Assembly (NCBI RefSeq): GCF_964355755.1 | Contig: NC_092673.1 | Coordinates: forward strand, 17,543,648-17,607,647 | Direction of reading: 5' to 3' | Source of the DNA: Antedon mediterranea | Lineage: Eukaryota > Animalia > Echinodermata | DNA length: 64,000 nt | Part shown: in pieces, positions 1-64,000 of the stretch | Layout of the letters: every line of letters starts with the position of its first letter | How positions within the stretch are numbered: the stretch's first letter is position 1 | The notes under the pieces: generated by a model | Seen by the model: the letters and a program-made list of their open reading frames with translations, nothing else | Database searches by the model: none | Told to the model about the DNA's origin: nothing | Translations under genes and position numbers: made by a program

Positions 1-197
1 ATCGTGAGGTATTCAAACGAAATGTCAAAAAACTCAACAGTTCTTTATCAAACAAAATATATGTACCGCAAACTTTATATCAACATATTAAAAAAAAAAC
101 ATATTGATTTCGCCATGCAAACCTTCAAACAATATACTGTGTCTTAAATTGTCACTTGGCTTTATGTTGGAAATCAATATTCAATGTATATTTTTAG

Positions 198-3100
198 GCA
201 TTGTTAACGATCCAGAAGTCATTTGAACCTTCTAAAGATGGTGGTAGAAGAGGGATTCAATTTGAGAGATGCATACTTTGTGAATGTAGTGAAAAATCAA
301 AAAAGAAGCACATTCAAAATCTTGAAAATTTCCAGTATGAGAAGTTGACATGCACTAAAACTGGCAGGTCTGTTACGATGGATGTTAAACGTTACAAGCG
401 GCTATTTGGAGGTGAGTAACAAAAGAGACAATGGCATTTTTATTCATTTTTTTTACCCCTAACTATAGTAAACAGTGTGAAACAATTAGACAGTCAGTCA
501 GAAACTGCTAAACAATATGAGGATAAATTAAGGTTCAAATGTATAATACTATACACATAATGAATGTTTATGAGTTGAATGGTCAGAATATTTCATGAAT
601 AGAAAGATTGAAGGCTCTATTTTTAATGAGGCAGAGCCGAAATACAAAACATTCATTTTATTCAATTTATTGATCGTTAATCATTGACAAATGCTAGGCC
701 ATGAAGCTAGGCCATTCAAAAAGACAGTGCTCCAAATTTGAACACGGAGTAGAACATTTATAGACGGTGCTCAGAACAAGTTGATTTTCAAACCCAATCA
801 GCCAACAATGAATCCATTCAGCAAATAGAAAACATATTTAATTTTAAGAAAAATGTTAAATCACATTTCTGTTCAACCAAATAACTATATAAGTCAATCA
901 TAGTCTTTTAATTTAACTTGTTTTATTATATTATTGTTTTTGTTATATTTACGTGTTTAATGCAATACTTAGTAATTTTTATATTTTTTATTGATTGTAA
1001 AAGGATGCCAATGGAAATAAGCTAATAAGCTTTTTGGGCTATCCTGGAAAATCTTTTATAAATGTATAATTTGTAATGTCCGTAATTTATGTTATCACTT
1101 TGTATATGTATTTGTTATGATGATTTTCCTAATAAATTCAAATCAAATGTCGCGTTGCAAAAATTCTCAAATTGTTTGCAAAAAACTGAAAGTGCGTTAA
1201 AGTATCATTTGGAATTAGCCCCAACTAACTTGTTTATAAAATAAATTGTTGCATTCATGACTATGTTTGAATGTGATATGAATTTGAGTATCTATTGAAT
1301 ATATTGTTATATTTTTCAGTAAATACAGATGTTGCTGGAACATCAAGTTCAAACCAAGGTATGTTATGTCTTTTATTATTATTATAATGAAGTAAGTCAA
1401 TTAAGACAGAAAAGGATTTTGTGTTATAACCAATTGCATAATATATGGCCATGATGTATGTAGCATGTTTAAATACATGCTTATAAAATAAAGGAAGAGC
1501 ATATCTTTTTGAAATAGACGTCATCTCATATTGATCATTCTAAACAGTGGTAAAGAAGCCAAACAATACTTTCTCTAAAATTATTTAAACACAAAAACAT
1601 GATATTGATAATTAAGATAATGTAATGAGTGTAAGTAGTTTTACTGTAGTTTTTTAATTAATATATTAATTACATATACAGTAAATATAAAATTATTATA
1701 GTGTTTCATTTATTTATATTCTTAAAACAATGATTATGATTTTACCAATAATTCAATAATAATTATACTATTGGCTAGAGCTATCTATCTGACGTTTTCA
1801 AGACTGATTTAGGGATTGTTCTTTTTTTTTGATGACCACCAGAATCTCGCACACAAAAACAGCAGCTTCAGTTAATGCAGCTATAAACATTTTTTTATAG
1901 CAATTATATAACAAAACTGCTTATAATTATTGACTGCTTTTTCATCGTTCAGTATATTTATATCTCTCGCCTCACGATCCAAACGGAAGCCACATGGCCC
2001 AGTGCTGAATATGTAATTGAAAAGTTTCGTTGTATTCAAACGTTGAGAGCGCTACTCCATGTTGATCACACAATGTTCATTATTCACTTGACCGTTTATT
2101 AAAATAGTATTTTTTGCAACTTTACTAAACTAGGCCTGGGCCTAAATGATAAAAGATCGGTCGAGTTGCAGAAAAATAGTTTACATGGCTGTTAAGTTTT
2201 AGTGAGGGTGGGGGCTAAAGCCCGTCTAAATTTAAATATAAGAGAGAGTGATAAATGATACACGATGATGAAACTGACTGGAAATCATTCTTATGGTTTA
2301 ACCATCACATTTAATCAATTCAATTCAAGAAACCTTTATTGACCAAAAATATTATATCATAACAATGGCATATAATATATATAGTCGAGAGACTACAAAA
2401 GGCCCGATGGGCCTGTCGCTGTAGTCACTCTTTACATTATACAAATAATAATAATACAACACTTAATCTTACACAGGTGTGCCTTCTGGTACAGATACAG
2501 GTGCAGATTCAGGAGATACCATTCTACAAGGTAAAAACATACAAAACTGGTATTATTGAAATTTAGATGTTTAAATAAAATTTTAAAATAAATTATGTCA
2601 TAAATTTTTAAAGAAATTCAATAACAGCATTACTATACCTGAAAATAAAGTAAAATAAAAAACTGAATTAGATTAATCAAGTTTGGAAAACTTAAATTGA
2701 GTTATTGTCATTGTTGACTTTATGGAGTCAAAGCAGGCCTTCGTTCTAAGCTGAATAACTATAAAAACGCTCTGCGGTATGATTTAGGTAAAAAGCAGAG
2801 TTAGTGAAACTTTTCTTTTATTACCTTTTTCATTTTTAAACGTTCAAAAGGAGGAGAGGCCAAAACCAGATAATTAACTTTTAAAATGACATAAAGTTAC
2901 TGGCAATATATTATATATTTTCTTGTTTATCAGTGGCTATGTAGTGTTTAGTATTTTTTGTACATTTATTATAATATATTCTATATAAAGTCTGATCAAG
3001 TGGCATTAATTTAAGTAGGCTAATGTCATAATTTCATTTATTCATTTATTGCAAAAAAACAAGGATGACATTACAATAGGAGATTTAAAAAATAGATTGC

Positions 3101-5036
3101 TCTAGTCTTTTTTAACCCCCTTTAAAGAAAAAAAAAACACATTTGTTCTTTATATTCGTTGGTTTAAATTTTAAAATTAAATAACTAAATGTTTATGTTG
3201 TTTACAATATTTAATTCTAATTCATTATTATTTCAGAGCAGCCAGAAAATCAAAGGTAAGTGTTTATTGAGTTTACACCAACATTTTTTTTTAAATGTAT
3301 AACTTTTTGTTTTAACAATTAATTTACAGCAATACTTAACTACTTTGTACTTTTAACCAAACTAATTATTTGTATATCCTAGGAGGATAGTAAAAAAGGG
3401 CTTGATATTGACTTCACTCAGTGTATATATTTTTCATACTGTTTAATTCAGTAAACAAACAAACAACTGGCTGGTGGTTTAGTATGTTCTATACCATAAT
3501 CAATAAATCAGTAAATAGATGAAAGCACTCAGAAACTGAGTGAAGTACTTGGCAAAATATATCCACTGACTCGGAGCATGTTGAAAAATACATTTTTTTT
3601 GCTTTAGGTATTAGCTTTTCAAATCCTGCTGGGGTTTATAATTTGTTTAAATAATTTTTAATGCAAACTTCGGTATTGCAATAATGACGTTTCTGAAAAT
3701 CAAGATTGACCAGAACGATGGTTGAGGAGTGTCTTGAAGGCATGCTGATTTGCGGCACCCCTGCCTTTACCAATGGAATAAGCTTAATCGCTCGGCCATA
3801 TATATATTTTGGTTCATGTCAAAGAATATGCCATGTTACAAGAATACAGAAGGCGTGCTATTTAATTTATATCATATTGAAGATAAGCTTTCGTGATATG
3901 GAATATATGCTGGTAATGACACATATGCTGGTACTAACATTTTAATTATCAACGCTAACAATAGTTTCAGTTGACTAGAACAGCAACGCCAAAAGCAAGC
4001 GGGTGAATTTGAAAAGAAATATGTTTTTTATAACTACTCGTTTTAAAAAACCTAAACCTTAAATCAAATTATGTTTTAAAATTACAAATCACAAATAACT
4101 CTTACCTCTTGTACAAAAATGAAAAAAAAATTTTGCCCGTACAGTTTGTTACTTTAAGACTGCTCGCCGGCTTTTTAACACTAGCTGGTCTAAAAATATT
4201 ATAATTTATGTTATCTGTGAAATTATTAATTTTCCGTAATTTTAAGTAAGCATGGTCTCAAAGTATATACCTATCTACACCGAAAATGAATGATAACTTG
4301 AAAATTGTAGGCGCTATCGTGCTAACAAACATCCATACATGCATATGTATAGATGTTTGTATGTACATACGTATGAATGAATGAAAGGGCCTAACTTTCA
4401 TCAATAATTGTTAGTTTTTTAGAGTTTGACTAATAATTTGTGTATATTTTTATTTCCAGACTGAGTCAAAGGAGACGTTTTTGGAAGTTTTTAAAAGGTA
4501 TTTAACTATTCTATTTTTTAAGTTCAGAGTCTCATTTTTTTTTTATAGATTACAACCTTGTTTTTTTATTGTAACCTACTGTAGTTGCAATTTCTAAGAA
4601 CTATATTTTTCTACCTTTTACATATAAATGCATTTTCAAACAAAAAATATAAAATATATAGATAGAAATTGTGTAATTCTTAGAAATGTTAAGAAAAACT
4701 CTTAATGGAAGAATCTTGAAAGCTCTCAAGAATATTTCTAGAAAGATAAGCATAAATTTCATAAATTTTATGAAACTTTTTCTCATTGTTACAGATCACT
4801 GGTTGATAGTTACTATAATTTGGTTTATTCTATTCGCGACCTTTGTCATCTTAATTATTATATATGATGGCTTAGCAGCAAGAATTGGCAATGGTATTGG
4901 ATTGTTGGTAACTGTTGGTGGTGGCTGTATCTGGTATGTGCATAAGAAAGTCACCAAGTCTCATACTCAGTCAACAAACGCAGCAGCAGACGGACAGAGA
5001 GTACGCTATGCGGAAATTTCCCAACAAGAACAATAG
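198..5036 (+). CDS. 3' part of a spliced gene (gene 1): COR-like C-terminal Cys/His segment, micro-exon linker, two C-terminal transmembrane helices; possibly a membrane-anchored Roco-family protein
   Basis: Exons with AG/GT boundaries: 198-411, 1320-1358 (or 1329-1358), 2477-2530, 3237-3255, 4460-4497, 4795-5036(stop). Total 606 nt, frame continuous: ALLTIQKSFEP...ERCILCECSEKSKKKHIQNLENFQYEKLTCTKTG...RLFG/VNTDVAGTSSSNQ/GVPSGTDTGADSGDTILQ/EQPENQ/RLSQRRRFWKFLK/DHWLIVTIIWFILFATFVILIIIYDGLAARIGNGIGLLVTVGGGCIWYVHKK...QQEQ*. The exon structure is well supported; the COR assignment is resemblance only. Confidence 0.75.
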
Positions 5037-5144
5037 ATCACAAGGAAATATACTGTAAACAGCCCTTGTATAAAGAATATCAAAGATAGATGTAAAATGA
5101 AAAATATGTGAAACAAAATGGGAGTTTTGTCACAATGATGAATG

Positions 5145-5150
5145 AATAAA
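5145..5150 (+). promoter_or_regulatory. candidate polyadenylation signal of gene 1
   Basis: AATAAA about 110 nt after the TAG at 5036; other AATAAA hexamers occur further on. Confidence 0.35.
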
Positions 5151-5512
5151 GATTTAGAGGGAGTTTAATTATAGATCACCATCCAAGGGTCATTATCACA
5201 ATCCACTCTCCATTCCCCTCTTTTATAAAGAACCATTTGTAAAAAAAAAAAAAAATTCCCCTCAAGGAATTCAACCTTGCTTGTCAAATGAAACGACAAA
5301 ATTGATTTAAGGATTTTTTTTTTGTAAGCAACTTTCTTAAAATAGAACTGTTATTAAAACTTGATGAAATTTGTTTACCGTTCCAAATTATATTATTGAT
5401 TGAAAAGAAAATTAGACTTTTCAGTTTACCTCAAGGAATATGTGTAATTGTGTATTAAAAGGACCGAAGAGAAAGAAGAGAGAAGAAATCATTAAATGAA
5501 ATAAAGTAGGTA

Positions 5513-7248
5513 ATGCTGTAGTAGACAGTTGTCAACATATTGAAGCTGTAACTCAGTTGTGAATTGTGTACTCAATGCTGTAGTAGACAGTTGTCATCAT
5601 ATTGAAGCTGTAACTCAGTTGTGAATTGTGTACTCAATGCTGTAGTAGACAGTTGTCAACATATTGAAGCTGTAACTCAGTTGTCAATTGTCTACTCAAT
5701 GCTGTAGTAGACAGTTGTCAACATATTGAAGCTGTAACTCAGTTGTGAATTGTGTACTCAATGCTGTAGTAGACAGTTGTCATCATATTGAAGCTGTAAC
5801 TCAGTTGTGAATTGTGTACTCAATGCTGTAGTAGACAGTTGTCAACATATTGAAGCTGTAACTCAGTTGTCAATTGTCTACTCAATGCTGTAGTAGACAG
5901 TTGTCAACATATTGAAGCTGTAACTCAGTTGTCAATTGTGTACTCAATGCTGTAGTAGACAGTTGCCATCATATTGAAGCTGTAACTCAGTTGTCAATTG
6001 TCTACTCAATGCTGTAGTAGACAGTTGTCAACATATTGAAGCTGTAACTCAGTTGTCAATTGTGTACTCAATGCTGTAGTAAACAGTTGCCATCATATTG
6101 AAGCTGTAACTCAGTTGTCAATTGTCTACTCAATGCTGTAGTAGACAGTTGTCAACATATTGAAGCTGTAACTCAGTTGTCAATTGTGTACTCAATGCTG
6201 TAGTAGACAGTTGTCAACATATTGAAGCTGTAACTCAGTTGTGAATTGTGTACTCAATGCTGTAGTAGACAGTAGTCAACATATTGAAGCTGTAACTCAG
6301 TTGTCAATTGTGTACTCAATGCTGTAGTAAACAGTTGCCATCATATTGAAGCTGTAACTCAGTTGTCAATTGTCTACTCAATGCTGTAGTAGACAGTTGT
6401 CAACATATTGAAGCTGTAACTCAGTTGTCAATTGTGTACTCAATGCTGTAGTAGACAGTTGTCAACATATTGAAGCTGTAACTCAGTTGTCAATTGTCTA
6501 CTCAATGCTGTAGTAGACAGTTGTCAACATATTGAAGCTGTAACTCAGTTGTCAATTGTGTACTCAATGCTGTAGTAGACAGTTGTCAACATATTGAAGC
6601 TGTAACTCAGTTGTCAATTGTGTACTCAATGCTGTAGTAGACAGTTGTCAACATATTGAAGCTGTAACTCAGTTGTCAATTGTGTACTCAATGCTGTAGT
6701 AGACAGTTGTCAACATATTGAAGCTGTAACTCAGTTGTCAATTGTGTACTCAATGCTGTAGTAGACAGTTGTCAACATATTGAAGCTGTAACTCAGTTGC
6801 CAATTGTGTACTCAATGCTGTAGTAGACAGTTGTCAACATATTGAAGCTGTAACTCTGTTGTCAATTGTCTACTCAATGCTGTAGTAGACAGTTGTCAAC
6901 ATATTGAAGCTGTAACTCAGTTGTCAATTGTGTACTCAATGCTGTAGTAGACAGTTGTCAACATATTGAAGCTGTAACTCAGTTGTCAATTGTGTACTCA
7001 ATGCTGTAGTAAACAGTTGTCAACATATTGAAGCTGTAACTCAGTTGTCAATTGTGTACTCAATGCTGTAGTAGACAGTTGTCAACATATAGAAGCTGTA
7101 ACTCAGTTGTCAATTGTGTACTCAATGCTGTAGTAGACAGTTGTCAACATATTGAAGCTGTAACTCAGTTGTCAATTGTGTACTCAATGCTGTAGTAGAC
7201 AGTTGTCAACATATTGAAGCTGTAACTCAGTTGTCAAATTGTCTACTC
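5513..7248. repeat. 62-bp tandem repeat, about 28 copies
   Basis: Unit aatgctgtagtagacagttgtcaacatattgaagctgtaactcagttgtcaattgtgtactc; it is itself a diverged dimer, with gctgta...cagttgtcaa in both halves. Confidence 0.97.
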
Positions 7249-7349
7249 ATTTATTTGTCATTTCATATTGAAAACCAATTGCTCTTACTATTTGAAAATG
7301 GACAGACAGACATGCTTACTATTTTTATATGATTACAGTCTAGATATCT

Positions 7350-7497
7350 GAAGTTACATAATTAGCATACACATTTTGATTGGTAGGAAGTTACATAATT
7401 AGCATACACATTTTGATTGGTAGGAAGTTACATAATTAGCATACACATTTTGATTGGTAGGAAGTTACATAATTAGCATACACATTTTGCTTCGTAG
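7350..7497. repeat. 37-bp tandem repeat, 4 copies
   Basis: Unit gaagttacataattagcatacacattttgattggtag. Confidence 0.95.
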
Positions 7498-7525
7498 GAT
7501 ATGGGAACAAAAAGTGGGTTTTTTT

Positions 7526-10120
7526 TCAAATATTGATACAGTATTTTATAGTTAGATGGACAATTAGAGATGCCCCTACAATCTTATTCAAAGTGTATAT
7601 TGCAGCTATTATTGATTGGTAGCACATCAAATATTGATACAGTATTAGATGGACAATTAGAGATGCCACTACAATCTTATTGTTCAAAGTGTATTTTGCA
7701 GCTATTATTGATTGGTAGCACATCAAATATTGATACAGTATTAGATGGACAATTAGAGATGCCCCTACAATCTTATTGTTCAAAGTGTATTTTGCAGCTA
7801 TTATTGATTGGTAGCACATCAAATATTGATACAGTATTTAGTTAGATGGACAATTAGAGATGCCGCTACAATCTTATTGTTCAAAGTGTATTTTGCAGCT
7901 ATTATTGATTGGTAGCACATCAAATATTGATACAGTATTTAGTTAGATGGACAATTAGAGATGCCGCTACAATCTTATTGTTCAAAGTGTATATTGCAGC
8001 TATTATTGATTGGTAGCACATCAAATATTGATACAGTATTTAGTTAGATGGACAATTAGAGATGCCCCTACAATCTTATTGTTCAAAGTGTATATTGCAG
8101 CTATTATTGATTGGTAGCACATCAAATATTGATACAGTATTTAGTTAGATGGACAATTAGAGATGCCGCTACAATCTTATTGTTTAAAGTGTATAATTGC
8201 AGCTATTATTGATTGGTAGCACATCAAATATTGATACAGAATTTAGTTAGATGGACAATTAGAGATGCCGCTACAATCTTATTGTTTAAAGTGTATATTG
8301 CAGCTATTATTGATTGGTAGCACATCAAATATTGATACAGTATTTAGTTAGATGGACAATTAGAGATGCCGCTACAATCTTATTGTTTAAAGTGTATATT
8401 GCAGCTATTATTGATTGGTAGCACATCAAATATTGATACAAAATTTAGTTAGATGGACAATTAGAGATGCCGCTACAATCTTATTGTTCAAAGTGTATAT
8501 TGCAGCTATTATTGATTGGTAGCACATCAAATATTGATACAGTATTTAGTTAGATGGACAATTAGAGATGCCGCTACAATCTTATTGTTCAAAGTGTATA
8601 TTGCAGCTATTATTGATTGGTAGCACATCAAATATTGATACAGTATTTAGTTAGATGGACAATTAGAGATGCCCCTACAATCTTATTGTTCAAAGTGTAT
8701 ATTGCAGCTATTATTGATTGGTAGCACATCAAATATTGATACAGTATTTAGTTAGATGGACAATTAGAGATGCCGCTACAATCTTATTCAAAGTGTATAT
8801 TGCAGCTATTATTGATTGGTAGCACATCAAATATTGATACAGTATTTAGTTAGATGGACAATTAGAGATGCCGCTACAATCTTATTCAAAGTGTATTTTG
8901 CAGCTATTATTGATTGGTAGCACATCAAATATTGATACAGAATTTAGTTAGATGGACAATTAGAGATGCCGCTACAATCTTATTGTTCAAAGTGTATATT
9001 GCAGCTATTATTGATTGGTAGCACATCAAATATTGATACAGTATTTAGTTAGATGGACAATTAGAGATGCCGCTACAATCTTATTGTTTAAAGTGTATAA
9101 TTGCAGCTATTATTGATTGGTAGCACATCAAATATTGATACAGTATTTAGTTAGATGGACAATTAGAGATGCCGCTACAATCTTATTGTTTAAAGTGTAT
9201 ATTGCAGCTATTATTGATTGGTAGCACATCAAATATTGATACAGTATTTAGTTAGATGGACAATTAGAGATGCCGCTACAATCTTATTGTTTAAAGTGTA
9301 TATTGCAGCTATTATTGATTGGTAGCACATCAAATATTGATACAGTATTTAGTTAGATGGACAATTAGAGATGCCGCTACAATCTTATTGTTCAAAGTGT
9401 ATATTGCAGCTATTATTGATTGGTAGCACATCAAATATTGATACAGTATTTAGTTAGATGGACAATTAGAGATGCCCCTACAATCTTATTGTTCAAAGTG
9501 TATATTGCAGCTATTATTGATTGGTAGCACATCAAATATTGATACAGTATTTAGTTAGATGGACAATTAGAGATGCCGCTACAATCTTATTGTTTAAAGT
9601 GTATATTGCAGCTATTATTGATTGGTAGCACATCAAATATTGATACAGTATTTAGTTAGATGGACAATTAGAGATGCCGCTACAATCTTATTGTTCAAAG
9701 TGTATATTGCAGCTATTATTGATTGGTAGCACATCAAATATTGATACAGTATTTAGTTAGATGGACAATTAGAGATGCCGCTACAATCTTATTGTTCAAA
9801 GTGTATTTTGCAGCTATTATTGATTGGTAGCACATCAAATATTGATACAGAATTTAGTTAGATGGACAATTAGAGATGCCGCTACAATCTTATTGTTCAA
9901 AGTGTATTTTGCAGCTATTATTGATTGGTAGCACATCAAATATTGATACAGTATTTAGTTAGATGGACAATTAGAGATGCCGCTACAATCTTATTGTTTA
10001 AAGTGTATAATTGCAGCTATTATTGATTGGTAGCACATCAAATATTGATACAGAATTTAGTTAGATGGACAATTAGAGATGCCGCTACAATCTTATTGTT
10101 TAAAGTGTACATTGCAGCTA
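7526..10120. repeat. 101-bp tandem repeat, about 26 copies
   Basis: Unit tcaaatattgatacagtatttagttagatggacaattagagatgccgctacaatcttattgttcaaagtgtatattgcagctattattgattggtagcaca; period read from 7819 to 7920. Confidence 0.97.
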
Positions 10121-10673
10121 TAAACATGTTAAAGTAAAATAATAATTTGATAAATGAAAACAATTCAAATTAATAAGAGGACGCAATAGGATATGATGGC
10201 AGCAAATATGTGTTTGATGGTGATAAAATGATTACTGATAATAATGTTGCTATTTTTTTGTATTAATAACTATGGTAGTTATGATTAATGATGCTAAGTT
10301 GTATTTTAAATCAAGAAATCATGTAATAATTAGACTCATAACAATCTAAATGTATTGTAACCAAGACAATAATATTTTCCACTCAACAATATAATTTTTG
10401 TGTGGATAAATTCAAAAGCTGTAAGAATCCTTGTATTTATAGTACAGAGATTTTTACAAAAAATGACCAAATTGATAATTATAACTATTAATGATGTGCA
10501 ATTGTCAGTCTGTGTTAACTGTCACCATTTTTAATTCATATTTTGCGATATCAATGTTGTCATTCTTCATGCTGCATATTGGTTAAAGTGTGGCCTACTG
10601 TACTTAATAGGCCTAACAATAAATATAATAAGTCAATTTACATTAATATTTTGTTCTTTCTTTTCTAAGTTTG

Positions 10674-10741
10674 CAAAATTACAAAAACAAAACATGACAA
10701 ACACATATCTGTGTTTGTTCTGTTTTGTTTTTGTAATTTTG
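10674..10741. other. near-perfect inverted repeat (32-bp arms, 4-nt loop)
   Basis: caaaattacaaaaacaaaacatgacaaacaca-tatc-tgtgtttgttctgttttgtttttgtaattttg; 30 of 32 positions complementary. Confidence 0.9.
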
Positions 10742-11723
10742 AACATATTTACATTAATTATAAATAACTAACATGTGTATATTATGCAAATTAGACCTGA
10801 GGTAAAACGGAAGTACAGAACGATGTTTAAACATAATGATTTGAATAAATAAATGTTTTTGTACAGAACTGAATTATATTTTTTATATGAATGAATTTTC
10901 TAATACCTATTTGTTAAAAATGAAATGTTTTATATTTTGATATTTTTCACTTTTAATTCAATTTTGTAAATTAAAACTCAATTAAGTATTTATGCTGCTG
11001 TGTTTTAATGTTTATATTCATATATTCTTAAATAAATACTAATGAATGAAAAGCTTTTTGTTTGTTTGTAAGGATTGTGTGTTTGTTTGGAAGGGGGAGA
11101 TTTTGACATCGGAGAGATCATTATACTGTATCAAAATGTACGTGCTTTGCTATTCATCGTATATTATACAAAATATCCATTCCACCAATCCAGAGAGTAA
11201 TAAAGTTCTTCGATATTATACATTACACAGCGATGTTAAGTCGTAGGCAAAAATGGTGATTGCGCCCTCTATAAAAAATAAAAGTTTATTCACCCAACAA
11301 ACCACTCAACAACATGCATGGATGGGATGCCGAAGAATGTCAAACACAAGAAGTAAGTTTTTGTTTCATTATTATCATTACTGTATCCTAGGCCTACAAA
11401 CTTAGTACTATATTATATCGGCCTAAATAGGCCCATAGGCCTAGCTAGGCTAGTTCTAACTAGCTAGGGCAGGCCCTACCTCTAGCTATCAAAGGCTTTT
11501 AGCCCTTATAGCTAGGCCTAGGCCTATTCTATATACTATAGTGGGCCTAGGCTAGGCCCCTAGTAGAATAAAGACAGGCCTGCTGAGGGAGTCTCCACAA
11601 CTTGTCGTTAGAGAACAGACATCAACTGCATTGTGATTGGTCCTAAGACGAACATAAACACATGGATGGATGAGGATGTAGGGGGATTCTGGGTTTATAA
11701 TTGCTTTTAAATATCGTTTTTTA

Positions 11724-12649
11724 GGCGCTAGGCCTTCTAGTTCCGTTTCGCACCTGTCGTTTATTTCGACTCAAAATTGGTTAAGTAACTTTATCGTGAG
11801 TACCACACCTTAGAATTAGGCCTCAAAAATACTTTTACAAAGGAGATCACACAAAAAGTAAAAAATAAATCCTTTAAATTGATAAATTTACAGACGTGTT
11901 TCTCGCACATCGGTTTGTCAGGGAGTTGTTGTGAATTTCGCATACTCCATGTTCAATGTTGTTGTTTCTATGGAGCGCCAAAAGAGCAATCATAATAGAG
12001 GGCTAAAAACTCAGTAAATTGCGTATATTTAATGCATTTATTGGTGAAAATTACGTTCAATTTTATCATATTTTGTCAATGTCAACGCAACAAAAATATT
12101 ACTGTTGATACTGTACATGGTTTTTGCAGGAACTTTTATTTTAGGAATGAAAATCGACAAATTCATTATCATATTACATGTACTGCTGTGATCTAAATAA
12201 TATTCCTCTTAGTCTATATTCTTACTCTTAGTTAGGCCTAGGGTTGGTTGCTATTTGAAAACAGCAAATTATTAGCAGTAAAATGTTACAGCATTTTTAT
12301 TGACAAAATATATTAAAATTAAACGTGTATTTCAATAATAAATGCATTAAAAGATTAGACGCATTCCACTGAGTTTTTAACCATCTATTGTTGTTGCTCT
12401 TTTGGCGCTCCATAGAAACGAAAATATTGAACTTCGAGTATGCTAAATTCGCGAACGGTATGCGAGAATCATGTCTGTAAAATCATCAATTTAAGGATTT
12501 ATTTGTTACTTTTTATGTGATTCTTCTTCATAAAAGTACTTTTGAGGCCCAATTTTAAGGTGTGGTATTCACAATATTAATAAGTTGCTTAACAATTTCG
12601 AGTCAAAAGGAAGTCGAAATAAAAACAGGTGCGAAACGGAACTAGCGCC
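11724..12649. mobile_element. fold-back MITE with long TIRs and 8-bp TSD (Merlin- or Mutator-like)
   Basis: ggcgcta...ttccgtttcgcacctg / caggtgcgaaacggaactagcgcc termini, with arms complementary for roughly 300+ bp. TSD gtttttta at 11716-11723 and 12650-12657. Absent from the sister copy near 22430. Confidence 0.85.
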
Positions 12650-12801
12650 GTTTTTTATTAAATAAAAAATATTATAACTAGGCTAAGCCTATATCGACAT
12701 GTCAGAATGAAGAAGTAATATTAATAACGAGAAATTTAAACAATTAAATTTCATATACATTTTAGGGTAAATTCATGGAGAGTCTGTTTTTCAGCAGCTT
12801 A

Positions 12802-14320
12802 AGCCTGGTTTCCAGTTGACGTAAGATTTGTTTCCGCTTACGATTGCGTCGTTTTCTTACGATTACGCTTGCGTTCCGATCAGTTGACCAAAAACTAACG
12901 TCGACACAAAATTGTCATAATCACGTTGGACCGCAAAAATTTAGATCATTACATGTGCTGATTCCGTCGTTACGAAAGTTGAATTTATCGCAAAGTCTGT
13001 CCTTCTTGCCCTTACGTCGAGTTGAAATTTTTCCTTGCGATTTCAACACATATGACGTGATAACAAGAAATGATTTCTGATTGGCTCATAAATTCCGCGC
13101 GAAAAGAGGAGGCCATTTTCCAAAACATAAACAGTGCAGTGAGGCTATGACATATTTTTTACATAATCTTAATTAGTTATTAATTAAAATGTTTTATCAG
13201 TTCTTCTTTTGATAGTCGCCGACAAATTTAGTCTTTTTATTCTGAGAATTATTTTATGAGCGGCTTAAACAATCCCATGATTTTACCCACCCGAGAGAGC
13301 TTGTTTATCGGAGTTTTAATTTTGTGTCTGCCGCCTTTTGTTTTGATTTTTTTTGTACCACCCTGCCTGGCTTAATTATTGTTTATGATTAGACTGTTGT
13401 TATAACGTTGAATATCATGACTTGCCTACGATGTTATTTACATATATATTTTATCTATTGGTTTTTTTTACCCGGTTTTCATTTTTTTATAAATAGATAA
13501 TTCAAATGATGTAGGCTAATAATTATTTATTTTCATAATCAAATTATCATAGGCCTATAAATTGCAAACACTACAGTGAATTTAATAAATATATATTATT
13601 AATTTATTACCTAAACCTACCTTAATCCTACAATTAAAACAAAATCATTATGTAATTTTTCCCCACCTGCTTTTGAATGCAAACTATATGCCAGGTGAAC
13701 GTATTGTTATCCTGATGATCCTGATGATGACACTGTTCTCTAACATTTTATGACATTTTATTGCCATATAGTTTTTAATTTAGTCTGCCTATGTGTATTA
13801 TTTTTACCCATTATATCGTATTTTGACTATGTTTATATAATTATATTTAAGTAACAAGCAAGACAATTTTGTATAGTTCTCACATCTATTTTGTATTTCA
13901 TCCACCTAAATTATTACATTCTATCACGAATTGAACAAAATCGTGGTTTAGGTTTATTTACGTATCATTTATTGTCAACAATTCTTATATTATATACAGT
14001 ATGGTACTTTCTACTTTATTTCACCTTTCCAAGCTTTAACCTTCTTGCCAACGTCACATAATCGTCGTCACTGATTGGCTGGTTCTCAAGTCAACTTTCG
14101 TAAGTTTTCCTGTCGAACCGTCGAATATCGACGTAACAGACGGAAGCTTCAGTCACCGGTTTCCTGTCAAACACTTGTACTACGGCGATTTCTACTTGCG
14201 TTACGTCGTTTTGACATTTAGCTTTTTTCAACCGGTTTCCTGTCGATTTTCAATTTCCAATGTAAAAATGACGCAATCGTAAAGAAATTCTAATTTCTTA
14301 CGTCGACTGGAAACCAGGCT
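12802..14320. mobile_element. non-autonomous PIF/Harbinger-type element 1
   Basis: TIRs agcctggtttccagttgacgtaaga / tcttacgtcgactggaaaccaggct; TTA TSD at 12799-12801 and 14321-14323; empty site visible in the sister copy near 22305. Confidence 0.9.
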
Positions 14321-14893
14321 TTAGGAAAGCTCATTAATATTCATGAGATATTACAAAATCACGTCATCAGTGGATTCCAAACTCGCGACGTCATGTACGT
14401 TGTGTTTGTCGACTAATTTACATCTCTCTCCCCTGTCAAACGACGACCACCCGATCATTGTGAAATACATTTTTTGTAGATTTTCTAAGCTAGAAGGTCT
14501 AAAGTGTAATAATAACAGTAGTAGCATATATTTATTTGACATTTAATGAAATACAAAATTTAGTACAGATCATAGAGTCATAAATTATACTATTTTTACC
14601 TCTATAGTACAGATCGTATTATCGGCTTCACGTACTAGGCCTAGCCTAAATCATTTTTTTTATGGGTGAGAGCCATTCTGACTAGGGATTCCATGTCATG
14701 ATGGCTACGTTAAAACATTGGGGCCCATGGGCCTAGCTAGCCTACTAGACGATTGGCCCATAAATAACAAAACTCAGTGGATTCCAAACCCATCCTATCG
14801 ATCAAACTCCTAAACAATCTAAACCTAAAACGTTCTAAAAAATCGGCTGTAAATATTGAGGCAAAACAAGGTCCGATCGCCGTCCGCACGTTA

Positions 14894-16359
14894 AGGCTGG
14901 TTTCCTGTCGACGTAAGAAGTCGAATTTTGCAACGACTCTTGCGTTTCATACGTTTCTTACGTCTCTTACGAAAGTTGAGAAAAAATTGACGTCGTTGAC
15001 GTTAGTCAAGATCGTGTCAGGCCGCAGAGAAACATCTGTAGTTATGCTGCTCCCGAAAGTTGAAATTTTGGCTGTGAAACACACGTCGTATGCTTACGTC
15101 GATTTTAGTGGTGTTACGAAAGTTGAAATTTTTTTCTTTCGTCGGTCAGATTTATGACGTATTTGAAACAACATCTATGATTGGTGTTTCTTTTTAGAGC
15201 GGGTTTTATCATTTTTCGCGCGAAATGTTGAATGTTGTTATTGTACCTGTAGCTACTCAGTGTCAGTGCAGCACACCAACATATTATTTTTAGTAGATAG
15301 GCTAGGCCCTAGTATTAGTAATAATACTTAATTAATACTACTAATAGGAATGGATTTGACCAAAATATAATCAAACTAGCCTAGGAGCCAGGCTAATAGG
15401 CTAGGCCTATGCACTATTGTATGAACCAAAATATGAATTAATTATTCTGGCCTTAGTAGGCCTAGCCTTAAATAGTTTTCAAAATTAAAAAACGGCAAAT
15501 CATTTCGGGATTCCTATTATTATTAGACCTACCTATGGGCCCAGGCATACCGTACTCTAATCGAGCATGAGATAGTACTAACGCAGTAAGATACCCATTA
15601 TTTACCTATAATAAGAATAAATTTGACAAAACAATATAAATTATACAAAATCAAGCAAACATTTTTTTTTAAAGTTACATAATAATATTATATTGCTTAC
15701 AAGGGCTTTCTATATCTTATCTTGTTGCAAATGTTCATTTTCGCGACGTTTCTACCGACAAATAGAACAGAAGAATGTCGGTTTCAATGCGGATTGTTTA
15801 TTGCACGTCCATAAATAAGAGTATTATATTTTGATATGAGTTGTAAACTCCCTGATTAGAACAATATTATATTGAAACTACTGTACACTTGTAAAGTATG
15901 TACATTGTACAACATCGTAAAGTGGGCTAAAATTGTAGTAGTACGGTAAATACATACAAATGTTATTGTCCGGCTATATTTCACTGTAAGGTCTTACACA
16001 TTACGTCATAACTCTTGTCGCTCATTGGTTGCTTGTTACGATTGCGCTTACGTCTCTTGCGAAAGTTGACTTCAAGTCAACTTTCGTAAGAGACGTAAGA
16101 AACGTGACGCAAGGGCGTTCATTCAAGCGTAAGATCAAAAATCCCGGTTTCCTGTAAAATCGGAAGAAAACGTCGTAACGCAACAATTGTTAGGTCACCG
16201 GTTTCCTGTAAAATCGTTTGTCGTTACCATTTTTCTTACGTTACGTCGATTTCATAAATTTTCGATCGTAATCGGTTTCCTGTAAAATCCGCATTTCTTA
16301 CGACAAATCGACGTAGTCGCAACAAAAGTGATGTTCTTACGTCGACAGGAAACCAGCCT
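14894..16359. mobile_element. non-autonomous PIF/Harbinger-type element 2
   Basis: TIRs aggctggtttcctgtcgacgtaagaa / ttcttacgtcgacaggaaaccagcct; TTA TSD at 14891-14893 and 16360-16362; subterminal cggtttcctgta repeats; empty site near 21745. Confidence 0.9.
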
Positions 16360-17674
16360 TTATGGTGTCCCGCGATCGTCTAAGTAGGCCTAAAATAGTT
16401 TACTCTCCAAAAAAGCAGATACTGCATCAAGCAAGTAGACTTTAGTAGTAGGAAGGAGACCTAGCCGATCCGGCCCAGTTAAAAATTGAGCTAGCTAGTG
16501 TTGTAGACCCTATGCGAATTGATACTACCAGGCCTTTTACTATAGGCTATACTTGTTAAAATTAGCAATACTATGTTCACCAATATTCCAACTCTCTCAT
16601 TCGATCTCTATTATCTATAAGATACCATTCCGGTAGGTCGAGTCGACCTTCAATGAAATACTGTACATCGTTCATGTTGTGATTATAGACGGGGTATACT
16701 CGACCCGACCAGTTTGGTATTGTATACTGTACCTGCTTATCATGTGACGATGTCAGGCATGGGCAGAGAGCATGTGTATCGCTCCTCAGCAGCAGGAATG
16801 TACAGTATACGTTACGCTTCATTGATTATGAAGGCTTTTCCCTAAGTCAGTGCGAACATCGGCAAACGTAAACTGAATCTCCAAATGATTTGACACAATT
16901 TTGATGAATTTTCATAGAAAATTGACTTTATAAATGGGAAGACCGACTAAAATTACATCAGATAAGTATAATTTTACAAAAGTAATTGATATGGTTAATG
17001 ATAACGAGTCGTCGGAAGATTGACCATTTCACGAATTTCCTATTCTGTAACCACAGTGTTATTTTGCCGTAGCTGCACTTGTAATCTGGCCTCATTTCAC
17101 AGCCTTCGTTCTGCTTCACTGGGCGCTTATATAAATTGAAACTTTTACCGTTGAAGAGATAAACAAATATATTTTATATAATTTTAAACCTGGAACCCTC
17201 CTTTAATGTTCATGCTCGACTCATTATTGAGGAGATCGGGCCTCCAGTCCTTGTAACCAAACATTTTTAAAAACCCATGAAAAAGATAAAAAAGAATTGA
17301 CAAGCAGAGAGTCGACCCCTGCAACCCTGCCTCTAGGCCTATACCCTCATCAATACACCACCGATCCATCCAGCTTGTTGATCGAATCAGGTTTTACTTT
17401 GTATAATATGAATAGAGAACAAATGTATTATATGTATTAGCATTTTAACCAACCAATCAGAACTGAGTTGACCTTGTTTCTATACTGGTGTCACCACATA
17501 ACAAACAGGCCTTCCTGGGGTTTCCCTGATCTCACAACATGCATTCAAACACACCGTTGTGGTCTTTCATTTTCAGAAAACACAGTGTGGTGGTCTTTTG
17601 TTTTCATGATGCATCAAACAACTACAATGCACTGCAAGTTTGACGTGATGCGTAAAAAAACTTTTCTATTTAAT

Positions 17675-18028
17675 TGTAACGGTAGTCGTGTCGAGGGCCA
17701 AGACAATAACGATGGCAAAAAATTATCAATGTACAAAATATAATATTTATTCAATCAAAAGTAATATTATAAAACAATGTGAAAATGTAGTGATTCTGAC
17801 TGATGTTATAGTCTCAAGAATCAATACCCAAACTAACTAACTTAACTACAAAACATATATTTATATTAAGGGGACAAAAGTATGAGTAATTAAATGGTAA
17901 CACATCCTGATTGACTTTCCTTGGAAGACCCTCCTCAGGAATGTAGTGTTCCAAGTTAAGTAGGCATCGGGGAGAGGAAGGGGTGAATAGCCTGTGTGAC
18001 TAATAGGGTTTGGTCCCACCATGTTACA
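17675..18028 (-). repeat. 3' LTR of the Gypsy element
   Basis: TG...CA with 6-bp inverted ends; 17799-18028 is directly repeated at 24682-24911. Confidence 0.9.
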
Positions 18029-18799
18029 TTCCCCCGCTCGTCAATTCGAAGCCATGTCTTCGAAACCAACGAGTCACTGAGCCAAAAGTGTATTGACAAA
18101 CAAACAAACAAACTTAACTACGAACATCTTAAATTTAAACAAAAAGAAAAAGTAATTAATGCAAATCGTCACAAATTAATAAATCGGCAAACGTGGCAAA
18201 ATATACAAAATTAAAAGTAAAATTGTTCAAAGTTCCCAATTTAAAAGTCATAATAATAATATAAAGTGTTCAGCTCAGCAATGCTCAGTTAAAAAAAGTC
18301 AGTTGGTCATAAATTCAGTATTAACTCCCGATGGATGCATCAATCAGCAGTCTACCAGTCCGTTGCCAGGAAACAGTTTGTATTTTTGTAACAAAAAAAA
18401 TCTGTAAACAACATAACTGCAGTTGACTGCTCATTATATCTTGAAGAAAATGTTTAAAAAATGTACATTTCTGGACTCAAGTTTATCATTAAAGTGAAAC
18501 AGTTTATCAATAAGTAATTATCATGTAAGTGTTAAAAGTTTCTTGTGATCCATTGTAAACTTCATTCAGGGAACATAGTTGTGAAAAGCTTCTTATATCT
18601 AGTGGGCAGGAGGGGAGAACCAATAAAACACAATTCAACATACACATCATCATGAAAGTTGCAGTAAACTTAATACTACATTTAACTAAATCCAATTTGA
18701 TAAGCAAATATTAGCGTATTATATTTAAGATTATACATTACAAACATGAAAGTGATTTTACAAAATTATTGAAAAAGGCACTCTTAACTACTGTACTGT

Positions 18800-19448
18800 A
18801 CATAAGATAAAATACGTAGTGATCCATCAGGTTTGGGGACAGAAGCAATGGAGGCAGACCATGGGATTGTCAATGGTTCAATAATACCATTATCATGCAT
18901 GTGTTGTATTTGTAATTTGACTTGGTCTTCTAATGCATAAGGGATTCTATAGGCTTTTTGTCTTACTGGGGTATCTGTTGTTGTACAGTACGTACTTCAT
19001 GTTTAACCATATCTGTTCTACCTGGGATATCTGTAAACATAAATCGTTTTGAGTCATGATTTGGTGAAGGTCGCCTTTCTGGGAAGGAGTAAAGGTAGCC
19101 CGGGATTTCAATATCTTTATAGGATTGGGCTTGGGAAGTGGCGGGGCCTGGTGGCTCGGGAGGGAACCAGTCGTCTGGATCTGGGTCACGTGCAGTGTAC
19201 ATACAATCATTGTTTCGTTTCTGTGGACGTTCGTTATATAACCGTAGTGAATTAATGTGGTATGTTTTGTGTTTGTTACCAACTAGTATTTCATAATTAA
19301 CATCACTTAAAACTTTAGAGATAGGATAGGGACCTTGCCATTTAGATTTAACTTTCGATGTGTCATCTGGGAGGAGAATTAATACTTTCTGTCCAACCTT
19401 AAATTTTCGAGGCAATGTTTTCTTATTATAATAATGTTTCTGTTTCAC
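18800..19448 (-). pseudogene. Gypsy pol remnant: integrase C-terminal GPY/F region followed by RT N-terminus
   Basis: ORF 18963-19448 RKFKVGQKVLILLP..KWQGPYPI..VNYEI..HINSLRLY, then FTDIPGRTDMVKHEV; frameshifted continuation YRIPYALEDQVKLQIQHMHDNGIIEPLTIPWSASIASVPKPDGSLR. Confidence 0.88.
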
Positions 19449-19976
19449 TTGGGCTTGTTTAAGGTTGGTTCTAGCAATGTCATTTTTCTTGGGAAAGGTT
19501 TAAGTGGTAGGGCATCAGTGATTGGGAACGTTTTAACGTTAAGGGCCGGCAGCAGCTAAATTAATAGCCTCTTGTCTTTCTTGGTCACGGGCTTGTTTTC
19601 TGGTAATAGCTAATATAGAAGGGGCCATGTGACGTCGTTTGGGTTACCGGTCATAACTTTGTTGCCAAGTAATAAGTCTTTAGGGGTGTCATTACACACG
19701 GCTGCCTTTAATTTTCCTTTATAAGCCTTACAATCAATATGTACGTGTACAACTGGGAGGGTTATGCATTGACCAGTAAAGCCTTGTACGGTAACAGTTT
19801 CACTGGTATAATCCTTGTGTTTAACAAAAGTACTTTTTACAATGCTTTGGGAGCACCCAGTGTCTCTACGTATTTCGGCCTGTCTGTTGTTAATTGTACC
19901 AGACAGTAACCATGGGTTTGTCCCACAATTGTGTTCAATATACAGGCCTAGTAATTGATCTTTTGCAGGGTTGTTG

Positions 19977-20568
19977 TTAAGGGGGCATTGTCAATGAAAT
20001 GTGGCCTGGTTTATTACATTTGTAGCACATAATGTTTTGTGTAGTGTAGTGGTGATTGGTGTAGGTACCGCTAGGGGCTGAATAATTATCAAAAGGGATC
20101 GAGAGCAAGGGTTCTGGGGAATAACTCGATGTAGGTTGGGGAGGGCCTTGGGATGCGGGACTGTAACTAGGAAACGGCGGAGCTATTGATGGAATGGTGG
20201 ATATTCTCGGGGAAGGTCTGGTGTTGGGTTTAGAGATAGATTCCATCCAGGGTTTACCTTTAATTTCAATCAGGGTATCGGCAATTCGGGAAAATTCATG
20301 GGACGTTTTAGGCTCTCTTTCTTTGATTAGGGAAGCAAGTGGGAAGGGGAGTTTTTGGATCGCCTGATCTAAAAGAAAAAAGTCAAGAATTTCCTTGGGG
20401 TCTTGTAGGTTACCTTTTGCACTTCGGAGCCACCTCGTCATGTCTCGATCAAGTTTTCCAACCCACACTCTAGTGGACATTGAAAGGGGTTTTGGGGTTT
20501 GTCTAAATTGTTTCCGATATGTTTCAGCTGTGAGGTGGTACTTCAGGATAGCATCTTTAAGGTCGTTG
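19977..20568 (-). pseudogene. Gypsy gag remnant (capsid/SCAN-like C-terminal half and zinc knuckle)
   Basis: LKDAILKYHLTAETYRKQFR...ILDFFLLDQAIQKLPFPLASLIKEREPKT...CYKCNKPGHIS. Confidence 0.85.
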
Positions 20569-20883
20569 CAGACCTTGATTTATAAATATAAGAGGAGAGC
20601 TCCTAATGGCCTTGTTGAGGCCATTAGGAGAGCCATTATTTTGATTAAGTATCCGAGGCACAGGCCCACCATGGTTGGGCCTGTGGCGAGCCGAATTTTG
20701 ATAAATGACACCTCTAGATGGCCGGAAATGGTACTCTCGCACGTAAAATTCATCGTAGGTCAATGACCGTGTTCGTACGGCGATTGAAATACACGTTTAT
20801 TTGGTTTTTACCCTTGGGGTAAAACCCATACGACGTTCGTACGAATAAACAAAGTACCGGTAAGCTGACACGAAACCAATTAA

Positions 20884-22477
20884 AGGGGGGTTCCGGGTTT
20901 AAAATGAATAGTAAAAAATGTAAAATATGTTTGTTTGTCTCTTGAACGGTAAAAGTTTCAATTTATATAAGCGCCCAGTGAAGCAGAACGAAGGCTGTGA
21001 AATGAAGCCAGATTACAAGTGCAGCTACGGCAAAATCACACTGTGGTTACAGAATACGAAATTCGTGAAATGGTCAATCTTCCGACGACTCGTTATCAAT
21101 AACCATATCAATTACTTTTGTAAAATTATACTTATCTGATGTAATTTTAGTCGGTCTTCCCATTTATAAAATCAATTTTCTATGAAAATCCATCAAAACA
21201 GTGAAAAATTAGATAAGTTTGCACTTTACGTTTGCCGATTTTCGCACTGACTTAGGGAAAGCCTTCAAAATCAATGAAGCGTAACGTATACATTCCTGCT
21301 GAGCAAGGAGAGCGAGACGACGATACAGTGCTCTCTCTGCCCATGCCTGGCATCGTCACGTGATAAGCAGATACAGTATACAATACCAAACTGGTCGGGT
21401 CGAGTATACCCCGTCTATATCACAACATGAACGATGTACAGTATTTGATTGAAGGTCGACTCAACCTACCGGAATGGTATAGATAATATAGCTCGAATGA
21501 GAGAGTTGGAATATTTGTAAACATAAGTACAGTATTGCTAATTTTAACAAGTGTAGCCTATAGTAAAAGGCCTGGTAGTATCAATTCGCATAGGGTCTAC
21601 TACACTGGCTAGCTCAATTTTTAACTGGGCCGGATCGGCTAGGCTAGGCTAGGTCTCCTTCCTACTACCGGTATACTTGCTTGATGCAGTATCCGATTTT
21701 TTGGAGAGTAAACTAGGCCTACTTATTAGACGATCGGGACACCATACGTGCGGACGGCGATCGGACCTTGTTTTGCCTCAATATTTACAGCCGATTTTTG
21801 TAGAACGTTTTAGGTTTAGATTGTTTAGGAGTTTGGTTGATAGGATGGGTTTGGAATCCACTGAGTTTTGTTATTTATGGGCCAATCGTTTAGTAATAGG
21901 CTAGCTAGGCCCATGAATGATGGCCATCGTGGCATGGAATCCCTAGTCAGAAATGGCTCTCACCCCGGCATGAATAAAATGATTTAGGCTAGGCCTAGCC
22001 TAGTACGTGAAGCCGATATACGATCTGTACTATTAATTCGAGGTATAAAAATAGTATAATTTATGACTCCGTAATCTGTACTAAATTTTGTATTTCATTA
22101 AATGTCAAATAAATATATGCTACTACTGTTATTATTACACTTTAGGCCTAGCTTAGCAAATCTACAAAAAATGTATTTCACAATGATCGGGTGGTCGTCG
22201 TTTGACAGAGGAGAGAGAACACAACGTACAAGCTTGACGTCGCGAGTTTGGAATCCACTGATGACGTGATTTTGTGAATATCTCATGAATATTAATGAGC
22301 TTCCCTAAGCTGCTGAAAAACAGACTTTCCATGAATTTACCCTAAAATGTATATGAAATTTAATTTTTTTAATTTCTCGTTAGTACTTTTTCATTCTGAC
22401 ATGTCTATATTGTTATAATATTTTTTATTTAATAAATAAACGATATTTAAAAGCAATTTTAAACCCAGAATCCCCCT
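20884..22477 (+). mobile_element. non-autonomous TIR DNA transposon (Kolobok-like), copy B, uninterrupted
   Basis: TTAA (20880-20883) aggggggttccgggtttaaaat ... attttaaacccagaatccccct TTAA (22478-22481); TTAA TSD with purine-purine termini fits Kolobok. Confidence 0.85.
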
Positions 22478-22707
22478 TTAAGATCAGAATTCTTAGGTCA
22501 AAAAGCGCCCTCTGTGCGTCGACCCATATCAATTGACATGGCGTGTTGACATATTCAACTGGATATTGCATGTCGTTTTGTGCGCGAATCGTTCAATTAT
22601 TATTTTTCAATCGACAACCAGACCTATATATTTATAATACATCGAATACAATTTATTTTTTAACTAAATAATGATCGAAAATCCTGCTAACGTATGTTGT
22701 TTGTTGA

Positions 22708-23000
22708 CCACGTGTATTTATCGTGCGAGCCGAACTATTGTTGTGGAAATTCCATTTAATGTACACGCACTGTACCCCTCTTGTAAAAATCACCACGTGT
22801 ATTTATCGTGCAAGCCAAACTATTGTTGTGGAAATTCCATTTATTGTACACGCACTGTACCCCTCTTGTAAAAATCACCACGTGTATTTATCGTGGGAGC
22901 CGAACTATTGTTATAAAAATTCCATTTAATGTACACGCACTGTACCCCTCTTGTAAAAATCACCACGTGTATTAATCGTGCGAGCCGAACGGTTGTTGTG
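22708..23000. repeat. 85-bp tandem repeat, about 3.5 copies, inside the hAT-like element
   Basis: ccacgtgtatttatcgtgcgagccgaactattgttgtggaaattcc... repeated at 22708, 22793, 22878 and 22963. Confidence 0.9.
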
Positions 23001-24681
23001 GTGAAGTCACAGACACCAGGCTACCACAATACAGAACTCCCTGCCGTTACATGTACATTATAAGCCACCGATTCGCAAGTTCAGGTCACCGGAGAAAACC
23101 AACGAGTTGATTATTTACATATAATTTTACAAAACAATAGATATACATTCGCATTAACGAAAAAGAACATTTTAAACAATAATTGCTAAACAATCAGAAA
23201 GCTTATTTGAGGTCGTGATTTGACATGACCCCGTTAACGCTTGATTAATTATACCCCGAGGCAGTGTGTAATTGGAATGGGATTGTAATAACCAGTAAAG
23301 TTGGTGGATTTTTCGTCCAGATGGTTTTCTAAATTTTTATAGCCAGAGGCGTAAGTTAATTGCCACACGCGACCTCACAGTTGGAAGTACACGGTAGTTT
23401 CAGCCCCGTCCGAACGGGCCCATTGTTCTCTGAACGTAGTCTACGATGTATTGTTATGATAATTATCTACGCGTCGATCGTAGGGTGGTTAGTAAACACC
23501 ATTGTCATTGCCTTTAGAAGCATGGACAATGCAAACAAACAATGTATTGTTTGCTAATTAAAATCATATCTAAAGATAGTAGACGTCAATTTTTGTAGCC
23601 ACCCTAGCTAGGCCTACGCATCGGTTATCCTAATTTGGACGGAAATCCGCCGACGAGACGACATCGGGTCCGTGGACCTCAGCTCACGCAGAGAGAGTCG
23701 AGGCTATCTAGTCTAGTTTCGGCGGCCTACACTATAAATTATTTAATCCTACCTTGGGTTAGCGAATTATAAAAAGAACGACACCTAGCCTAGGCTAGGA
23801 CACCAACAAAATATATGCAAAATAAATATATATTCCATATTATTATTAATTACTATAAGATTTAACATAAAGGCTTAAGCCTTTTAAAATGATTACGACC
23901 AGAATTTGGAGGGGAAAACATGTGAGCAGTTAAGATCAGAGAGTATTATGTTTCATGTCATGTGACACAAAATCCAGGTACACGATCTTAATTACTGTTT
24001 ATCGTCGGCAGCCACCCTCCAAAAAAACATGTGAGATGTTGCGGTAAAGCAGAGAGTATCGCGTTTCATGCCATGTGACCAAAAAAACTAGGTCTGTATA
24101 ATTACGGTCTTCTGTCGGCAGTCTTTTTGAGCGACCGATTGAACGTTCTGATACTACAGTATATTTAGAATGAATTGTTTACGATATTTTTCTCGCAACA
24201 TCAAAGATCGTAGGCGCGCCTAGCCTATCGGGGGTAGCCATAACAAAGATCGTTTGCGCGACTATATATAGACTGTGTGTTGTATTCGGGGTTAATATTC
24301 TTATTATTTTTATGACGCACTGTAACAGGTTGGGGAGCGCTATTTTAGGCGCTCCTTTGATCGTTTTCAGGAGCGCCAAGGAGCGTCAGCGCCATGGCGC
24401 TCCTTTTAAATCAAGGTCTGTCGTTGTATGTGAAGTTCTGTAAGGGCATATCGTTGTAGGCCTCTCTGGCTTTACCAGTTAATTTTGGGAGAAGAAGGTG
24501 TAGAGTCCAATTTTCAGGGGGAATTTGGCACTGTCTTGCAATACGCTCAAAGCATGACAAGTAAATATCAATTTCATCCTTATCTGTGATTTTAGGGATC
24601 TTATTAATGAAGCAATCTCCTTCAGTGCGATCCAGTCAAGGAAGCCCTTCAACAGTCGGACCCAGCATATATTTGGATGCT

Positions 24682-24911
24682 ACTGATGTTATAGTCTCAA
24701 GAATCAATACCCAAACTAACTAACTTAACTACAAAACATATATTTATATTAAGGGGACAAAAGTATGACTAATTAAATGGTACCACATCCTGATTGACTT
24801 TCCTTGGAAGACCCTCCTCAGGAATGTAGTGTTCCAAGTTAAGTAGGCATCGGGGAGAGTAAGGGGTGAATAGCCTGTGTGACTAATAGGGTTTGGTCCC
24901 ACCATGTTACA
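24682..24911 (-). repeat. partial 5' LTR of the Gypsy element
   Basis: Direct repeat of 17799-18028; inner LTR end, PBS and gag start deleted. Confidence 0.88.
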
Positions 24912-25261
24912 CTAATACTGAAATTTATTACAAAAATTTGAGAACTAATAAAGAAATTGGTACACTATTTAAAAAGTGTAATAAGGGATCATCTCACAGT
25001 GTGTTGATTGACTTGGTACTTTGGAGGGAACATAAAGTTGTGAACAACCTAAATACACATTTTATATGTCAAGGAGAATAATAATAATAATGCTGTCTGT
25101 ATTATGGCTACTGTAAATCTGATTCAAGCTTCGCCGTCAAAAATACTTATTCTTTTTTGTTTTTATTGACATTAATTTATTGTGACTTAAAAGTTTAATT
25201 TGTTTAAAAGAATATTAGTATTTCTAATCTAGAGTATACTACAAAGGATTGTGTTGTTTTG

Positions 25262-26197
25262 TGTGTTAGATTGTGTACATAAGGCATGTGCATTGTTAGA
25301 TTGTACACATAAGGCATGTGTATTGTTAGATTGTACACATAAGGCATGTGCATTGTTAGATTGTACACATAAGGCAGTGTATTGTTAGATTGTGCACATA
25401 AGGCATGTGTATTGTTAGATTGTACACATAAGGCATGTGCATTGTTAGATTGTACACATAAGGCATGTGTATTGTTAGATTGTACACATAAGGCATGTGT
25501 ATTGTTAGATTGTACACATAAGGCATGTGCATTGTTAGATTGTACACATAAGGCATGTGTATTGTTAGATTGTACACATAAGGCATGTGTATTGTTAGAT
25601 TGTACACATAAGGCATGTGCATTGTTAGATTGTACACATAAGGCATGTGCAGTGTTAGATTATGCACATAAGGCATGTGTATTGTTAGATTGTACACATA
25701 AGGCATGTGTATTGTTAGATTGTACACATAAGGCATGTGCATTGTTAGATTGTACACATAAGGCATGTGCATTGTTAGATTGTACACATAAGGCATGTGT
25801 ATTGTTAGATTGTACACATAAGGCATGTGTATTGTTAGATTGTACACATAAGGCATGTGCATTGTTAGATTGTACACATAAGGCATGTGCAGTGTTAGAT
25901 TGTACACATAAGGCATGTGCAGTGTTAGATTATGCACATAAGGCATGTGTATTGTTAGATTGTACACATAAGGCATGTGTATTGTTAGATTGTACACATA
26001 AGGCATGTGCAGTGTTCGATTGTACACATAAGGCATGTGCAGTGTTAGATTGTGTACATAAGGCATGTGCAGTGTTAGATTGTACACATAAGGCATGTGC
26101 ATTGTTAGATTGTACACATAAGGCATGTGCAGTGTTAGATTGTGTACATAAGGCATGTGCATTGTTAGATTGTACACATAAGGCATGTGCATTGTTA
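25262..26197. repeat. 30-bp tandem repeat, about 31 copies
   Basis: Unit tgttagattgtacacataaggcatgtgYat. Confidence 0.97.
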
Positions 26198-27094
26198 CCG
26201 CACAAAATAAAACTGATGAGAAATTTAATTTCATTATGCAATTTTATCTTAATTAGTCAGTAAAACATTTTTTCATGGCTTACTAATGGAGATTTTGATG
26301 TAGTTTTATTTGATTAACAAATGGTAACATGCATTGATAGTTGACAAACATTTTGTGGTTTTAATAAAATGAAATAATTTATTATATAATATAGAGTAAA
26401 TTACACAGAAAAAGTAATGTGATGATGTGTGTTTGCCTAGCCTTTGTTTACTGTGCACTTTCACATTGGCTGGAAAATGCCAGGGCAATTTACAGTCATT
26501 GTTGTCTTTCAGGTTTAGACTTATTATTATTAATTATAGAAGTGATTATTAATTTCCAATAGACCATATCATAAAAACCCATCAAAAACTGCGTTTGTGA
26601 TTTTGTTCTCTGTTATATAAAATCTTTTATTTTCTATTGAATAGGCTGACATGCAAGACTGATTTAGGAAGTCAGGTGATGCACAGAACGCGGCAAAGAG
26701 GGTGTTGGCACTTTGCATAACAATAAACACCTTATAGGCTGGTAGCGTACAATCCCATTGCTGGACCAGTGAATGGAGGATTCTTTTCCAGACAAATGAT
26801 GTAATTTTATGGTTAACATTATTTATGAATTCATTAGTGTGATGTGAGTTATATATTTTTTAAATTTCATTATAGTAATTTGACTTTTAAGCTAGTAGAG
26901 CTCATTATATAAAGGTTTAAACAGTCTGGTTTAAAGCTAGTCCGTAATAATACGACACAATGGTTCATACAACAAACAGTAGCCAAAACATATTTTGGTT
27001 TATAATCCAACAGATATGTTGTGTGAGAATAAATGCTGTTTTAAATGTCTTATTAATTCTTTTTAATTGTGGTTTGCTGTCTTTAAATTAGCTT

Positions 27095-29505
27095 TTGATT
27101 GCCATGTTGATACTGAGACTATCTTACCTATTTATTGCCATGTTGATACTGAGACTATCTTACCTATTGATTGCCATGTTTATACTGAGACTATCTTACC
27201 TATTGATTGCCATGTTGATACTGAGACTATCTTACCTATTGATTGCCATGTTGATACTGAGACTATCTTACCTATTTATTGCCATGTTGATACTGAGACT
27301 ATCTTACCTATTGATTGCCATGTTGATACTGAGACTATCTTACCTATTGATTGCTATGTTTATACTGAGACTATCTTACCTATTGATTGCCATGTTGATA
27401 CTGAGACTATCTTACCTATTTATTGCCATGTTGATACTGAGACTATCTTACCTATTTATTGCCATGTTGATACTGAGACTATCTTACCTATTGATTGCCA
27501 TGTTGATACTGAGACTATCTTACCTATTGATTGCCATGTTTATACTGAGACTATCTTACCTATTGATTGCTATGTTTATACTGAGACTATCTTACCTATT
27601 GATTGCCATGTTGATACTGAGACTATCTTACCTATTTATTGCCATGTTTATACTGAGACTATCTTACCTATTTATTGCCATGTTTATACTGAGACTATCT
27701 TACCTATTTATTGCCATGTTTATACTGAGACTATCTTACCTATTGATTGCTATGTTTATACTGAGACTATCTTACCTATTGATTGCCATGTTGATACTGA
27801 GACTATCTTACCTATTTATTGCCATGTTTATACTGAGACTATCTTACCTATTTATTGCCATGTTTATACTGAGACTATCTTACCTATTGATTGCCATGTT
27901 AATACTGAGACTATCTTACCTATTTATTGCCATGTTTATACTGAGACTATCTTACCTATTGATTGCCATGTTGATACTGAGACTATCTTACCTATTGATT
28001 GCCATGTTTATACTGAGACTATCTTACCTATTTATTGCCATGTTTATACTGAGACTATCTTACCTATTGATTGCCATGTTGATACTGAGACTATCTTACC
28101 TATTTATTGCCATGTTGATACTGAGACTATCTTACCTATTGATTGCCATGTTTATACTGAGACTATCTTACCTATTTATTGCCATGTTTATACTGAGACT
28201 ATCTTACCTATTGATTGCCATGTTGATACTGAGACTATCTTACCTATTGATTGCCATGTTTATACTGAGACTATCTTACCTATTTATTGCCATGTTTATA
28301 CTGAGACTATCTTACCTATTGATTGCCATGTTGATACTGAGACTATCTTACCTATTGATTGCCATGTTGATACTGAGACTATCTTACCTCTTGATTACCA
28401 TGTTGATACTGAGACTATCTTACCTATTGATTGCCATGTTTATACTGAGACTATCTTACCTTTTGATTGCCATGTTTATACTGAGACTATCTTACCTATT
28501 GATTGCCATGTTTATACTAAGACTATCTTACCTATTGATTGCCATGTTTATACTGAGACTATCTTACCTATTTATTGCCATGTTTATACTGAGACTATCT
28601 TACCTATTGATTGCCATGTTTATACTGAGACTATCTTACCTATTTATTGCCATGTTTATACTGAGACTATCTTACCTTTTGATTGCCATGTTTATACTGA
28701 GACTATCTTACCTATTGATTGCCATGTTGATACGGAGACTATCTTACCTATTGATTGCCATGTTTATACTGAGACTATCTTACCTTTTGATTGCCATGTT
28801 TATACTGAGACTATCTTACCTATTGATTGCCATGTTTATACTGAGACTATCTTACCTATTGATTGCCATGTTGATACTGAGACTATCTTACCTATTGATT
28901 GCCATGTTGATACTGAGACTATCTTACCTATTGATTGCCATGTTTATACTGAGACTATCTTACCTACTGATTGCCATGTTTATACTGAGACTATCTTACC
29001 TATTGATTGCCATGTTGATACTGAGACTATCTTACCTATTGATTGCCATGTTTATACTGAGACTATCTTACCTATTGATTGCCATGTTTATACTGAGACT
29101 ATCTTACCTATTGATTGCCATGTTTATACTGAGACTATCTTACCTATTGATTGCCATGTTTATACTGAGACTATCTTACCTATTGATTGCCATGTTGATA
29201 CTGAGACTATCTTACCTATTTATTGCCATGTTGATACTGAGACTATCTTACCTATTGATTGCCATGTTTATACTGAGACTATCTTACCTTTTGATTGCCA
29301 TGTTTATACTGAGACTATCTTACCTATTTATTGCCATGTTTATACTGAGACTATCTTACCTATTGATTGCCATGTTTATACTGAGACTATCTTACCTATT
29401 GATTGCCATGTTTATACTGAGACTATCTTACCTATTGATTGCCATGTTGATACTGAGACTATCTTACCTATTGATTGCCATGTTGATACTGAGACTATCT
29501 TATCT
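27095..29505. repeat. 36-bp minisatellite, about 67 copies
   Basis: Unit attKattgccatgttKatactgagactatcttacct with two G/T variant sites. Confidence 0.98.
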
Positions 29506-29878
29506 ACTGTAACAAACAATATTATTTATGTAATTATTAGAATCAGGGACATTTCGGATCAGTCATAGAGGAAACAATTAAATAGTTTTTTCCTCCATAG
29601 ACCAAGATCCCACAATTAGGATATAAATGGTTGGTAGTTTGCAATAGTTATACAATTTTAAACGAATGATTTTTTAAACTGAATAATCAACTATTTTATT
29701 ATATGGTTTACAATTTTTATAAAAATTTTGATTTTCTCTTTGTGAAAAAAATTGGTCATACTTAAAATTGCAGTGTAAGGCAATAATTGTCCTTTTTAAG
29801 TGCTTATAACATCATGTAATTGTGCGTTATTTTTTTATGCTTACTATGGAATGACATATAATGCCTGCGTGTTAATAA

Positions 29879-32800
29879 TTAGTTATCTGCTTAGTAGCGG
29901 ATAACTCCTTGTGATTGTATTGGATCAATTTTTTTTTTTCTGTATACGTTCTTCTTTCTTTCTTTCTCGCTATTTTTGTGCATCGCGTTTCTCTAAAATG
30001 TGTAAGCATAACATTTCATAACTTTGACAGCATGTGGACATTTACCTGAAGTTGTGCACCTCCTATTTTTGAATGACGTCATAGTTGCGCAACGTGACTT
30101 GCACGCAATTTTATGAATTTCAATGATTGATCATAGATTAAAAACCAAAAGTCATTTAGTATTGGCACTTTGACAAAATTTAAGTCATATCAGGGGCAAA
30201 CTTTCTACGGATTAAAAATGGCATGTTTCACAAGAAGTTACGCGCGCACCACAGCATTTACACTTGGATATTTTTTGTACCGCCGCCAGCGAGAATAGCA
30301 TAGCGCGTACATGTGCGATCGTTAATTGACAGGTTGTACTACCCAATCAGGAGCGCTTCTACCCGGCCAAGCACAGTGTGCGTCAACCTCCTAGCCAGGC
30401 CCACAGTACCACTCTCTGTGTATTCTTTTAGGCCTATCTATGTGACTTTGTTGAACACATTTTTTATCGAATTTGGACGTAATTAGAAACAAATTAAACA
30501 TATATTTACAATTAAAAACAATTTACCTTTATAATGTAGGCTTATATTTTGTAATTATAGTCTTTGTTTCACCTTATATTAACAACGGTAGGCCAAAGAG
30601 ACCGCCGACGTTCTTTTTAATTAATTTAGGATTTTATACTAGCCTAGGTAGGCCAGATCATAGAGGGAATTATTTCCTTACATCACAAATAAAAATAGCC
30701 AACCAAAAAGGAAAAGAAAGATAAGAGGTAGACAAGAGTGTAAAGATATTATTAATATGTTTCAATTGTTACAATATTCAATTTAGGAAATGATAAACTG
30801 ACTGGTATTTTTCTTTTTTTTCAGGTCTTCCGAGTTTACTGGTTTATGATTCCATTCATATTTATTATTTAACATACTGTACTTGCAAATAAAATGAGTT
30901 GAATAATTCAACCACAAATCCTACAACTACAGTAGTAGTTAATAAAGTAATAAGAAAAATTAAAACAATACAAATATCAATTAATAAATTATAATTTATT
31001 CATTTGTTACACATTTTCTAGCTTATAGTTCAGTACAACTTATTAAATGATTATATTTATTTGTATCTATAATTTATTTATGCTTAGGCCTATACTATAT
31101 AATTATAAATAATATTTAATAAATATCAGAACCGTGGCTGTCGAACCATGTATATTGTAGTCGATATCAGTGAAGCAATCTGAAAAATGTAAAGAAAAAA
31201 AATGTTATTTATAATAAATGATTTAAAGCAAAATATAAATAGGCTAGGCCTAGTTTTCAGATTTTATTAATTAGGCAAGAAAATACAAATTTATATATAA
31301 TAATATGTACGAGTATAAGCCGGCTAGGAAATAGAACAATTTGAATAGGCCTACTTAGGGTACCATATCTATTTGGTTTAGGCTATACTAGGCTAGGCCT
31401 AAACTCTAGGGAGCATTCATATTCCGCATGCCGTGAAAAGAACGTTACCCGTGCCCGGCCGTGTGCGCCTCTCTAACACAAAGCGTTGCACAACCAATTT
31501 ATTGCGTTGAGCCTGTTTTGCTGAATAAGGGCCTGGACGGGCGCACGTAATTAAGCTACTGTATTTGCATACTGTTAATTATCACGTTTTATATATCAAC
31601 ATGACCCTAGATAAATGATGCAGTTAGCTGACTATTCAAAAAAATATGTTTACATTTAAATAAATAAGATATAACGATAAATTTAACTTACTATGCGAAA
31701 ATCTCGCTTTCGGCGCTTCCTCTCACAACAAGCGAGGTTTCCCTAGAAATTATTTATAGTCAACTAGGTGTTCAAACTTATGAGGAATCCGAATTTTCTA
31801 TCTAAAAACCGATCTGATTGGTCAATTTTCTGGAATCTAGGCGCTACGAAATGCTATTTTTTGTATTCAATTAGCCAATCCGCGACTCTATAATACAGGC
31901 GCTCGGGCTACAATTTCTATGACGTCATATTTCCTGAAGTGGGCGGGGCTTAGTTCCAATGTTAAGGAAGAGCTGTAGCGTAAATGCTGTGGCACGCGCA
32001 TTTAAAATTTCAAAATGCATTATTTACGCGCGCGGTGCGCACGTAGCGTTGAAAACATATTTTTTTCTCTTGAAAAATATTTTCAAGCCTTTCCTAGTAA
32101 TTTTGGAAACAATTTAGACCTTTTGCACTTAAAATAACACCATACGAACACGTTAAATTAGATTAAATTATTGGATCATGCATCAATAAGGCTAAACAAA
32201 CATTGTGATGTCATCGTATGGCCACACGAATGTAAAATATAGGATTTTTATCTTTTTCGTTATTGCTCATCACATTCAATGGAGCGCATCACGCTTATCC
32301 GTATTCCATTTTCTCCAAGATTTTAAAATTGTTTAGGTCAATCAACTATCTTTCGCATGAGTTAAAAATATTTTAATTTTTATGACGTCATCATGTCTAA
32401 AAATGTAAATAACGTGGGTCACTTTGATTAAAACATTTTCTGGAAGCTATTGGATTGTAGATACAAAATCATGAGAACATTTTGCCAATTGGATATTGTG
32501 ACATCATCATATGACCAGTTAAATAAAAAAAGTTGTGTTTTCGTCTTTTGCGTCATAGTTCACTACATTTCAAAGAGTGCGTATCAATATTTCACGTATT
32601 CAAATTTCTTCTACACCTTAATATGTTGTTGCTAAGATAATTTCCTTCCGAAATTGCTACCTTCGTGTTTCATTTTGAAACCGTCAACATGTTAAAAATT
32701 TGAATAAATAGCGGGTCCCGTAATTTCACCTATTCTACAGTGTATGTGATATGTATACAGATTATACTGTGTATAATATGACACAACATAACAGAATTCA

Positions 32801-33093
32801 GCAATAAAAACATATCATATTCTTCAGTTCAGGTCATAATAATTTTGATATTGAAAATGTGTGTAGTTGGTTGCTTTCTTGTCGATGCTTTTATTGTAGA
32901 ACGTAATTTATTTATTTTTCTCTGTTCTGGGTTGACCAACTAGCATGGTCTTTCCGTGCCTCCTTTTATAATTGTTTTGTCTTTTTTGTTATGTATATGG
33001 CTGAAATTGAATAGATAAAAAATAAAAAAAATTAAAAAATAAATAATGCGGATAACTAACTCTTCAAAGTGACGAGTTTCATGTCTAGTTTTT
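29879..33093 (+). mobile_element. Helentron-associated (HINE/DINE-1-like) non-autonomous element
   Basis: 5' ttagttatctgc-ttagta-gcggataact palindrome followed by (tttc)n; 3' gcggataactaa (33048), short stem-loop, then ctagttttttt. This matches the subTIR/stem-loop/T-run layout of HINEs. Confidence 0.6.
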
Positions 33094-34034
33094 TTATTCA
33101 TATTCATTAAATCAGCCATCATAAATAGGCTAAGTGTAGTTTCATTTACAACATAATAATGATATTTAAACCTATTTTAATGAAATATCCACTTTGGTAA
33201 TATTTATTATTTTTCAAAAAATCTTAGATATCAAAAATATCCTATAATTTGTTTTATTACATATAGTCTATGTAAATACATGAACGTGATTGGTTGAAAC
33301 TGCATCACATGACTACCGCTGCGAGGATCGTAAATCGTATATATCCTCGAGTACGATGATATTGACTGAGTAATTTTCACGTAATTATCGTGTCCCTGTC
33401 ATTAAACATATAAAACCCAGCAAATTCTCGAGTACGATGATATTGACTGTAATTTTTGTGTGGCAACACTCGCGTCATCTACTGGGTCTTGAACTCGCGA
33501 TGAAATTGTCATTCCATCGCAAGACAACGCCTCATGTACTGCGCCACGGAACTTGCTTGAAGAAATTAATCAACTAAACTATTTAAACTATGCATACATA
33601 GCGCCTTCATTTGTTATTAGTCCTCCCTAGATGTGATGAAAGACCATTTGTGATTGATTAATACTCACAGTAGTAACTCAGTATGCGCGTGACGCGGTGA
33701 ACATCCGGTGATTCGACACTAAGAAGACGAATTATTATTTATTCGGCCTACCTGATTATAATATTAATGTATAGGCTTATTGGTGGAAATTCTTCTGTTA
33801 TTATTTAAACGACCTAGGCTAGTGATTATTTTATTGCCAAGGAATCAGTAATTAGTAATTACTGTATATATTATTCTTCGCAAGGTAAGGTGTCTAGGCA
33901 GCTTGTTTACATACAATAAAAAAAGGAGGCCTAGCCTAGCTACCAGACCCAGCAGATATTCTACTTGTTGTTGGCTATGTAATATAACAGATATCGCCTT
34001 TTATATCGGTAAAATATAAGATTTGACATCCATC

Positions 34035-34124
34035 GGGAATGATATTATGTTCTCGGGGAATTATATATTTCCCTCAGCTGGTGCTTCAGGAAATATATAT
34101 TCCCTCGAACATAATATCATTCCC
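34035..34124. other. about 90-bp imperfect hairpin, probably the end of a non-autonomous element (~33270-34160)
   Basis: gggaatgatattatgttc...gaattatatatttcc / ggaaatatatattc...gaacataatatcattccc. Confidence 0.7.
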
Positions 34125-34845
34125 TCTTATATGTTACCTCTAAGCAGGCAATATCTGTATAATAATGAGTTACAAATTATTATATTATTATTATTGCTTT
34201 TAACTTTGATGAAACTGAAAAAAAAATGAAAATATTATGAGGATAATTACAGCATGATTGACAAAGCTAATATGCACACGCACTTTTATCAATCATACTT
34301 TGACTTTTGACAAGATCGCCTACATTTTTAGTATTACTTTACAATACTTGGTGTTGTATATTCTGGAACAGCCGCTCCATAATCTATTCTTCCTTATATC
34401 TTTACTCTTATTTTAAAAGTTAATACTAACAAATTTAATTAAATGAATGTATCTAATGATCAAATAACTGTTTTCTCATCGTAATTTATTTACAAAATGT
34501 AAAAAACCATCAACAATTTTTAATAAACATAATGTACATTATACATCGTACATTCCTATCATAACAAACTATTCAAAACTTTCTATTATTTAAAAATCAA
34601 AGAAAATCGGGTCTCAGATCCATCCTATATGTGTTTCTCGGAGACTTGGTTATCGGAGGGAAAGTCGGATGAACGTTTTGAGATTTGTGGGTTCCAGTTA
34701 TTTCGAGGAATTCCCTGCTACAATTGTAAATAATAGTGCAATGGTTTTGCACAATAATAAAGTTAAATAGCCTAATTAAATTGCACAAGAGAAGCTTTTG
34801 CACAATTTGATACCACAACAACCTAATGAGGAACATACAGTACAT

Positions 34846-35058
34846 AGCCAATCCAATCACTCACTGCACAGCCAATCCCATAACTCACTGCACAGCCAAT
34901 CCCATAACTCACTGCACAGCCAATCCCATCATTCACTGCACAGCCAATCCCATAACTCACTGCACAGCCAATCCCATAACTCACTGCACAGCCAATCCCA
35001 TCACTCACTGCACAGCCAATCCCATAACTCACTGCACAGCCAATCCCATCACTCACTG
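34846..35058. repeat. 24-bp tandem repeat, about 9 copies, each containing CCAAT
   Basis: Unit cacagccaatcccataactcactg. Confidence 0.95.
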
Positions 35059-37806
35059 AACAGCCGACCACTTTTCTATCCAAAATTCTCCTCCACAATA
35101 TTAGTTTGTGTGTGATTTGTATTTATTTCTTCTAGGTTGCATTTGCTATGTATTATTTGTATGGCATTTGATAGACTTGCCCCAAGTCTGTATTATCTTT
35201 TTTTTTTAATTTTTTGTTTTTATTTCAACCGCGATTTTTGTCTGAAAATACAGACTTGTGAAACACGTATAGAAATCGATTTGCAGACCGCAAACATACG
35301 ATAAGAATGACGTAGGTTATCATACCGTATTTGGCTATATGGGGCGGGCGGTATGTAAATATGGATTTCGAATCAACCAATGATCATTTTGTTTCAAAAT
35401 GAAAGAGATCGAGTACGTAGGCCTACCAGTGCTTAATGTACGATCGAGACTGTTGAAATATAAAATAGTAATGCTAAGTTGTTTTGTTTATTAATTGTTT
35501 AGTCCTTGGCCTAGGCCTCTTTCGTAGGTCCTACTCAACTCGCACGTATGACCTGCCAAATAAAACGCCAATGAAGTAGGCCTACATACCACCGGCACAC
35601 AACAGGGCTACACCACCACACAGAACAAGACAGGGTCTGGGTGGGAATTAAATCAAAATTATCTCCGCGTAATAAATGATCCATTCAATGTTTGATTTGC
35701 GGAGAAGCTAGCCTATCATATATCAAGACGAGTTTTCATGTTTCAAAGATCCCATCAAATGTTTACCAGACTACTAGGCATATAAAATAATTTCTAGCCT
35801 TCAGAACTTTCATAAATGTACCCAAGTACACATTGTCTAAACGTAACATAGCGCATGCGCATCATCTTATTTGTTGAGTCTTTGAAATTCTTAAATATGA
35901 ATATTTAAACGGTGTACGAGAGAGTAGCCAATCGCATGCAGCTGAAACTAGTCAACCGGATAATCGTATGCACCAAGAATTCTTGGTGTCAAACCACGTG
36001 ACTTGTGCGTGTTTCCCCAGACGGAGTATCCAAAATCAAGTAGTATACGTATGAACGCCATATGTGCCAAAATATTTATCTTTTAACTAATATTAAGACA
36101 AAACTCCGTCTGGAACCCAGACTAGGCATTTGATTGAATAAATGTATGTTGAATTGAATTGAAGTCCTGGGTGGGCTATTGCACCATTGGTGACCTCTTA
36201 AGATCTAAAACTTTGGCATTTCTACTATACTAGTGGTACAGTAACTCACTGACACTGACAGACTATAGTAATCTACAGTTTAAATTCTGCAGACACAAGT
36301 TTGGACTGAAATATTGGAATCTAACAATGAGTAATCTAACCAGGCAGTTTTCTTGGGTGGTTTATAAGTTGTATTAAAGTCCAGTAATTGTTGTTACAAA
36401 TAACTACATATCAATATCAATCTATGTGTTATTACAAAATAGAAAGAATGTTGTAAACATTTTAAAATAAAGATTATAGATCCAATATGTGCTTCTACAT
36501 GTTCACAAGTATTCCTTACATCATTGACAATCAATTTAATCATTATCATCGTCAAATTGACCTTTCACCTGCATTTAGATTAATATTTTTTCAAATTTTA
36601 ATTTTTCATTTTTTCTTCATGTCAAGCAATTTCAGTTGTTATAAACTGCTGTGTGTTCTATTTATTATCTTTGTTTAACATTAGAATACAATGTTAATAT
36701 TAAATCTATGGTAAAGATTATCTGATAACAAATTGTATTAACAGGAACTCAATAAAACAAAACAAACTAATCAATTAATTTTTTTAAATAACAATTTTTA
36801 CCCTGGATTTCTGTATAAATGTTATAATGAACTTTGACTTGTATTAATTGAGAATACCTGTTTTTAATCCCACTATCAGAAAGGATTACATAATTGCAGC
36901 CAATAAAAATCTAATTCAAACCAAATTAATAATAATATGTCTGAGAACTTACTTACAGTAGACAGATTAATTAACAATTGCAAAATGATTTTTTAAGCAT
37001 TTTATAGCAATTATTTATAATAAAAACTAGATTTGAACTTATCATGGTAATGAGTTAGGCTATTGCACAACGCATTGTAACACACACATACTATTATGTG
37101 CAATTGTACGAACAGCATAGCCATAGGCCTAATCCATTTCAGTCGATCAAAGGGGTATTTCTACCGTTCAACAAGCGTCAACATTTGACTGTAATAGCAT
37201 TGTAAACAGTTTAGTTGATGGTTAGTTTTTATTTTACGCAACTCGCGTTTATATAAACATTTGAATATGATGACTTTTTCAAAATGAAAAATAAATTCAT
37301 ATGTCTGAAAGATACTTGTTTGAGTAAATTGGAAGAAAACTGATAAAAATTAAGTAAGGCAATAAGATGATGTAGCTGCTCACAATTAAAATAGTGAGAT
37401 AGATAGTAGTTTTTGTTTCATTATGCAATGATAAATAAAAAAATAAAATTAATGTGATGTGAAGTAGGATTGCCCTCCCCATGGATATCTTTTTTCCTTC
37501 TTGATATACCTTACCAATAATTAACCAGTATATAGGCCAATAAATAATATTATCAATACTAATCACAATATAAAATGGCATAGTAGGCCTCTACTAACCA
37601 AACAGAGTCTCCCTAATTAGCCTTTAGTGAAAATTGTTTTTTATACCTAAACAATTCCTTCAAAATACACATTATTATCCTAAAGCACAAAATATTATTA
37701 ATTTGCACTTTTTTTTATAAAGCTAACATTATTATTATTGGTAATTTGTGAATCTTTATTTTACAGTTGCAATTCTACATGTTATCCTATTTCTTATAGA
37801 ATTACT

Positions 37807-37988
37807 TTACATTTACCTACTCAACATGCAAGGTGTCCTTTAAATTGAGTAAATGGCTCAGCCCAGAGATATATAAAGAGTTACAACATTGAATGATTAC
37901 ATTTACCTAATCAACGTGCAAGGCGTCCTTTAAATTGAGTAAATGGCTCAGCCCAGAGATATATAAAGAGTTACAACATTGAATGATT
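37807..37988. repeat. 90-bp tandem duplication
   Basis: ttacatttaccta..tcaac..gcaagg..tcctttaaattgagtaaatggctcagcccagagatatataaagagttacaacattgaatga twice. Confidence 0.92.
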
Positions 37989-39062
37989 AGAAGCCATTTT
38001 TGTGTCAAAGAATTTGCACGCTCCATGCACACTTGTTTATTTTGTATAGTGTTTTCCTGTAGTTCATGCATTATTTTTAGATCTATGAAATAATGCTTAG
38101 ATTCTGTTTATATTTTAGTAATTTATTTTATTAATGGTCTTGATTCGGTAGCCTATATGTATTTTTTATAATGAACAAAAAAATAAATTCTACATGCAAG
38201 TTGGGATAAATCAAAGCTATAACACACATATTCATCCCTCTTTATGGCTCTGTGTTTTTAACACAAACTGCTCCACCAACTTTATTAAAGATGTATTGTC
38301 CCTTGAAACACAAAAAAATGAAGGTCAAAATATTCTAAATTTAAATTGGCCATATCAAAGTAATATTAAAGTTATACACTTTAAGTCGAAAATTTTAGCC
38401 AAAAACAACAATTTTGCGTAATTAACAGGTAAATTAATTTGATTACATTTCGTCTGGAAGATCGTCGCGAGCGAAAGATAAACAAAGATTTCAAACCATT
38501 ATGCATGATGCTAATTAGGATTGTTTACAACTCGTCACGGTTGAGAAGGTGTTCTCACACAGATCGCGAGGAAGTTTTATGATTATGCATACAGAGTAGC
38601 CAAACATGCGCGTTGCATTATAAGATGTGTTTTGATCGAAAACTTTGACTGGAAGTCAAAGTTATTTTTTTAACAAAAAAACGTCTGTATTTCAGTTAAA
38701 TGATTGAATTTTTTCCGACTAATTTTTGGTGAAAGTTTAATAACTATTATGATACTTCAAAATGAACCACTTTTTTTGGAAATCTTTTTTTAAATATTTT
38801 TTTGGAATTGGTCAAAGGGAGAATACATCTTTAAATTTCCAAGACTCGTTCATCATTTCATTTGTAATAATTTGCCTTTATTATTTTAATATTGTTTATA
38901 CCCTTTTCAGTATATTAACCAATATATCCACGACACTTTATTATTTTATTTAGTCATCAAAGCATGCATTATGAATTAAAAAATATTACATAGTTATGTT
39001 CCAAAATCAATAAATCTTATAATGTACTAGCCCAATTATTTATTCTTTGCCGCAAGTACTTC

Positions 39063-40544
39063 CAGTGTTCTCCCCAGGATTCACATCAAGCATCACGCTT
39101 CCGCCCCCCCCCCCCCGATTTTTGGTAATTGACACCCTAGATGGCCGGAAATTATCATATAAATTATTAAAATTGTCTAGAAACATAATCAAGGGTTACA
39201 TTTAAAATCACTTGAAATAAAAAAGGGCTACACATTTATATTAAAACTTATACAGCATATGTCACACAAATATAAAATACAATTGTAAATCGTAGGGAGA
39301 GAGATCTCCAGCACATATATATTTTAATTATTCAATAAGTCAAATATCTTGTCTTTACTATTTTTCCATTTCTGATCAGCAGTATAAAAGTCATACGAAT
39401 ACTCATTATTTATGAGGTTTATAATTTCATTTTTAAATAGACCCCAAATATTTGCAAATTCTTTTTTTTCTGTCGTTTCTAGTTCTTTATATATTATGGA
39501 GGATTTATATATATACAAAATGTAAAAACTGAAATTAATTCGTTTACAAGTTTGTTTGTTGTTCCCAAAATTACATTAACCCACTTTGGGAAGTCTTGCT
39601 GTACTGTAACCTCATTTGGAAGACACTGAAACTTTTTCCAGACTGGTTCAATAGTTTTACATGCAATTAATAAGTGTTCTTCATTTTCTATATGATTTTT
39701 ACACTTATTACATTTGTCTGTTGTGGATAATTTCCACCTTTTTAGTATTTTTTTACATATAAGGATTCGATGTAACAACTTAAAATTAAATTGAGCTACT
39801 TTTACCATGTGTTTCATTCTACATACTTTTCTATTCCATATTTCATTCCTGTCAATAATTTCATCTCTAAATTCTATTTCCCATTTCATTTGAGGAAAGG
39901 ACACTTCATAGCGCGCTAGCAAACAGCAGAACAATCGTAGCCTTCTTGATTGGAATGCAAATGTATGATCGATTCAGCTAGCAAATGAATTGCGCCTAGC
40001 AATTTAAGTTTTTTTTATGGTGTGTGCATACGTAACCGACGAAAGAGTAATTAAATTTTACCAATCCATAGAGAGTCAATTAATTCAGTGTGGTATTGAA
40101 AATATCATTAATAATTTATTTGTTAATGCACATAACATTTTTACAAGAAAATATAAATACAATCATTATTTTAACTTTATTTACAATATACAAGTTACTG
40201 CATTTTAAACGATTCAGGCAACAGCCAATACTAGAGATCAAAAGAGAAACATCTCTCGGTGGTGGCCGATGAAAGTGCGTCTCAGTCGCAGTAACACTTT
40301 GTTACGCAGTCTTTTGTTTTTCGTAGTGGTCATGTCACGTGTCTCGTATGCATTAGGCACTTTATGCATGCCTCAGCTCTAGAAAGTACCTGCCTGTTAT
40401 TAATCTATTTTTAGAAAGGTTGTGGTTGATATTTTGAAGCGTCACGGATAAGGTTTTAAGCGTCACAGCCGACCGTAAAGCGTCACGGCAGAGAACCCAA
40501 GCGTCACGATACGGTGACGCTTCAAGGGCCAGGGGAGAACACTG
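39063..40544. mobile_element. non-autonomous hAT-like element containing a LINE 3' fragment
   Basis: TIR cagtgttctcccc / ggggagaacactg; subterminal aagcgtcac repeats at 40437-40508; TSD degenerate. Confidence 0.75.
39324..39900 (-). pseudogene. L1/Tx1-type LINE ORF2 C-terminal zinc-finger (zf-RVT-like) fragment
   Basis: FNFKLLHRIL...RWKLSTTDKCNKCKNHIENEEHLLIACKTIEPVW, then a frameshifted IYIYKS tail. Confidence 0.8.
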
Positions 40545-42097
40545 AATTACATTTTTTTAAATATAAGAAAACGTTTAAAATATTTTGTTGCTCCTAATCT
40601 ATACTTTACATGGGTTAATGGAGATAATTTTGACACAATTTGATCTGTATATCACATGACTTTTAAGTTTAACCCAATGTCGTAACTCTTTGTATGGCAC
40701 TGGCTCTGCCCATAATTTGTTCGTTTACATTGGTTAATAGGAATTATGATATCTTCCTAACACTATCTTTGTTTATATGAAGATAGATAGGTAAACACGA
40801 TTTATATTTTCTATTTAATAGGCTAGCATGCAAGACTGATTGGGAAGTCATGTGACTCACAGAAGCAGTGACAATTATAAACACCCTATAGTCAAGTAGC
40901 GTCTGTTGATGTAGAGCTGTTCAGTTGGACTGATTTACCAGTGGATGGAGGATTGTTTCCAGGGTAGGGTACCAACAATTCTGTTGTTCAGATTCAGTTG
41001 TAGTGTGAGTTTTTATATTATTTATTTAATATTTAATTTGACTTACAGAATTGTGCTTTGTTTTATGACAATTACAGGAATAGCAATACTTTGTTTGGAA
41101 ATGTTGGTTTATGGCAACCCAGTTGCATCCATTGAAGTGTTTCTCAACTATTTTATTTTTACAGCAAAAATTGCAATACAATAAAATTACAGATTTTAAT
41201 TCGAAATTCAGAGGCTTAAAAGGTAATCTTGGTGAACACTACAAGGGTGATCACTATCTTTTGCTCAAATTCTGCCTATGTTATCACTTACCTTTTAGGA
41301 TTTTCATTTAATAGCACATAAATTGTTCAATAAACTTGTGTTAAAATGTTAATATCAAACGTACTAATGTCTGTTGTTGGAGAGTACAAAGGTCACAGAA
41401 GTTAGGCTGCTGAATATCTTGTAGTACTAAGTATATATTGAACGAAACATGTCTGACATGAAAATAAAAAAAGGTGTATTAGCCTGATAGTACAGTGATA
41501 CGCCCGTATTCTTAAACCGGACTTTAGTCGTAGTTTGAACTTTGACTTCAAAAAGTGTTAGTTCGAGCTACAGGCTCTAGACCCCTTGATTTCTATGCTA
41601 CAATTTACCCGATAAATATAGGCATATTTTGAACTTTAAAGGTCACTTTTTAAAATTGAAAAAATGGATTGACACAGTTATTGTGCATCGGTTTTTTGCA
41701 CGCAGTATTTTATTTATGCATTATGAAAAATGGAAAAAGTGGCTACCCTAAATCTGATTAAAATTGCCTCAAATGACGCTAGAACGCGTTGCTTCCAGGG
41801 GCTTCGCCATCTGGACCCCCACCGGGGGCCCTTGGCGGCCCCTCCCTGACACCCAGCATAGAGAGAGATTAACCAAATTATTAACCAAATAACTGATACG
41901 TTTTTCTGATACTCACAATTGCCTAGAGGGATGTTTTTGCTGTTTTTTTAGGGTATAAAGTATAGCGGCCAAACTGAATGGCAGCCATTTGTTGTGTATT
42001 AATTAAAGAAAAGTCATAATTGCCGTTTGGGAAAATGAATCCACAAAACAATGTTTCCAGTTGTTGATCTTTCAATCAATTATTATGAACAAAACAA

Positions 42098-42425
42098 TAA
42101 TCTTCATTCAGTAACGCCAGCATACAAGTCATCTTCATTCAGTAACACCAGCATACAGGTCGTCTTCATTCAGTAACGCCAGCATACAGGTCATCTTCAT
42201 GTAGTAACACCAGCATACAGGTTGTCTTCATTCAGTAACGCCAGCACACAGGTCATCTTCATTCAGTAAAACCAGCATACAGGAGTCATCTGCATGCAGT
42301 AACACCAGCATACATCTCATCTTCATTCAGTAACACCAGCATTTATACAGGTCATCTTCATTTAGTAATATGCAGACATACAGGAGTCATCTTCATGCAG
42401 TAACACCAGCATACAGGTCATCTTT
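42098..42425. repeat. about 31-bp tandem repeat, about 10 copies, just upstream of the first coding exon of gene 2
   Basis: Unit tcttcattcagtaacaccagcatacaggtca. Confidence 0.9.
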
Positions 42426-42564
42426 CATTCATTTAATGCAAAGGTTTCTGTCTGATGGAATTATGTTTTACATTCATATTTTCAGAAGAGAATGTGTAGT
42501 CTTACTTTTACACTAGAAGCTATCGGCATTAAGAATTGTTAAATGAAGACACTGTATTTTTGCA

Positions 42565-45500
42565 ATGGAAAGGTACGTTTTTAACAATTATTTCAAACAA
42601 AAATAACCAGCTCCAATATGTGTTGATATTATTGAAATATGTAACTATTAAAAACAAATTAAAATGTTTGAATAGTTATATTGACATACATATATATAAC
42701 ATACTTTATAATCAGAATTTATAGTTCAAACAAAAAGAAAACACTTTGATTTTAAGATATTCTTTTGAGAAAAATACTTCAAACTTTCTTAAAAGATTAT
42801 AAAATCCAAAATTATTTCTTTCTTTCTTTAAAAATTATGAAATCATAAATATACAATTAAAGCGCTTATTCTCATTAAATATAATAATAATAATATTTCC
42901 ATCAATCATCATTCTCAATAAATACACGGGTATAAATGGATTATTTCTTACATTTTGACAGGAAACATTTGGTAGAAGCTTGGTCAAGGAATGATTTGAA
43001 AACAATTAAACAAATCTGTAAGACGCAACCAGGTCTTCTGAAATCTATCAATGAGGTATAAAAACAGATATATTTTTATAATATTATCAAAGAAGAAATT
43101 CTTTTCATTAAAGTTTAAAATTATAGAGGATGTAATTTTATTTAATAGTTTAAAGCTTTTTTACTTAATGAATTACAATTCTTTTGCATTATCACACTGA
43201 TGATGGAGGTATAACCTGCATATACTGATTAACCACATTAGGCTAAAAATAATAATATAGATACACACTGATGATGGAGGTATAACCTGCATGTACTGAT
43301 TAACCACATTAGGCTAAAAATAATAATATAAATACACACTGATGATGGAGGTATAACCTGCATATACTGATTAACCACATTATACACACTGATGATGGAG
43401 GTATAAACCTGCATGTACTGATTAACCACATTAGGCTAAAAATAATAATATAAATACACACTGATGATAGGGGTATAACCTGCATGCACTGATTAACCAC
43501 ATTAGGCTAAAAATAATAATATAAATACACACTGATGGGTATGGCAAGCCTCAGCTGTCTGGAGTATTCGAAATATTATATTATTAATAATGTGGTAAAC
43601 CATTCTATTTTGTTCTACTCATTTATTAATAATGATAATTATGATTATTTACCACAATATTTAGCAGCAATTGTTGTTGTTTGTATTGACAAAAAACAAA
43701 CAATTTCACATAATGTCTGTTGTCAATATTTATAAACTTTATTGTGATTCCTTTCCAGGATGGTGAAACTCCATTACATATATATCTGTGGAGTGGATAT
43801 CCACCTAACTTAGAAATAGTGACGTGTCTCATTCAGCATGGGGCACCAGTAGCATTGCAAAATAAGGTAATGTACAGGGATTTGCTGGTGTAATAGGCTA
43901 ACATTCTATAGATATGCTGTGGTAAACCATTCTATTTTGTTCTACTTATTTATTAATAATAATAATTATGATTATTTACCACTTTATTTAGTAGCAATTG
44001 TTGTTGTTTGTATTGACAAAAAACAAACAATTTCACATAATGTCTGTTGTCAGTATTTATAAACTTCATTATGATTCCTTTCCAGTATGGTGAAACTCCA
44101 TTACATTCATATCTGAGGAGTAGATATACACCTACCTTAGAAATAGTGACTTGTCTCATTCAGCATGGGGCACCAGTAGCATTGCAAAATAAGGTATTGT
44201 ACAGGGATTTGCTAGTGTAATAGGCTAACATTCTATAGATATGCTGTGGTAAACCATTCTATTTTGTTCTACTCATTTATTAATAATGATAATTATGATT
44301 ATTTACCACAACATTTAGCAGTAATTGTTGTTGTTTGTATTAACAAAAAACAAACAATTTTACATAATGTCTGTTGTCAGTATTTATAAACTTCATTATG
44401 ATTCCTTTCCAGAATGGTGACACTCTATTACATTCATATCTGTGGAGTGTACGTACACCTACCTTAGAAATAGTGACTTGTCTCATTCAGCATGGGGCAC
44501 CAGTAGCATTGCAAAATAAGGTATTGTACAGGGATTTGCTAGTGTAATAGGCTAACATTATATAGATCTGCTGAAGTAAACCATTCAGCAGTAATTGTTG
44601 TTGTTTGTATTTACCAAAAAAAAAACAATTTTACATAATGTCTGTTGTCAGTATTTATAAACTTCATTATGATTCCTTTCCAGAATGGTGACACTCTATT
44701 ACATTCATATCTGTGGAGTGTACGTACACCTACCTTAGAAATAGTGACTTGTCTCATTCAGCATGGGGCACCAGTAGCATTGCAAAATAAGGTATTGTAC
44801 AGGGATTTGCTAGTGTAATAGGCTAACATTATATAGATCTGCTGAAGTAAACCATTCAGCAGTAATTGTTGTTGTTTGTATTTACCAAAAAAAAAACAAT
44901 TTTACATAATGTCTGTTGTCAGTATTTATAAACTTCATTATGATTCCTTTCCAGAATGGTGACACTCTATTACATTCATATCTGTGGAGTGTACGTACAC
45001 CTACCTTAGAAATAGTGACTTGTCTCATTCAGCATGGGGCACCAGTAGCATTGCAAAATAAGGTATTGTACAGGGATTTGCTAGTGTAATAGGCTAACAT
45101 TATATAGATCTGCTGAAGTAAACCATTCAGCAGTAATTGTTGTTGTTTGTATTTACCAAAAAAAAAACAATTTTACATAATGTCTGTTGTCAGTATTTAT
45201 AAACTTCATTATGATTCCTTTCCAGAATGGTGACACTCTATTACATTCATATCTGTGGAGTGTACGTACACCTACCTTAGAAATAGTGACTTGTCTCATT
45301 CAGCATGGGGCACCAGTAGCATTGCAAAATAAGGTATTGTACAGGGATTTGCTAGTGTAATAGGCTAACATTATTTTCTATTTTGTTCTGGTTTACCACA
45401 TTATTTAGCAGTAATTTTTACTGTATTGTCTCATATTATGGTATATCTGCAGCACTGCAAAATAGGGTAATGTAGGCTTACAAAGAATTGTCAGGACAAT

Positions 45501-48500
45501 TTCACATTTTATTGTTATCAGTATTTATAAACTTCAACTTCAGTATCAATTAGCCTCCATATTAATCAATAGTATTACTACCTCAAAGAGTAGTATTATT
45601 TAATCAGACTTACAGATATAGAATTCTCAAGTGTTTGATTTTTTTCACATTTTTCTCTTTTTACACATAGCACATTCTAACAAGTTTGTTTTGATTTAGA
45701 TATTCATTTATAAGTCAACTATAATTGTAATGTGTTGTTGTTGTTTTAATATTTCATTTGTATCTGGATAGTATCCAAATATTATTTTCTTTGAAAGTTT
45801 ATAGTAAAACTATTTGTTGTTTTATATTATGGCTCAAACATTTTAACACATTTACCTACTGTTCCAAAGTAAACTTTTATTCAATTTATCTCTCTCTCTC
45901 TCAATGTTGAAGGCGGTAGACTATAAACGGCAGCGCTTAAGTTTTGGTTTGGATACAGGAGTTATAGGTGGCGCACTGTACAAGTTGATGTCATTTATTG
46001 GCAAATAGTAATTTCTATTCACGTCCTAATTTACAACCAATGTTAAAAAATAGTAAATCTACGTGTTATCACATGATGCTCTTTCATCCAATCTCTAGAT
46101 GGTAAATGTTTGAGCCATGACTGTATGTATGTGATGCGTATTAAAGTGTGTTATATTGTATATCAATAATTTCTCAAAAACTACTAAGTAACTACACCCA
46201 TTTTTTAATAGGATGGAAATACACCTGTCTCTGTTTTAGAAAGTAACAGGTGGATAGGGTACCAGAGAAAAATTGAAATTTTAAACTTCTTTAAAAGTAA
46301 GTGAAGTTTTAATTATTAAAATTTTGGAATCAACTAGTTTTCATTACAAACGATAAAGATTTGATTTTTTGTCCCAAATGAAGAAGACTGTCCAGATAAA
46401 GAAAATTAACATTTATGATATCATTCACAGGTTCAGATGGCAATAGATTAAATAATCCACTGGGATTGTAGTAAACATGGAAGTTGTGATATGTTGCAAG
46501 ATGTAAAAACCTTATTTTTTATGATTTGAAAATTGCAAATAAATTAGAAAAATTATTTTGCCATTACGATAAAAATACACAAAAATGCAAACTTTAAAAT
46601 TCCTTTGAATTAACAATATTGAATAAATTTGGCCACACTTTTTTTTTATGGAACGTCATTTTTCACATCAAATCAATCTCTTTATTCATCAATACATCAA
46701 AACAATTATACATAAACAAATTAAAGATGTGAAGATGAAAGGGACCTCCAAGAAACCCAAAGGGACTTGTGATAAAAGGACCACTATAAGCTAGTTACAA
46801 AAAAAACATACAAAAAATAAATTAATAAAATTAATAAAAATCCTGTATAGACAAATACACGGGATGCGCATTGTTAAGGAATATTTGAACTTTATTAATT
46901 GCATATAAATGTAAATGTAGAATATTTTTTTTTTAAATGTAATCTATTTTATATATAATGGTATTATTTAAAATATGTATTCGCAATCGAGGCAAACAAT
47001 TTACGATAGGAGGAGATAAATATTGAATTTAACAAGGCCATATAGATGTCTGCAGTCGCTTGCTCAAGTTAGTGTTTACCAACCGACCGACATAGTGAGT
47101 TGTAGAGTGGCGTTGCACGTGACTAAAAATCTAATTTTCTTGTTAATCCCATTTTTTGTTTCCACAATGAATGAATTTTCTTCACATACTTTAAGCCAGC
47201 TTAAGAATTCTATTTCTCTGTATGTAAAATTAAGCATCATACATAATGTATTTTACCTTGGCTCCTACAATTGTATTATCTTGCAACTTCTTATGCAAAT
47301 AGGCACAAAATAATAAGTAATATTTGAGCATAAACGCTTAAATAATTGTAAAAGTTGTTATAAATTAATGAGCTTTCAGTAGAGTACTTATACACAGAAT
47401 AATAGAATATTGCATTCATATTTTGTTTCTTTTTCTTCCCAACTTGTTGTTACTTTTTTCTGGGAGCCTAGGCTTAAAGTTTTATACTTTTAAGGTTTCC
47501 TTCCACACATACTATGTTTTATTAATTATTATCTTACATGTTTATATAATTATTATTTTATGTATTTTTAATATGTGTGAAGAATATTTATTCAATATCT
47601 ATTGAATATTGCATAAACGAATTAAATTTCAAATATTTATCCTTGGCTTGGTGTAGGCCTACTAAAAAAGGTTGAGAATACAGAACCAAAACTGATAGTA
47701 ATGTATGACAAAGTGAACAAACTTTTATAGTCTAAGGAACTTTCTTAGTCAATACATACAAGATTAAACCATTAGGTAAGAGTTCAAAATCTATTTCAAA
47801 GACCCTTTCCTTACAATTTTCGACGTTTTGTAAAAATAATGGAATATTACTTTAAAAACATTAAACCAGGTTATTCCTTGTCTTAGATGTACGTTTTATG
47901 GTAATTTATGATAAAATGAGAGAAAAAATGCACTACCTAAGTAGCTCGCAGTTTATTTATTATTATAAAGTTTATTAAAATCATTAATAAACTTATATTA
48001 TATATTTGATACTTTCTGATCGTACCAGACGTAACCATAGCCAGTGGAACAAAGCAATGATTTTTAACCAATAACGAATAATAAAAATAAAGCAATCAAT
48101 GTTTAAGGATAGTCTGCCTAATTCTGATCCGACAGCCACGCTGGGTGTGCTGTTTCCAATGCCTAAAATGAATCTTGAAAAACGTGTCTGTAAATGATCA
48201 ATTGGTGATAAATTCGAAAAGCCCCATGTCTCACTCCCGTAAATTAAAATTTGTAAAACTTTGTCAAAAATGTGTTTCCATATATTCTCTGGTAGGTATT
48301 GTGTTTTGCTAATAATTGATTGTAAATAGTACGTACGTTATTTGTTTTTTGACAATTGTGTTCAATTGTGTTATTCCACTGACCATTTGAATTGAAAACC
48401 ACTTCCAAGTAAGTATACGATTTAACAACTTCCATTTTAATGTTTATGTAATACCATTTTTCATATTTTCTTAATTTTTCATCTTTTTTAAATACCATTA

Positions 48501-51500
48501 TTTTTATTTGTTTACATTACACTAAGACGTGTCACAAAATATTTCCAATATAATTATTAAATGTTGTAAGCCTTTACTGTGTCTGCGAATAGTAATAAAT
48601 CAGCAGCATTATTACTTTCGTTATTTTGATTTAGCTAGTAATTCATAAATATATTAAATAGAGATGATGGCAGGGGTGACCCTTGTTGTATTCCAATTGA
48701 ACATTCAAATAGGAGCGTTAATGAGTTTCCTATTTTTACATGTGCTAATAATTGGAAACTAAATAATAATATATATGACGTCATATAATATTATTGACGC
48801 CTATTCTTAATTTTAATAATAGAAAATTATGCTTTATACTGTCAAGTGCACGTTTTAGATGAACGAAGCAACAAAATAGTCTACCCCTTTTTTTACGTAG
48901 ATATTTTTTAATTATCCTGTTAAGAATGAAAATATTATCTAATGTGCGGAATCCCTTGCGAAAACTTGATTGTTCTTATTAAATAATGTTATTGTTTTCA
49001 GTTAGTTATTCTAGTGTTAAGGATGTTTAAAAATATTTTGCCAAGAATTGGAATTAGAGAAATGCCCCTATATTAAATACTAGGCTAGACTTACCAAATA
49101 TTTATTTTGTTTTCAAATTTAGCGCCAGCTGAACCGCTGCTTCAATAGGCTAAAATAGTCCTTGGCTGTACTGCTAATAACTAATTGTACTGTATATTCA
49201 TTACATTGGTGGGGGGCGGGGGGCGGTGTTCTTCTAAACACCAAGCCCTTCAAAGTATAACTAAGCTCTACCAAGTGTATAAAGTGTATATTTTACAAAT
49301 ATTTATATATACAAACATTTAGAGTTTTTAATCAATTATGCAAGCAAGCAATTATGACACATTGTACATTCTAGGCTGATGTTTAAATTTTTTATTTTTT
49401 TAAATTAATATTTACAAAGTGTAGCGTACACACATAATGGGGAACTAACGACTGGGGACAGTGGGCACGTTTTCTGAGCGTGCTTTAGTAGGACCAGAAA
49501 AGCGCCCTTATTGTAAGCCTTTAAAGGTGCAATTCCAGGTCTATATTGGCAAAATTGTTTGACATCAGCCTAAACCATGGTGGGGCTCGAGTTATCTTTA
49601 TTGTGTTTTGACAAACAGGTATAAAAACAAAATTGATTACTGGTCATAAAACAGAATATAAATTAAAATATTCAAAAAGTTAATTCAAAGCATATTGAAA
49701 ACTTACGATAGATGTTTTTAATCGCATTTCCTACTGCCTAATGAATCATACCAGTTATTCATTTCAGGATTACTTTATTTTCACTTTACCCATTGAAACC
49801 ATGCTAATCAACCGTATGTTGCTAATTTCAACGATTTAGATTCAGGATCGCTGTCAAAAAATGTTGCATAACGTCTATATGTTTGGATGAGTTTGAGTTC
49901 CACAATTTTTATTAGGACATAATTTAAATTAATAACAGTAGTTGTTAACTGTATACATTGTAGTTAAAAATATACATTATTATTATTATTATATTATATT
50001 CAGAATGAATGATTGCTTGTACACAGTCACCCACAAGTGTTTGTAAGGCTTTGTATCACACAGAGCCTTTATATAACCTTATACCATTGAAAAAAAAAGC
50101 TATGACTTTTAATATAGTGTTTTTTATGAAAATTAAATATGTAATATTTTGGTTTTGTGCATTTTTTTAGATTTACCAAGTACTGTTGATGAGCAATTTC
50201 AAACACAATTTCAGAAACAGGCAAGTGACGAACAGAAAACAAAACTTCTTAAGCCAGAGAGTGGTAAGTTTAAGAATAAGAGCTGCTGTATGTTTTATGA
50301 TTGTATCTATATATAATTTAACAGAATTGTGATTAAAATGGGATTTCAGTAAAGAGAGAAGTAGACGCTAATGTTATTTAAAAAAACATTTCTGAGCGGT
50401 ACTGTAAAAAGGCGAAAAGTGTCCAACTGATAACAAATAACAAATGGAGAGATTTTATTTATCATAAATAAAACAAACAGTTGATTGTTTCCATTTAAAA
50501 TACTGTAATAATGCAATGAAGCTAGTTTGCAGATTTATGTGGCATGCTTGCTTGATTTTTGCTTGATTGTTGATTTTTAGGTTATATGCATTATCATGCG
50601 ATCACGCACGTACAACCTTTCTTTAATAATATCATCATATTTTATTCACTTTTCAACTCGAATTTGCGTTATACGAGCACGTCAAAAGTGACAGGCTACG
50701 CACGTGTAAGTTAACAAAATGGTAAAAATATGCTAAATTTTAAAAATAATATAGATCGTCAGAATGCTCGGGAACACATATTTTTTATTTCATTTTCTTG
50801 AAGTGTATGTATCATATGTATGATTTATTATGAAATTAAGAGTACAAAAGTTGATCAAGTCATCATTAATTGCATTTTAAATTTAAAAAAATTTATTTCG
50901 ACAATCAAAAAATTATGACATTTTCTTAGGCCGAAATAACAAACTTTAACTTTCTTCCTTCAAAATAAAAGTTCATATATTAAAGTTAAAAGTATATAGT
51001 TTGACAGTGCATGATTTTTTAACATTTTTAAAGATGTCATCATAGTAAAAAATACACGGAGGAATCTTTCTACAACTTTTAGTCAGTTGTGTATGGCTCG
51101 GTGGTCTGTGCTCGTGTCTATGGCATTCAAGGTACCAAGATCGAGTCTCATATTGGGAAACGAAATAATATTTTTTTTATTATCCATATTGTTTGTTAGT
51201 CATTTTATTTGTTAGTGTATAGATTATACACATAATTTATAATGAAATCTAGATAAAAAGTAAGTAATGTCTTTATTATTATGTAGTGGTTTATGACATT
51301 ATACGCAGAGGGATCTTTGATCGGATTGTGATACAGAATATTGTATTCGCATTAGCAAGGTCCTATATCTATATATAAATTTACGTAAGGGCAAAATTCG
51401 CGGTTTATTTCTAGAATTTATACTCAATGGTATATAAAGTTGGTTCGTACTTTCGGTACTCATTTTAACCATCTGATGTAACCCTGTTTACTAATTAAAT

Positions 51501-54500
51501 TGAGTTAAATAATTAGTTATTGACAATTAAAACAAATTCAGGTTCAACGATTTGCCCCAAATAGGGGTGTTTCGTGGTTGTGGTATACACTGTATAATGG
51601 ATGTCAATCTTAATAAATACCCACACACAATAATACGAGGATGCTTCGCATTTTCCTATCTCCTCCTCAATAATTGTTTTTAATAGCTGAAAACTGGTTG
51701 AACAGCTCGAGTACAGCATCATAATGTTGAAGATTTTCTTTAAAAAATACTATTTTGATAGATTTAATAAACGTTTATACAAATGTTTTGATCTGGGATA
51801 AATGGAACATTCCAATCTCTGTTCCACAAGTTTCTATTCCCTTAGGCGTCGTAAAGACAAGTACAGTCATAACAGAAATTCGATCCATTTTTTTTCAATC
51901 TGTGCGGATTACCAATAAAAAAAAAAACCAAAATTCATATCTTTAACAACGCATTAACAGGAATACTATCAAGTTTCCAACTCTTAACCAACGGAGGAAC
52001 TACTTTTATTGTATTTGTCTCTATAAATGTATCAATGTGTCATTTGGGTCCTTTCTCCTTTCTTTATTTGAATGAATATTCTTAAAAACGGATTTACCAT
52101 TTTATGGGCCCTCAACAAGACAAAACAACAAACAACAACAAAGAATTATAAAAATTAAAATAAAGATATGAACAAGATGATAATGACAAAGAAGTTTGTG
52201 TTAATAAGAATGATATTACTCTAACATAATAATTAGTATCATATTTTAACACAAAGAATATAATGCTGATTATTAAGATAAACATAAAGTGTGTAGTTTT
52301 GTTGTACTGTAGTTGAATTTCTAAAGCTGATTATAGATATAGAAAGTTATTATAATGTTTCACAAATCTTTCTGAAAACAATGATTTCAACAATAAATAT
52401 AGCATAGCATAGTTAAATGTAGACAGTGAACAATTTTATTCCCTGGTGGTAGTGTTTTCTCTGCTTTGGCCCTCCTCAGCACTCCACATTTTGCTGAAAC
52501 AAATAAAAATTGAAATTTACATCATTGTGTGAACAGGTGCCATGTTAAAATATATTAAATATAAATTAGACAAATTTCATATATATCTTGTTTTTAAAAT
52601 AGACTTATATATATATTATATAAAAATCATAGATAAAATCTCATTGATTAGATGATAAGTGAGAGTACCAATGCCTATTATTGTAGATAAAGGTTATATA
52701 TAATAATATGATACCATGATGATGATCAAGATATGATAATGACACTCGGGCTATGTTCAGACATAGCCTCACCAGCCTTTGTAACCTACACCAGTATAAA
52801 AATAGATAAATTATTATTATATGGTAGCATTATGAACATTAACAATTTTTGCCAAGTTGTGTCTTTTAATATTTCTTTTTATGAAAAATATGTGTAAAAG
52901 ATTTTGTATGTTACATTTTTTAGATTTACCAAGTCTTGTTAGTAAACAGTTTGAGAAACTAATGGTTGAAGAACAGAAAACAAAGCTTAAACCAGTGATT
53001 GGTGAGTTTAAGAATCGTATAAGGAGTTGTATGGTTCAATGTAACATATTGTGATTAAAATGGTATTTCAGTAGTGGACTTGTAGTAAGAATTTCATTCA
53101 TTTATTTTATCATATATTATATAATATACAAATTCTTATAATTGCGTGCAACTTCAATAGCTTAAATTGTCCTTGGCTGTACTGCTATGATTATAAGTTT
53201 CTCACTCATGGTTCAAAATTTGGCACAAAACATTTTCAATGAGTTGAAAGATTAAGAGAATAATTTAATTGGTCAGATGTTTTGTCTTATTCTGACGTAA
53301 TTGCACTGTATACTCAGTTCAATGAGAACACTTTGCGAACAAATTTAAAAGTATTTGACAGATTGGACTCAAACCCATGACCTCCAGATTACTAGCATTG
53401 CGTATATACCTCCAGACCACCGAGCTCAGTAGTATAGAGAGGTTTGAGTCCCATCCACACACTCATTATAGTGTAAATATCTTTTTAAATGGTTACATAT
53501 TATTTTAGTTACTGTTCATGTATTTATTACAACAGATGGCATGGTAATGATACCACAACCAAAGTTGGCTGCAATAATATTAAAAACAGGAAAAACTATT
53601 TTTGTTATAAAATTAAATAGAACTAACACTGTGCAATTCAAGTTGAAATAAATGAATTGAGGAAAATAGACAATCTTACATTGCTGTATATAAATTGTTC
53701 TGCTAGTTAACTTAATGACATGTTCAAATATAAGCTGTATTACTGTATCTACTACTGTACTGTTAATATAATCTTGACAATAAAGATGATTTGGTACTAT
53801 TTTTGTTAAGGAGTTATACTCTAAAGAGAGCTAACATTGTAACTTTGTCATGGAAGAAAGTATAATTGTATTATGAAGGAGATTGCAACAATTACTATAT
53901 AAACACAATTCAAATAATATTTCATTCTGCAGATCAAATGGAGTTAATTGTGGACTCTACAGGTGGAACTCTTCACCTTAAGGATGAAGACATCAAGTTG
54001 GAGATACAACCTGGAGCAATTGAAGAAGGAAAAACAGTTAAAATATCACTAGAAAATATTTTGGAGGAAACAGACATGCCTGTATTTCATCCACTTGAAT
54101 CAATAATATCACCTATTGTTAAATGTGGACCAGAAGGCACCATCTTCCACAAGCCCTGTTTACTGTCATTTCCACACAATGCTGTAAATGAAGAGTTTTG
54201 GGAATTCACTTTACTTTTTCAAAAATGCTCTCAAGATAAATGGAAAAAACTGACAGAAAGTAATGAAAAGGACATCAATTTTACATTAAAGAATGGTCGA
54301 TGTTTTATAAATTTAATTCACTTCAGTGGTTTTGCATTTATGGGTCGAATAAGAAACGTTTTTCATGCTAAGAAAAGTATAAAATTTGGAGTCTTTGGAA
54401 AGATGATTGTAAATGAATATCAGCTTCGAGTAAAATTTTGGATGCCGGAAAAACAGCAGGTCATTTTAAATTTGTTTAAATATTCATATTCTTTATTTCA

Positions 54501-57500
54501 AATCGTACTTACAGTGAAACACTGAATTACTGTAATTTTTACAATGTTAAAACATTTTAAAACTATTAAATTAAATTTTAATAGTAAGTAACACCATATA
54601 AAACTAAACTACTGTACACATAAATAACAGAAAAAAAATAAAGTTGCTGTGATTTTCAGCTTCCTAAAAAAATTCAGTTGCACTAAACAACACAAAAGAA
54701 ATTTAATGGAAAATCAGCCTACAATTTGTCTGAAATTGATGGCGAATTAAATACAGTAATTGTATAAAATCTTCAATACTTCAAAGAACTGCAGTTTTAC
54801 CACACTGCCGTCATTCTAAAAGCTGTATTTAGATTATTATTATTTAACTTTATTTATACTATATGTATAAATTTTATTGATTGGACTAATCATTATAAAT
54901 ACACTTAAAAAATGTAAACAACATTTTTAAACTTGAAGCAGATCACAAGTGCTTGAATTCAGAGCGGAATAGAAGATTCAGAGACATATGTACTGTACTC
55001 ATAAAACAGCCTATAGTTGATCAAAAATGTTCAGTTTAAAAAAATCTTGTCTGAATTTTAGGAGGTTGATAAAGAACAAGCATACCAGGGAGAGAAACTT
55101 TTAGAAGGAGGTACAGTACGGTCTTTGTATAAAGACTTGGAAATAAGTGTTGAAATACCAAATCAAGAATGGAGAATAGTGGATAAAAGAAAAAAAGTAA
55201 GAATATTTATTTTGTTTTTCTTTGTAATAATTAATAATTGAAAATTCTATCTATCTATACAAAATTTAATATCATCACAATGATTCCAATTAAACAGGAT
55301 ATTGAAAAAATCTCTAAACCCCACCTTAACATTTCTGAAATAAATAAAAAACTTGAAGTGAGTAAAAAACAATAAGAATTTGTTGATTATTGGTACTGTA
55401 CTACCAATGGTCTGAAAAAACCCATTAAACTAGGCCTACTAGACTCAAGCCTCATTTTTTGTTTATTACTCGATAGTTTTACTTGTAAATGTTTGAATTC
55501 AATTCAATTAAATTCATTTATTTTCCAGAAAGACATAAAAAACATATATTTATTTGTAAACACTTTTATTTTCATTTATCCGACTCATCGTCAGGGCTTA
55601 ATGTATATATATTACTGTATTTTCAATTGGATTTAATTGATTATGAAATTAAAATATAAGATTTTTAAATAAATTGGTTTTCTTGTTTGATTTTCCTGAA
55701 CTAGGGTAGGCTCCATCCTACTGGAAGATAACTGGTTCCCAAAAGATAGAGTTTTGTCATTTTGCGTGTGAATTAATGATTAGCTTACTTCTAACTATAG
55801 GCCTATGTCTGAATCGATTAATACTTTGCTCGGAGCGCTTATGTCAACTGAGTTGAGTTTGAGCCCAGGTTTTTGAGAATTACGGCCCACCACTGTTGAA
55901 ATGAAATTTCTTTGATTTGAAGATAACCTGGTTTGATATTGACCTTAATCTAATGACCTTACAGTATTTGAGTATTAAAAATCTGACTACAGTGCCCATC
56001 TACAAATTCAAAATCAGTAAAAACTAACTACTGTACTTTTTAAAATTTATCACCATACTTTCTTTTTAGATTATTCCTGCTGAATACCTATCGTTCGAAA
56101 TATCATATGAGAAATTTTTTTTAAAAAGAAAGAATTCATCCACAAATCTTCTAAAGGCAAAGTTATTGCTTTCACAAGATTCAAATTTTATTCCCGAAGT
56201 GGAAGTGGTTTGTAAGTACAATTTAAGTAGCAAAAATCTACATATAAAACACATTATAATTTATAAAGTACATTGTTCTTTTTGAAAACTATTGAATCTG
56301 TGATCTTGGACATGTATCCTAATTAAACCACAAATCATATTTTTTTTCCAGGTGATATTGGAACATTGGTTTCAAGCCAAAGTATGTATTTTCAGTAGTA
56401 ACTGTTTATATTATATATTTCCTTCATGAAAAACTAATAATTCGTCCATCCAAAATAGAGCAACTTTTGTTTTAGTTAAATTTTTAGTAACATAAAAAGA
56501 GATTGTTTGCATGAGGTACAGTATATTTTTTTGTTTTTAGTCAGAATTCAAATTAACATGCTACATTCTTCACATGCAAAAATAATGTTGTTATAACCAC
56601 TTGAATGTATTGTTTGTTACAGGTAATGTTGTACCATCAAGATCAAATTCAGGTATAATTATTATATTTTTATGTTCCAATTTTTTTTTTGTACAATGAT
56701 GGTGACAGTGAATGGATTAACATCAATAATCTAAATCAACAGTATTAATTATAAAAGAAAGTGTGTATTAGTCATAACAGGGACCAGTAAGTAAGTATAT
56801 CAAAATAAAGAAATTTAAGTAAACCATTCAAAATCATTGTAATTAATTATGGGTAAAAAGACATTTATTAACACACAAGAAGAATAGGCCTACTTCTTCA
56901 TATAATTCAAAGAAACCTAATAGAATTATCAACTGTTTCATTCCAACTTTTCAAAATAAATCATTTTAATACAGTTTTTTTTATATGAGTGTGCAAATGT
57001 AATTGTTTATTTTTTAATGAAAATTGGTAATTTAGTGAATAACTAGAGGGTACTCCGAGAGTACAAACCTCCGCCTACTGTAAAATTCCCCTACATAAAA
57101 TTTTCCCGGAAAATATATATAGTTCTAAGTGTAAATAGGCTAACTGCACACTACAAAGTTGTGGATGAGAGTTTGGTGTAATGGTTATGTATCCAGCCTC
57201 TCACAGTTGAGATCGCTGGTTCAAGTCCCACTGAAGTTATTTTTTTTTAATTATTATTTTTTTATTTCTTTTTTTGTTTTGTTTTTTGTGGACCTTAATG
57301 ATCTTTGACCCTGACCCTTCAAAATTTAACCACAATTATATGATGAGTCATTGATCATTGTGGCTAAGTTTGGTGAGATTTGGATAAAAACTGTGGTCTC
57401 TAGGCAGTAAAATAGTTTTTTGTTAGTTGTGACCTTGAACTATGACCTTTTCCCCTCAAATTCAAACTCGTCCGAGCTTTTGAGGAATAGATCATTGTAG

Positions 57501-58536
57501 CCAAATTTGGTGAGATTCGGATAAAAACTGTGGCCTCCAGGCTGTTCACAGACACACACACACACAAACACACAGGGGTGAAAACCTCCATGGCGGAGGT
57601 AATAAAATAGTATTACTCAAAAGATAATGCTACTTAAATCTATTATAAGCAAATTTAAAAGGTTTAGCTCTTTAATAATTAAAACAAAATTGCACACATG
57701 AATGCATTTCAACTTGTAAAGATTTGTTTTTACAATCTATATATAAATTATGGTTAATTCTGACATAGTTGAGGACAATGGAAAAACTTCGGTATAAATC
57801 TAGAGAACCATTCGGGTACAACCAGTGGAGGGTGCGCGAGCGAACCCTCTAGTAGTGATAATTGTAATTGTAATAAAGAGGACTACTTTTTTCTTTTTGC
57901 AGTCACTGTAAATCCATGGCAAGTAAGGTTCAACAAGTTGAAACATGATCTTAGTCTAGTCTATGTTGGTGATAAATTTCTCTTACTGAGATGCTGTCTC
58001 TTTGACCACATAGATCTACATCACCTTACTGATCCAGGTAGCATCGCACATTACCTATTTAACAAACTCCATGAAAAGCGTTATATCACACCTACTAATG
58101 TCAGTCTATTGTTAGACATTGCTAAAGTATCAGATTTGAATGATGTTGAAATTCTTATAAATCAGTATGTGATTGACAACAAGGTTCCAAACACTGATGA
58201 AGAAAAACTTTCACCATACAGGTCAAAATTGTGTGAGGCATTGAAGCAATTTGACCAAAATACTTTAAATGGTGTAATTGCTTTCTATGGATTGGATTCA
58301 ATGAGAATGCAATTGCCAACCATTTGGGATTTAGTGTTTCACCTGGAGAGAACTGGAAAATTAGTAGAAGAATCAGAAAGGAAGATTTTTGCTGAGCGTC
58401 TTGGAACAATTGCAAACAATATACTATTAACGGTATGTATTTGGTAAATTAAACATTTTTTTTATAAAAAAAAAACCCACAAAAATGCCATTCACTACCA
58501 ACCTGTTTTTTCCTACAGGTACTTGCTGATGAATGA
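42565..58536 (+). CDS. spliced gene 2: ankyrin-repeat / ZU5 / UPA-like / tandem DED-like protein, about 805 aa
   Basis: Exons, all AG/GT and phase-compatible: 42565-42572, 42962-43055, 43759-43866, 44086-44193, 44413-44520, 44684-44791, 44955-45062, 45226-45333, 46212-46296, 50171-50263, 52924-53001, 53933-54459, 55062-55196, 56070-56211, 56352-56381, 56623-56652, 57903-58432, 58519-58536 (TGA). Sum 2418 nt, open throughout. Start and last exon are less certain. Confidence 0.85.
43194..43535. repeat. about 71-bp intronic tandem repeat, about 5 copies
   Basis: acactgatgatggaggtataacctgcatRtactgattaaccacattaggctaaaaataataatata... Confidence 0.9.
43759..45333 (+). CDS. six tandem 108-nt ankyrin-repeat exons of gene 2 (exon+intron units of 327, 327, 271, 271, 271 bp)
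   Basis: DGETPLHIYLWSGYPPNLEIVTCLIQHGAPVALQNK; YGETPLHSYLRSRYTPTLEIV...; 4 x NGDTLLHSYLWSVRTPTLEIV.... Matches ankyrin consensus GxTPLH...LEIVxxLxxxGA; ttccag acceptors and aag|gta donors. Confidence 0.93.
48100..48760 (-). pseudogene. degenerate non-LTR retrotransposon RT fragment (intronic)
   Basis: Minus-strand remnants GIQQGSPLPSSLFNIFMN, LLLFAD and MVFKK...YTYLEVVF, with stops and frameshifts. Confidence 0.7.
53360..53428 (-). repeat. tRNA-derived SINE-like head
   Basis: Minus strand gagctcggtggtctggagg...ctagtaatctggaggtcatgggtttgagtcc has A-box and B-box-like motifs but no good cloverleaf; similar heads at ~51092 and ~57170. Confidence 0.45.
53933..54459 (+). CDS. ZU5-domain exon of gene 2, with HFS motif and start of UPA-like region
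   Basis: VDSTGGTLHL..IKLEIQPGAI...IISPIVKCGPEGTIFHKPCLLSFPHNA..W is the ZU5 signature; FINLIHFSGF with HFS at 54319-54327. Confidence 0.93.
57042..57603 (-). mobile_element. HINE/DINE-1-like element in an intron of gene 2
   Basis: aactagagggtactccgagagtacaaacctccgcc ... (ca)n ... aacctccatggcggaggtaat: stem-loop, subTIR acctccgcc/ggcggaggt, microsatellite and tgacctt repeats; contains a tRNA-like segment at 57165-57240. Confidence 0.75.
57903..58432 (+). CDS. tandem death-effector-domain-like exon of gene 2
   Basis: FNKLKHDLS...LRCCLFDHI...YLFNKLHEKRYITPTNVSLLLDIAKV...LINQY followed by SPYRSKLCEALKQF...IWDLVFHLERTGKL. Both fit the DED pattern (LFxxLExxxxI..N..LL; SPYR between tandem DEDs). 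Confidence 0.75.
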
Positions 58537-58560
58537 GAAGATCCACTTTCATCCAAGCAG

Positions 58561-59770
58561 GTACCATGTGAGACAATGAAGAAAGTAATTTACCATTACC
58601 ATGTAAACCATTGCCATGTGAGACAATCTAGCAACTACCATTGCCGTGTGAAAAAATCAAGCACGTACCATTGCCATGTGAGACAATCTAGCAACTACCA
58701 TTACTGTGTGAAAAAATCAAGCAAGTACCATTGCCATGTGAGACAATCTAGCAACTACCAGTACTGTGTGAGAAAATCAAGCAAGTACCATTGCCATGTG
58801 AGACAATCTAGCAACTACCATTATCATGTGAGAAAATCAAGCAAGTACCATTGCCATGTGAGACAATCTAGCAACTACCATTATCATGTGAGAAAATCAA
58901 GCAAGTACCATTGCCATGTGAGACAATCTAGCAACTACCATTATCGTGTGAAAAAATCAAGCAAATACCATTGCCATGCGAGACAATCTAGCAACTACCA
59001 TTACTGTGTGAAAAAATCAAGCAAGTACCATTGCCATGTGAGACAATCTAGCAACTACCATTATCATGTGAGAAAATCAAGCAAGTACCATTGCCATGTG
59101 AGACAATCTAGCAACTACCATTATCGTGTGAGAAAATCAAGCAAGTACCATTGCCATGTGAGACAATCTAGCAACTACCATTACCGTGTGAAAAAATTAA
59201 GCAAGTACGGTACCATTGCCATGTGAGACAATCTAGCAACTACCATTATCGTGTGAAAAAATCAAGCAAATACCATTGCCATGCGAGACAATCTAGCAAC
59301 TACCAGTACTGTGTGAGAAAATTAAGCAAATACCATTGCCATGTGAGACAATCTAGCAACTACCATTACTGTGTGAGAAAATTAAGCAAGTACCATTGCC
59401 ATGTGAGACAATCTAGCAACTACCAGTACTGTGTGAGAAAATTAAGCAAGTACCATTGCCATGTGAGACAATCTAGCAACTACCAGTACTGTGTGAGAAA
59501 ATCAAGCAAGTACCATTGCCATGTGAGACAATCTAGCAACTACCATTATCGTGTGAGAAAATCAAGCAAGTACCATTGCCATGTGAGACAATCTAGCAAC
59601 TACCAGTACTGTGTGAGGCAATCTAGCAACTACCATTATCATGTGAGGAAATCTACCTAAAAGTACCATTACCATGTGAAACAATCAAGCTAGTACCATC
59701 GAGTGACAATCAAGCAACTACAATTATTGTGTGTGACAAGCAAGTACCATTACTATGTGACAAGCAAATG
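58561..59770. repeat. 60-bp (2 x 30-bp) tandem repeat, about 18 copies with degenerate edges
   Basis: gtaccattgccatgtgagacaatctagcaa-ctaccattaYYRtgtgaRaaaatcaagcaa. Confidence 0.95.
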
Positions 59771-60586
59771 CCACTGACTGATAAAATCAAGTGAGTACCA
59801 TAAATACTGTGTGAGGTTTAAAAAATGCCACCAATCTTCTATCAGTACTGTAAATCACAACGCAAACAAATTGACCAATTAAAAACAAATTTATTATTAA
59901 ATTATTATGATCAATTCGCTTGCATTGCGGTTTACGCCCTTGCGATGCGTCGTATTGAGAAATAAGAATGTTTCCAGTCACTTTGAACAAACATTTCGTT
60001 AGATCAAGTATAAAAATAAATGGTCTGAACAACTTGCATTCAGTCTTATGTTTTTAGACTTTTACTAGTTACCAAGGTTAGGTTATAATAAGATTTTTCA
60101 ACAAAATGTTCATATTAGTGTATAGTGAATATAATAATCAAATTTCAAAACCGTTCAGTAGATTAAGTAAAGATTAAGCAATAATTTCTTCATGAAGAAC
60201 TCCTTGTCACCATTTACAGCAAAGAAACTGTAAAAAGACATTCCTAAGTAAAGTGCCATGTTTAAATAAATGCCTATAAAGTACAGAAATAGGATCATAA
60301 CTAATTATTGTGTTAATTTTAGGCAGTAGTAGTGAAGATGAAAGTGAGGGCACACCATTGAGTCAAAGTTACTAGAGTACATTTAATGTCTAATCTTAAG
60401 TTTAAGAATAAAACACATTAGGTATTAATTGTTTTTTCTTGTTTCTAGAGCTGAATATAGATAAACCACTAAAAAATTATATTCATAACCATATTCTTAA
60501 AATTTCAAGATAATTTATGATTCAAATGATTGCTATATTATACTGAATTCATTACATGATATGAAAACCTGTTTTTCTTCATATAG

Positions 60587-60770
60587 ATTTCTCAGAGGAC
60601 GGTTTTAAACAGTTGATTGCAGACTTTGCAAAATGGTTTGATGAACGTGAACTCCTTAACAGGCTACAAGTTCTATTTATAGAAATAAGAGACATTGAAG
60701 AAGTGAAAATTTTATTTTGGATCTGGAATCGCGAGGGTTGCTGAGTGAAGACCAAATTGAATCCATTGAG
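60587..60770 (+). pseudogene. relic DED-like exon downstream of the gene 2 stop codon
   Basis: ttcttcatatag acceptor, then DFSEDGFKQLIADFAKWFDERELLNRLQVLFIEIRDIEEVKILF and, after a frameshift, LESRGLLSED; runs into a tandem repeat. Confidence 0.55.
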
Positions 60771-60779
60771 AAGTCATAT

Positions 60780-61362
60780 TGTACACTACATTGCAGATTG
60801 TACACTATAGTCTATCTTGTGTGAGCAGCCATTTTTTTGTCAATGTAGTGTTAGCGTGTCATACCTCAGTGTGTGTATTGTAATACTGTACCACAATGCA
60901 GGTAGTACACTAATAGTTGAATGAGCAGCCATTTATTTGTCAATGTAATGTTAGCGTGTCATACTTCAGTGTGTGTATTGTAATACCACAATGCAAGTAG
61001 TACACTATAGTCTGAGCAATGAGCAGCCGTTTATTTGTCAATGTAATGTTAGCGTGTCATACCTCAGTGTATGTATTGTAATACCACAATGCAGGTAGTA
61101 CACTAATAGTTGAATGAGCAGCCGTTTATTTGTCAATGTAATGTTAGCATGTCATACCTCAGTGTATGTACAGTATTGTAATATCACAATGCAGGTAGTA
61201 CACTATAGTCTGAGCAATGAGCAGCCGTTTATTTGTCAATGTAATGTTAGCGTGTCATACCTCAGTGTATGCATTATAATACCACAATGCAGGTAGTACA
61301 CTATAGTCTGAGCAATGAGCAGCCGTTTATTTGTCAATGTAATGTTAGCGTGTCATACCTCA
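60780..61362. repeat. about 95-bp tandem repeat, about 6 copies
   Basis: gagcagccRtttatttgtcaatgtaatgttagcgtgtcatacctcagtgt...ccacaatgcaggtagtacacta. Confidence 0.92.
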
Positions 61363-62234
61363 TTATTTGTACAGACACAGTTGTAGCAGACCTACCACTA
61401 AAACAATTCAACATTTACTTTTAATTTGATTATTTATACATCCTCTATATATCTCTTTATTTAACCTCACATTGACAGGTTACCTTCACTTTTCTAGCTA
61501 ATGGATTTTAAGAATGTTAATGACTCTAACAGAAAACCACATTAATTCTCTTAATCCTAATTGGTCAGATGAGATGGGCCAAGCCCAATATTATCATGCA
61601 CTGACCACATTATTAACACTCTTTTCTCAACTAGTCATGTAGCTACACCGTTTTATTGCTCTGTCTTATCAAACATTGTATATTGTATATTTTATCTGTT
61701 TATTGAGAATCCTCACTTAATTCACTTGGAATAAATGGCATACTTACTTTATACATTTAGTAGTTGTTTTATTTTACCGTTGCGCCAACAATTACTAAAC
61801 AGTATTATATTATACATATTTTATGCAACCGTAAGATTAAAGTTTTGGTTTTTTTTATTGGTTTCCATTTTATAATAATTTAGTATTTGTTTGTTTAAAT
61901 GAATTTGAATAACAATAGCTATGTATGTGTTTAATAGCCCTTAACATTTTTGGGAAATTGTTTTTAAATGCAAACAAACTACCGGCATAAAAACGATAAT
62001 GCAATTAAGAATTCATTTTATGTTTACAATGAGATTTCAATTTAGCATAAATGACCCACCCTTTTATTTATTTGTTGACCTTTCACCTTTGAATCAGTGA
62101 CACAAAAAGTGTTGCAGTCAAGTTTAAAAACAAACAGAAAATATGAAATTAAATAATAAAAAAGGGAAAATAAATGGGAAGTACCCATAAGTAAAATATG
62201 TTAAAATTAAAGCTAATCAGAAGAAAAATGACTT

Positions 62235-64000
62235 AAGTAACTTACTTACTTACTTGTTTACTTGTTTCCGGAGCTCAGCAATGCTGGGTCCGGAGTCGAG
62301 GCTAGGCTATGCCTATAAGCCCCTCTTGATAATTACATCAACTCTTGAATATGGCGCAAATTTAAGAGGGTGGTTGGACCATGCCCGTTCAAGACCGGAC
62401 TTAAATTGATTGGTTGATCTTGAAGCTACTACATCCTCCGATAACGAATTCCATAATATAATAGCTTTTCGACCAAATGAGTCCCTCATCCAATTTGTGC
62501 GTGAGAACTTAAATTTTAATTTAAAAGAATGACCACGTGTTCTAACATCTTCATCACGCTCAAAAAAAGAATCAGCAGAAATACTATCCACTCCATGTAA
62601 AATTTTAAAAATCTGTATCAAATGAGCTCTTTGCCTTCTGTATGCGAGAGTAGGTAGGTTGAGAATTTTCAGCCTTTCTGAATAAGGTAAATGACGAATG
62701 GAAAAAATAAGCTTGGTGGCGCGTTCTTGGACTTTTTCCAATAGGTCTTCCTCCTTACAATGTAGCGAGTTAAAAACAACGTTGCAGTATTCCAAGGTCG
62801 GACGAATAATAGCTTTATATAAACGAAGAAACCCATCCATATTTAAAAACTTGAAAGCTCGATATACCATGCCCAACTTCCGATTTGCTCTCATTGCTAC
62901 ATCTGCCACATGTACATTAAAAACAAGTTTAGAGTCAATAGTAACACCGAGGTCTTTTTCATGATCAACTTCATTCAATAAGAAACCACGCATGGCATAC
63001 AGATGTTTGTTGTTTTTCTTCCCAAAGTGCATTACTTTGCACTTACCCTCGTTAAAAGGTAATTGCCATTTGTCAGACCAGTCACATGCTTTCTCTAAAT
63101 CTTCTTGTAGAACTTGAGCATCATTCACAGTGTTAACTACTCTATACAATTTAGTATCATCTGCAAACATGCGTACAGAGGAAGAAATAACAGAAGGTAA
63201 ATCATTTATAAACATACAGTAATGAAAAGAACAGGTCCAACGACGCTTCCTTGCGGGATACCACTACGAACATCAGCCCAATCTGAAACACATCCATTGA
63301 CACTAACCCGTTGTTGTCTATCGTTAAGAAATTCTTGAAACCAGTTTAGAAGTTTACCTCTAATACCCAATGCACTCATTTTCAGAAGGAGTCTATGATG
63401 AGGCACACTATCGAAAGCCTTCTTGTAGTCAAGGTAGATACAATCAAAACAATCCTGATTATCAAAATAAGAAAACCAGTTTTCAAGAACATCAAGTAAT
63501 TGTAAAGCACAGGAACGACCTTGCCGGAAACCAAATTGCTCATAACAAATAAGTGAGTGATGTTCAAGAAAGTCCAATAATTCCTTCCTGATAATTCTCT
63601 CCATAATTTTACCAACTACCGAAGTTAAACTCACAGGTCTATAGTTGCTTGGGTCAGACTTCACTCCTTTTTTAAAAATCGGTACCACTGTAGCCCGTTT
63701 CCAACTATTAGGGACGGCTCCTTCTAGAAACAATTTCGTAAAAATAATATGGAGGGGGTAGCAAATGATATCCTTTACTGTAGTTCGACTAAGATGCGTG
63801 GGTGAATACCATCAGGTCCAGCTGTTTTAGTAATATTCAACGTTGATAAAATATTTAAGATTTCGTCACAAGGAAAGTCAACTTGAGATAAAAAATCCTC
63901 TGAAGTGTCATCAATAGCCGGTACATTCGAAAAATTTTCATCGACAAATACACTACTAAAAAACGTGTTTAGCAACTCAGCCTTGTCCTTGTCATCAGAC
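62235..64000 (-). mobile_element. CR1-clade LINE, 3' part of ORF2 (reverse transcriptase), frameshifted; continues beyond the window
   Basis: ORFs 63775-63975, 63206-63733 and 62313-63215: GPDGIHPR, NYRPVSLTS, QFGFRQGRSC, YLDYKKAFDSVPH, SGIPQGSVVGP, MFADDTKLY, EKDLGV, RTRGH. Short 3' UTR and (gtaa)n-like tail at 62235-62268. Confidence 0.96.

What the first reader, a model, noticed from the sequence alone, without database searches (positions are those of the whole stretch)
42565..58536. ANK-ZU5-UPA-DED-DED: a PIDD/UNC5CL-like sensor with ankyrin input and tandem-DED output
Seen: an 18-exon, ~805-aa open model that the ORF track mostly misses. Established: the ZU5-UPA-death domain supramodule occurs in UNC5, UNC5CL, ankyrins and PIDD1 (LRR-ZU5-ZU5-UPA-DD), and tandem DEDs are the caspase-8/10/cFLIP recruitment module. 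Here the death domain is replaced by two DED-like folds and the N-terminus is a variable ankyrin array; I do not recall a characterised protein with this combination. Inference: a lineage-specific cytosolic receptor that could couple ligand binding directly to DED-caspase filament assembly, or act as a FLIP-like decoy, without a FADD/RAIDD adaptor.
Basis: partly seen in the sequence, partly recalled or inferred. Interest (0 to 1): 0.85.

Follow-up and report, generated by a model that had tools for sequence, protein, structure and literature searches.

The report
Feather-star self-cleaving ankyrin death sensor
A feather-star gene has exons for ankyrin repeats, a ZU5-UPA module and a caspase-8-like pair of death-effector domains, likely spliced into one protein that is predicted to cut itself and would then release a death or immune signalling fragment, much as the human sensors CARD8 and PIDD1 do.

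Summary
The 18-exon, 805-aa model is real: all 17 introns are GT-AG, frame open. It is from the crinoid Antedon mediterranea. RefSeq XP_071948765.1 matches exons 10-18 but omits the ankyrins. Ank and ZU5 are Pfam hits, UPA is supported structurally, and exon 17 folds confidently as a caspase-8-like tandem DED (pLDDT 95.8, Z 15.9). The gene belongs to a cluster that shuffles ankyrin, ZU5-UPA, Roc-COR, tandem-DED and membrane modules. A paralogous model splices the same ankyrin cap to the same linker exon, then to Roc. Best reading: a CARD8/PIDD1-like self-cleaving sensor that releases UPA-tandem-DED (0.42). The ankyrin-to-ZU5 join rests on gene models, not transcripts. Cleavage, ligand and partner are untested, and caspase-8's FL and RxDL motifs are not kept. 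New variant of a known kind; interest 0.62.

The parts
42565..42572 (+). Exon 1 coding part (ATG, 8 nt, phase 2)
   Evidence: paralog models P0016 and P0018 begin with the same M-E-R start followed by the exon-2 sequence
42962..43055 (+). Exon 2, likely N-terminal ankyrin cap (aa 3-34)
   Evidence: 88% and 64% identical to the starts of P0016 and P0018; cap role inferred
43759..45333 (+). Exons 3-8: six 108-nt phase-0/0 exons, one 36-aa ankyrin repeat each (43759-43866, 44086-44193, 44413-44520, 44684-44791, 44955-45062, 45226-45333); exons 5-8 identical
46212..46296 (+). Exon 9, likely C-terminal ankyrin cap, ends in phase 1
   Evidence: 68% identical to P0017 76-103, which continues into an exon-10-like linker
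50005..50038 (+). Mini-exon used as first exon by the RefSeq model P0001 (lies in intron 9 of the 18-exon model; weak GTTTGT donor); rival start
   Evidence: end coordinate inferred from the junction codon
50171..50263 (+). Exon 10, phase-1/1 linker shared with Roc-COR paralogs
   Evidence: 97% identical to P0013 19-48, 82% to P0012; junctions
52924..53001 (+). Exon 11, phase-1/1 linker, a diverged duplicate of exon 10 with its flanks
   Evidence: DNA alignment; P0002 starts at its internal Met
53933..54459 (+). Exon 12: ZU5 domain and start of UPA (aa 336-511)
   Evidence: Pfam ZU5 E 5e-20; UNC5B E 1.2e-10
54319..54327 (+). His465-Phe466-Ser467, predicted autoproteolysis site (cut between Phe and Ser)
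   Evidence: aligns with the Gln-Leu-Gly of UNC5B at the end of ZU5
55062..56211 (+). Exons 13-14 (55062-55196, 56070-56211): rest of UPA
56352..56652 (+). Exons 15-16 (56352-56381, 56623-56652): two 30-nt phase-1/1 exons, Ser-rich spacer between UPA and tDED
   Evidence: same residues in RefSeq P0001
57903..58432 (+). Exon 17: tandem DED (aa 624-800)
58519..58536 (+). Exon 18 coding part with stop codon
   Evidence: same C-terminus in RefSeq P0001

Best explanation
These exons encode ankyrin repeats, a ZU5-UPA module with an intact His-Phe-Ser motif and a tandem DED fold, likely as one cytosolic protein that is predicted to cut itself at Phe466/Ser467 and would act as a CARD8/PIDD1-like immune or stress sensor. 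Steps. (1) Shown: domain content, tDED fold, motif. (2) Inferred from gene models: ankyrins and ZU5-UPA-tDED are on one transcript. (3) Inferred from PIDD1/CARD8 chemistry: an N-to-O acyl shift gives a 466-aa ankyrin-ZU5 fragment (53 kDa) and a 339-aa UPA-tDED fragment (39 kDa) that stay bound, with ZU5 holding the C-fragment silent. (4) Inferred: the diversifying ankyrin face binds, or serves as bait for, a foreign or damage-linked protein, and binding or degradation of the N-fragment frees UPA-tDED. (5) Inferred: UPA lowers the threshold for tDED clustering, which recruits DED-bearing partners without a FADD-like adaptor. The partner is either a DED-caspase or, at least as likely, one of the family's own tDED-kinase, tDED-TIR, tDED-PARP14 or tDED-NLR proteins.
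For: Open 805-aa frame, 17 of 17 introns GT-AG. Join: paralog model P0017 runs ankyrins, exon-9-like cap, exon-10-like linker, Roc, with the same junction as exon 9/10 here. P0016 and P0018 share the exon 1-2 start. RefSeq P0001 equals exons 10-18 (99.8% over 528 aa). P0013's RefSeq start matches other intron-9 sequence of this window (49461-49553), so two models start at two different intron-9-like spots in front of the same linker, which looks like 5' guesswork (inference). Cleavage: His-Phe-Ser at the end of ZU5 is the PIDD1 motif, in which Ser, Cys or Thr serve as nucleophile (PMC9162469 section 6 read; PMC3210808 passages). Of 14 ZU5-UPA rows, 12 cover the site: Phe 12 of 12; Ser/Cys/Thr 11 of 12 (4/5/2), or 9 of 10 after removing two duplicate rows. 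None of the 10 S/T/C-only columns among 268 mixes all three residues. Phe466 aligns with Leu137 of the 405-residue 3g5b chain, which is Leu-677 if the chain starts at 541 (numbering recalled); CARD8's scissile Phe-296 corresponds to Leu-677. Output: tDED fold; UPA promotes death-fold filaments in CARD8/NLRP1 (PMC7794386 abstract; PMC11874512 passages). Immune context: the same tDED occurs with NACHT (8 of 59), Roc/COR, kinase, TIR, RING/B-box-NHL and PARP14 domains. Sensor face: among exons 3-5, non-synonymous differences are 7, 10, 8 against synonymous 1, 1, 0, and all amino-acid changes fall in codons 1-17 of 36. The same half varies, with indels, in 9 distinct repeats from four genes. Fisher p 0.009 against flanking intron (boundary chosen after seeing the data). 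No membrane segment (best 19-residue hydropathy 1.28, against 2.59 in P0002).
Against: RefSeq's model of this locus lacks the ankyrins. None of the 3 ankyrin relatives found carries ZU5 or DED, and 0 of 59 tDED relatives has an Ank hit at E 1e-4, so no annotated protein shows the full architecture. The P0017 model itself starts in intron-like sequence, so these models are imperfect witnesses. One of 12 ZU5 rows has Ile-Phe-Asn at the site (residues 3-5 of P0005, whose upstream ZU5 is missing). AlphaFold of ZU5-UPA-tDED failed (pLDDT 35.5), so the catalytic pocket and autoinhibited packing were not modelled. The tDED departs from caspase-8: no RxDL in 0 of 48 family rows (motif recalled). Ala stands where wild-type caspase-8 DED2 has the second Phe of FKFLL (register from a weak HMMER alignment; Ala, Gly or Ser in 34 of 48 rows), and Cys-Cys stands where most of the family has Phe-Leu in DED1. 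No relative carries a caspase domain (0 of 59). Four of six repeats are identical, and decayed tDED exons flank the gene on both sides, as in fast birth and death.
Confidence: 0.42

Rival explanations
1. The protein is made whole, and may be cut, but its tDED is a decoy or non-apoptotic adaptor. It would cap or divert DED assemblies like cFLIP/vFLIP, or signal to NF-kB-type outputs, rather than start a death filament.
For: Viral and cellular FLIP tDEDs are close structural matches too (MC159 Z 13.9, KSHV vFLIP Z 13.0, cFLIPs Z 12.5). Atlas hit 3 is a v-FLIP-like cluster (0.90). Caspase-8's DED2 Phe and RxDL are not kept. KSHV vFLIP binds IKKgamma (PMC11874512 passage).
Against: A decoy needs neither a diversifying repeat array nor a conserved nucleophile. 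The same tDED sits at the effector end of NACHT-LRR proteins, where death folds normally transmit signal (established knowledge).
Confidence: 0.2
2. Two genes: an ankyrin-only gene (exons 1-9) and a separate ZU5-UPA-tDED gene starting in intron 9, as RefSeq models it.
For: RefSeq P0001 starts at 50005. Two ankyrin-only models exist in the cluster (P0016, P0018). Exon 9 read through reaches a stop within three codons, and AATAAA hexamers follow. Intron 9 is the longest, 3874 nt.
Against: Exon 9 has a consensus GTAAGT donor in the phase exon 10 needs. P0017 has exactly this junction. The RefSeq mini-exon has a weak donor, and P0013 uses a different intron-9-like start. P0016 ends in mid-repeat and its accession lies just before P0002, which starts at an internal Met of the exon-11 equivalent; this suggests one split gene (inference).
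Confidence: 0.18
3. A young, shuffled duplicate that is silent or nearly neutral, an intact gene on its way to becoming a pseudogene.
For: Exons 5-8 and their introns are identical. Frameshifted or stop-bearing tDED and linker remnants lie at 41162-41420 and 60325-60773. Paralog models are often fragments.
Against: No stop or frameshift in 2418 nt, although the protein has diverged about 30% from its nearest paralog (70% identity) and its tDED about 40%. Ankyrin changes are almost all non-synonymous and confined to one half of the repeat.
Confidence: 0.12
4. An uncut scaffold of the UNC5B/ankyrin type, in which ZU5-UPA folds onto the death-fold end and a ligand opens it allosterically.
For: Closest solved and predicted structures are UNC5 receptors. 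UNC5B and ANK2 sequester their DD in a ZU5-UPA-DD supramodule (PMC9162469 passage).
Against: UNC5B has Gln-Leu-Gly at the site, whereas this family keeps His/Ser-Phe-Ser/Cys/Thr.
Confidence: 0.08

Closest known systems
CARD8 / NLRP1 (FIIND = ZU5-UPA, then CARD)
   Same: Variable N-terminal region, ZU5, cut site at the end of ZU5, UPA, flexible linker, death-fold domain at the C-terminus. FIIND clusters appear among Atlas look-alikes (0.92).
   Different: Tandem DED instead of CARD; ankyrin array instead of a disordered or NACHT-LRR N-terminus; His-Phe-Ser instead of Ser-Phe-Ser; no Pfam FIIND hit; sequence nearer UNC5. PMC3210808 lists mammalian 'ded' proteins with a FIIND (passages; domain order not seen, Figure S2 is an image), so FIIND plus DED in one chain has a precedent.
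PIDD1 (LRR-ZU5-ZU5-UPA-DD)
   Same: Repeat array, His-Phe-Ser autoproteolysis motif after ZU5, UPA, death fold.
   Different: Ankyrin not LRR, one ZU5 not two, tDED not DD, member of a lineage-specific cluster.
UNC5 receptors and UNC5CL (ZU5-UPA-DD)
   Same: Best sequence and structure matches of the ZU5-UPA module (3g5b E 3.8e-11; TM 0.89 and 0.85); RefSeq calls paralogs 'UNC5C-like'.
   Different: No ectodomain or membrane anchor here; tDED instead of DD; UNC5B lacks the cut motif. UNC5CL self-cleavage is recalled, not read here.
Caspase-8 / cFLIP / vFLIP tandem DED
   Same: Two rigidly packed DED folds in the same arrangement (Z 15.9, 157 residues).
   Different: C-terminal, 16-19% identity, no caspase domain, no RxDL, altered hydrophobic patch.
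Ankyrins ANK1-3 (ANK repeats-ZU5-ZU5-UPA-DD)
   Same: Same order of domain classes: ankyrin repeats, ZU5, UPA, death fold.
   Different: Only weak sequence match (E 0.004-0.6). One ZU5, about 8 short-exon repeats of a family otherwise found in front of Roc, tDED. Resemblance likely convergent (inference).
ROCO genes with one-repeat-per-exon arrays (brown algae) and shuffled death-fold immune families of marine invertebrates
   Same: Repeat units on single exons with diversifying change, proposed as immune receptors (PMC11378527 abstract); lineage-specific shuffling of DED, FIIND and ZU5-UPA in marine invertebrates (PMC8195603 passages; PMC2575513 passages).
   Different: Ankyrin not LRR; here the Roc-COR switch is replaced by ZU5-UPA and the output is tDED.

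Membership tests
Self-cleaving ZU5-UPA proteins (PIDD1/CARD8/NLRP1 type) | ZU5 domain followed by UPA | tested here: met
   Pfam ZU5 E 5e-20; UPA by structure TM 0.89 and UNC5B alignment; Pfam UPA only sub-cut-off in a paralog
Self-cleaving ZU5-UPA proteins (PIDD1/CARD8/NLRP1 type) | His/Ser-Phe-[Ser/Cys/Thr] at the end of ZU5 | tested here: met
   H465-F466-S467; nucleophile kept in 11 of 12 rows
Self-cleaving ZU5-UPA proteins (PIDD1/CARD8/NLRP1 type) | Strained, buried-Phe pocket around the site | tested here: inconclusive
   AlphaFold model of P0001 failed, pLDDT 35.5
Self-cleaving ZU5-UPA proteins (PIDD1/CARD8/NLRP1 type) | Observed autoproteolysis with fragments staying associated | not testable with these tools
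   needs expression and mutagenesis
PIDD1 orthologs | LRR-ZU5-ZU5-UPA-DD | tested here: not met
   Ank not LRR, one ZU5, tDED not DD
CARD8/NLRP1 orthologs | Pfam FIIND and C-terminal CARD | tested here: not met
   no FIIND or CARD hit; CARD structures score Z 7.8 or less against 15.9 for tDED
UNC5 / UNC5CL | Membrane anchor and a single C-terminal DD | tested here: not met
   no hydrophobic segment; tDED
Tandem-DED proteins (caspase-8/cFLIP/vFLIP fold) | Two rigidly linked DED folds | tested here: met
   pLDDT 95.8; Z 15.9, rmsd 2.5, 157 residues
Tandem-DED proteins (caspase-8/cFLIP/vFLIP fold) | RxDL charged-triad motif (recalled) | tested here: not met
   0 of 48 family rows
Tandem-DED proteins (caspase-8/cFLIP/vFLIP fold) | Phe-Leu hydrophobic patch of DED2 used for chain growth (role recalled) | tested here: inconclusive
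   Ala-Phe at the aligned place, register from a weak alignment
Tandem-DED proteins (caspase-8/cFLIP/vFLIP fold) | Filament formation or binding of a DED-caspase | not testable with these tools
   no crinoid caspase sequence in hand
Ankyrins ANK1-3 | Long ankyrin array with ZU5-ZU5-UPA-DD | tested here: not met
   one ZU5, tDED, weak similarity
ROCO proteins | Roc-COR tandem | tested here: not met
   absent from this gene; present in paralogs that share its ankyrin, linker or tDED exons

The most novel reading that the evidence does not exclude
Crinoids run an exon-cassette immune kit. One diversifying ankyrin sensor and one family of tandem-DED outputs are wired through either of two interchangeable switches, a Roc-COR GTPase or a self-cleaving ZU5-UPA. 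This gene is then an independently assembled CARD8-like tripwire whose released UPA-tDED nucleates a DED filament with a private interaction code, signalling to the family's own kinase, TIR or PARP effectors or straight to a DED-caspase with no adaptor.
Probability: 0.3. Interest if true: 0.85.

Novelty: new variant of a known kind. Interest (0 to 1): 0.62.

Why it matters
Release of a UPA-death-fold fragment after ZU5 self-cleavage is described for vertebrate CARD- and DD-ended proteins (CARD8, NLRP1, PIDD1). A tDED-ended version in an echinoderm would show that this switch is a portable cassette that invertebrates plug into the caspase-8-type pathway. The cluster offers a natural swap experiment: closely related ankyrin inputs and tDED outputs on either a GTPase or an autoprotease switch, with natural Ser, Cys and Thr nucleophile variants. 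It also points to a large tDED family that Pfam detects poorly (29 of 59 at E 1e-4) and that RefSeq models in fragments. The first prediction is cheap to test: 53 + 39 kDa fragments, lost on Ser467Ala.

Tried and rejected
Transcript evidence: no RNA holder listed. The four runs laid on 45400-49360, among them the one guessed to be RNA, covered 30 of 30 bins of mostly intronic sequence and showed no joint at the exon 9 boundaries, so they behave as DNA. This gives no verdict on expression or on the exon 9-10 join. No whole genome is held, so paralogs could not be counted or mapped; their clustering is inferred from shared contig length and neighbouring accessions. AlphaFold of the 538-aa RefSeq protein with 7 sequences failed (pLDDT 35.5) and was not used. 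Profile-profile comparison of DED1 with DED2 gave nothing (probability 0.6%). Foldseek gave no match at E 0.001 or below (best 1.0e-3), so the tDED call rests on the VIA search plus concordant ranks. Ankyrin copy number (assembly artefact or real recent expansion) was not tested. Ten paper searches listed no paper whose title or abstract start describes ANK-ZU5-UPA-DED or a crinoid tDED family; the library lacks most subscription journals. Supplements of PMC8195603 gave 0 hits for UPA+DED, FIIND+DED and ANK+ZU5 strings in 13 files, but file 4 is cut in storage, so rows may be unseen. PMC12909245 and PMC11258412, passages only, added nothing; PMC11874512 had no passage on the FL or RxDL motifs. 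Four look-ups of earlier scan findings were empty. Rejected: the long frames in the 60-nt repeat after the stop (58537-59657) as part of the protein, because the stop precedes them and RefSeq ends at the same residue. Also rejected: stray Pfam hits such as Tim44, PSRP-3, Msap1 and TcpF, as chance matches.


Full report
1. Observation. I rebuilt the gene from splice signals. Eighteen coding exons from 42565 to 58536 give 805 residues and one terminal stop, and 17 of 17 introns are GT-AG. Exons 3-8 are 108-nt phase-0 exons with one ankyrin repeat each. Exons 5-8 and the three introns between them are identical; exons 3, 4 and 5 differ by 8-11 bases. Pfam finds Ank (exons 3 and 4 above cut-off), ZU5 (E 5e-20) and only a faint DED (E 0.066).

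2. Origin and annotation. Exon 17 is 100% identical to A. mediterranea XP_071948765.1 (P0001, 538 aa). That model equals exons 10-18 (99.8% over 528 aa) but starts with 11 residues from intron 9 and has no ankyrins. The ankyrin search found 3 proteins among 10 candidates, none above 78% identity, so this locus's ankyrin exons appear unannotated.

3. Domains. UPA: P0001 matches UNC5B through ZU5 and UPA (E 3.8e-11; profile E 6.4e-19). The Atlas model of residues 66-345 superposes on UNC5 (TM 0.89) and UNC5CL (0.85) (predicted on both sides). tDED: 60 relatives at E 0.001 or below in the 50% library. I aligned 47 proteins (45 of those 60 plus P0003 and P0014, chosen for an N-terminal tDED) with exon 17. 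The fold has pLDDT 95.8 and 12 helices. It matches caspase-8 tDED best, Z 15.9, rmsd 2.5 over 157 residues, followed by MC159, FADD DED, vFLIP and cFLIP; DD and CARD score 9.3 or less. The family profile also finds caspase-8 by sequence (E 0.0015-0.012).

4. Are the ankyrins joined? Support is from gene models only. P0017 has ankyrins, an exon-9-like cap and an exon-10-like linker with the same junction, then Roc. P0016 and P0018 start like exons 1-2. P0013 starts with sequence matching another part of intron 9, so RefSeq twice supplies an intron-like start before this linker. Exon 9 ends in a consensus donor in the phase that exon 10 needs. Against: RefSeq splits the locus; exon 9 read-through stops at once; no annotated protein has the whole architecture. 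I put the join at about 0.8.

5. The cluster. Of 12 relatives of P0001 (7991 candidates scored), all are A. mediterranea and 8 lie on a contig of the same length, 36.19 Mb, as do the 3 ankyrin relatives. Architectures include ZU5-UPA-tDED-TM (P0002), ZU5-UPA-ZU5-UPA-tDED (P0004), tDED-ZU5-UPA (P0014), tDED-TM-ZU5-UPA-TM (P0007), Roc-COR-tDED (P0009, P0013), DED-linker-Roc (P0012) and ANK-linker-Roc (P0017). The ZU5 module begins at the same Asp in 6 of 6 paralogs shown, whatever precedes it; in the window the linker, ZU5-UPA and tDED modules all open in phase 1, which permits shuffling. In a tree of 22 of 82 tDED rows that I picked, this tDED groups with P0002 and with Roc-COR-borne tDEDs (100/100), and P0023's UPA-borne tDED pairs with a COR-borne one (100/99). 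The five UPA-borne tDEDs are rejected as one clade (p-AU 1e-4; group named after I had seen the quick tree). So tDED and its upstream switch have been recombined more than once. The 59 unnamed relatives add NACHT (8), LRR-Roc-DD, RING/B-box-NHL, URGCP GTPase, PARP14, kinase (3), MAM and TIR partners; none has Ank or a caspase domain at E 1e-4. Their species are unknown to me; the nearest Atlas cluster is mostly echinoderm.

6. Self-cleavage motif. His465-Phe466-Ser467 (54319-54327) closes the ZU5 domain. PIDD1 is cut in His-Phe-Ser by an N-to-O acyl shift, and Ser, Cys or Thr can be the nucleophile (PMC9162469, section 6 read). CARD8 and NLRP1 are cut in Ser-Phe-Ser and the fragments stay bound (PMC3210808, passages). 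In 12 of 14 rows that cover the site, Phe is invariant and the next residue is Ser, Cys or Thr in 11; the exception is Asn at the very start of a truncated model. After removing two duplicate rows the count is 9 of 10. UNC5B has Gln-Leu-Gly there, and its Leu-677 is the stated equivalent of CARD8's scissile Phe (the chain offset is recalled). Cleavage would give 466- and 339-residue fragments of 52.8 and 39.2 kDa. Cleavage itself is untested, and the fold that might have shown the pocket failed.

7. Ankyrin array. All amino-acid differences among exons 3-5 lie in codons 1-17 (non-synonymous 7, 10, 8; synonymous 1, 1, 0). The second half is almost fixed across 9 distinct repeats from four genes, while the first half varies with indels. 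Changes in codons 1-17 exceed flanking intron (p 0.009) and codons 18-36 (p 0.0006), with a boundary chosen after the fact and small counts. That this half is the ankyrin binding face is recalled knowledge. One-repeat-per-exon arrays under diversifying change are reported for brown-algal ROCO LRRs (PMC11378527, abstract).

8. Mechanism. Most likely a CARD8/PIDD1-like sensor: constitutive self-cleavage, ZU5 restraining UPA-tDED, ankyrins binding or baiting a foreign or damage signal, release of UPA-tDED, UPA-assisted clustering (as for CARD8/NLRP1; PMC7794386 abstract; PMC11874512 passages) and recruitment of DED partners. The partner is the weakest step. The family has no RxDL (0 of 48), mostly small residues where caspase-8 DED2 has its Phe, and this gene has Cys-Cys for the family's usual Phe-Leu in DED1. 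It may pair with its own family's effector proteins rather than with caspase-8. Confidence 0.42 for the whole chain; rivals are a FLIP-like decoy or adaptor (0.2), two separate genes (0.18), a silent young duplicate (0.12) and an uncut scaffold (0.08).

9. Comparison and novelty. It works like CARD8/PIDD1 but is a member of neither; it is not UNC5, not an ankyrin and not a ROCO protein (membership table). Shuffled DED, FIIND and ZU5-UPA fusions in marine invertebrates are documented in general (PMC8195603, passages and supplement searches; PMC2575513, passages), and FIIND with DED occurs in some mammalian proteins. Ten paper searches listed nothing on this architecture, within a library that lacks most subscription journals. 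Verdict: new variant of a known kind, interest 0.62; boldest reading 0.3 likely and worth 0.85.

Noticed in passing
window 198-412 and 4794-5036 (+), with small candidate exons near 2477-2530, 3237-3255, 4461-4498: 3' end of a Roc-COR gene (80% identical to P0013 651-724) that appears to end in a two-helix membrane exon like that of ZU5-UPA protein P0011: a likely membrane-anchored ROCO variant.
   Followed up: partly
window 41162-41420 (+): Decayed tandem-DED exon with a frameshift and stops, about 1.1 kb upstream of the start codon.
   Followed up: partly
window 60325-60773 (+): Remnants of an acidic linker exon (with a stop) and of a second type of tandem-DED exon, 81-83% identical to P0004 with about 96 codons missing and a frameshift. 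The gene may once have ended in two tDED pairs, as P0026 does.
   Followed up: partly
window 58607-59760 (+): 60-nt tandem repeat, 19 copies, directly after the stop codon, with long open frames in two phases; could be a decayed coding repeat or plain satellite.
   Followed up: no
window 44312-45374: 271-nt exon-plus-intron unit repeated 3.9 times at 99% identity: very recent expansion or assembly effect; ankyrin number may vary between animals.
   Followed up: no
window 47996-48975 (-), 62316-64000 (-), 39494-39973 (-), 18784-20579 (-): Retroelement remains by inspection of translations: LINE-like reverse-transcriptase fragments in intron 9 and at the window end, and a Ty3/gypsy-like gag-pol fragment upstream. 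Labels are by eye, not from a family scan.
   Followed up: no
window 5512-10121, 25264-29506, 34846-35065, 60822-61374: Several long minisatellite arrays (periods 62, 101, 30, 36, 24, 98) that create spurious long ORFs.
   Followed up: no
proteins P0016 and P0002 (XP_071948736.1, XP_071948739.1): An ankyrin-only model and a ZU5-UPA-tDED-TM model with near-consecutive accessions may be one split gene: a second ANK-ZU5-UPA-tDED with a tail anchor and a Cys nucleophile.
   Followed up: partly
protein P0023 (unnamed): Roc-COR-tDED-ZU5(His-Phe-Cys)-UPA-tDED: both switches in one chain.
   Followed up: partly
window 45400-49360: DNA runs show several variant copies of intron-9 sequence with indels, consistent with segmental duplicates of this region; depth is not a copy number.
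   Followed up: no

What the first reader, a model, noticed from the sequence alone, without database searches (positions are those of the whole stretch)
43759..45470. Natural DARPin-like cassette: one-repeat-per-exon array with non-synonymous changes confined to the binding face
Seen: six 108-nt phase 0-0 exons duplicated with their introns. Exon 1 vs 2 has 8 nucleotide differences, 7 in amino-acid-changing codons and 1 synonymous. Exon 2 vs 3 has 8 differences, all in amino-acid-changing codons. All amino-acid changes fall in codons 1-17 (D/Y/N, E/D, P/L, I/S, W/R, G/R/V, Y/R, P/T, N/T), while codons 18-36 are invariant. Exons 3-6 appear identical, and a decayed 3' piece of a seventh lies at ~45425-45470. 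Established: the beta-turn residues flanking the G of GxTPLH and the end of helix 1 form the ankyrin binding surface randomised in DARPins. Inference: diversifying selection on a recognition surface, with copy-number change and frame-neutral exon skipping generating a receptor repertoire.
Basis: partly seen in the sequence, partly recalled or inferred. Interest (0 to 1): 0.88.

Follow-up and report, generated by a model that had tools for sequence, protein, structure and literature searches.

The report
Feather-star ankyrin-cassette death-domain sensor gene
A feather-star gene carries six one-exon ankyrin repeats whose amino-acid differences cluster in and beside the usual binding surface, and these likely feed a predicted self-cleaving cell-death signalling tail, which makes it a likely fast-diversifying intracellular sensor, though its ligand, its splicing and its role are untested.

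Summary
The counts are right: six 108-nt phase 0-0 ankyrin exons, exons 3-6 identical, all amino-acid changes in codons 1-17, and a relic seventh piece. The exons are the unannotated 5' part of an open 805-aa model: N-cap, 6 ANK, C-cap, ZU5, UPA-like, tandem DED-like. Its last 526 aa equal an Antedon mediterranea RefSeq protein. The ZU5 keeps the His-Phe-Ser self-cleavage motif of PIDD1, and all 8 distinct ZU5 copies examined keep [HS]-F-[SCT]. Paralogues join the same repeats to Roc-COR-DED and vary at the same codons.

Selection for diversity is probable but modestly supported. 13 non-synonymous to 1 synonymous is not significant (p=0.11). Amino-acid changes in codons 1-17 run 4.7 times the intron rate (window-scan p=0.009). 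'Confined to the DARPin face' is overstated: 3 of 9 variable codons are DARPin-randomised positions, 4 lie in an inserted helix-helix loop, and one is a framework Pro. These positions vary in most ankyrins. Exon skipping, copy-number polymorphism and the ANK-to-ZU5 splice are not shown.

The design is known from fungal HIC-ANK NLRs and brown-algal exon-per-repeat ROCOs. This scan noted similar sea-urchin ANK-ZU5-UPA-death genes on other DNA.

The parts
42565..42572 (+). predicted first coding exon (ATG, phase 2 donor)
   Evidence: the first 34 aa of the model match RefSeq paralogue P0010 at 32 of 34
42962..43055 (+). N-terminal capping-repeat exon (phase 2-0)
   Evidence: helices 2-11 and 15-24 in the model of P0010
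43759..43866 (+). ankyrin exon 1 (36 aa, phase 0-0)
44086..44193 (+). ankyrin exon 2
44413..44520 (+). ankyrin exon 3 (Pro-to-Leu in the TPLH motif)
44684..44791 (+). ankyrin exon 4, identical to exon 3
44955..45062 (+). ankyrin exon 5, identical to exon 3
45226..45333 (+). ankyrin exon 6, identical to exon 3
43591..44586 (+). 327-bp exon+intron units, 3.0 copies, 94% matches
44352..45374 (+). perfect 271-bp exon+intron array, 3.8 copies; intron 56 nt shorter than in the 327-bp units
45419..45474 (+). decayed 3' piece of a further ankyrin exon with donor; contigs of runs X2, X5 and X6 also cover it
46212..46296 (+). C-terminal capping-repeat exon (phase 0-1)
   Evidence: 19 of 28 aa identical to the C-cap of P0011
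50171..50263 (+). linker exon 1 (phase 1-1)
   Evidence: in RefSeq P0002; 24 of 30 aa identical to the segment that follows the C-cap in P0011
52924..53001 (+). linker exon 2, similar to linker exon 1
   Evidence: in P0002
53933..54459 (+). ZU5 domain and start of the UPA-like domain
   Evidence: Pfam ZU5 E=5e-20; UNC5B 3g5b E=1e-10 over residues 9-166
54319..54327 (+). His-Phe-Ser, predicted self-cleavage motif at the end of ZU5
   Evidence: motif as described for PIDD1 in PMC9162469 (passages)
55062..55196 (+). UPA-like exon
   Evidence: Pfam UPA E=6.5e-5, below cut-off, in paralogue P0003; no Pfam hit on this exon alone
56070..56211 (+). UPA-like exon
56352..56381 (+). 30-nt linker exon
   Evidence: in P0002
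56623..56652 (+). 30-nt linker exon
   Evidence: in P0002
57903..58432 (+). tandem DED-like exon
   Evidence: Pfam DED E=0.066 here and 2e-11 in paralogue P0009; best fold matches are caspase-8/cFLIP/FADD DEDs, all weak
58519..58536 (+). last coding exon up to the TGA stop
   Evidence: same end as RefSeq P0002

Best explanation
The six exons are tandem copies of one ankyrin exon-plus-intron unit, and they likely form the sensing end of a cytosolic ANK-ZU5-UPA-DED-DED protein that is predicted to cut itself like PIDD1 and would signal through its death-effector domains. Shown: unit structure, copy identity, an open 805-aa model with canonical splice sites, the domains, the His-Phe-Ser motif, and paralogues with the same repeats. 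Inferred steps: (1) unequal crossing-over and conversion add, drop and homogenise whole units without breaking frame, which keeps helix 2 and the inter-repeat linker uniform; (2) selection favours change at the beta-turn (codons 1, 3), helix 1 (codons 8, 11, 12) and an extended helix 1-helix 2 loop (codons 13-17, also length-variable among paralogues), which alters what the repeat stack binds; (3) the protein cuts between Phe466 and Ser467, the 339-aa UPA-DED-DED piece stays held until the ankyrin part is engaged or degraded, and it then oligomerises and recruits a DED adaptor or caspase. The repertoire is most likely germline: many paralogues and alleles, with ANK cassettes joined to Roc-COR-DED or to ZU5-UPA-DED tails.
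For: Gene model open over 18 exons, all 17 introns GT-AG. The last 526 aa equal RefSeq XP_071948765.1. RefSeq paralogue P0011 joins the same ANK repeats, C-cap and linker and goes on into a Roc domain. P0024 is ANK x8-Roc-COR-DED and P0073 is ANK x6-Roc; P0005 is Roc-COR-DED-ZU5 plus a tail homologous to the window's UPA-like and DED-like exons. Rate test: introns 16 changes in 219 sites; codons 1-17 13 non-synonymous in 37.5 sites (4.7x, Fisher p=3e-5, 3e-4 collapsed; scan-corrected p=0.009); 13:0 N:S in that half p=0.018 (0.034 collapsed); codons 18-36 0 changes in 44 non-synonymous sites against 3.2 expected, p=0.04. Replication at protein level: 6 paralogous repeats differ at 0.68 of codons 1, 3, 8, 11, 12 against 0.088 of the last 19 residues; P0024 0.64 v 0.19 and P0073 0.72 v 0.21. 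The model of P0010 (pLDDT 87.7) puts codons 5-12 in helix 1 and the following codons in the loop before helix 2. [HS]-F-[SCT] is kept at the aligned site in 10 of 10 ZU5 rows examined (8 distinct ZU5 domains, two rows being isoform duplicates), whereas UNC5B has DQL there. No membrane segment in the model (max KD19 1.28). Precedent: PMC4986451, PMC3341825, PMC9162469 (passages).
Against: Only three exon types and 14 changes; the classical N:S test is not significant (p=0.105), and the whole-exon excess drops to p=0.058 when adjacent changes are collapsed. The variable positions are generic: in 32 of 146 other ankyrin proteins with enough 33-aa repeats the same codons differ at a median 0.71, and fast divergence of young repeats is general (PMC5120217, passages). 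No DNA of paralogues was available, so their dN/dS is untested. RefSeq starts the ZU5 gene at another first exon near 50005 and leaves the ankyrin exons out; no protein with these exact repeats was found; no annotated protein seen here joins ANK directly to ZU5. No spliced joint stood among the 15 of 27 joints listed. The model of the tail is poor (pLDDT 40.6) and the DED fold matches are weak (E>=0.03; Z<=7.0). Exons 3-6 carry a framework Pro-to-Leu change and score under the Pfam cut-off. No ligand, cleavage, expression or immune data.
Confidence: 0.5

Rival explanations
1. Ordinary young ankyrin array: concerted evolution keeps the units alike, purifying selection holds the framework, and the tolerant surface and loop positions drift under relaxed constraint; the protein is a scaffold or adaptor without selection for diversity.
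For: The same positions are the most variable in unrelated ankyrins. N:S is not significant. Relaxed selection on new repeats is general (PMC5120217). A framework Pro is lost in exons 3-6.
Against: Drift predicts at most the neutral rate, but codons 1-17 run 4.7 times the intron rate with 0 synonymous changes. The contrast between variable codons and the second half is 7.7-fold in paralogous repeats against at most 4.4-fold in the 7 homogeneous control arrays. Outer-helix surface positions that vary in controls (about 0.45) are nearly fixed here.
Confidence: 0.25
2. The ankyrin exons are an orphan or decaying 5' remnant of an ANK-ROCO paralogue that lost Roc-COR; they are not spliced to the ZU5 gene, and their variation is inherited or imported from working paralogues by conversion.
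For: RefSeq leaves them out. P0011, P0024 and P0073 all lead from ANK into Roc. No Roc or COR trace was found in the window. Broken DED exons lie on both sides, at 41162-41406 and 60586-60773.
Against: All ankyrin, cap and linker exons are open with intact splice sites and matching phases. The C-cap-to-linker join is used in P0011. The RefSeq first exon ends at a weak donor. Codons 18-36 show no amino-acid change (p=0.04).
Confidence: 0.15
3. The four identical units are partly an assembly expansion, so the true gene has fewer repeats.
For: Zero differences over 752 compared bases (perfect period 44352-45374). No contig spans the array.
Against: The 163-nt intron differs from the 219-nt introns by a deletion and several substitutions, so at least one such unit, and two exons around it, must be real. 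The array is only about 1 kb in a 36-Mb record, and longer imperfect tandem arrays are resolved in the same window. It would not affect exons 1-3.
Confidence: 0.06
4. Individual-level diversification: exon skipping or somatic unit gain and loss creates a receptor repertoire within one animal.
For: All six exons are phase 0-0, so skipping keeps the frame. Alternative splicing of repeat exons is reported in brown-algal ROCOs (PMC11378527, passages).
Against: No skipping joint was listed (contigs only, part of the table cut). With three exon types, four of six copies identical, skipping gives few distinct surfaces. Somatic recombination has not been shown in the algal case either, per the passage read.
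Confidence: 0.04

Closest known systems
Highly internally conserved (HIC) ANK/TPR/WD repeats of fungal NLRs (Podospora; PMC4986451 and PMC13449251, passages read)
   Same: Near-identical ankyrin repeats with variation at the inner helix and hairpin/loop, joined to cell-death effector domains; repeat number differs among family members (6 here, 8 in P0024, 6 in P0073).
   Different: Animal gene; each repeat is its own exon copied with its intron; no NACHT/NB-ARC; signalling tail is ZU5-UPA-DED-like here and Roc-COR-DED in paralogues; repeat-number polymorphism between individuals not tested.
[quoted passage not shown]
   Same: One repeat per equal-length exon, diversifying residues, multigene family with broken copies, ROCO GTPase in paralogues.
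   Different: Ankyrin rather than LRR/TPR; DED outputs; this copy has no Roc-COR; no inverted exons seen; alternative splicing not shown.
PIDD1 (LRR-ZU5-ZU5-UPA-DD), NLRP1/CARD8 FIIND, UNC5/ankyrin ZU5-UPA-DD module (PMC9162469, passages read)
   Same: N-terminal repeat stack, ZU5 ending in His-Phe-Ser, UPA-like domain, C-terminal death fold.
   Different: Ankyrin instead of LRR, one ZU5, tandem DED-like domains instead of DD or CARD, multi-copy and fast-changing; cleavage untested.
DARPins (designed ankyrin repeat proteins)
   Same: N-cap, near-identical internal repeats, C-cap; same fold (TM 0.7-0.8 to DARPin structures for paralogue P0010); codons 1, 3 and 11 match randomised positions (numbering recalled).
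   Different: 36-aa repeat with a 3-residue insertion between the helices that carries 4 of the 9 variable codons; three DARPin-randomised positions fixed; no evidence of a library within one cell or animal.
DAPK1-like ANK-Roc-COR-death-fold proteins of invertebrates (unnamed clusters, scores 0.83 or less, leads only)
   Same: Paralogues P0024, P0011 and P0073 have ANK then Roc (P0024 also COR and DED).
   Different: No kinase domain found in these paralogues; the window's copy lacks Roc-COR altogether.

Membership tests
Ankyrin repeat (PF00023) | G-x-T-P-L-H motif and helix-loop-helix-hairpin fold | tested here: met
   Exons 1 and 2 above the Pfam cut-off, exon 3 at 18.1 bits; model and fold search of paralogue P0010
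HIC repeat sensor domains (fungal NLR definition) | over 85% identity over at least 100 aa between repeats | tested here: met
   Exons 3-6 identical over 144 aa; exon 1 v 2 83% and 1 v 3 78%; threshold from PMC4986451
HIC repeat sensor domains (fungal NLR definition) | positive selection at binding-face codons | tested here: inconclusive
   4.7x intron rate in codons 1-17, but N:S p=0.105 on three sequence types
HIC repeat sensor domains (fungal NLR definition) | repeat-number polymorphism among individuals | not testable with these tools
   Only short-contig data; identical units collapse
NLR | NACHT or NB-ARC domain | tested here: not met
   No such Pfam hit in the exons scanned or in P0002; the 805-aa model leaves no room for one
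ROCO | Roc-COR tandem | tested here: not met
   Roc and COR parts of P0011 and P0005 have no tblastn match in the window; met by paralogue P0024
PIDD1-like self-cleaving ZU5-UPA-death-fold proteins | ZU5 domain ending in His-Phe-Ser | tested here: met
PIDD1-like self-cleaving ZU5-UPA-death-fold proteins | UPA domain after ZU5 | tested here: inconclusive
   Alignment to UNC5B runs past ZU5; Pfam UPA only in paralogue P0003 and under cut-off
PIDD1-like self-cleaving ZU5-UPA-death-fold proteins | C-terminal death-fold domain | tested here: inconclusive
   DED-like by homology to P0009 and by weak fold matches; not a DD as in PIDD1
PIDD1 orthologues | N-terminal LRRs and two ZU5 domains | tested here: not met
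   Ankyrin repeats and one ZU5
PIDD1-like self-cleaving ZU5-UPA-death-fold proteins | actual autoproteolysis | not testable with these tools
   needs expression of the protein
Exon-shuffled repeat receptors (brown-algal type) | one repeat per equal-length, same-phase exon | tested here: met
Exon-shuffled repeat receptors (brown-algal type) | splice variants with different repeat combinations | tested here: inconclusive
   No such joint among those listed; one run only guessed to be RNA

The most novel reading that the evidence does not exclude
Feather stars have an undescribed multigene family of intracellular innate sensors in which exon-sized ankyrin cassettes with hypervariable binding residues are swapped among genes and plugged into either a Roc-COR GTPase switch or a PIDD/NLRP1-type self-cleaving ZU5-UPA switch, both ending in tandem DEDs: an animal counterpart of fungal HIC-NLRs and algal exon-shuffled ROCOs.
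Probability: 0.3. Interest if true: 0.75.

Novelty: new variant of a known kind. Interest (0 to 1): 0.5.

Why it matters
If true, it adds a class of variable intracellular receptors to deuterostome innate immunity that standard NLR and TLR surveys miss, and that current annotation splits into fragments. It would give a testable case of ankyrin sensors coupled to a self-cleaving ZU5-UPA-DED output, and a natural ankyrin scaffold that uses an extended helix-helix loop as a variable element. The diversification principle itself is known from fungi and brown algae, and this locus alone gives only modest statistical support.

Tried and rejected
No whole genome is held, so paralogue DNA, copy counts and family-wide dN/dS could not be obtained. 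A scan of metagenome contigs with an exon motif found 0 matches. Sequencing runs: 10 listed, no holder on record as RNA; this says nothing on expression. laid 4 of the 10 runs (X2, X5, X6, X9; contigs only) on 42450-46400. X2 gave 1240 records, 604 fitting two places and 107 under 90% alike, which fits many related copies, but depth is not a copy number and no piece spans the array. X5, only guessed to be RNA, has higher summed depth in exon bins than in the next intron bins (303 v 1.0; 163 v 1.1); the tool warns against ranking by depth, so I do not count it. Only 40 of 324 variant rows and 15 of 27 joints were shown, too few for an N:S count; of those shown, 43833/44160 is synonymous (codon 25) and 44179 changes codon 32. 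The joint 44256-45376 in X5 and X6 could reflect a longer last intron rather than fewer units, so I rejected it as proof of copy-number change. The C-cap-to-linker splice could not be checked on reads. The AlphaFold model of P0002 is mostly unreliable, so ZU5 and UPA folds were not tested structurally; the window's own spliced protein was not folded, paralogue P0010 stood in for it. Atlas hits for P0011 were all under 0.9. Literature: searches listed no paper on a crinoid ANK-ZU5 or ANK-ROCO family; the library lacks most subscription papers and I read passages only (PMC11378527, PMC4986451, PMC8229355, PMC3341825, PMC8195603, PMC9162469, PMC5120217, PMC13449251), no supplements. Rejected: CpG-driven hotspot (the 13 changes are of mixed kinds); neutral import from diverged paralogues as sole cause (it would bring synonymous changes, 0 seen in codons 1-17); NLR, ROCO or PIDD1 membership of this copy.
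Full report
Observation. The six 108-nt exons are at the stated coordinates, each flanked by AG and GT, phase 0-0 and open. The array is two 327-bp units followed by a perfect 271-bp period from 44352 to 45374. The relic at 45419-45474 is real (0 of 2000 shuffles). Exons 1, 2 and 3 score 28.8, 24.1 and 18.1 bits against Pfam Ank (cut-off 21.1).

The gene. Linking exons by splice sites and phase gives an open 805-aa model over 18 exons with 17 GT-AG introns: start (42565), N-cap, six ankyrin repeats, C-cap (46212), two similar linker exons, ZU5 (53933), two UPA-like exons, two 30-nt exons, a tandem DED-like exon (57903) and a stop at 58534-58536. The last 526 aa are identical to RefSeq XP_071948765.1 of the feather star Antedon mediterranea. 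That record starts at another first exon near 50005 with a weak donor and leaves the ankyrin exons out; the search with the repeats found no protein with these exact repeats. So the ANK-to-ZU5 join is my inference. It rests on matching phases, on the first 34 aa matching paralogue P0010 at 32 positions, and on paralogue P0011 running from the same repeats through a homologous C-cap (19 of 28) into the homologous linker (24 of 30).

The family. Three close paralogues (P0010, P0011, P0012; 76-80% to the repeat) lie on a record of the same length as P0002. P0011 continues into Roc. Two more distant Antedon proteins came from the representative search: P0024, ANK x8-Roc-COR-DED, and P0073, ANK x6-Roc. 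P0005 has Roc-COR-DED-ZU5 and a tail homologous to the window's UPA-like and DED-like exons, and is 66% identical to P0024 over 736 columns. No Roc or COR trace lies in the window. The family therefore mixes ANK, Roc-COR, ZU5-UPA and DED modules, and this copy goes from ANK to ZU5 without the GTPase. All these proteins are automatic models, several visibly partial.

Is the variation selected? There are three exon types and a minimum of 14 changes, 13 non-synonymous and 1 synonymous. With 75% of sites non-synonymous this gives p=0.105. The co-duplicated introns give a better neutral yardstick: 16 changes in 219 aligned sites (7.3%). Whole-exon non-synonymous rate is 2.2 times that (p=0.023; 0.058 with adjacent changes collapsed). 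Codons 1-17 run 4.7 times (p=3e-5; 3e-4 collapsed), and a scan that allows for picking the region afterwards gives p=0.009. That half has 13 non-synonymous and 0 synonymous changes (p=0.018; 0.034 collapsed), which argues against neutral import of a diverged tract. Codons 18-36 have 0 amino-acid changes against 3.2 expected (p=0.04). The region is confirmed by sequences not used to choose it: 6 complete paralogous repeats (a seventh, cut short, was dropped) differ at 0.68 of codons 1, 3, 8, 11, 12 and at 0.088 of the last 19 residues, and their helix-helix loop varies from 4 to 9 residues in frame. P0024 and P0073 show the same pattern on their own frameworks, less sharply (0.64 v 0.19; 0.72 v 0.21). 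Against: these codons are the most variable in ankyrins generally (median 0.71 in the 32 of 146 control proteins that had four or more distinct 33-aa repeats), and young repeats diverge fast in general (PMC5120217, passages). What stands out here is the frozen second half: the contrast is 7.7-fold in paralogues against at most 4.4-fold in the 7 homogeneous controls. Introns may be constrained or converted, which would inflate the ratio. My reading is that diversifying selection is more likely than not but not proven.

Is it the DARPin face? In the model of P0010 (pLDDT 87.7) codons 5-12 are helix 1, then a loop, then helix 2; the fold matches DARPins and tankyrase repeats. Alignments to ankyrins and DARPins put a 2-3 residue insertion between the helices. 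With the recalled DARPin numbering (randomised 2, 3, 5, 13, 14, 33), codons 1, 3 and 11 are randomised positions, and codons 12, 34 and 36 are too but are fixed in this gene. Codon 8 is on helix 1 and varies in natural ankyrins. Codons 13, 14, 15 and 17 are in the extended loop, and codon 5 is the framework Pro (Leu also in 2 of 8 repeats of P0024). A review passage confirms only that DARPin randomised positions lie on the concave face (PMC8229355). So the variation is in and beside the binding face, not confined to it.

The output end. The ZU5 ends in His-Phe-Ser at 54319-54327, residues 465-467 of the model. PIDD1 cuts itself at this tripeptide, with Ser, Cys or Thr as nucleophile in related proteins and Ser in place of His in NLRP1 and CARD8 (PMC9162469, passages). 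All 10 ZU5 rows aligned (8 distinct domains) carry H-F-S, H-F-C, H-F-T or S-F-T there, while UNC5B has D-Q-L. Conservation within exactly the allowed set suggests a working cleavage site, but it is untested. The last exon is DED-like: 40% identical to P0009, which has a clear Pfam DED, and its best structural matches are caspase-8, cFLIP, FADD and PEA-15 DEDs, all weak. An eLife survey describes expansions of DED-bearing, fast-evolving immune-type proteins in sessile marine invertebrates including echinoderms, for TRADD-N proteins rather than this family (PMC8195603, passages).

Copy number and skipping. Not shown. Contig data from four runs hold many related records but cannot count identical units, and no splice joint was among those listed. 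The short intron differs from the long ones by a deletion and several substitutions, so at least one short unit is real; whether there are four needs long reads. With four of six exons identical, skipping would give little new specificity; the diversity seen lies between paralogues.

Comparison and verdict. It works like fungal HIC-ANK NLR sensor domains (PMC4986451, PMC13449251) and is built like brown-algal exon-per-repeat ROCOs (PMC3341825, PMC11378527), with a PIDD1-like tail. It is not an NLR, a ROCO or a PIDD1 orthologue by the defining domains. That animal ankyrin genes often have one repeat per exon is recalled, not checked. Six searches listed no paper on this crinoid family. Earlier notes of this scan describe sea-urchin ANK-ZU5-UPA-death genes with variable faces (unchecked). 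Verdict: real feature, new variant of a known kind, interest 0.5.

Noticed in passing
window 41162-41406 (+): Broken DED-like exon relic just upstream of the ankyrin gene (tblastn to P0009 E=7e-5, P0005 E=6e-4; stops and frame change), probably the end of a decayed neighbouring paralogue.
   Followed up: partly
window 60323-60367 and 60586-60773 (+): Second, broken 3' module: an acidic linker exon and a DED-like exon 81-83% identical to P0001 residues 611-652 and 749-772, with the part between missing, followed by a 98-bp tandem array. Its phase would fit as an alternative last exon after the UPA-like exons.
   Followed up: partly
window 42962-43055 and 46212-46296: The caps also differ from paralogues mainly at the end of helix 1 and the following loop; the only 2 differences from P0010 in the first 34 aa are adjacent residues there.
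   Followed up: partly
window 4677-5033 (+): 119-codon open frame with two hydrophobic stretches, like the last exon of a membrane protein; no search was run.
   Followed up: no
window 18950-20579 (-): Several open frames that look like gag, protease and integrase pieces of an LTR retrotransposon, by eye from the translations; not scanned.
   Followed up: no
window 62316-63999 (-) and 47996-48975 (-): Reverse-transcriptase-like frames of non-LTR retroelements, by eye from the translations; not scanned.
   Followed up: no
window 5512-10121, 25264-29506, 58607-59760: Long minisatellites (62, 101, 30, 36 and 60 bp units); the 36-bp array is open for over 800 codons in two frames.
   Followed up: no
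proteins P0003, P0006, P0009: Some ZU5/DED paralogues carry hydrophobic stretches that look like membrane anchors, unlike the window's model (by eye).
   Followed up: no

What the first reader, a model, noticed from the sequence alone, without database searches (positions are those of the whole stretch)
54319..54327. Intact HFS autoproteolysis motif at the end of the ZU5 region
Seen: cac ttc agt = H-F-S in FINLIHFSGFAF. Established: PIDD1 and UNC5CL self-cleave at HF|S after ZU5 by a Nup98-like mechanism. Inference: the protein would be processed into an ANK-ZU5 sensor half and a UPA-DED-DED effector half, analogous to PIDD-CC or to the FIIND (ZU5-UPA) release of UPA-CARD in NLRP1/CARD8. That suggests a tripwire-type activation mechanism.
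Basis: partly seen in the sequence, partly recalled or inferred. Interest (0 to 1): 0.7.

Follow-up and report, generated by a model that had tools for sequence, protein, structure and literature searches.

The report
Self-cutting site in feather-star death-domain protein
This feather-star gene carries the three-residue His-Phe-Ser motif at the position where related human immune and cell-death proteins cut themselves in two, so it likely self-cleaves by a known mechanism in a new domain layout, though whether it acts as a pathogen tripwire is untested.

Summary
The motif is real: 54319-54327 reads CAC TTC AGT = HFS, in frame in a ZU5 exon of an Antedon mediterranea gene. An 18-exon model (805 aa, ANK-linker-ZU5-UPA-DED-DED) is open throughout. 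Three lines of evidence put HFS at the cleavage position. Its Phe aligns with UNC5B Leu677, the published equivalent of CARD8's cut-site Phe296. In the AlphaFold model it is the last residue aligned to latrophilin-1 Leu837, the residue before that protein's cut. Among homologues, the residue after HF is Ser/Thr/Cys in 96 of 99. In 13 crinoid domains that position changes 7 times but stays S/T/C, the only one of 68 variable columns to do so. Self-cleavage is likely (about 0.75), not shown. Against it: the Ile before the His occurs in 0 of 96 homologues, and some motif-bearing relatives stay uncut. The strand after the cut is predicted to stay inside the ZU5 fold, so cleavage would prime rather than release. 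The tripwire step is extrapolation. The ANK join rests on phase and a paralogue; RefSeq omits it. The gene looks like a ROCO relative lacking Roc-COR. This scan noted similar modules in two sea-urchin findings. Known mechanism, new layout.

The parts
54319..54327 (+). H-F-S motif; predicted cut between Phe (54322-54324) and Ser (54325-54327)
54316..54318 (+). Ile (ATT) just before the His; Ile seen at this position in 0 of 96 HF[S/T/C] homologues
53933..54459 (+). Exon encoding ZU5, HFS and the first UPA strands
   Evidence: Pfam ZU5 E 5e-20; model strands 191-198 and 201-208 flank the site
42565..43055 (+). Start-codon exon (42565-42572) and N-cap exon (42962-43055) of the ANK region
   Evidence: in phase; second exon 88% identical to the N-terminus of paralogue P0153
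43759..45333 (+). Six 108-nt ankyrin-repeat exons (43759, 44086, 44413, 44684, 44955, 45226); the last four are identical
   Evidence: Pfam Ank on three exons tested, E 1.3e-6, 4.2e-5, 0.0034
46212..46296 (+). Last ANK/C-cap exon, phase-1 donor; read-through would instead end at a stop two codons later
   Evidence: homologous exon joined to the linker in P0155
50171..53001 (+). Two related linker exons (50171-50263, 52924-53001) making most of a 58-aa low-confidence linker
   Evidence: GT..AG joints 50263-52924 and 53001-53933 bridged by a contig of run X1, not X3
55062..56211 (+). UPA exons (55062-55196, 56070-56211)
   Evidence: model 215-343 matches UPA chains 7crv_D (Z 10.8) and 6x6a_G (Z 9.6)
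56352..56652 (+). Two 30-nt linker micro-exons (56352-56381, 56623-56652)
   Evidence: present in RefSeq P0002
57903..58536 (+). Tandem DED exon (57903-58432) and final exon with stop (58519-58536)

Best explanation
The HFS motif sits at the self-cleavage position of a ZU5-UPA module in a feather-star protein whose likely layout is ANK-linker-ZU5-UPA-DED-DED, and the protein likely cuts itself between Phe and Ser soon after folding while the two halves are predicted to stay bound. Shown: motif, reading frame, register and conservation. From established PIDD1/Nup98/GAIN chemistry: the buried Phe strains the turn, His helps the Ser hydroxyl attack the Phe carbonyl (N-to-O acyl shift), and water hydrolyses the ester. 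Predicted products are about 53 kDa (466 aa) and 39 kDa (339 aa, starting at the Ser). Inferred: cleavage is constitutive and primes the protein. A second event, such as ligand or location-driven clustering through the ANK repeats, or loss of ZU5, would free or concentrate UPA-DED-DED, which would recruit DED-bearing FADD- or caspase-8-like partners.
For: Register: the Phe aligns with UNC5B L677 (counted from C670/E666), which PMC3210808 names as the equivalent of CARD8 F296. The structural His they describe (UNC5B H624, CARD8 H252) is kept. VIA ranges end at model 199 against latrophilin-1 residue 837 (Z 7.5, rmsd 3.9, 136 aligned) and against the ZO-1 ZU5 chain, which ends in HF (Z 9.6); PMC3321182 gives L837/T838 as the cut. 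The site lies in the turn between strands 191-198 and 201-208 at pLDDT about 96. Fold matches: UNC5B Z 24.6, CARD8 7jn7_B Z 16.6, rat NLRP1 7crw_A Z 15.8. Conservation: HF[S/T/C] in 96 of 137 domains covering the site; S/T/C after HF in 96 of 99, against a 16% background. In 13 crinoid domains there are 7 parsimony changes at this position, all within S/T/C, the only such column of 68 with 4 or more changes. All 20 strongly conserved positions of the HF[S/T/C] set but one are kept. The gene model is open with 17 of 17 GT-AG introns.
Against: No cleavage was observed; all evidence is comparative. Ile before the His is seen in 0 of 96 HF[S/T/C] homologues, where N/D/S dominate. ADGRB2 has HLS and is not cleaved (PMC13062082, abstract). 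S/T/C also fills this column in 25 of 38 non-HF rows, so part of the bias may be structural. Domains are related, so the binomial figures overstate independence. A VIA range gives only first and last aligned residues, and Z 7.5 is middling. DED assignment is below Pfam's cut-off (E 0.066; caspase-8 E 0.6). RefSeq does not include the ANK exons. No partner or trigger was identified.
Confidence: 0.5

Rival explanations
1. NLRP1/CARD8-type tripwire: after self-cleavage, a pathogen protease or stress cuts or destabilises the ANK-linker part, the proteasome destroys ANK-ZU5, and the freed UPA-DED-DED nucleates a caspase-activating filament.
For: Same fold as the NLRP1/CARD8 FIIND. A 58-aa low-confidence linker precedes ZU5, and CARD8 needs a disordered N-terminal region (PMC7594595, abstract). 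Homologues carry many different N-terminal parts: Roc-COR, Ig-like, RING/B-box, LRR-TIR, NACHT, Rel. UPA promotes filaments in NLRP1/CARD8 (PMC7794386, abstract).
Against: The site is of the PIDD/UNC5CL HFS type, not SFS. PIDD1 is activated by local concentration, with constitutive cleavage (PMC7883297, passages). The linker is much shorter than CARD8's roughly 160 aa, and its low pLDDT may reflect a shallow alignment. No bait sequence, degradation signal or selection test was obtained.
Confidence: 0.2
2. The motif is inherited but this copy cleaves slowly or not at all, and works as an uncut, autoinhibited scaffold like UNC5B or ankyrin.
For: Unusual Ile before the His (0 of 96). Motif-bearing uncut precedent ADGRB2 (PMC13062082, abstract). 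The closest solved fold is the non-cleaving UNC5B.
Against: H, F, S and the structural His are all intact, whereas UNC5B has QLG at this place. The family keeps a nucleophile through 7 changes.
Confidence: 0.15
3. Cleavage occurs, but the UPA-DED-DED piece is a FLIP-like decoy or NF-kB adaptor that caps DED filaments instead of starting them.
For: The tail is a tandem DED without a caspase domain. Atlas neighbours include a v-FLIP-like cluster (score 0.88) and caspase-8 (TM 0.76). FLIP behaviour is recalled knowledge.
Against: Scores under 0.9 are leads only. UPA favours assembly in NLRP1/CARD8. Nothing functional was tested.
Confidence: 0.1
4. The locus is a young or decaying duplicate in a birth-and-death cluster, or the ANK exons are a separate gene, so there is no ANK sensor half.
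For: Four identical ANK exon-intron units. A broken DED exon lies downstream. RefSeq splits ANK from ZU5 here, and annotates ANK-only paralogues P0153 and P0154.
Against: All 18 exons are open and in phase. Paralogue P0155 joins the homologous last ANK exon to the homologous linker exon. Linker-linker-ZU5 splice joints occur in run X1, from this gene or a close paralogue.
Confidence: 0.1

Closest known systems
PIDD1 (LRR-ZU5-ZU5-UPA-DD)
   Same: Repeat domain, ZU5 ending in HF|S, UPA, death-fold tail; cut predicted at the same position (PMC3210808, PMC9162469).
   Different: ANK instead of LRR, one ZU5 instead of two, tandem DED instead of DD; no Pfam Peptidase_S68 match was listed; belongs to a crinoid tandem expansion.
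UNC5CL/ZUD (TM-ZU5-UPA-DD)
   Same: Single self-cleaving ZU5-UPA before a death fold (stated in passages of PMC10084454 and PMC7883297; the primary paper was not held).
   Different: No membrane anchor in this gene model; ANK N-terminus; DED-DED tail.
NLRP1 and CARD8 FIIND (ZU5-UPA-CARD)
   Same: Same fold (Z 15.8 and 16.6); same cut register via UNC5B L677; structural His kept.
   Different: HFS rather than SFS; 6-8% identity; DED-DED rather than CARD; no NACHT/LRR; degradation-triggered release untested.
UNC5B and ankyrins (ZU5-UPA-DD)
   Same: Best sequence and fold match (E 1.2e-10; Z 24.6); ankyrins also place ANK before ZU5.
   Different: UNC5B has QLG at the site and is not known to self-cleave; ankyrins have many more repeats (recalled), two ZU5 and a DD.
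Antedon ROCO-like paralogues (P0155 ANK-linker-Roc; P0005 Roc-COR-DED-ZU5-UPA-DED-DED)
   Same: Homologous ANK exons and first linker exon (P0155); ZU5 exon 61% and DED exon 43% identical (P0005).
   Different: No Roc or COR sequence was found in the window (tblastn).

Membership tests
Self-cleaving ZU5-UPA module (PIDD1/UNC5CL type) | ZU5 domain followed by UPA | tested here: met
   Pfam ZU5; fold matches over 67-339 to UNC5B and UPA chains of NLRP1; Pfam UPA only in paralogue P0003, below cut-off
Self-cleaving ZU5-UPA module (PIDD1/UNC5CL type) | H-F-[S/T/C] at the hairpin ending ZU5, in register with known cut sites | tested here: met
   with PMC3210808 and PMC3321182; transitive, no direct PIDD1/UNC5CL alignment
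Self-cleaving ZU5-UPA module (PIDD1/UNC5CL type) | Nucleophile conserved among relatives | tested here: met
   96 of 99 after HF; 13 of 13 crinoid domains
Self-cleaving ZU5-UPA module (PIDD1/UNC5CL type) | Actual Ser-dependent cleavage | not testable with these tools
   needs expression and blotting
PIDD1 orthologues | LRRs, two ZU5 domains, C-terminal death domain | tested here: not met
   ANK exons, one ZU5, DED-like tail
NLRP1/CARD8 FIIND inflammasome sensors | SF|S motif and C-terminal CARD | tested here: not met
   HFS; tail resembles tandem DED; no Pfam FIIND or CARD match listed
NLRP1/CARD8 FIIND inflammasome sensors | Activation by N-terminal degradation; DPP8/9 control | not testable with these tools
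   cell assays needed
Tandem-DED proteins (caspase-8/FLIP-like prodomain) | Two death effector domains | tested here: inconclusive
   Pfam E 0.066, caspase-8 E 0.6, Atlas TM 0.76 to a caspase-8 cluster and DED neighbours at 0.88-0.90; concordant but each below its bar
ROCO proteins | Roc-COR tandem | tested here: not met
   no tblastn hit of the Roc (P0155) or COR (P0005) regions in the window
Canonical ankyrins | ANK array, ZU5-ZU5-UPA-DD | tested here: not met
   one ZU5, DED-like tail, six full ANK exons

The most novel reading that the evidence does not exclude
Crinoids and other invertebrate deuterostomes have a large, shuffled family of self-cleaving ZU5-UPA-death-fold sensors that work as NLRP1-like tripwires. 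In Antedon a tandem cluster built from ROCO parts swaps ANK, Roc-COR, DED and membrane modules around the cassette, toggles the nucleophile among Ser, Cys and Thr, and releases UPA-DED-DED to fire caspase-8 directly: a DED-based counterpart of the CARD8 inflammasome.
Probability: 0.2. Interest if true: 0.75.

Novelty: new variant of a known kind. Interest (0 to 1): 0.42.

Why it matters
ZU5 self-cleavage is characterised in a few vertebrate proteins. A lineage-expanded echinoderm family that keeps the chemistry while exchanging its N-terminal modules and using DEDs as output would extend this logic to invertebrate immunity and to caspase-8 pathways. It also offers natural Ser, Cys and Thr versions of one site for mechanistic work. 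If only constitutive cleavage holds, it is an expected property of a known module in a new arrangement.

Tried and rejected
No whole genome was held, so cluster size, codon-level selection and local caspase-8/FADD partners were not examined. No RNA holder was listed for the ZU5 exon. PIDD1 and UNC5CL ZU5 sequences were not obtained: the PDB profile search returned only PIDD's death domain. Liao 2014 and Heinz 2012 were not held. The single-sequence fold of the DED exon was poor (mean pLDDT 47.5) and was not searched. A UPA homodimer prediction was not obtained. Pfam listed no Peptidase_S68 or FIIND match; its filters drop weak hits. Literature searches for this architecture found no paper describing it (listings only, and most subscription papers are not searched). 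Rejected: chance motif (position and conservation argue against it); RefSeq's first exon near 50005 as the true start (weak GTTTGT donor, and the paralogue junction favours the ANK exon, though this is not proven). Exon coordinate slips were corrected. No supplementary files were consulted; the alignments in those of PMC3482391 may already list invertebrate ZU5 expansions with this motif.

Full report
Observation. Bases 54319-54327 read CAC TTC AGT, His-Phe-Ser, inside an open exon at 53933-54459 whose first part matches Pfam ZU5 (E 5e-20). HFS occurs 17 times in the window's 127,996 six-frame codons, so the motif alone means little; its position and conservation were what needed testing. The exon is 100% identical to RefSeq XP_071948765.1 of the crinoid Antedon mediterranea (P0002).

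Gene. An 18-exon model from 42565 to 58536 has 17 of 17 GT-AG introns and one terminal stop, gives 805 aa, and has HFS at 465-467. Its last 526 residues equal RefSeq's. RefSeq starts at a short exon near 50005 and omits the ankyrin exons. Three ANK exons tested match Pfam Ank. The ANK join is supported by phase and by paralogue P0155, which joins the homologous last ANK exon to the homologous linker exon and then continues into a Roc domain. In run X1 (RNA is a guess) a contig bridges each of the joints 50263-52924 and 53001-53933 with GT..AG ends; run X3 does not. The X1 pieces listed on the ZU5 exon differ by roughly 8-15%, so these may come from a close paralogue. The ANK junction itself was not seen in RNA.

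Domains. AlphaFold on a 79-row alignment models P0002 residues about 70-340 at block pLDDT 81-98 as two beta domains. Fold search gives UNC5B (E 9.5e-22), ankyrin-B, rat NLRP1 (E 4.7e-9) and CARD8, with VIA Z 24.6, 20.7, 15.8 and 16.6. The tail is probably DED-DED. Pfam gives E 0.066, the only two PDB sequence hits are caspase-8 at E 0.6, and the Atlas model matches a caspase-8 cluster at TM 0.76 over 364-538. Each is weak, but they agree.

Register. In the pairwise alignment with UNC5B, HFS faces QLG. Counting by hand from Cys670 and Glu666, the Leu is 677, which D'Osualdo et al. name as the counterpart of CARD8's cut-site Phe296; they describe PIDD's HF|S as the analogous site (PMC3210808, parts 1-3 of 5 read). 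The His they call structurally necessary (UNC5B 624, CARD8 252) is kept as P0002 His150. In the model the motif lies in the turn between strands 191-198 and 201-208. Structural alignments end at model residue 199 against latrophilin-1 GAIN residue 837 (Z 7.5) and against ZO-1 ZU5, whose chain ends in HF. Leu837-Thr838 is the latrophilin cut (PMC3321182, passages). Ranges show end points only.

Conservation. From 152 proteins (the best 150 of 374 hits plus those), 161 homologous domains were aligned and 24 dropped for gaps at the site. Of the remaining 137, 96 read HF[S/T/C], and after HF the residue is T 62, S 23, C 11, other 3 of 99. The background for S/T/C is 16%; non-HF rows also have S/T/C in 25 of 38. 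In 13 crinoid domains Phe is invariant, His is present in 10, and the next position changes 7 times by parsimony while staying S, T or C. It is the only such column among 68 with four or more changes; the tree is poorly resolved. The window's AGT codon is one base from Cys and Thr, but 6 of its 8 non-synonymous neighbours are non-nucleophiles. This pattern is what selection on the hydroxyl or thiol, rather than on a particular residue, would give.

Against cleavage. The residue before His is Ile, found in 0 of 96 HF[S/T/C] homologues. ADGRB2 carries HLS and stays uncut (PMC13062082, abstract). Nothing here measures cleavage. I put it at about 0.75.

Mechanism. By PIDD1 and Nup98 chemistry (PMC9162469, passages), Ser attacks the Phe carbonyl and the ester hydrolyses, giving about 53 and 39 kDa. 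Strand 201-208 aligns within the ZU5 fold of ankyrin (70-210). Rat NLRP1's equivalent strand holds the halves together (PMC8081665, passages), and CARD8 fragments co-purify. So the halves are predicted to stay bound. PIDD1 cleavage is constitutive, necessary and not sufficient (PMC7883297, passages; bioRxiv 2025.06.23.660994, passages). The best reading is therefore priming by cleavage plus a second, unknown trigger. The NLRP1/CARD8 tripwire (PMC7594595 and PMC7794386, abstracts) is one candidate. Clustering as in PIDD1, a FLIP-like decoy role and an uncut scaffold are the others.

Context. Seven Antedon proteins came up, five on one 36-Mb contig, and more. They include Roc-COR-DED-ZU5-UPA-DED-DED (P0005), DED-first and membrane-tailed forms. 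No Roc or COR sequence lies in the window, so this gene likely arose by losing or bypassing Roc-COR; the direction was not tested. More distant homologues, those named being from amphioxus, hemichordates and other echinoderms, combine ZU5-UPA-death folds with Ig-like, RING/B-box, LRR-TIR, NACHT or Rel parts (50 proteins scanned).

Novelty. The self-cleaving module is known, and ZU5 expansions in sponges and ZU5/FIIND fusions predicted to self-cleave were noted before (PMC3482391 and PMC8195603, passages; PMC10084454, passages). Five searches found no paper on an ANK-ZU5-UPA-DED-DED protein or this crinoid cluster. Two earlier notes of this scan report similar HFS and HFC modules in sea urchins; I did not check them. 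Verdict: observation confirmed, site assignment well supported, tripwire unproven; a new variant of a known kind, interest 0.42.

Noticed in passing
window 44312-45374: A 271-bp exon-intron unit repeated 3.9 times at 99% identity, carrying four identical ANK exons; two 327-bp units precede it. Very recent repeat expansion of the putative sensor part, or an assembly expansion.
   Followed up: partly
window 60586-60779: Degraded DED exon, 81-83% identical in two pieces to paralogue P0001, with an internal deletion and a frame break; a small related exon appears to lie near 60324-60370.
   Followed up: partly
window 4785-5036: Final exon of a probable upstream paralogue with a hydrophobic, membrane-like tail, 41% identical to the end of P0011; small upstream exons near 1320 and 2477 look related.
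   Followed up: partly
P0153 and P0003 (XP_071948736.1, XP_071948739.1): An ANK-only model and a linker-ZU5-UPA-DED-DED model with near-adjacent accessions on the same contig; possibly a second split copy of the same architecture, with HFC. Inferred from accession order only.
   Followed up: no
P0155, P0005: Antedon ROCO-like proteins with ANK-Roc and Roc-COR-DED-ZU5(HFC)-UPA-DED-DED; a ROCO GTPase fused to a likely self-cleaving death module.
   Followed up: partly
window 18963-20579 (-), 62313-63811 (-), 39494-39973 (-), 47993-48337 (-): ORFs resembling retrotransposon gag/pol pieces and LINE-type reverse transcriptase remnants, judged by eye from the translations.
   Followed up: no
window 5512-10121, 25264-26197, 27088-29506, 58607-59760: Long minisatellite arrays (periods 62, 101, 30, 36, 60); several give spurious long ORFs.
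   Followed up: no
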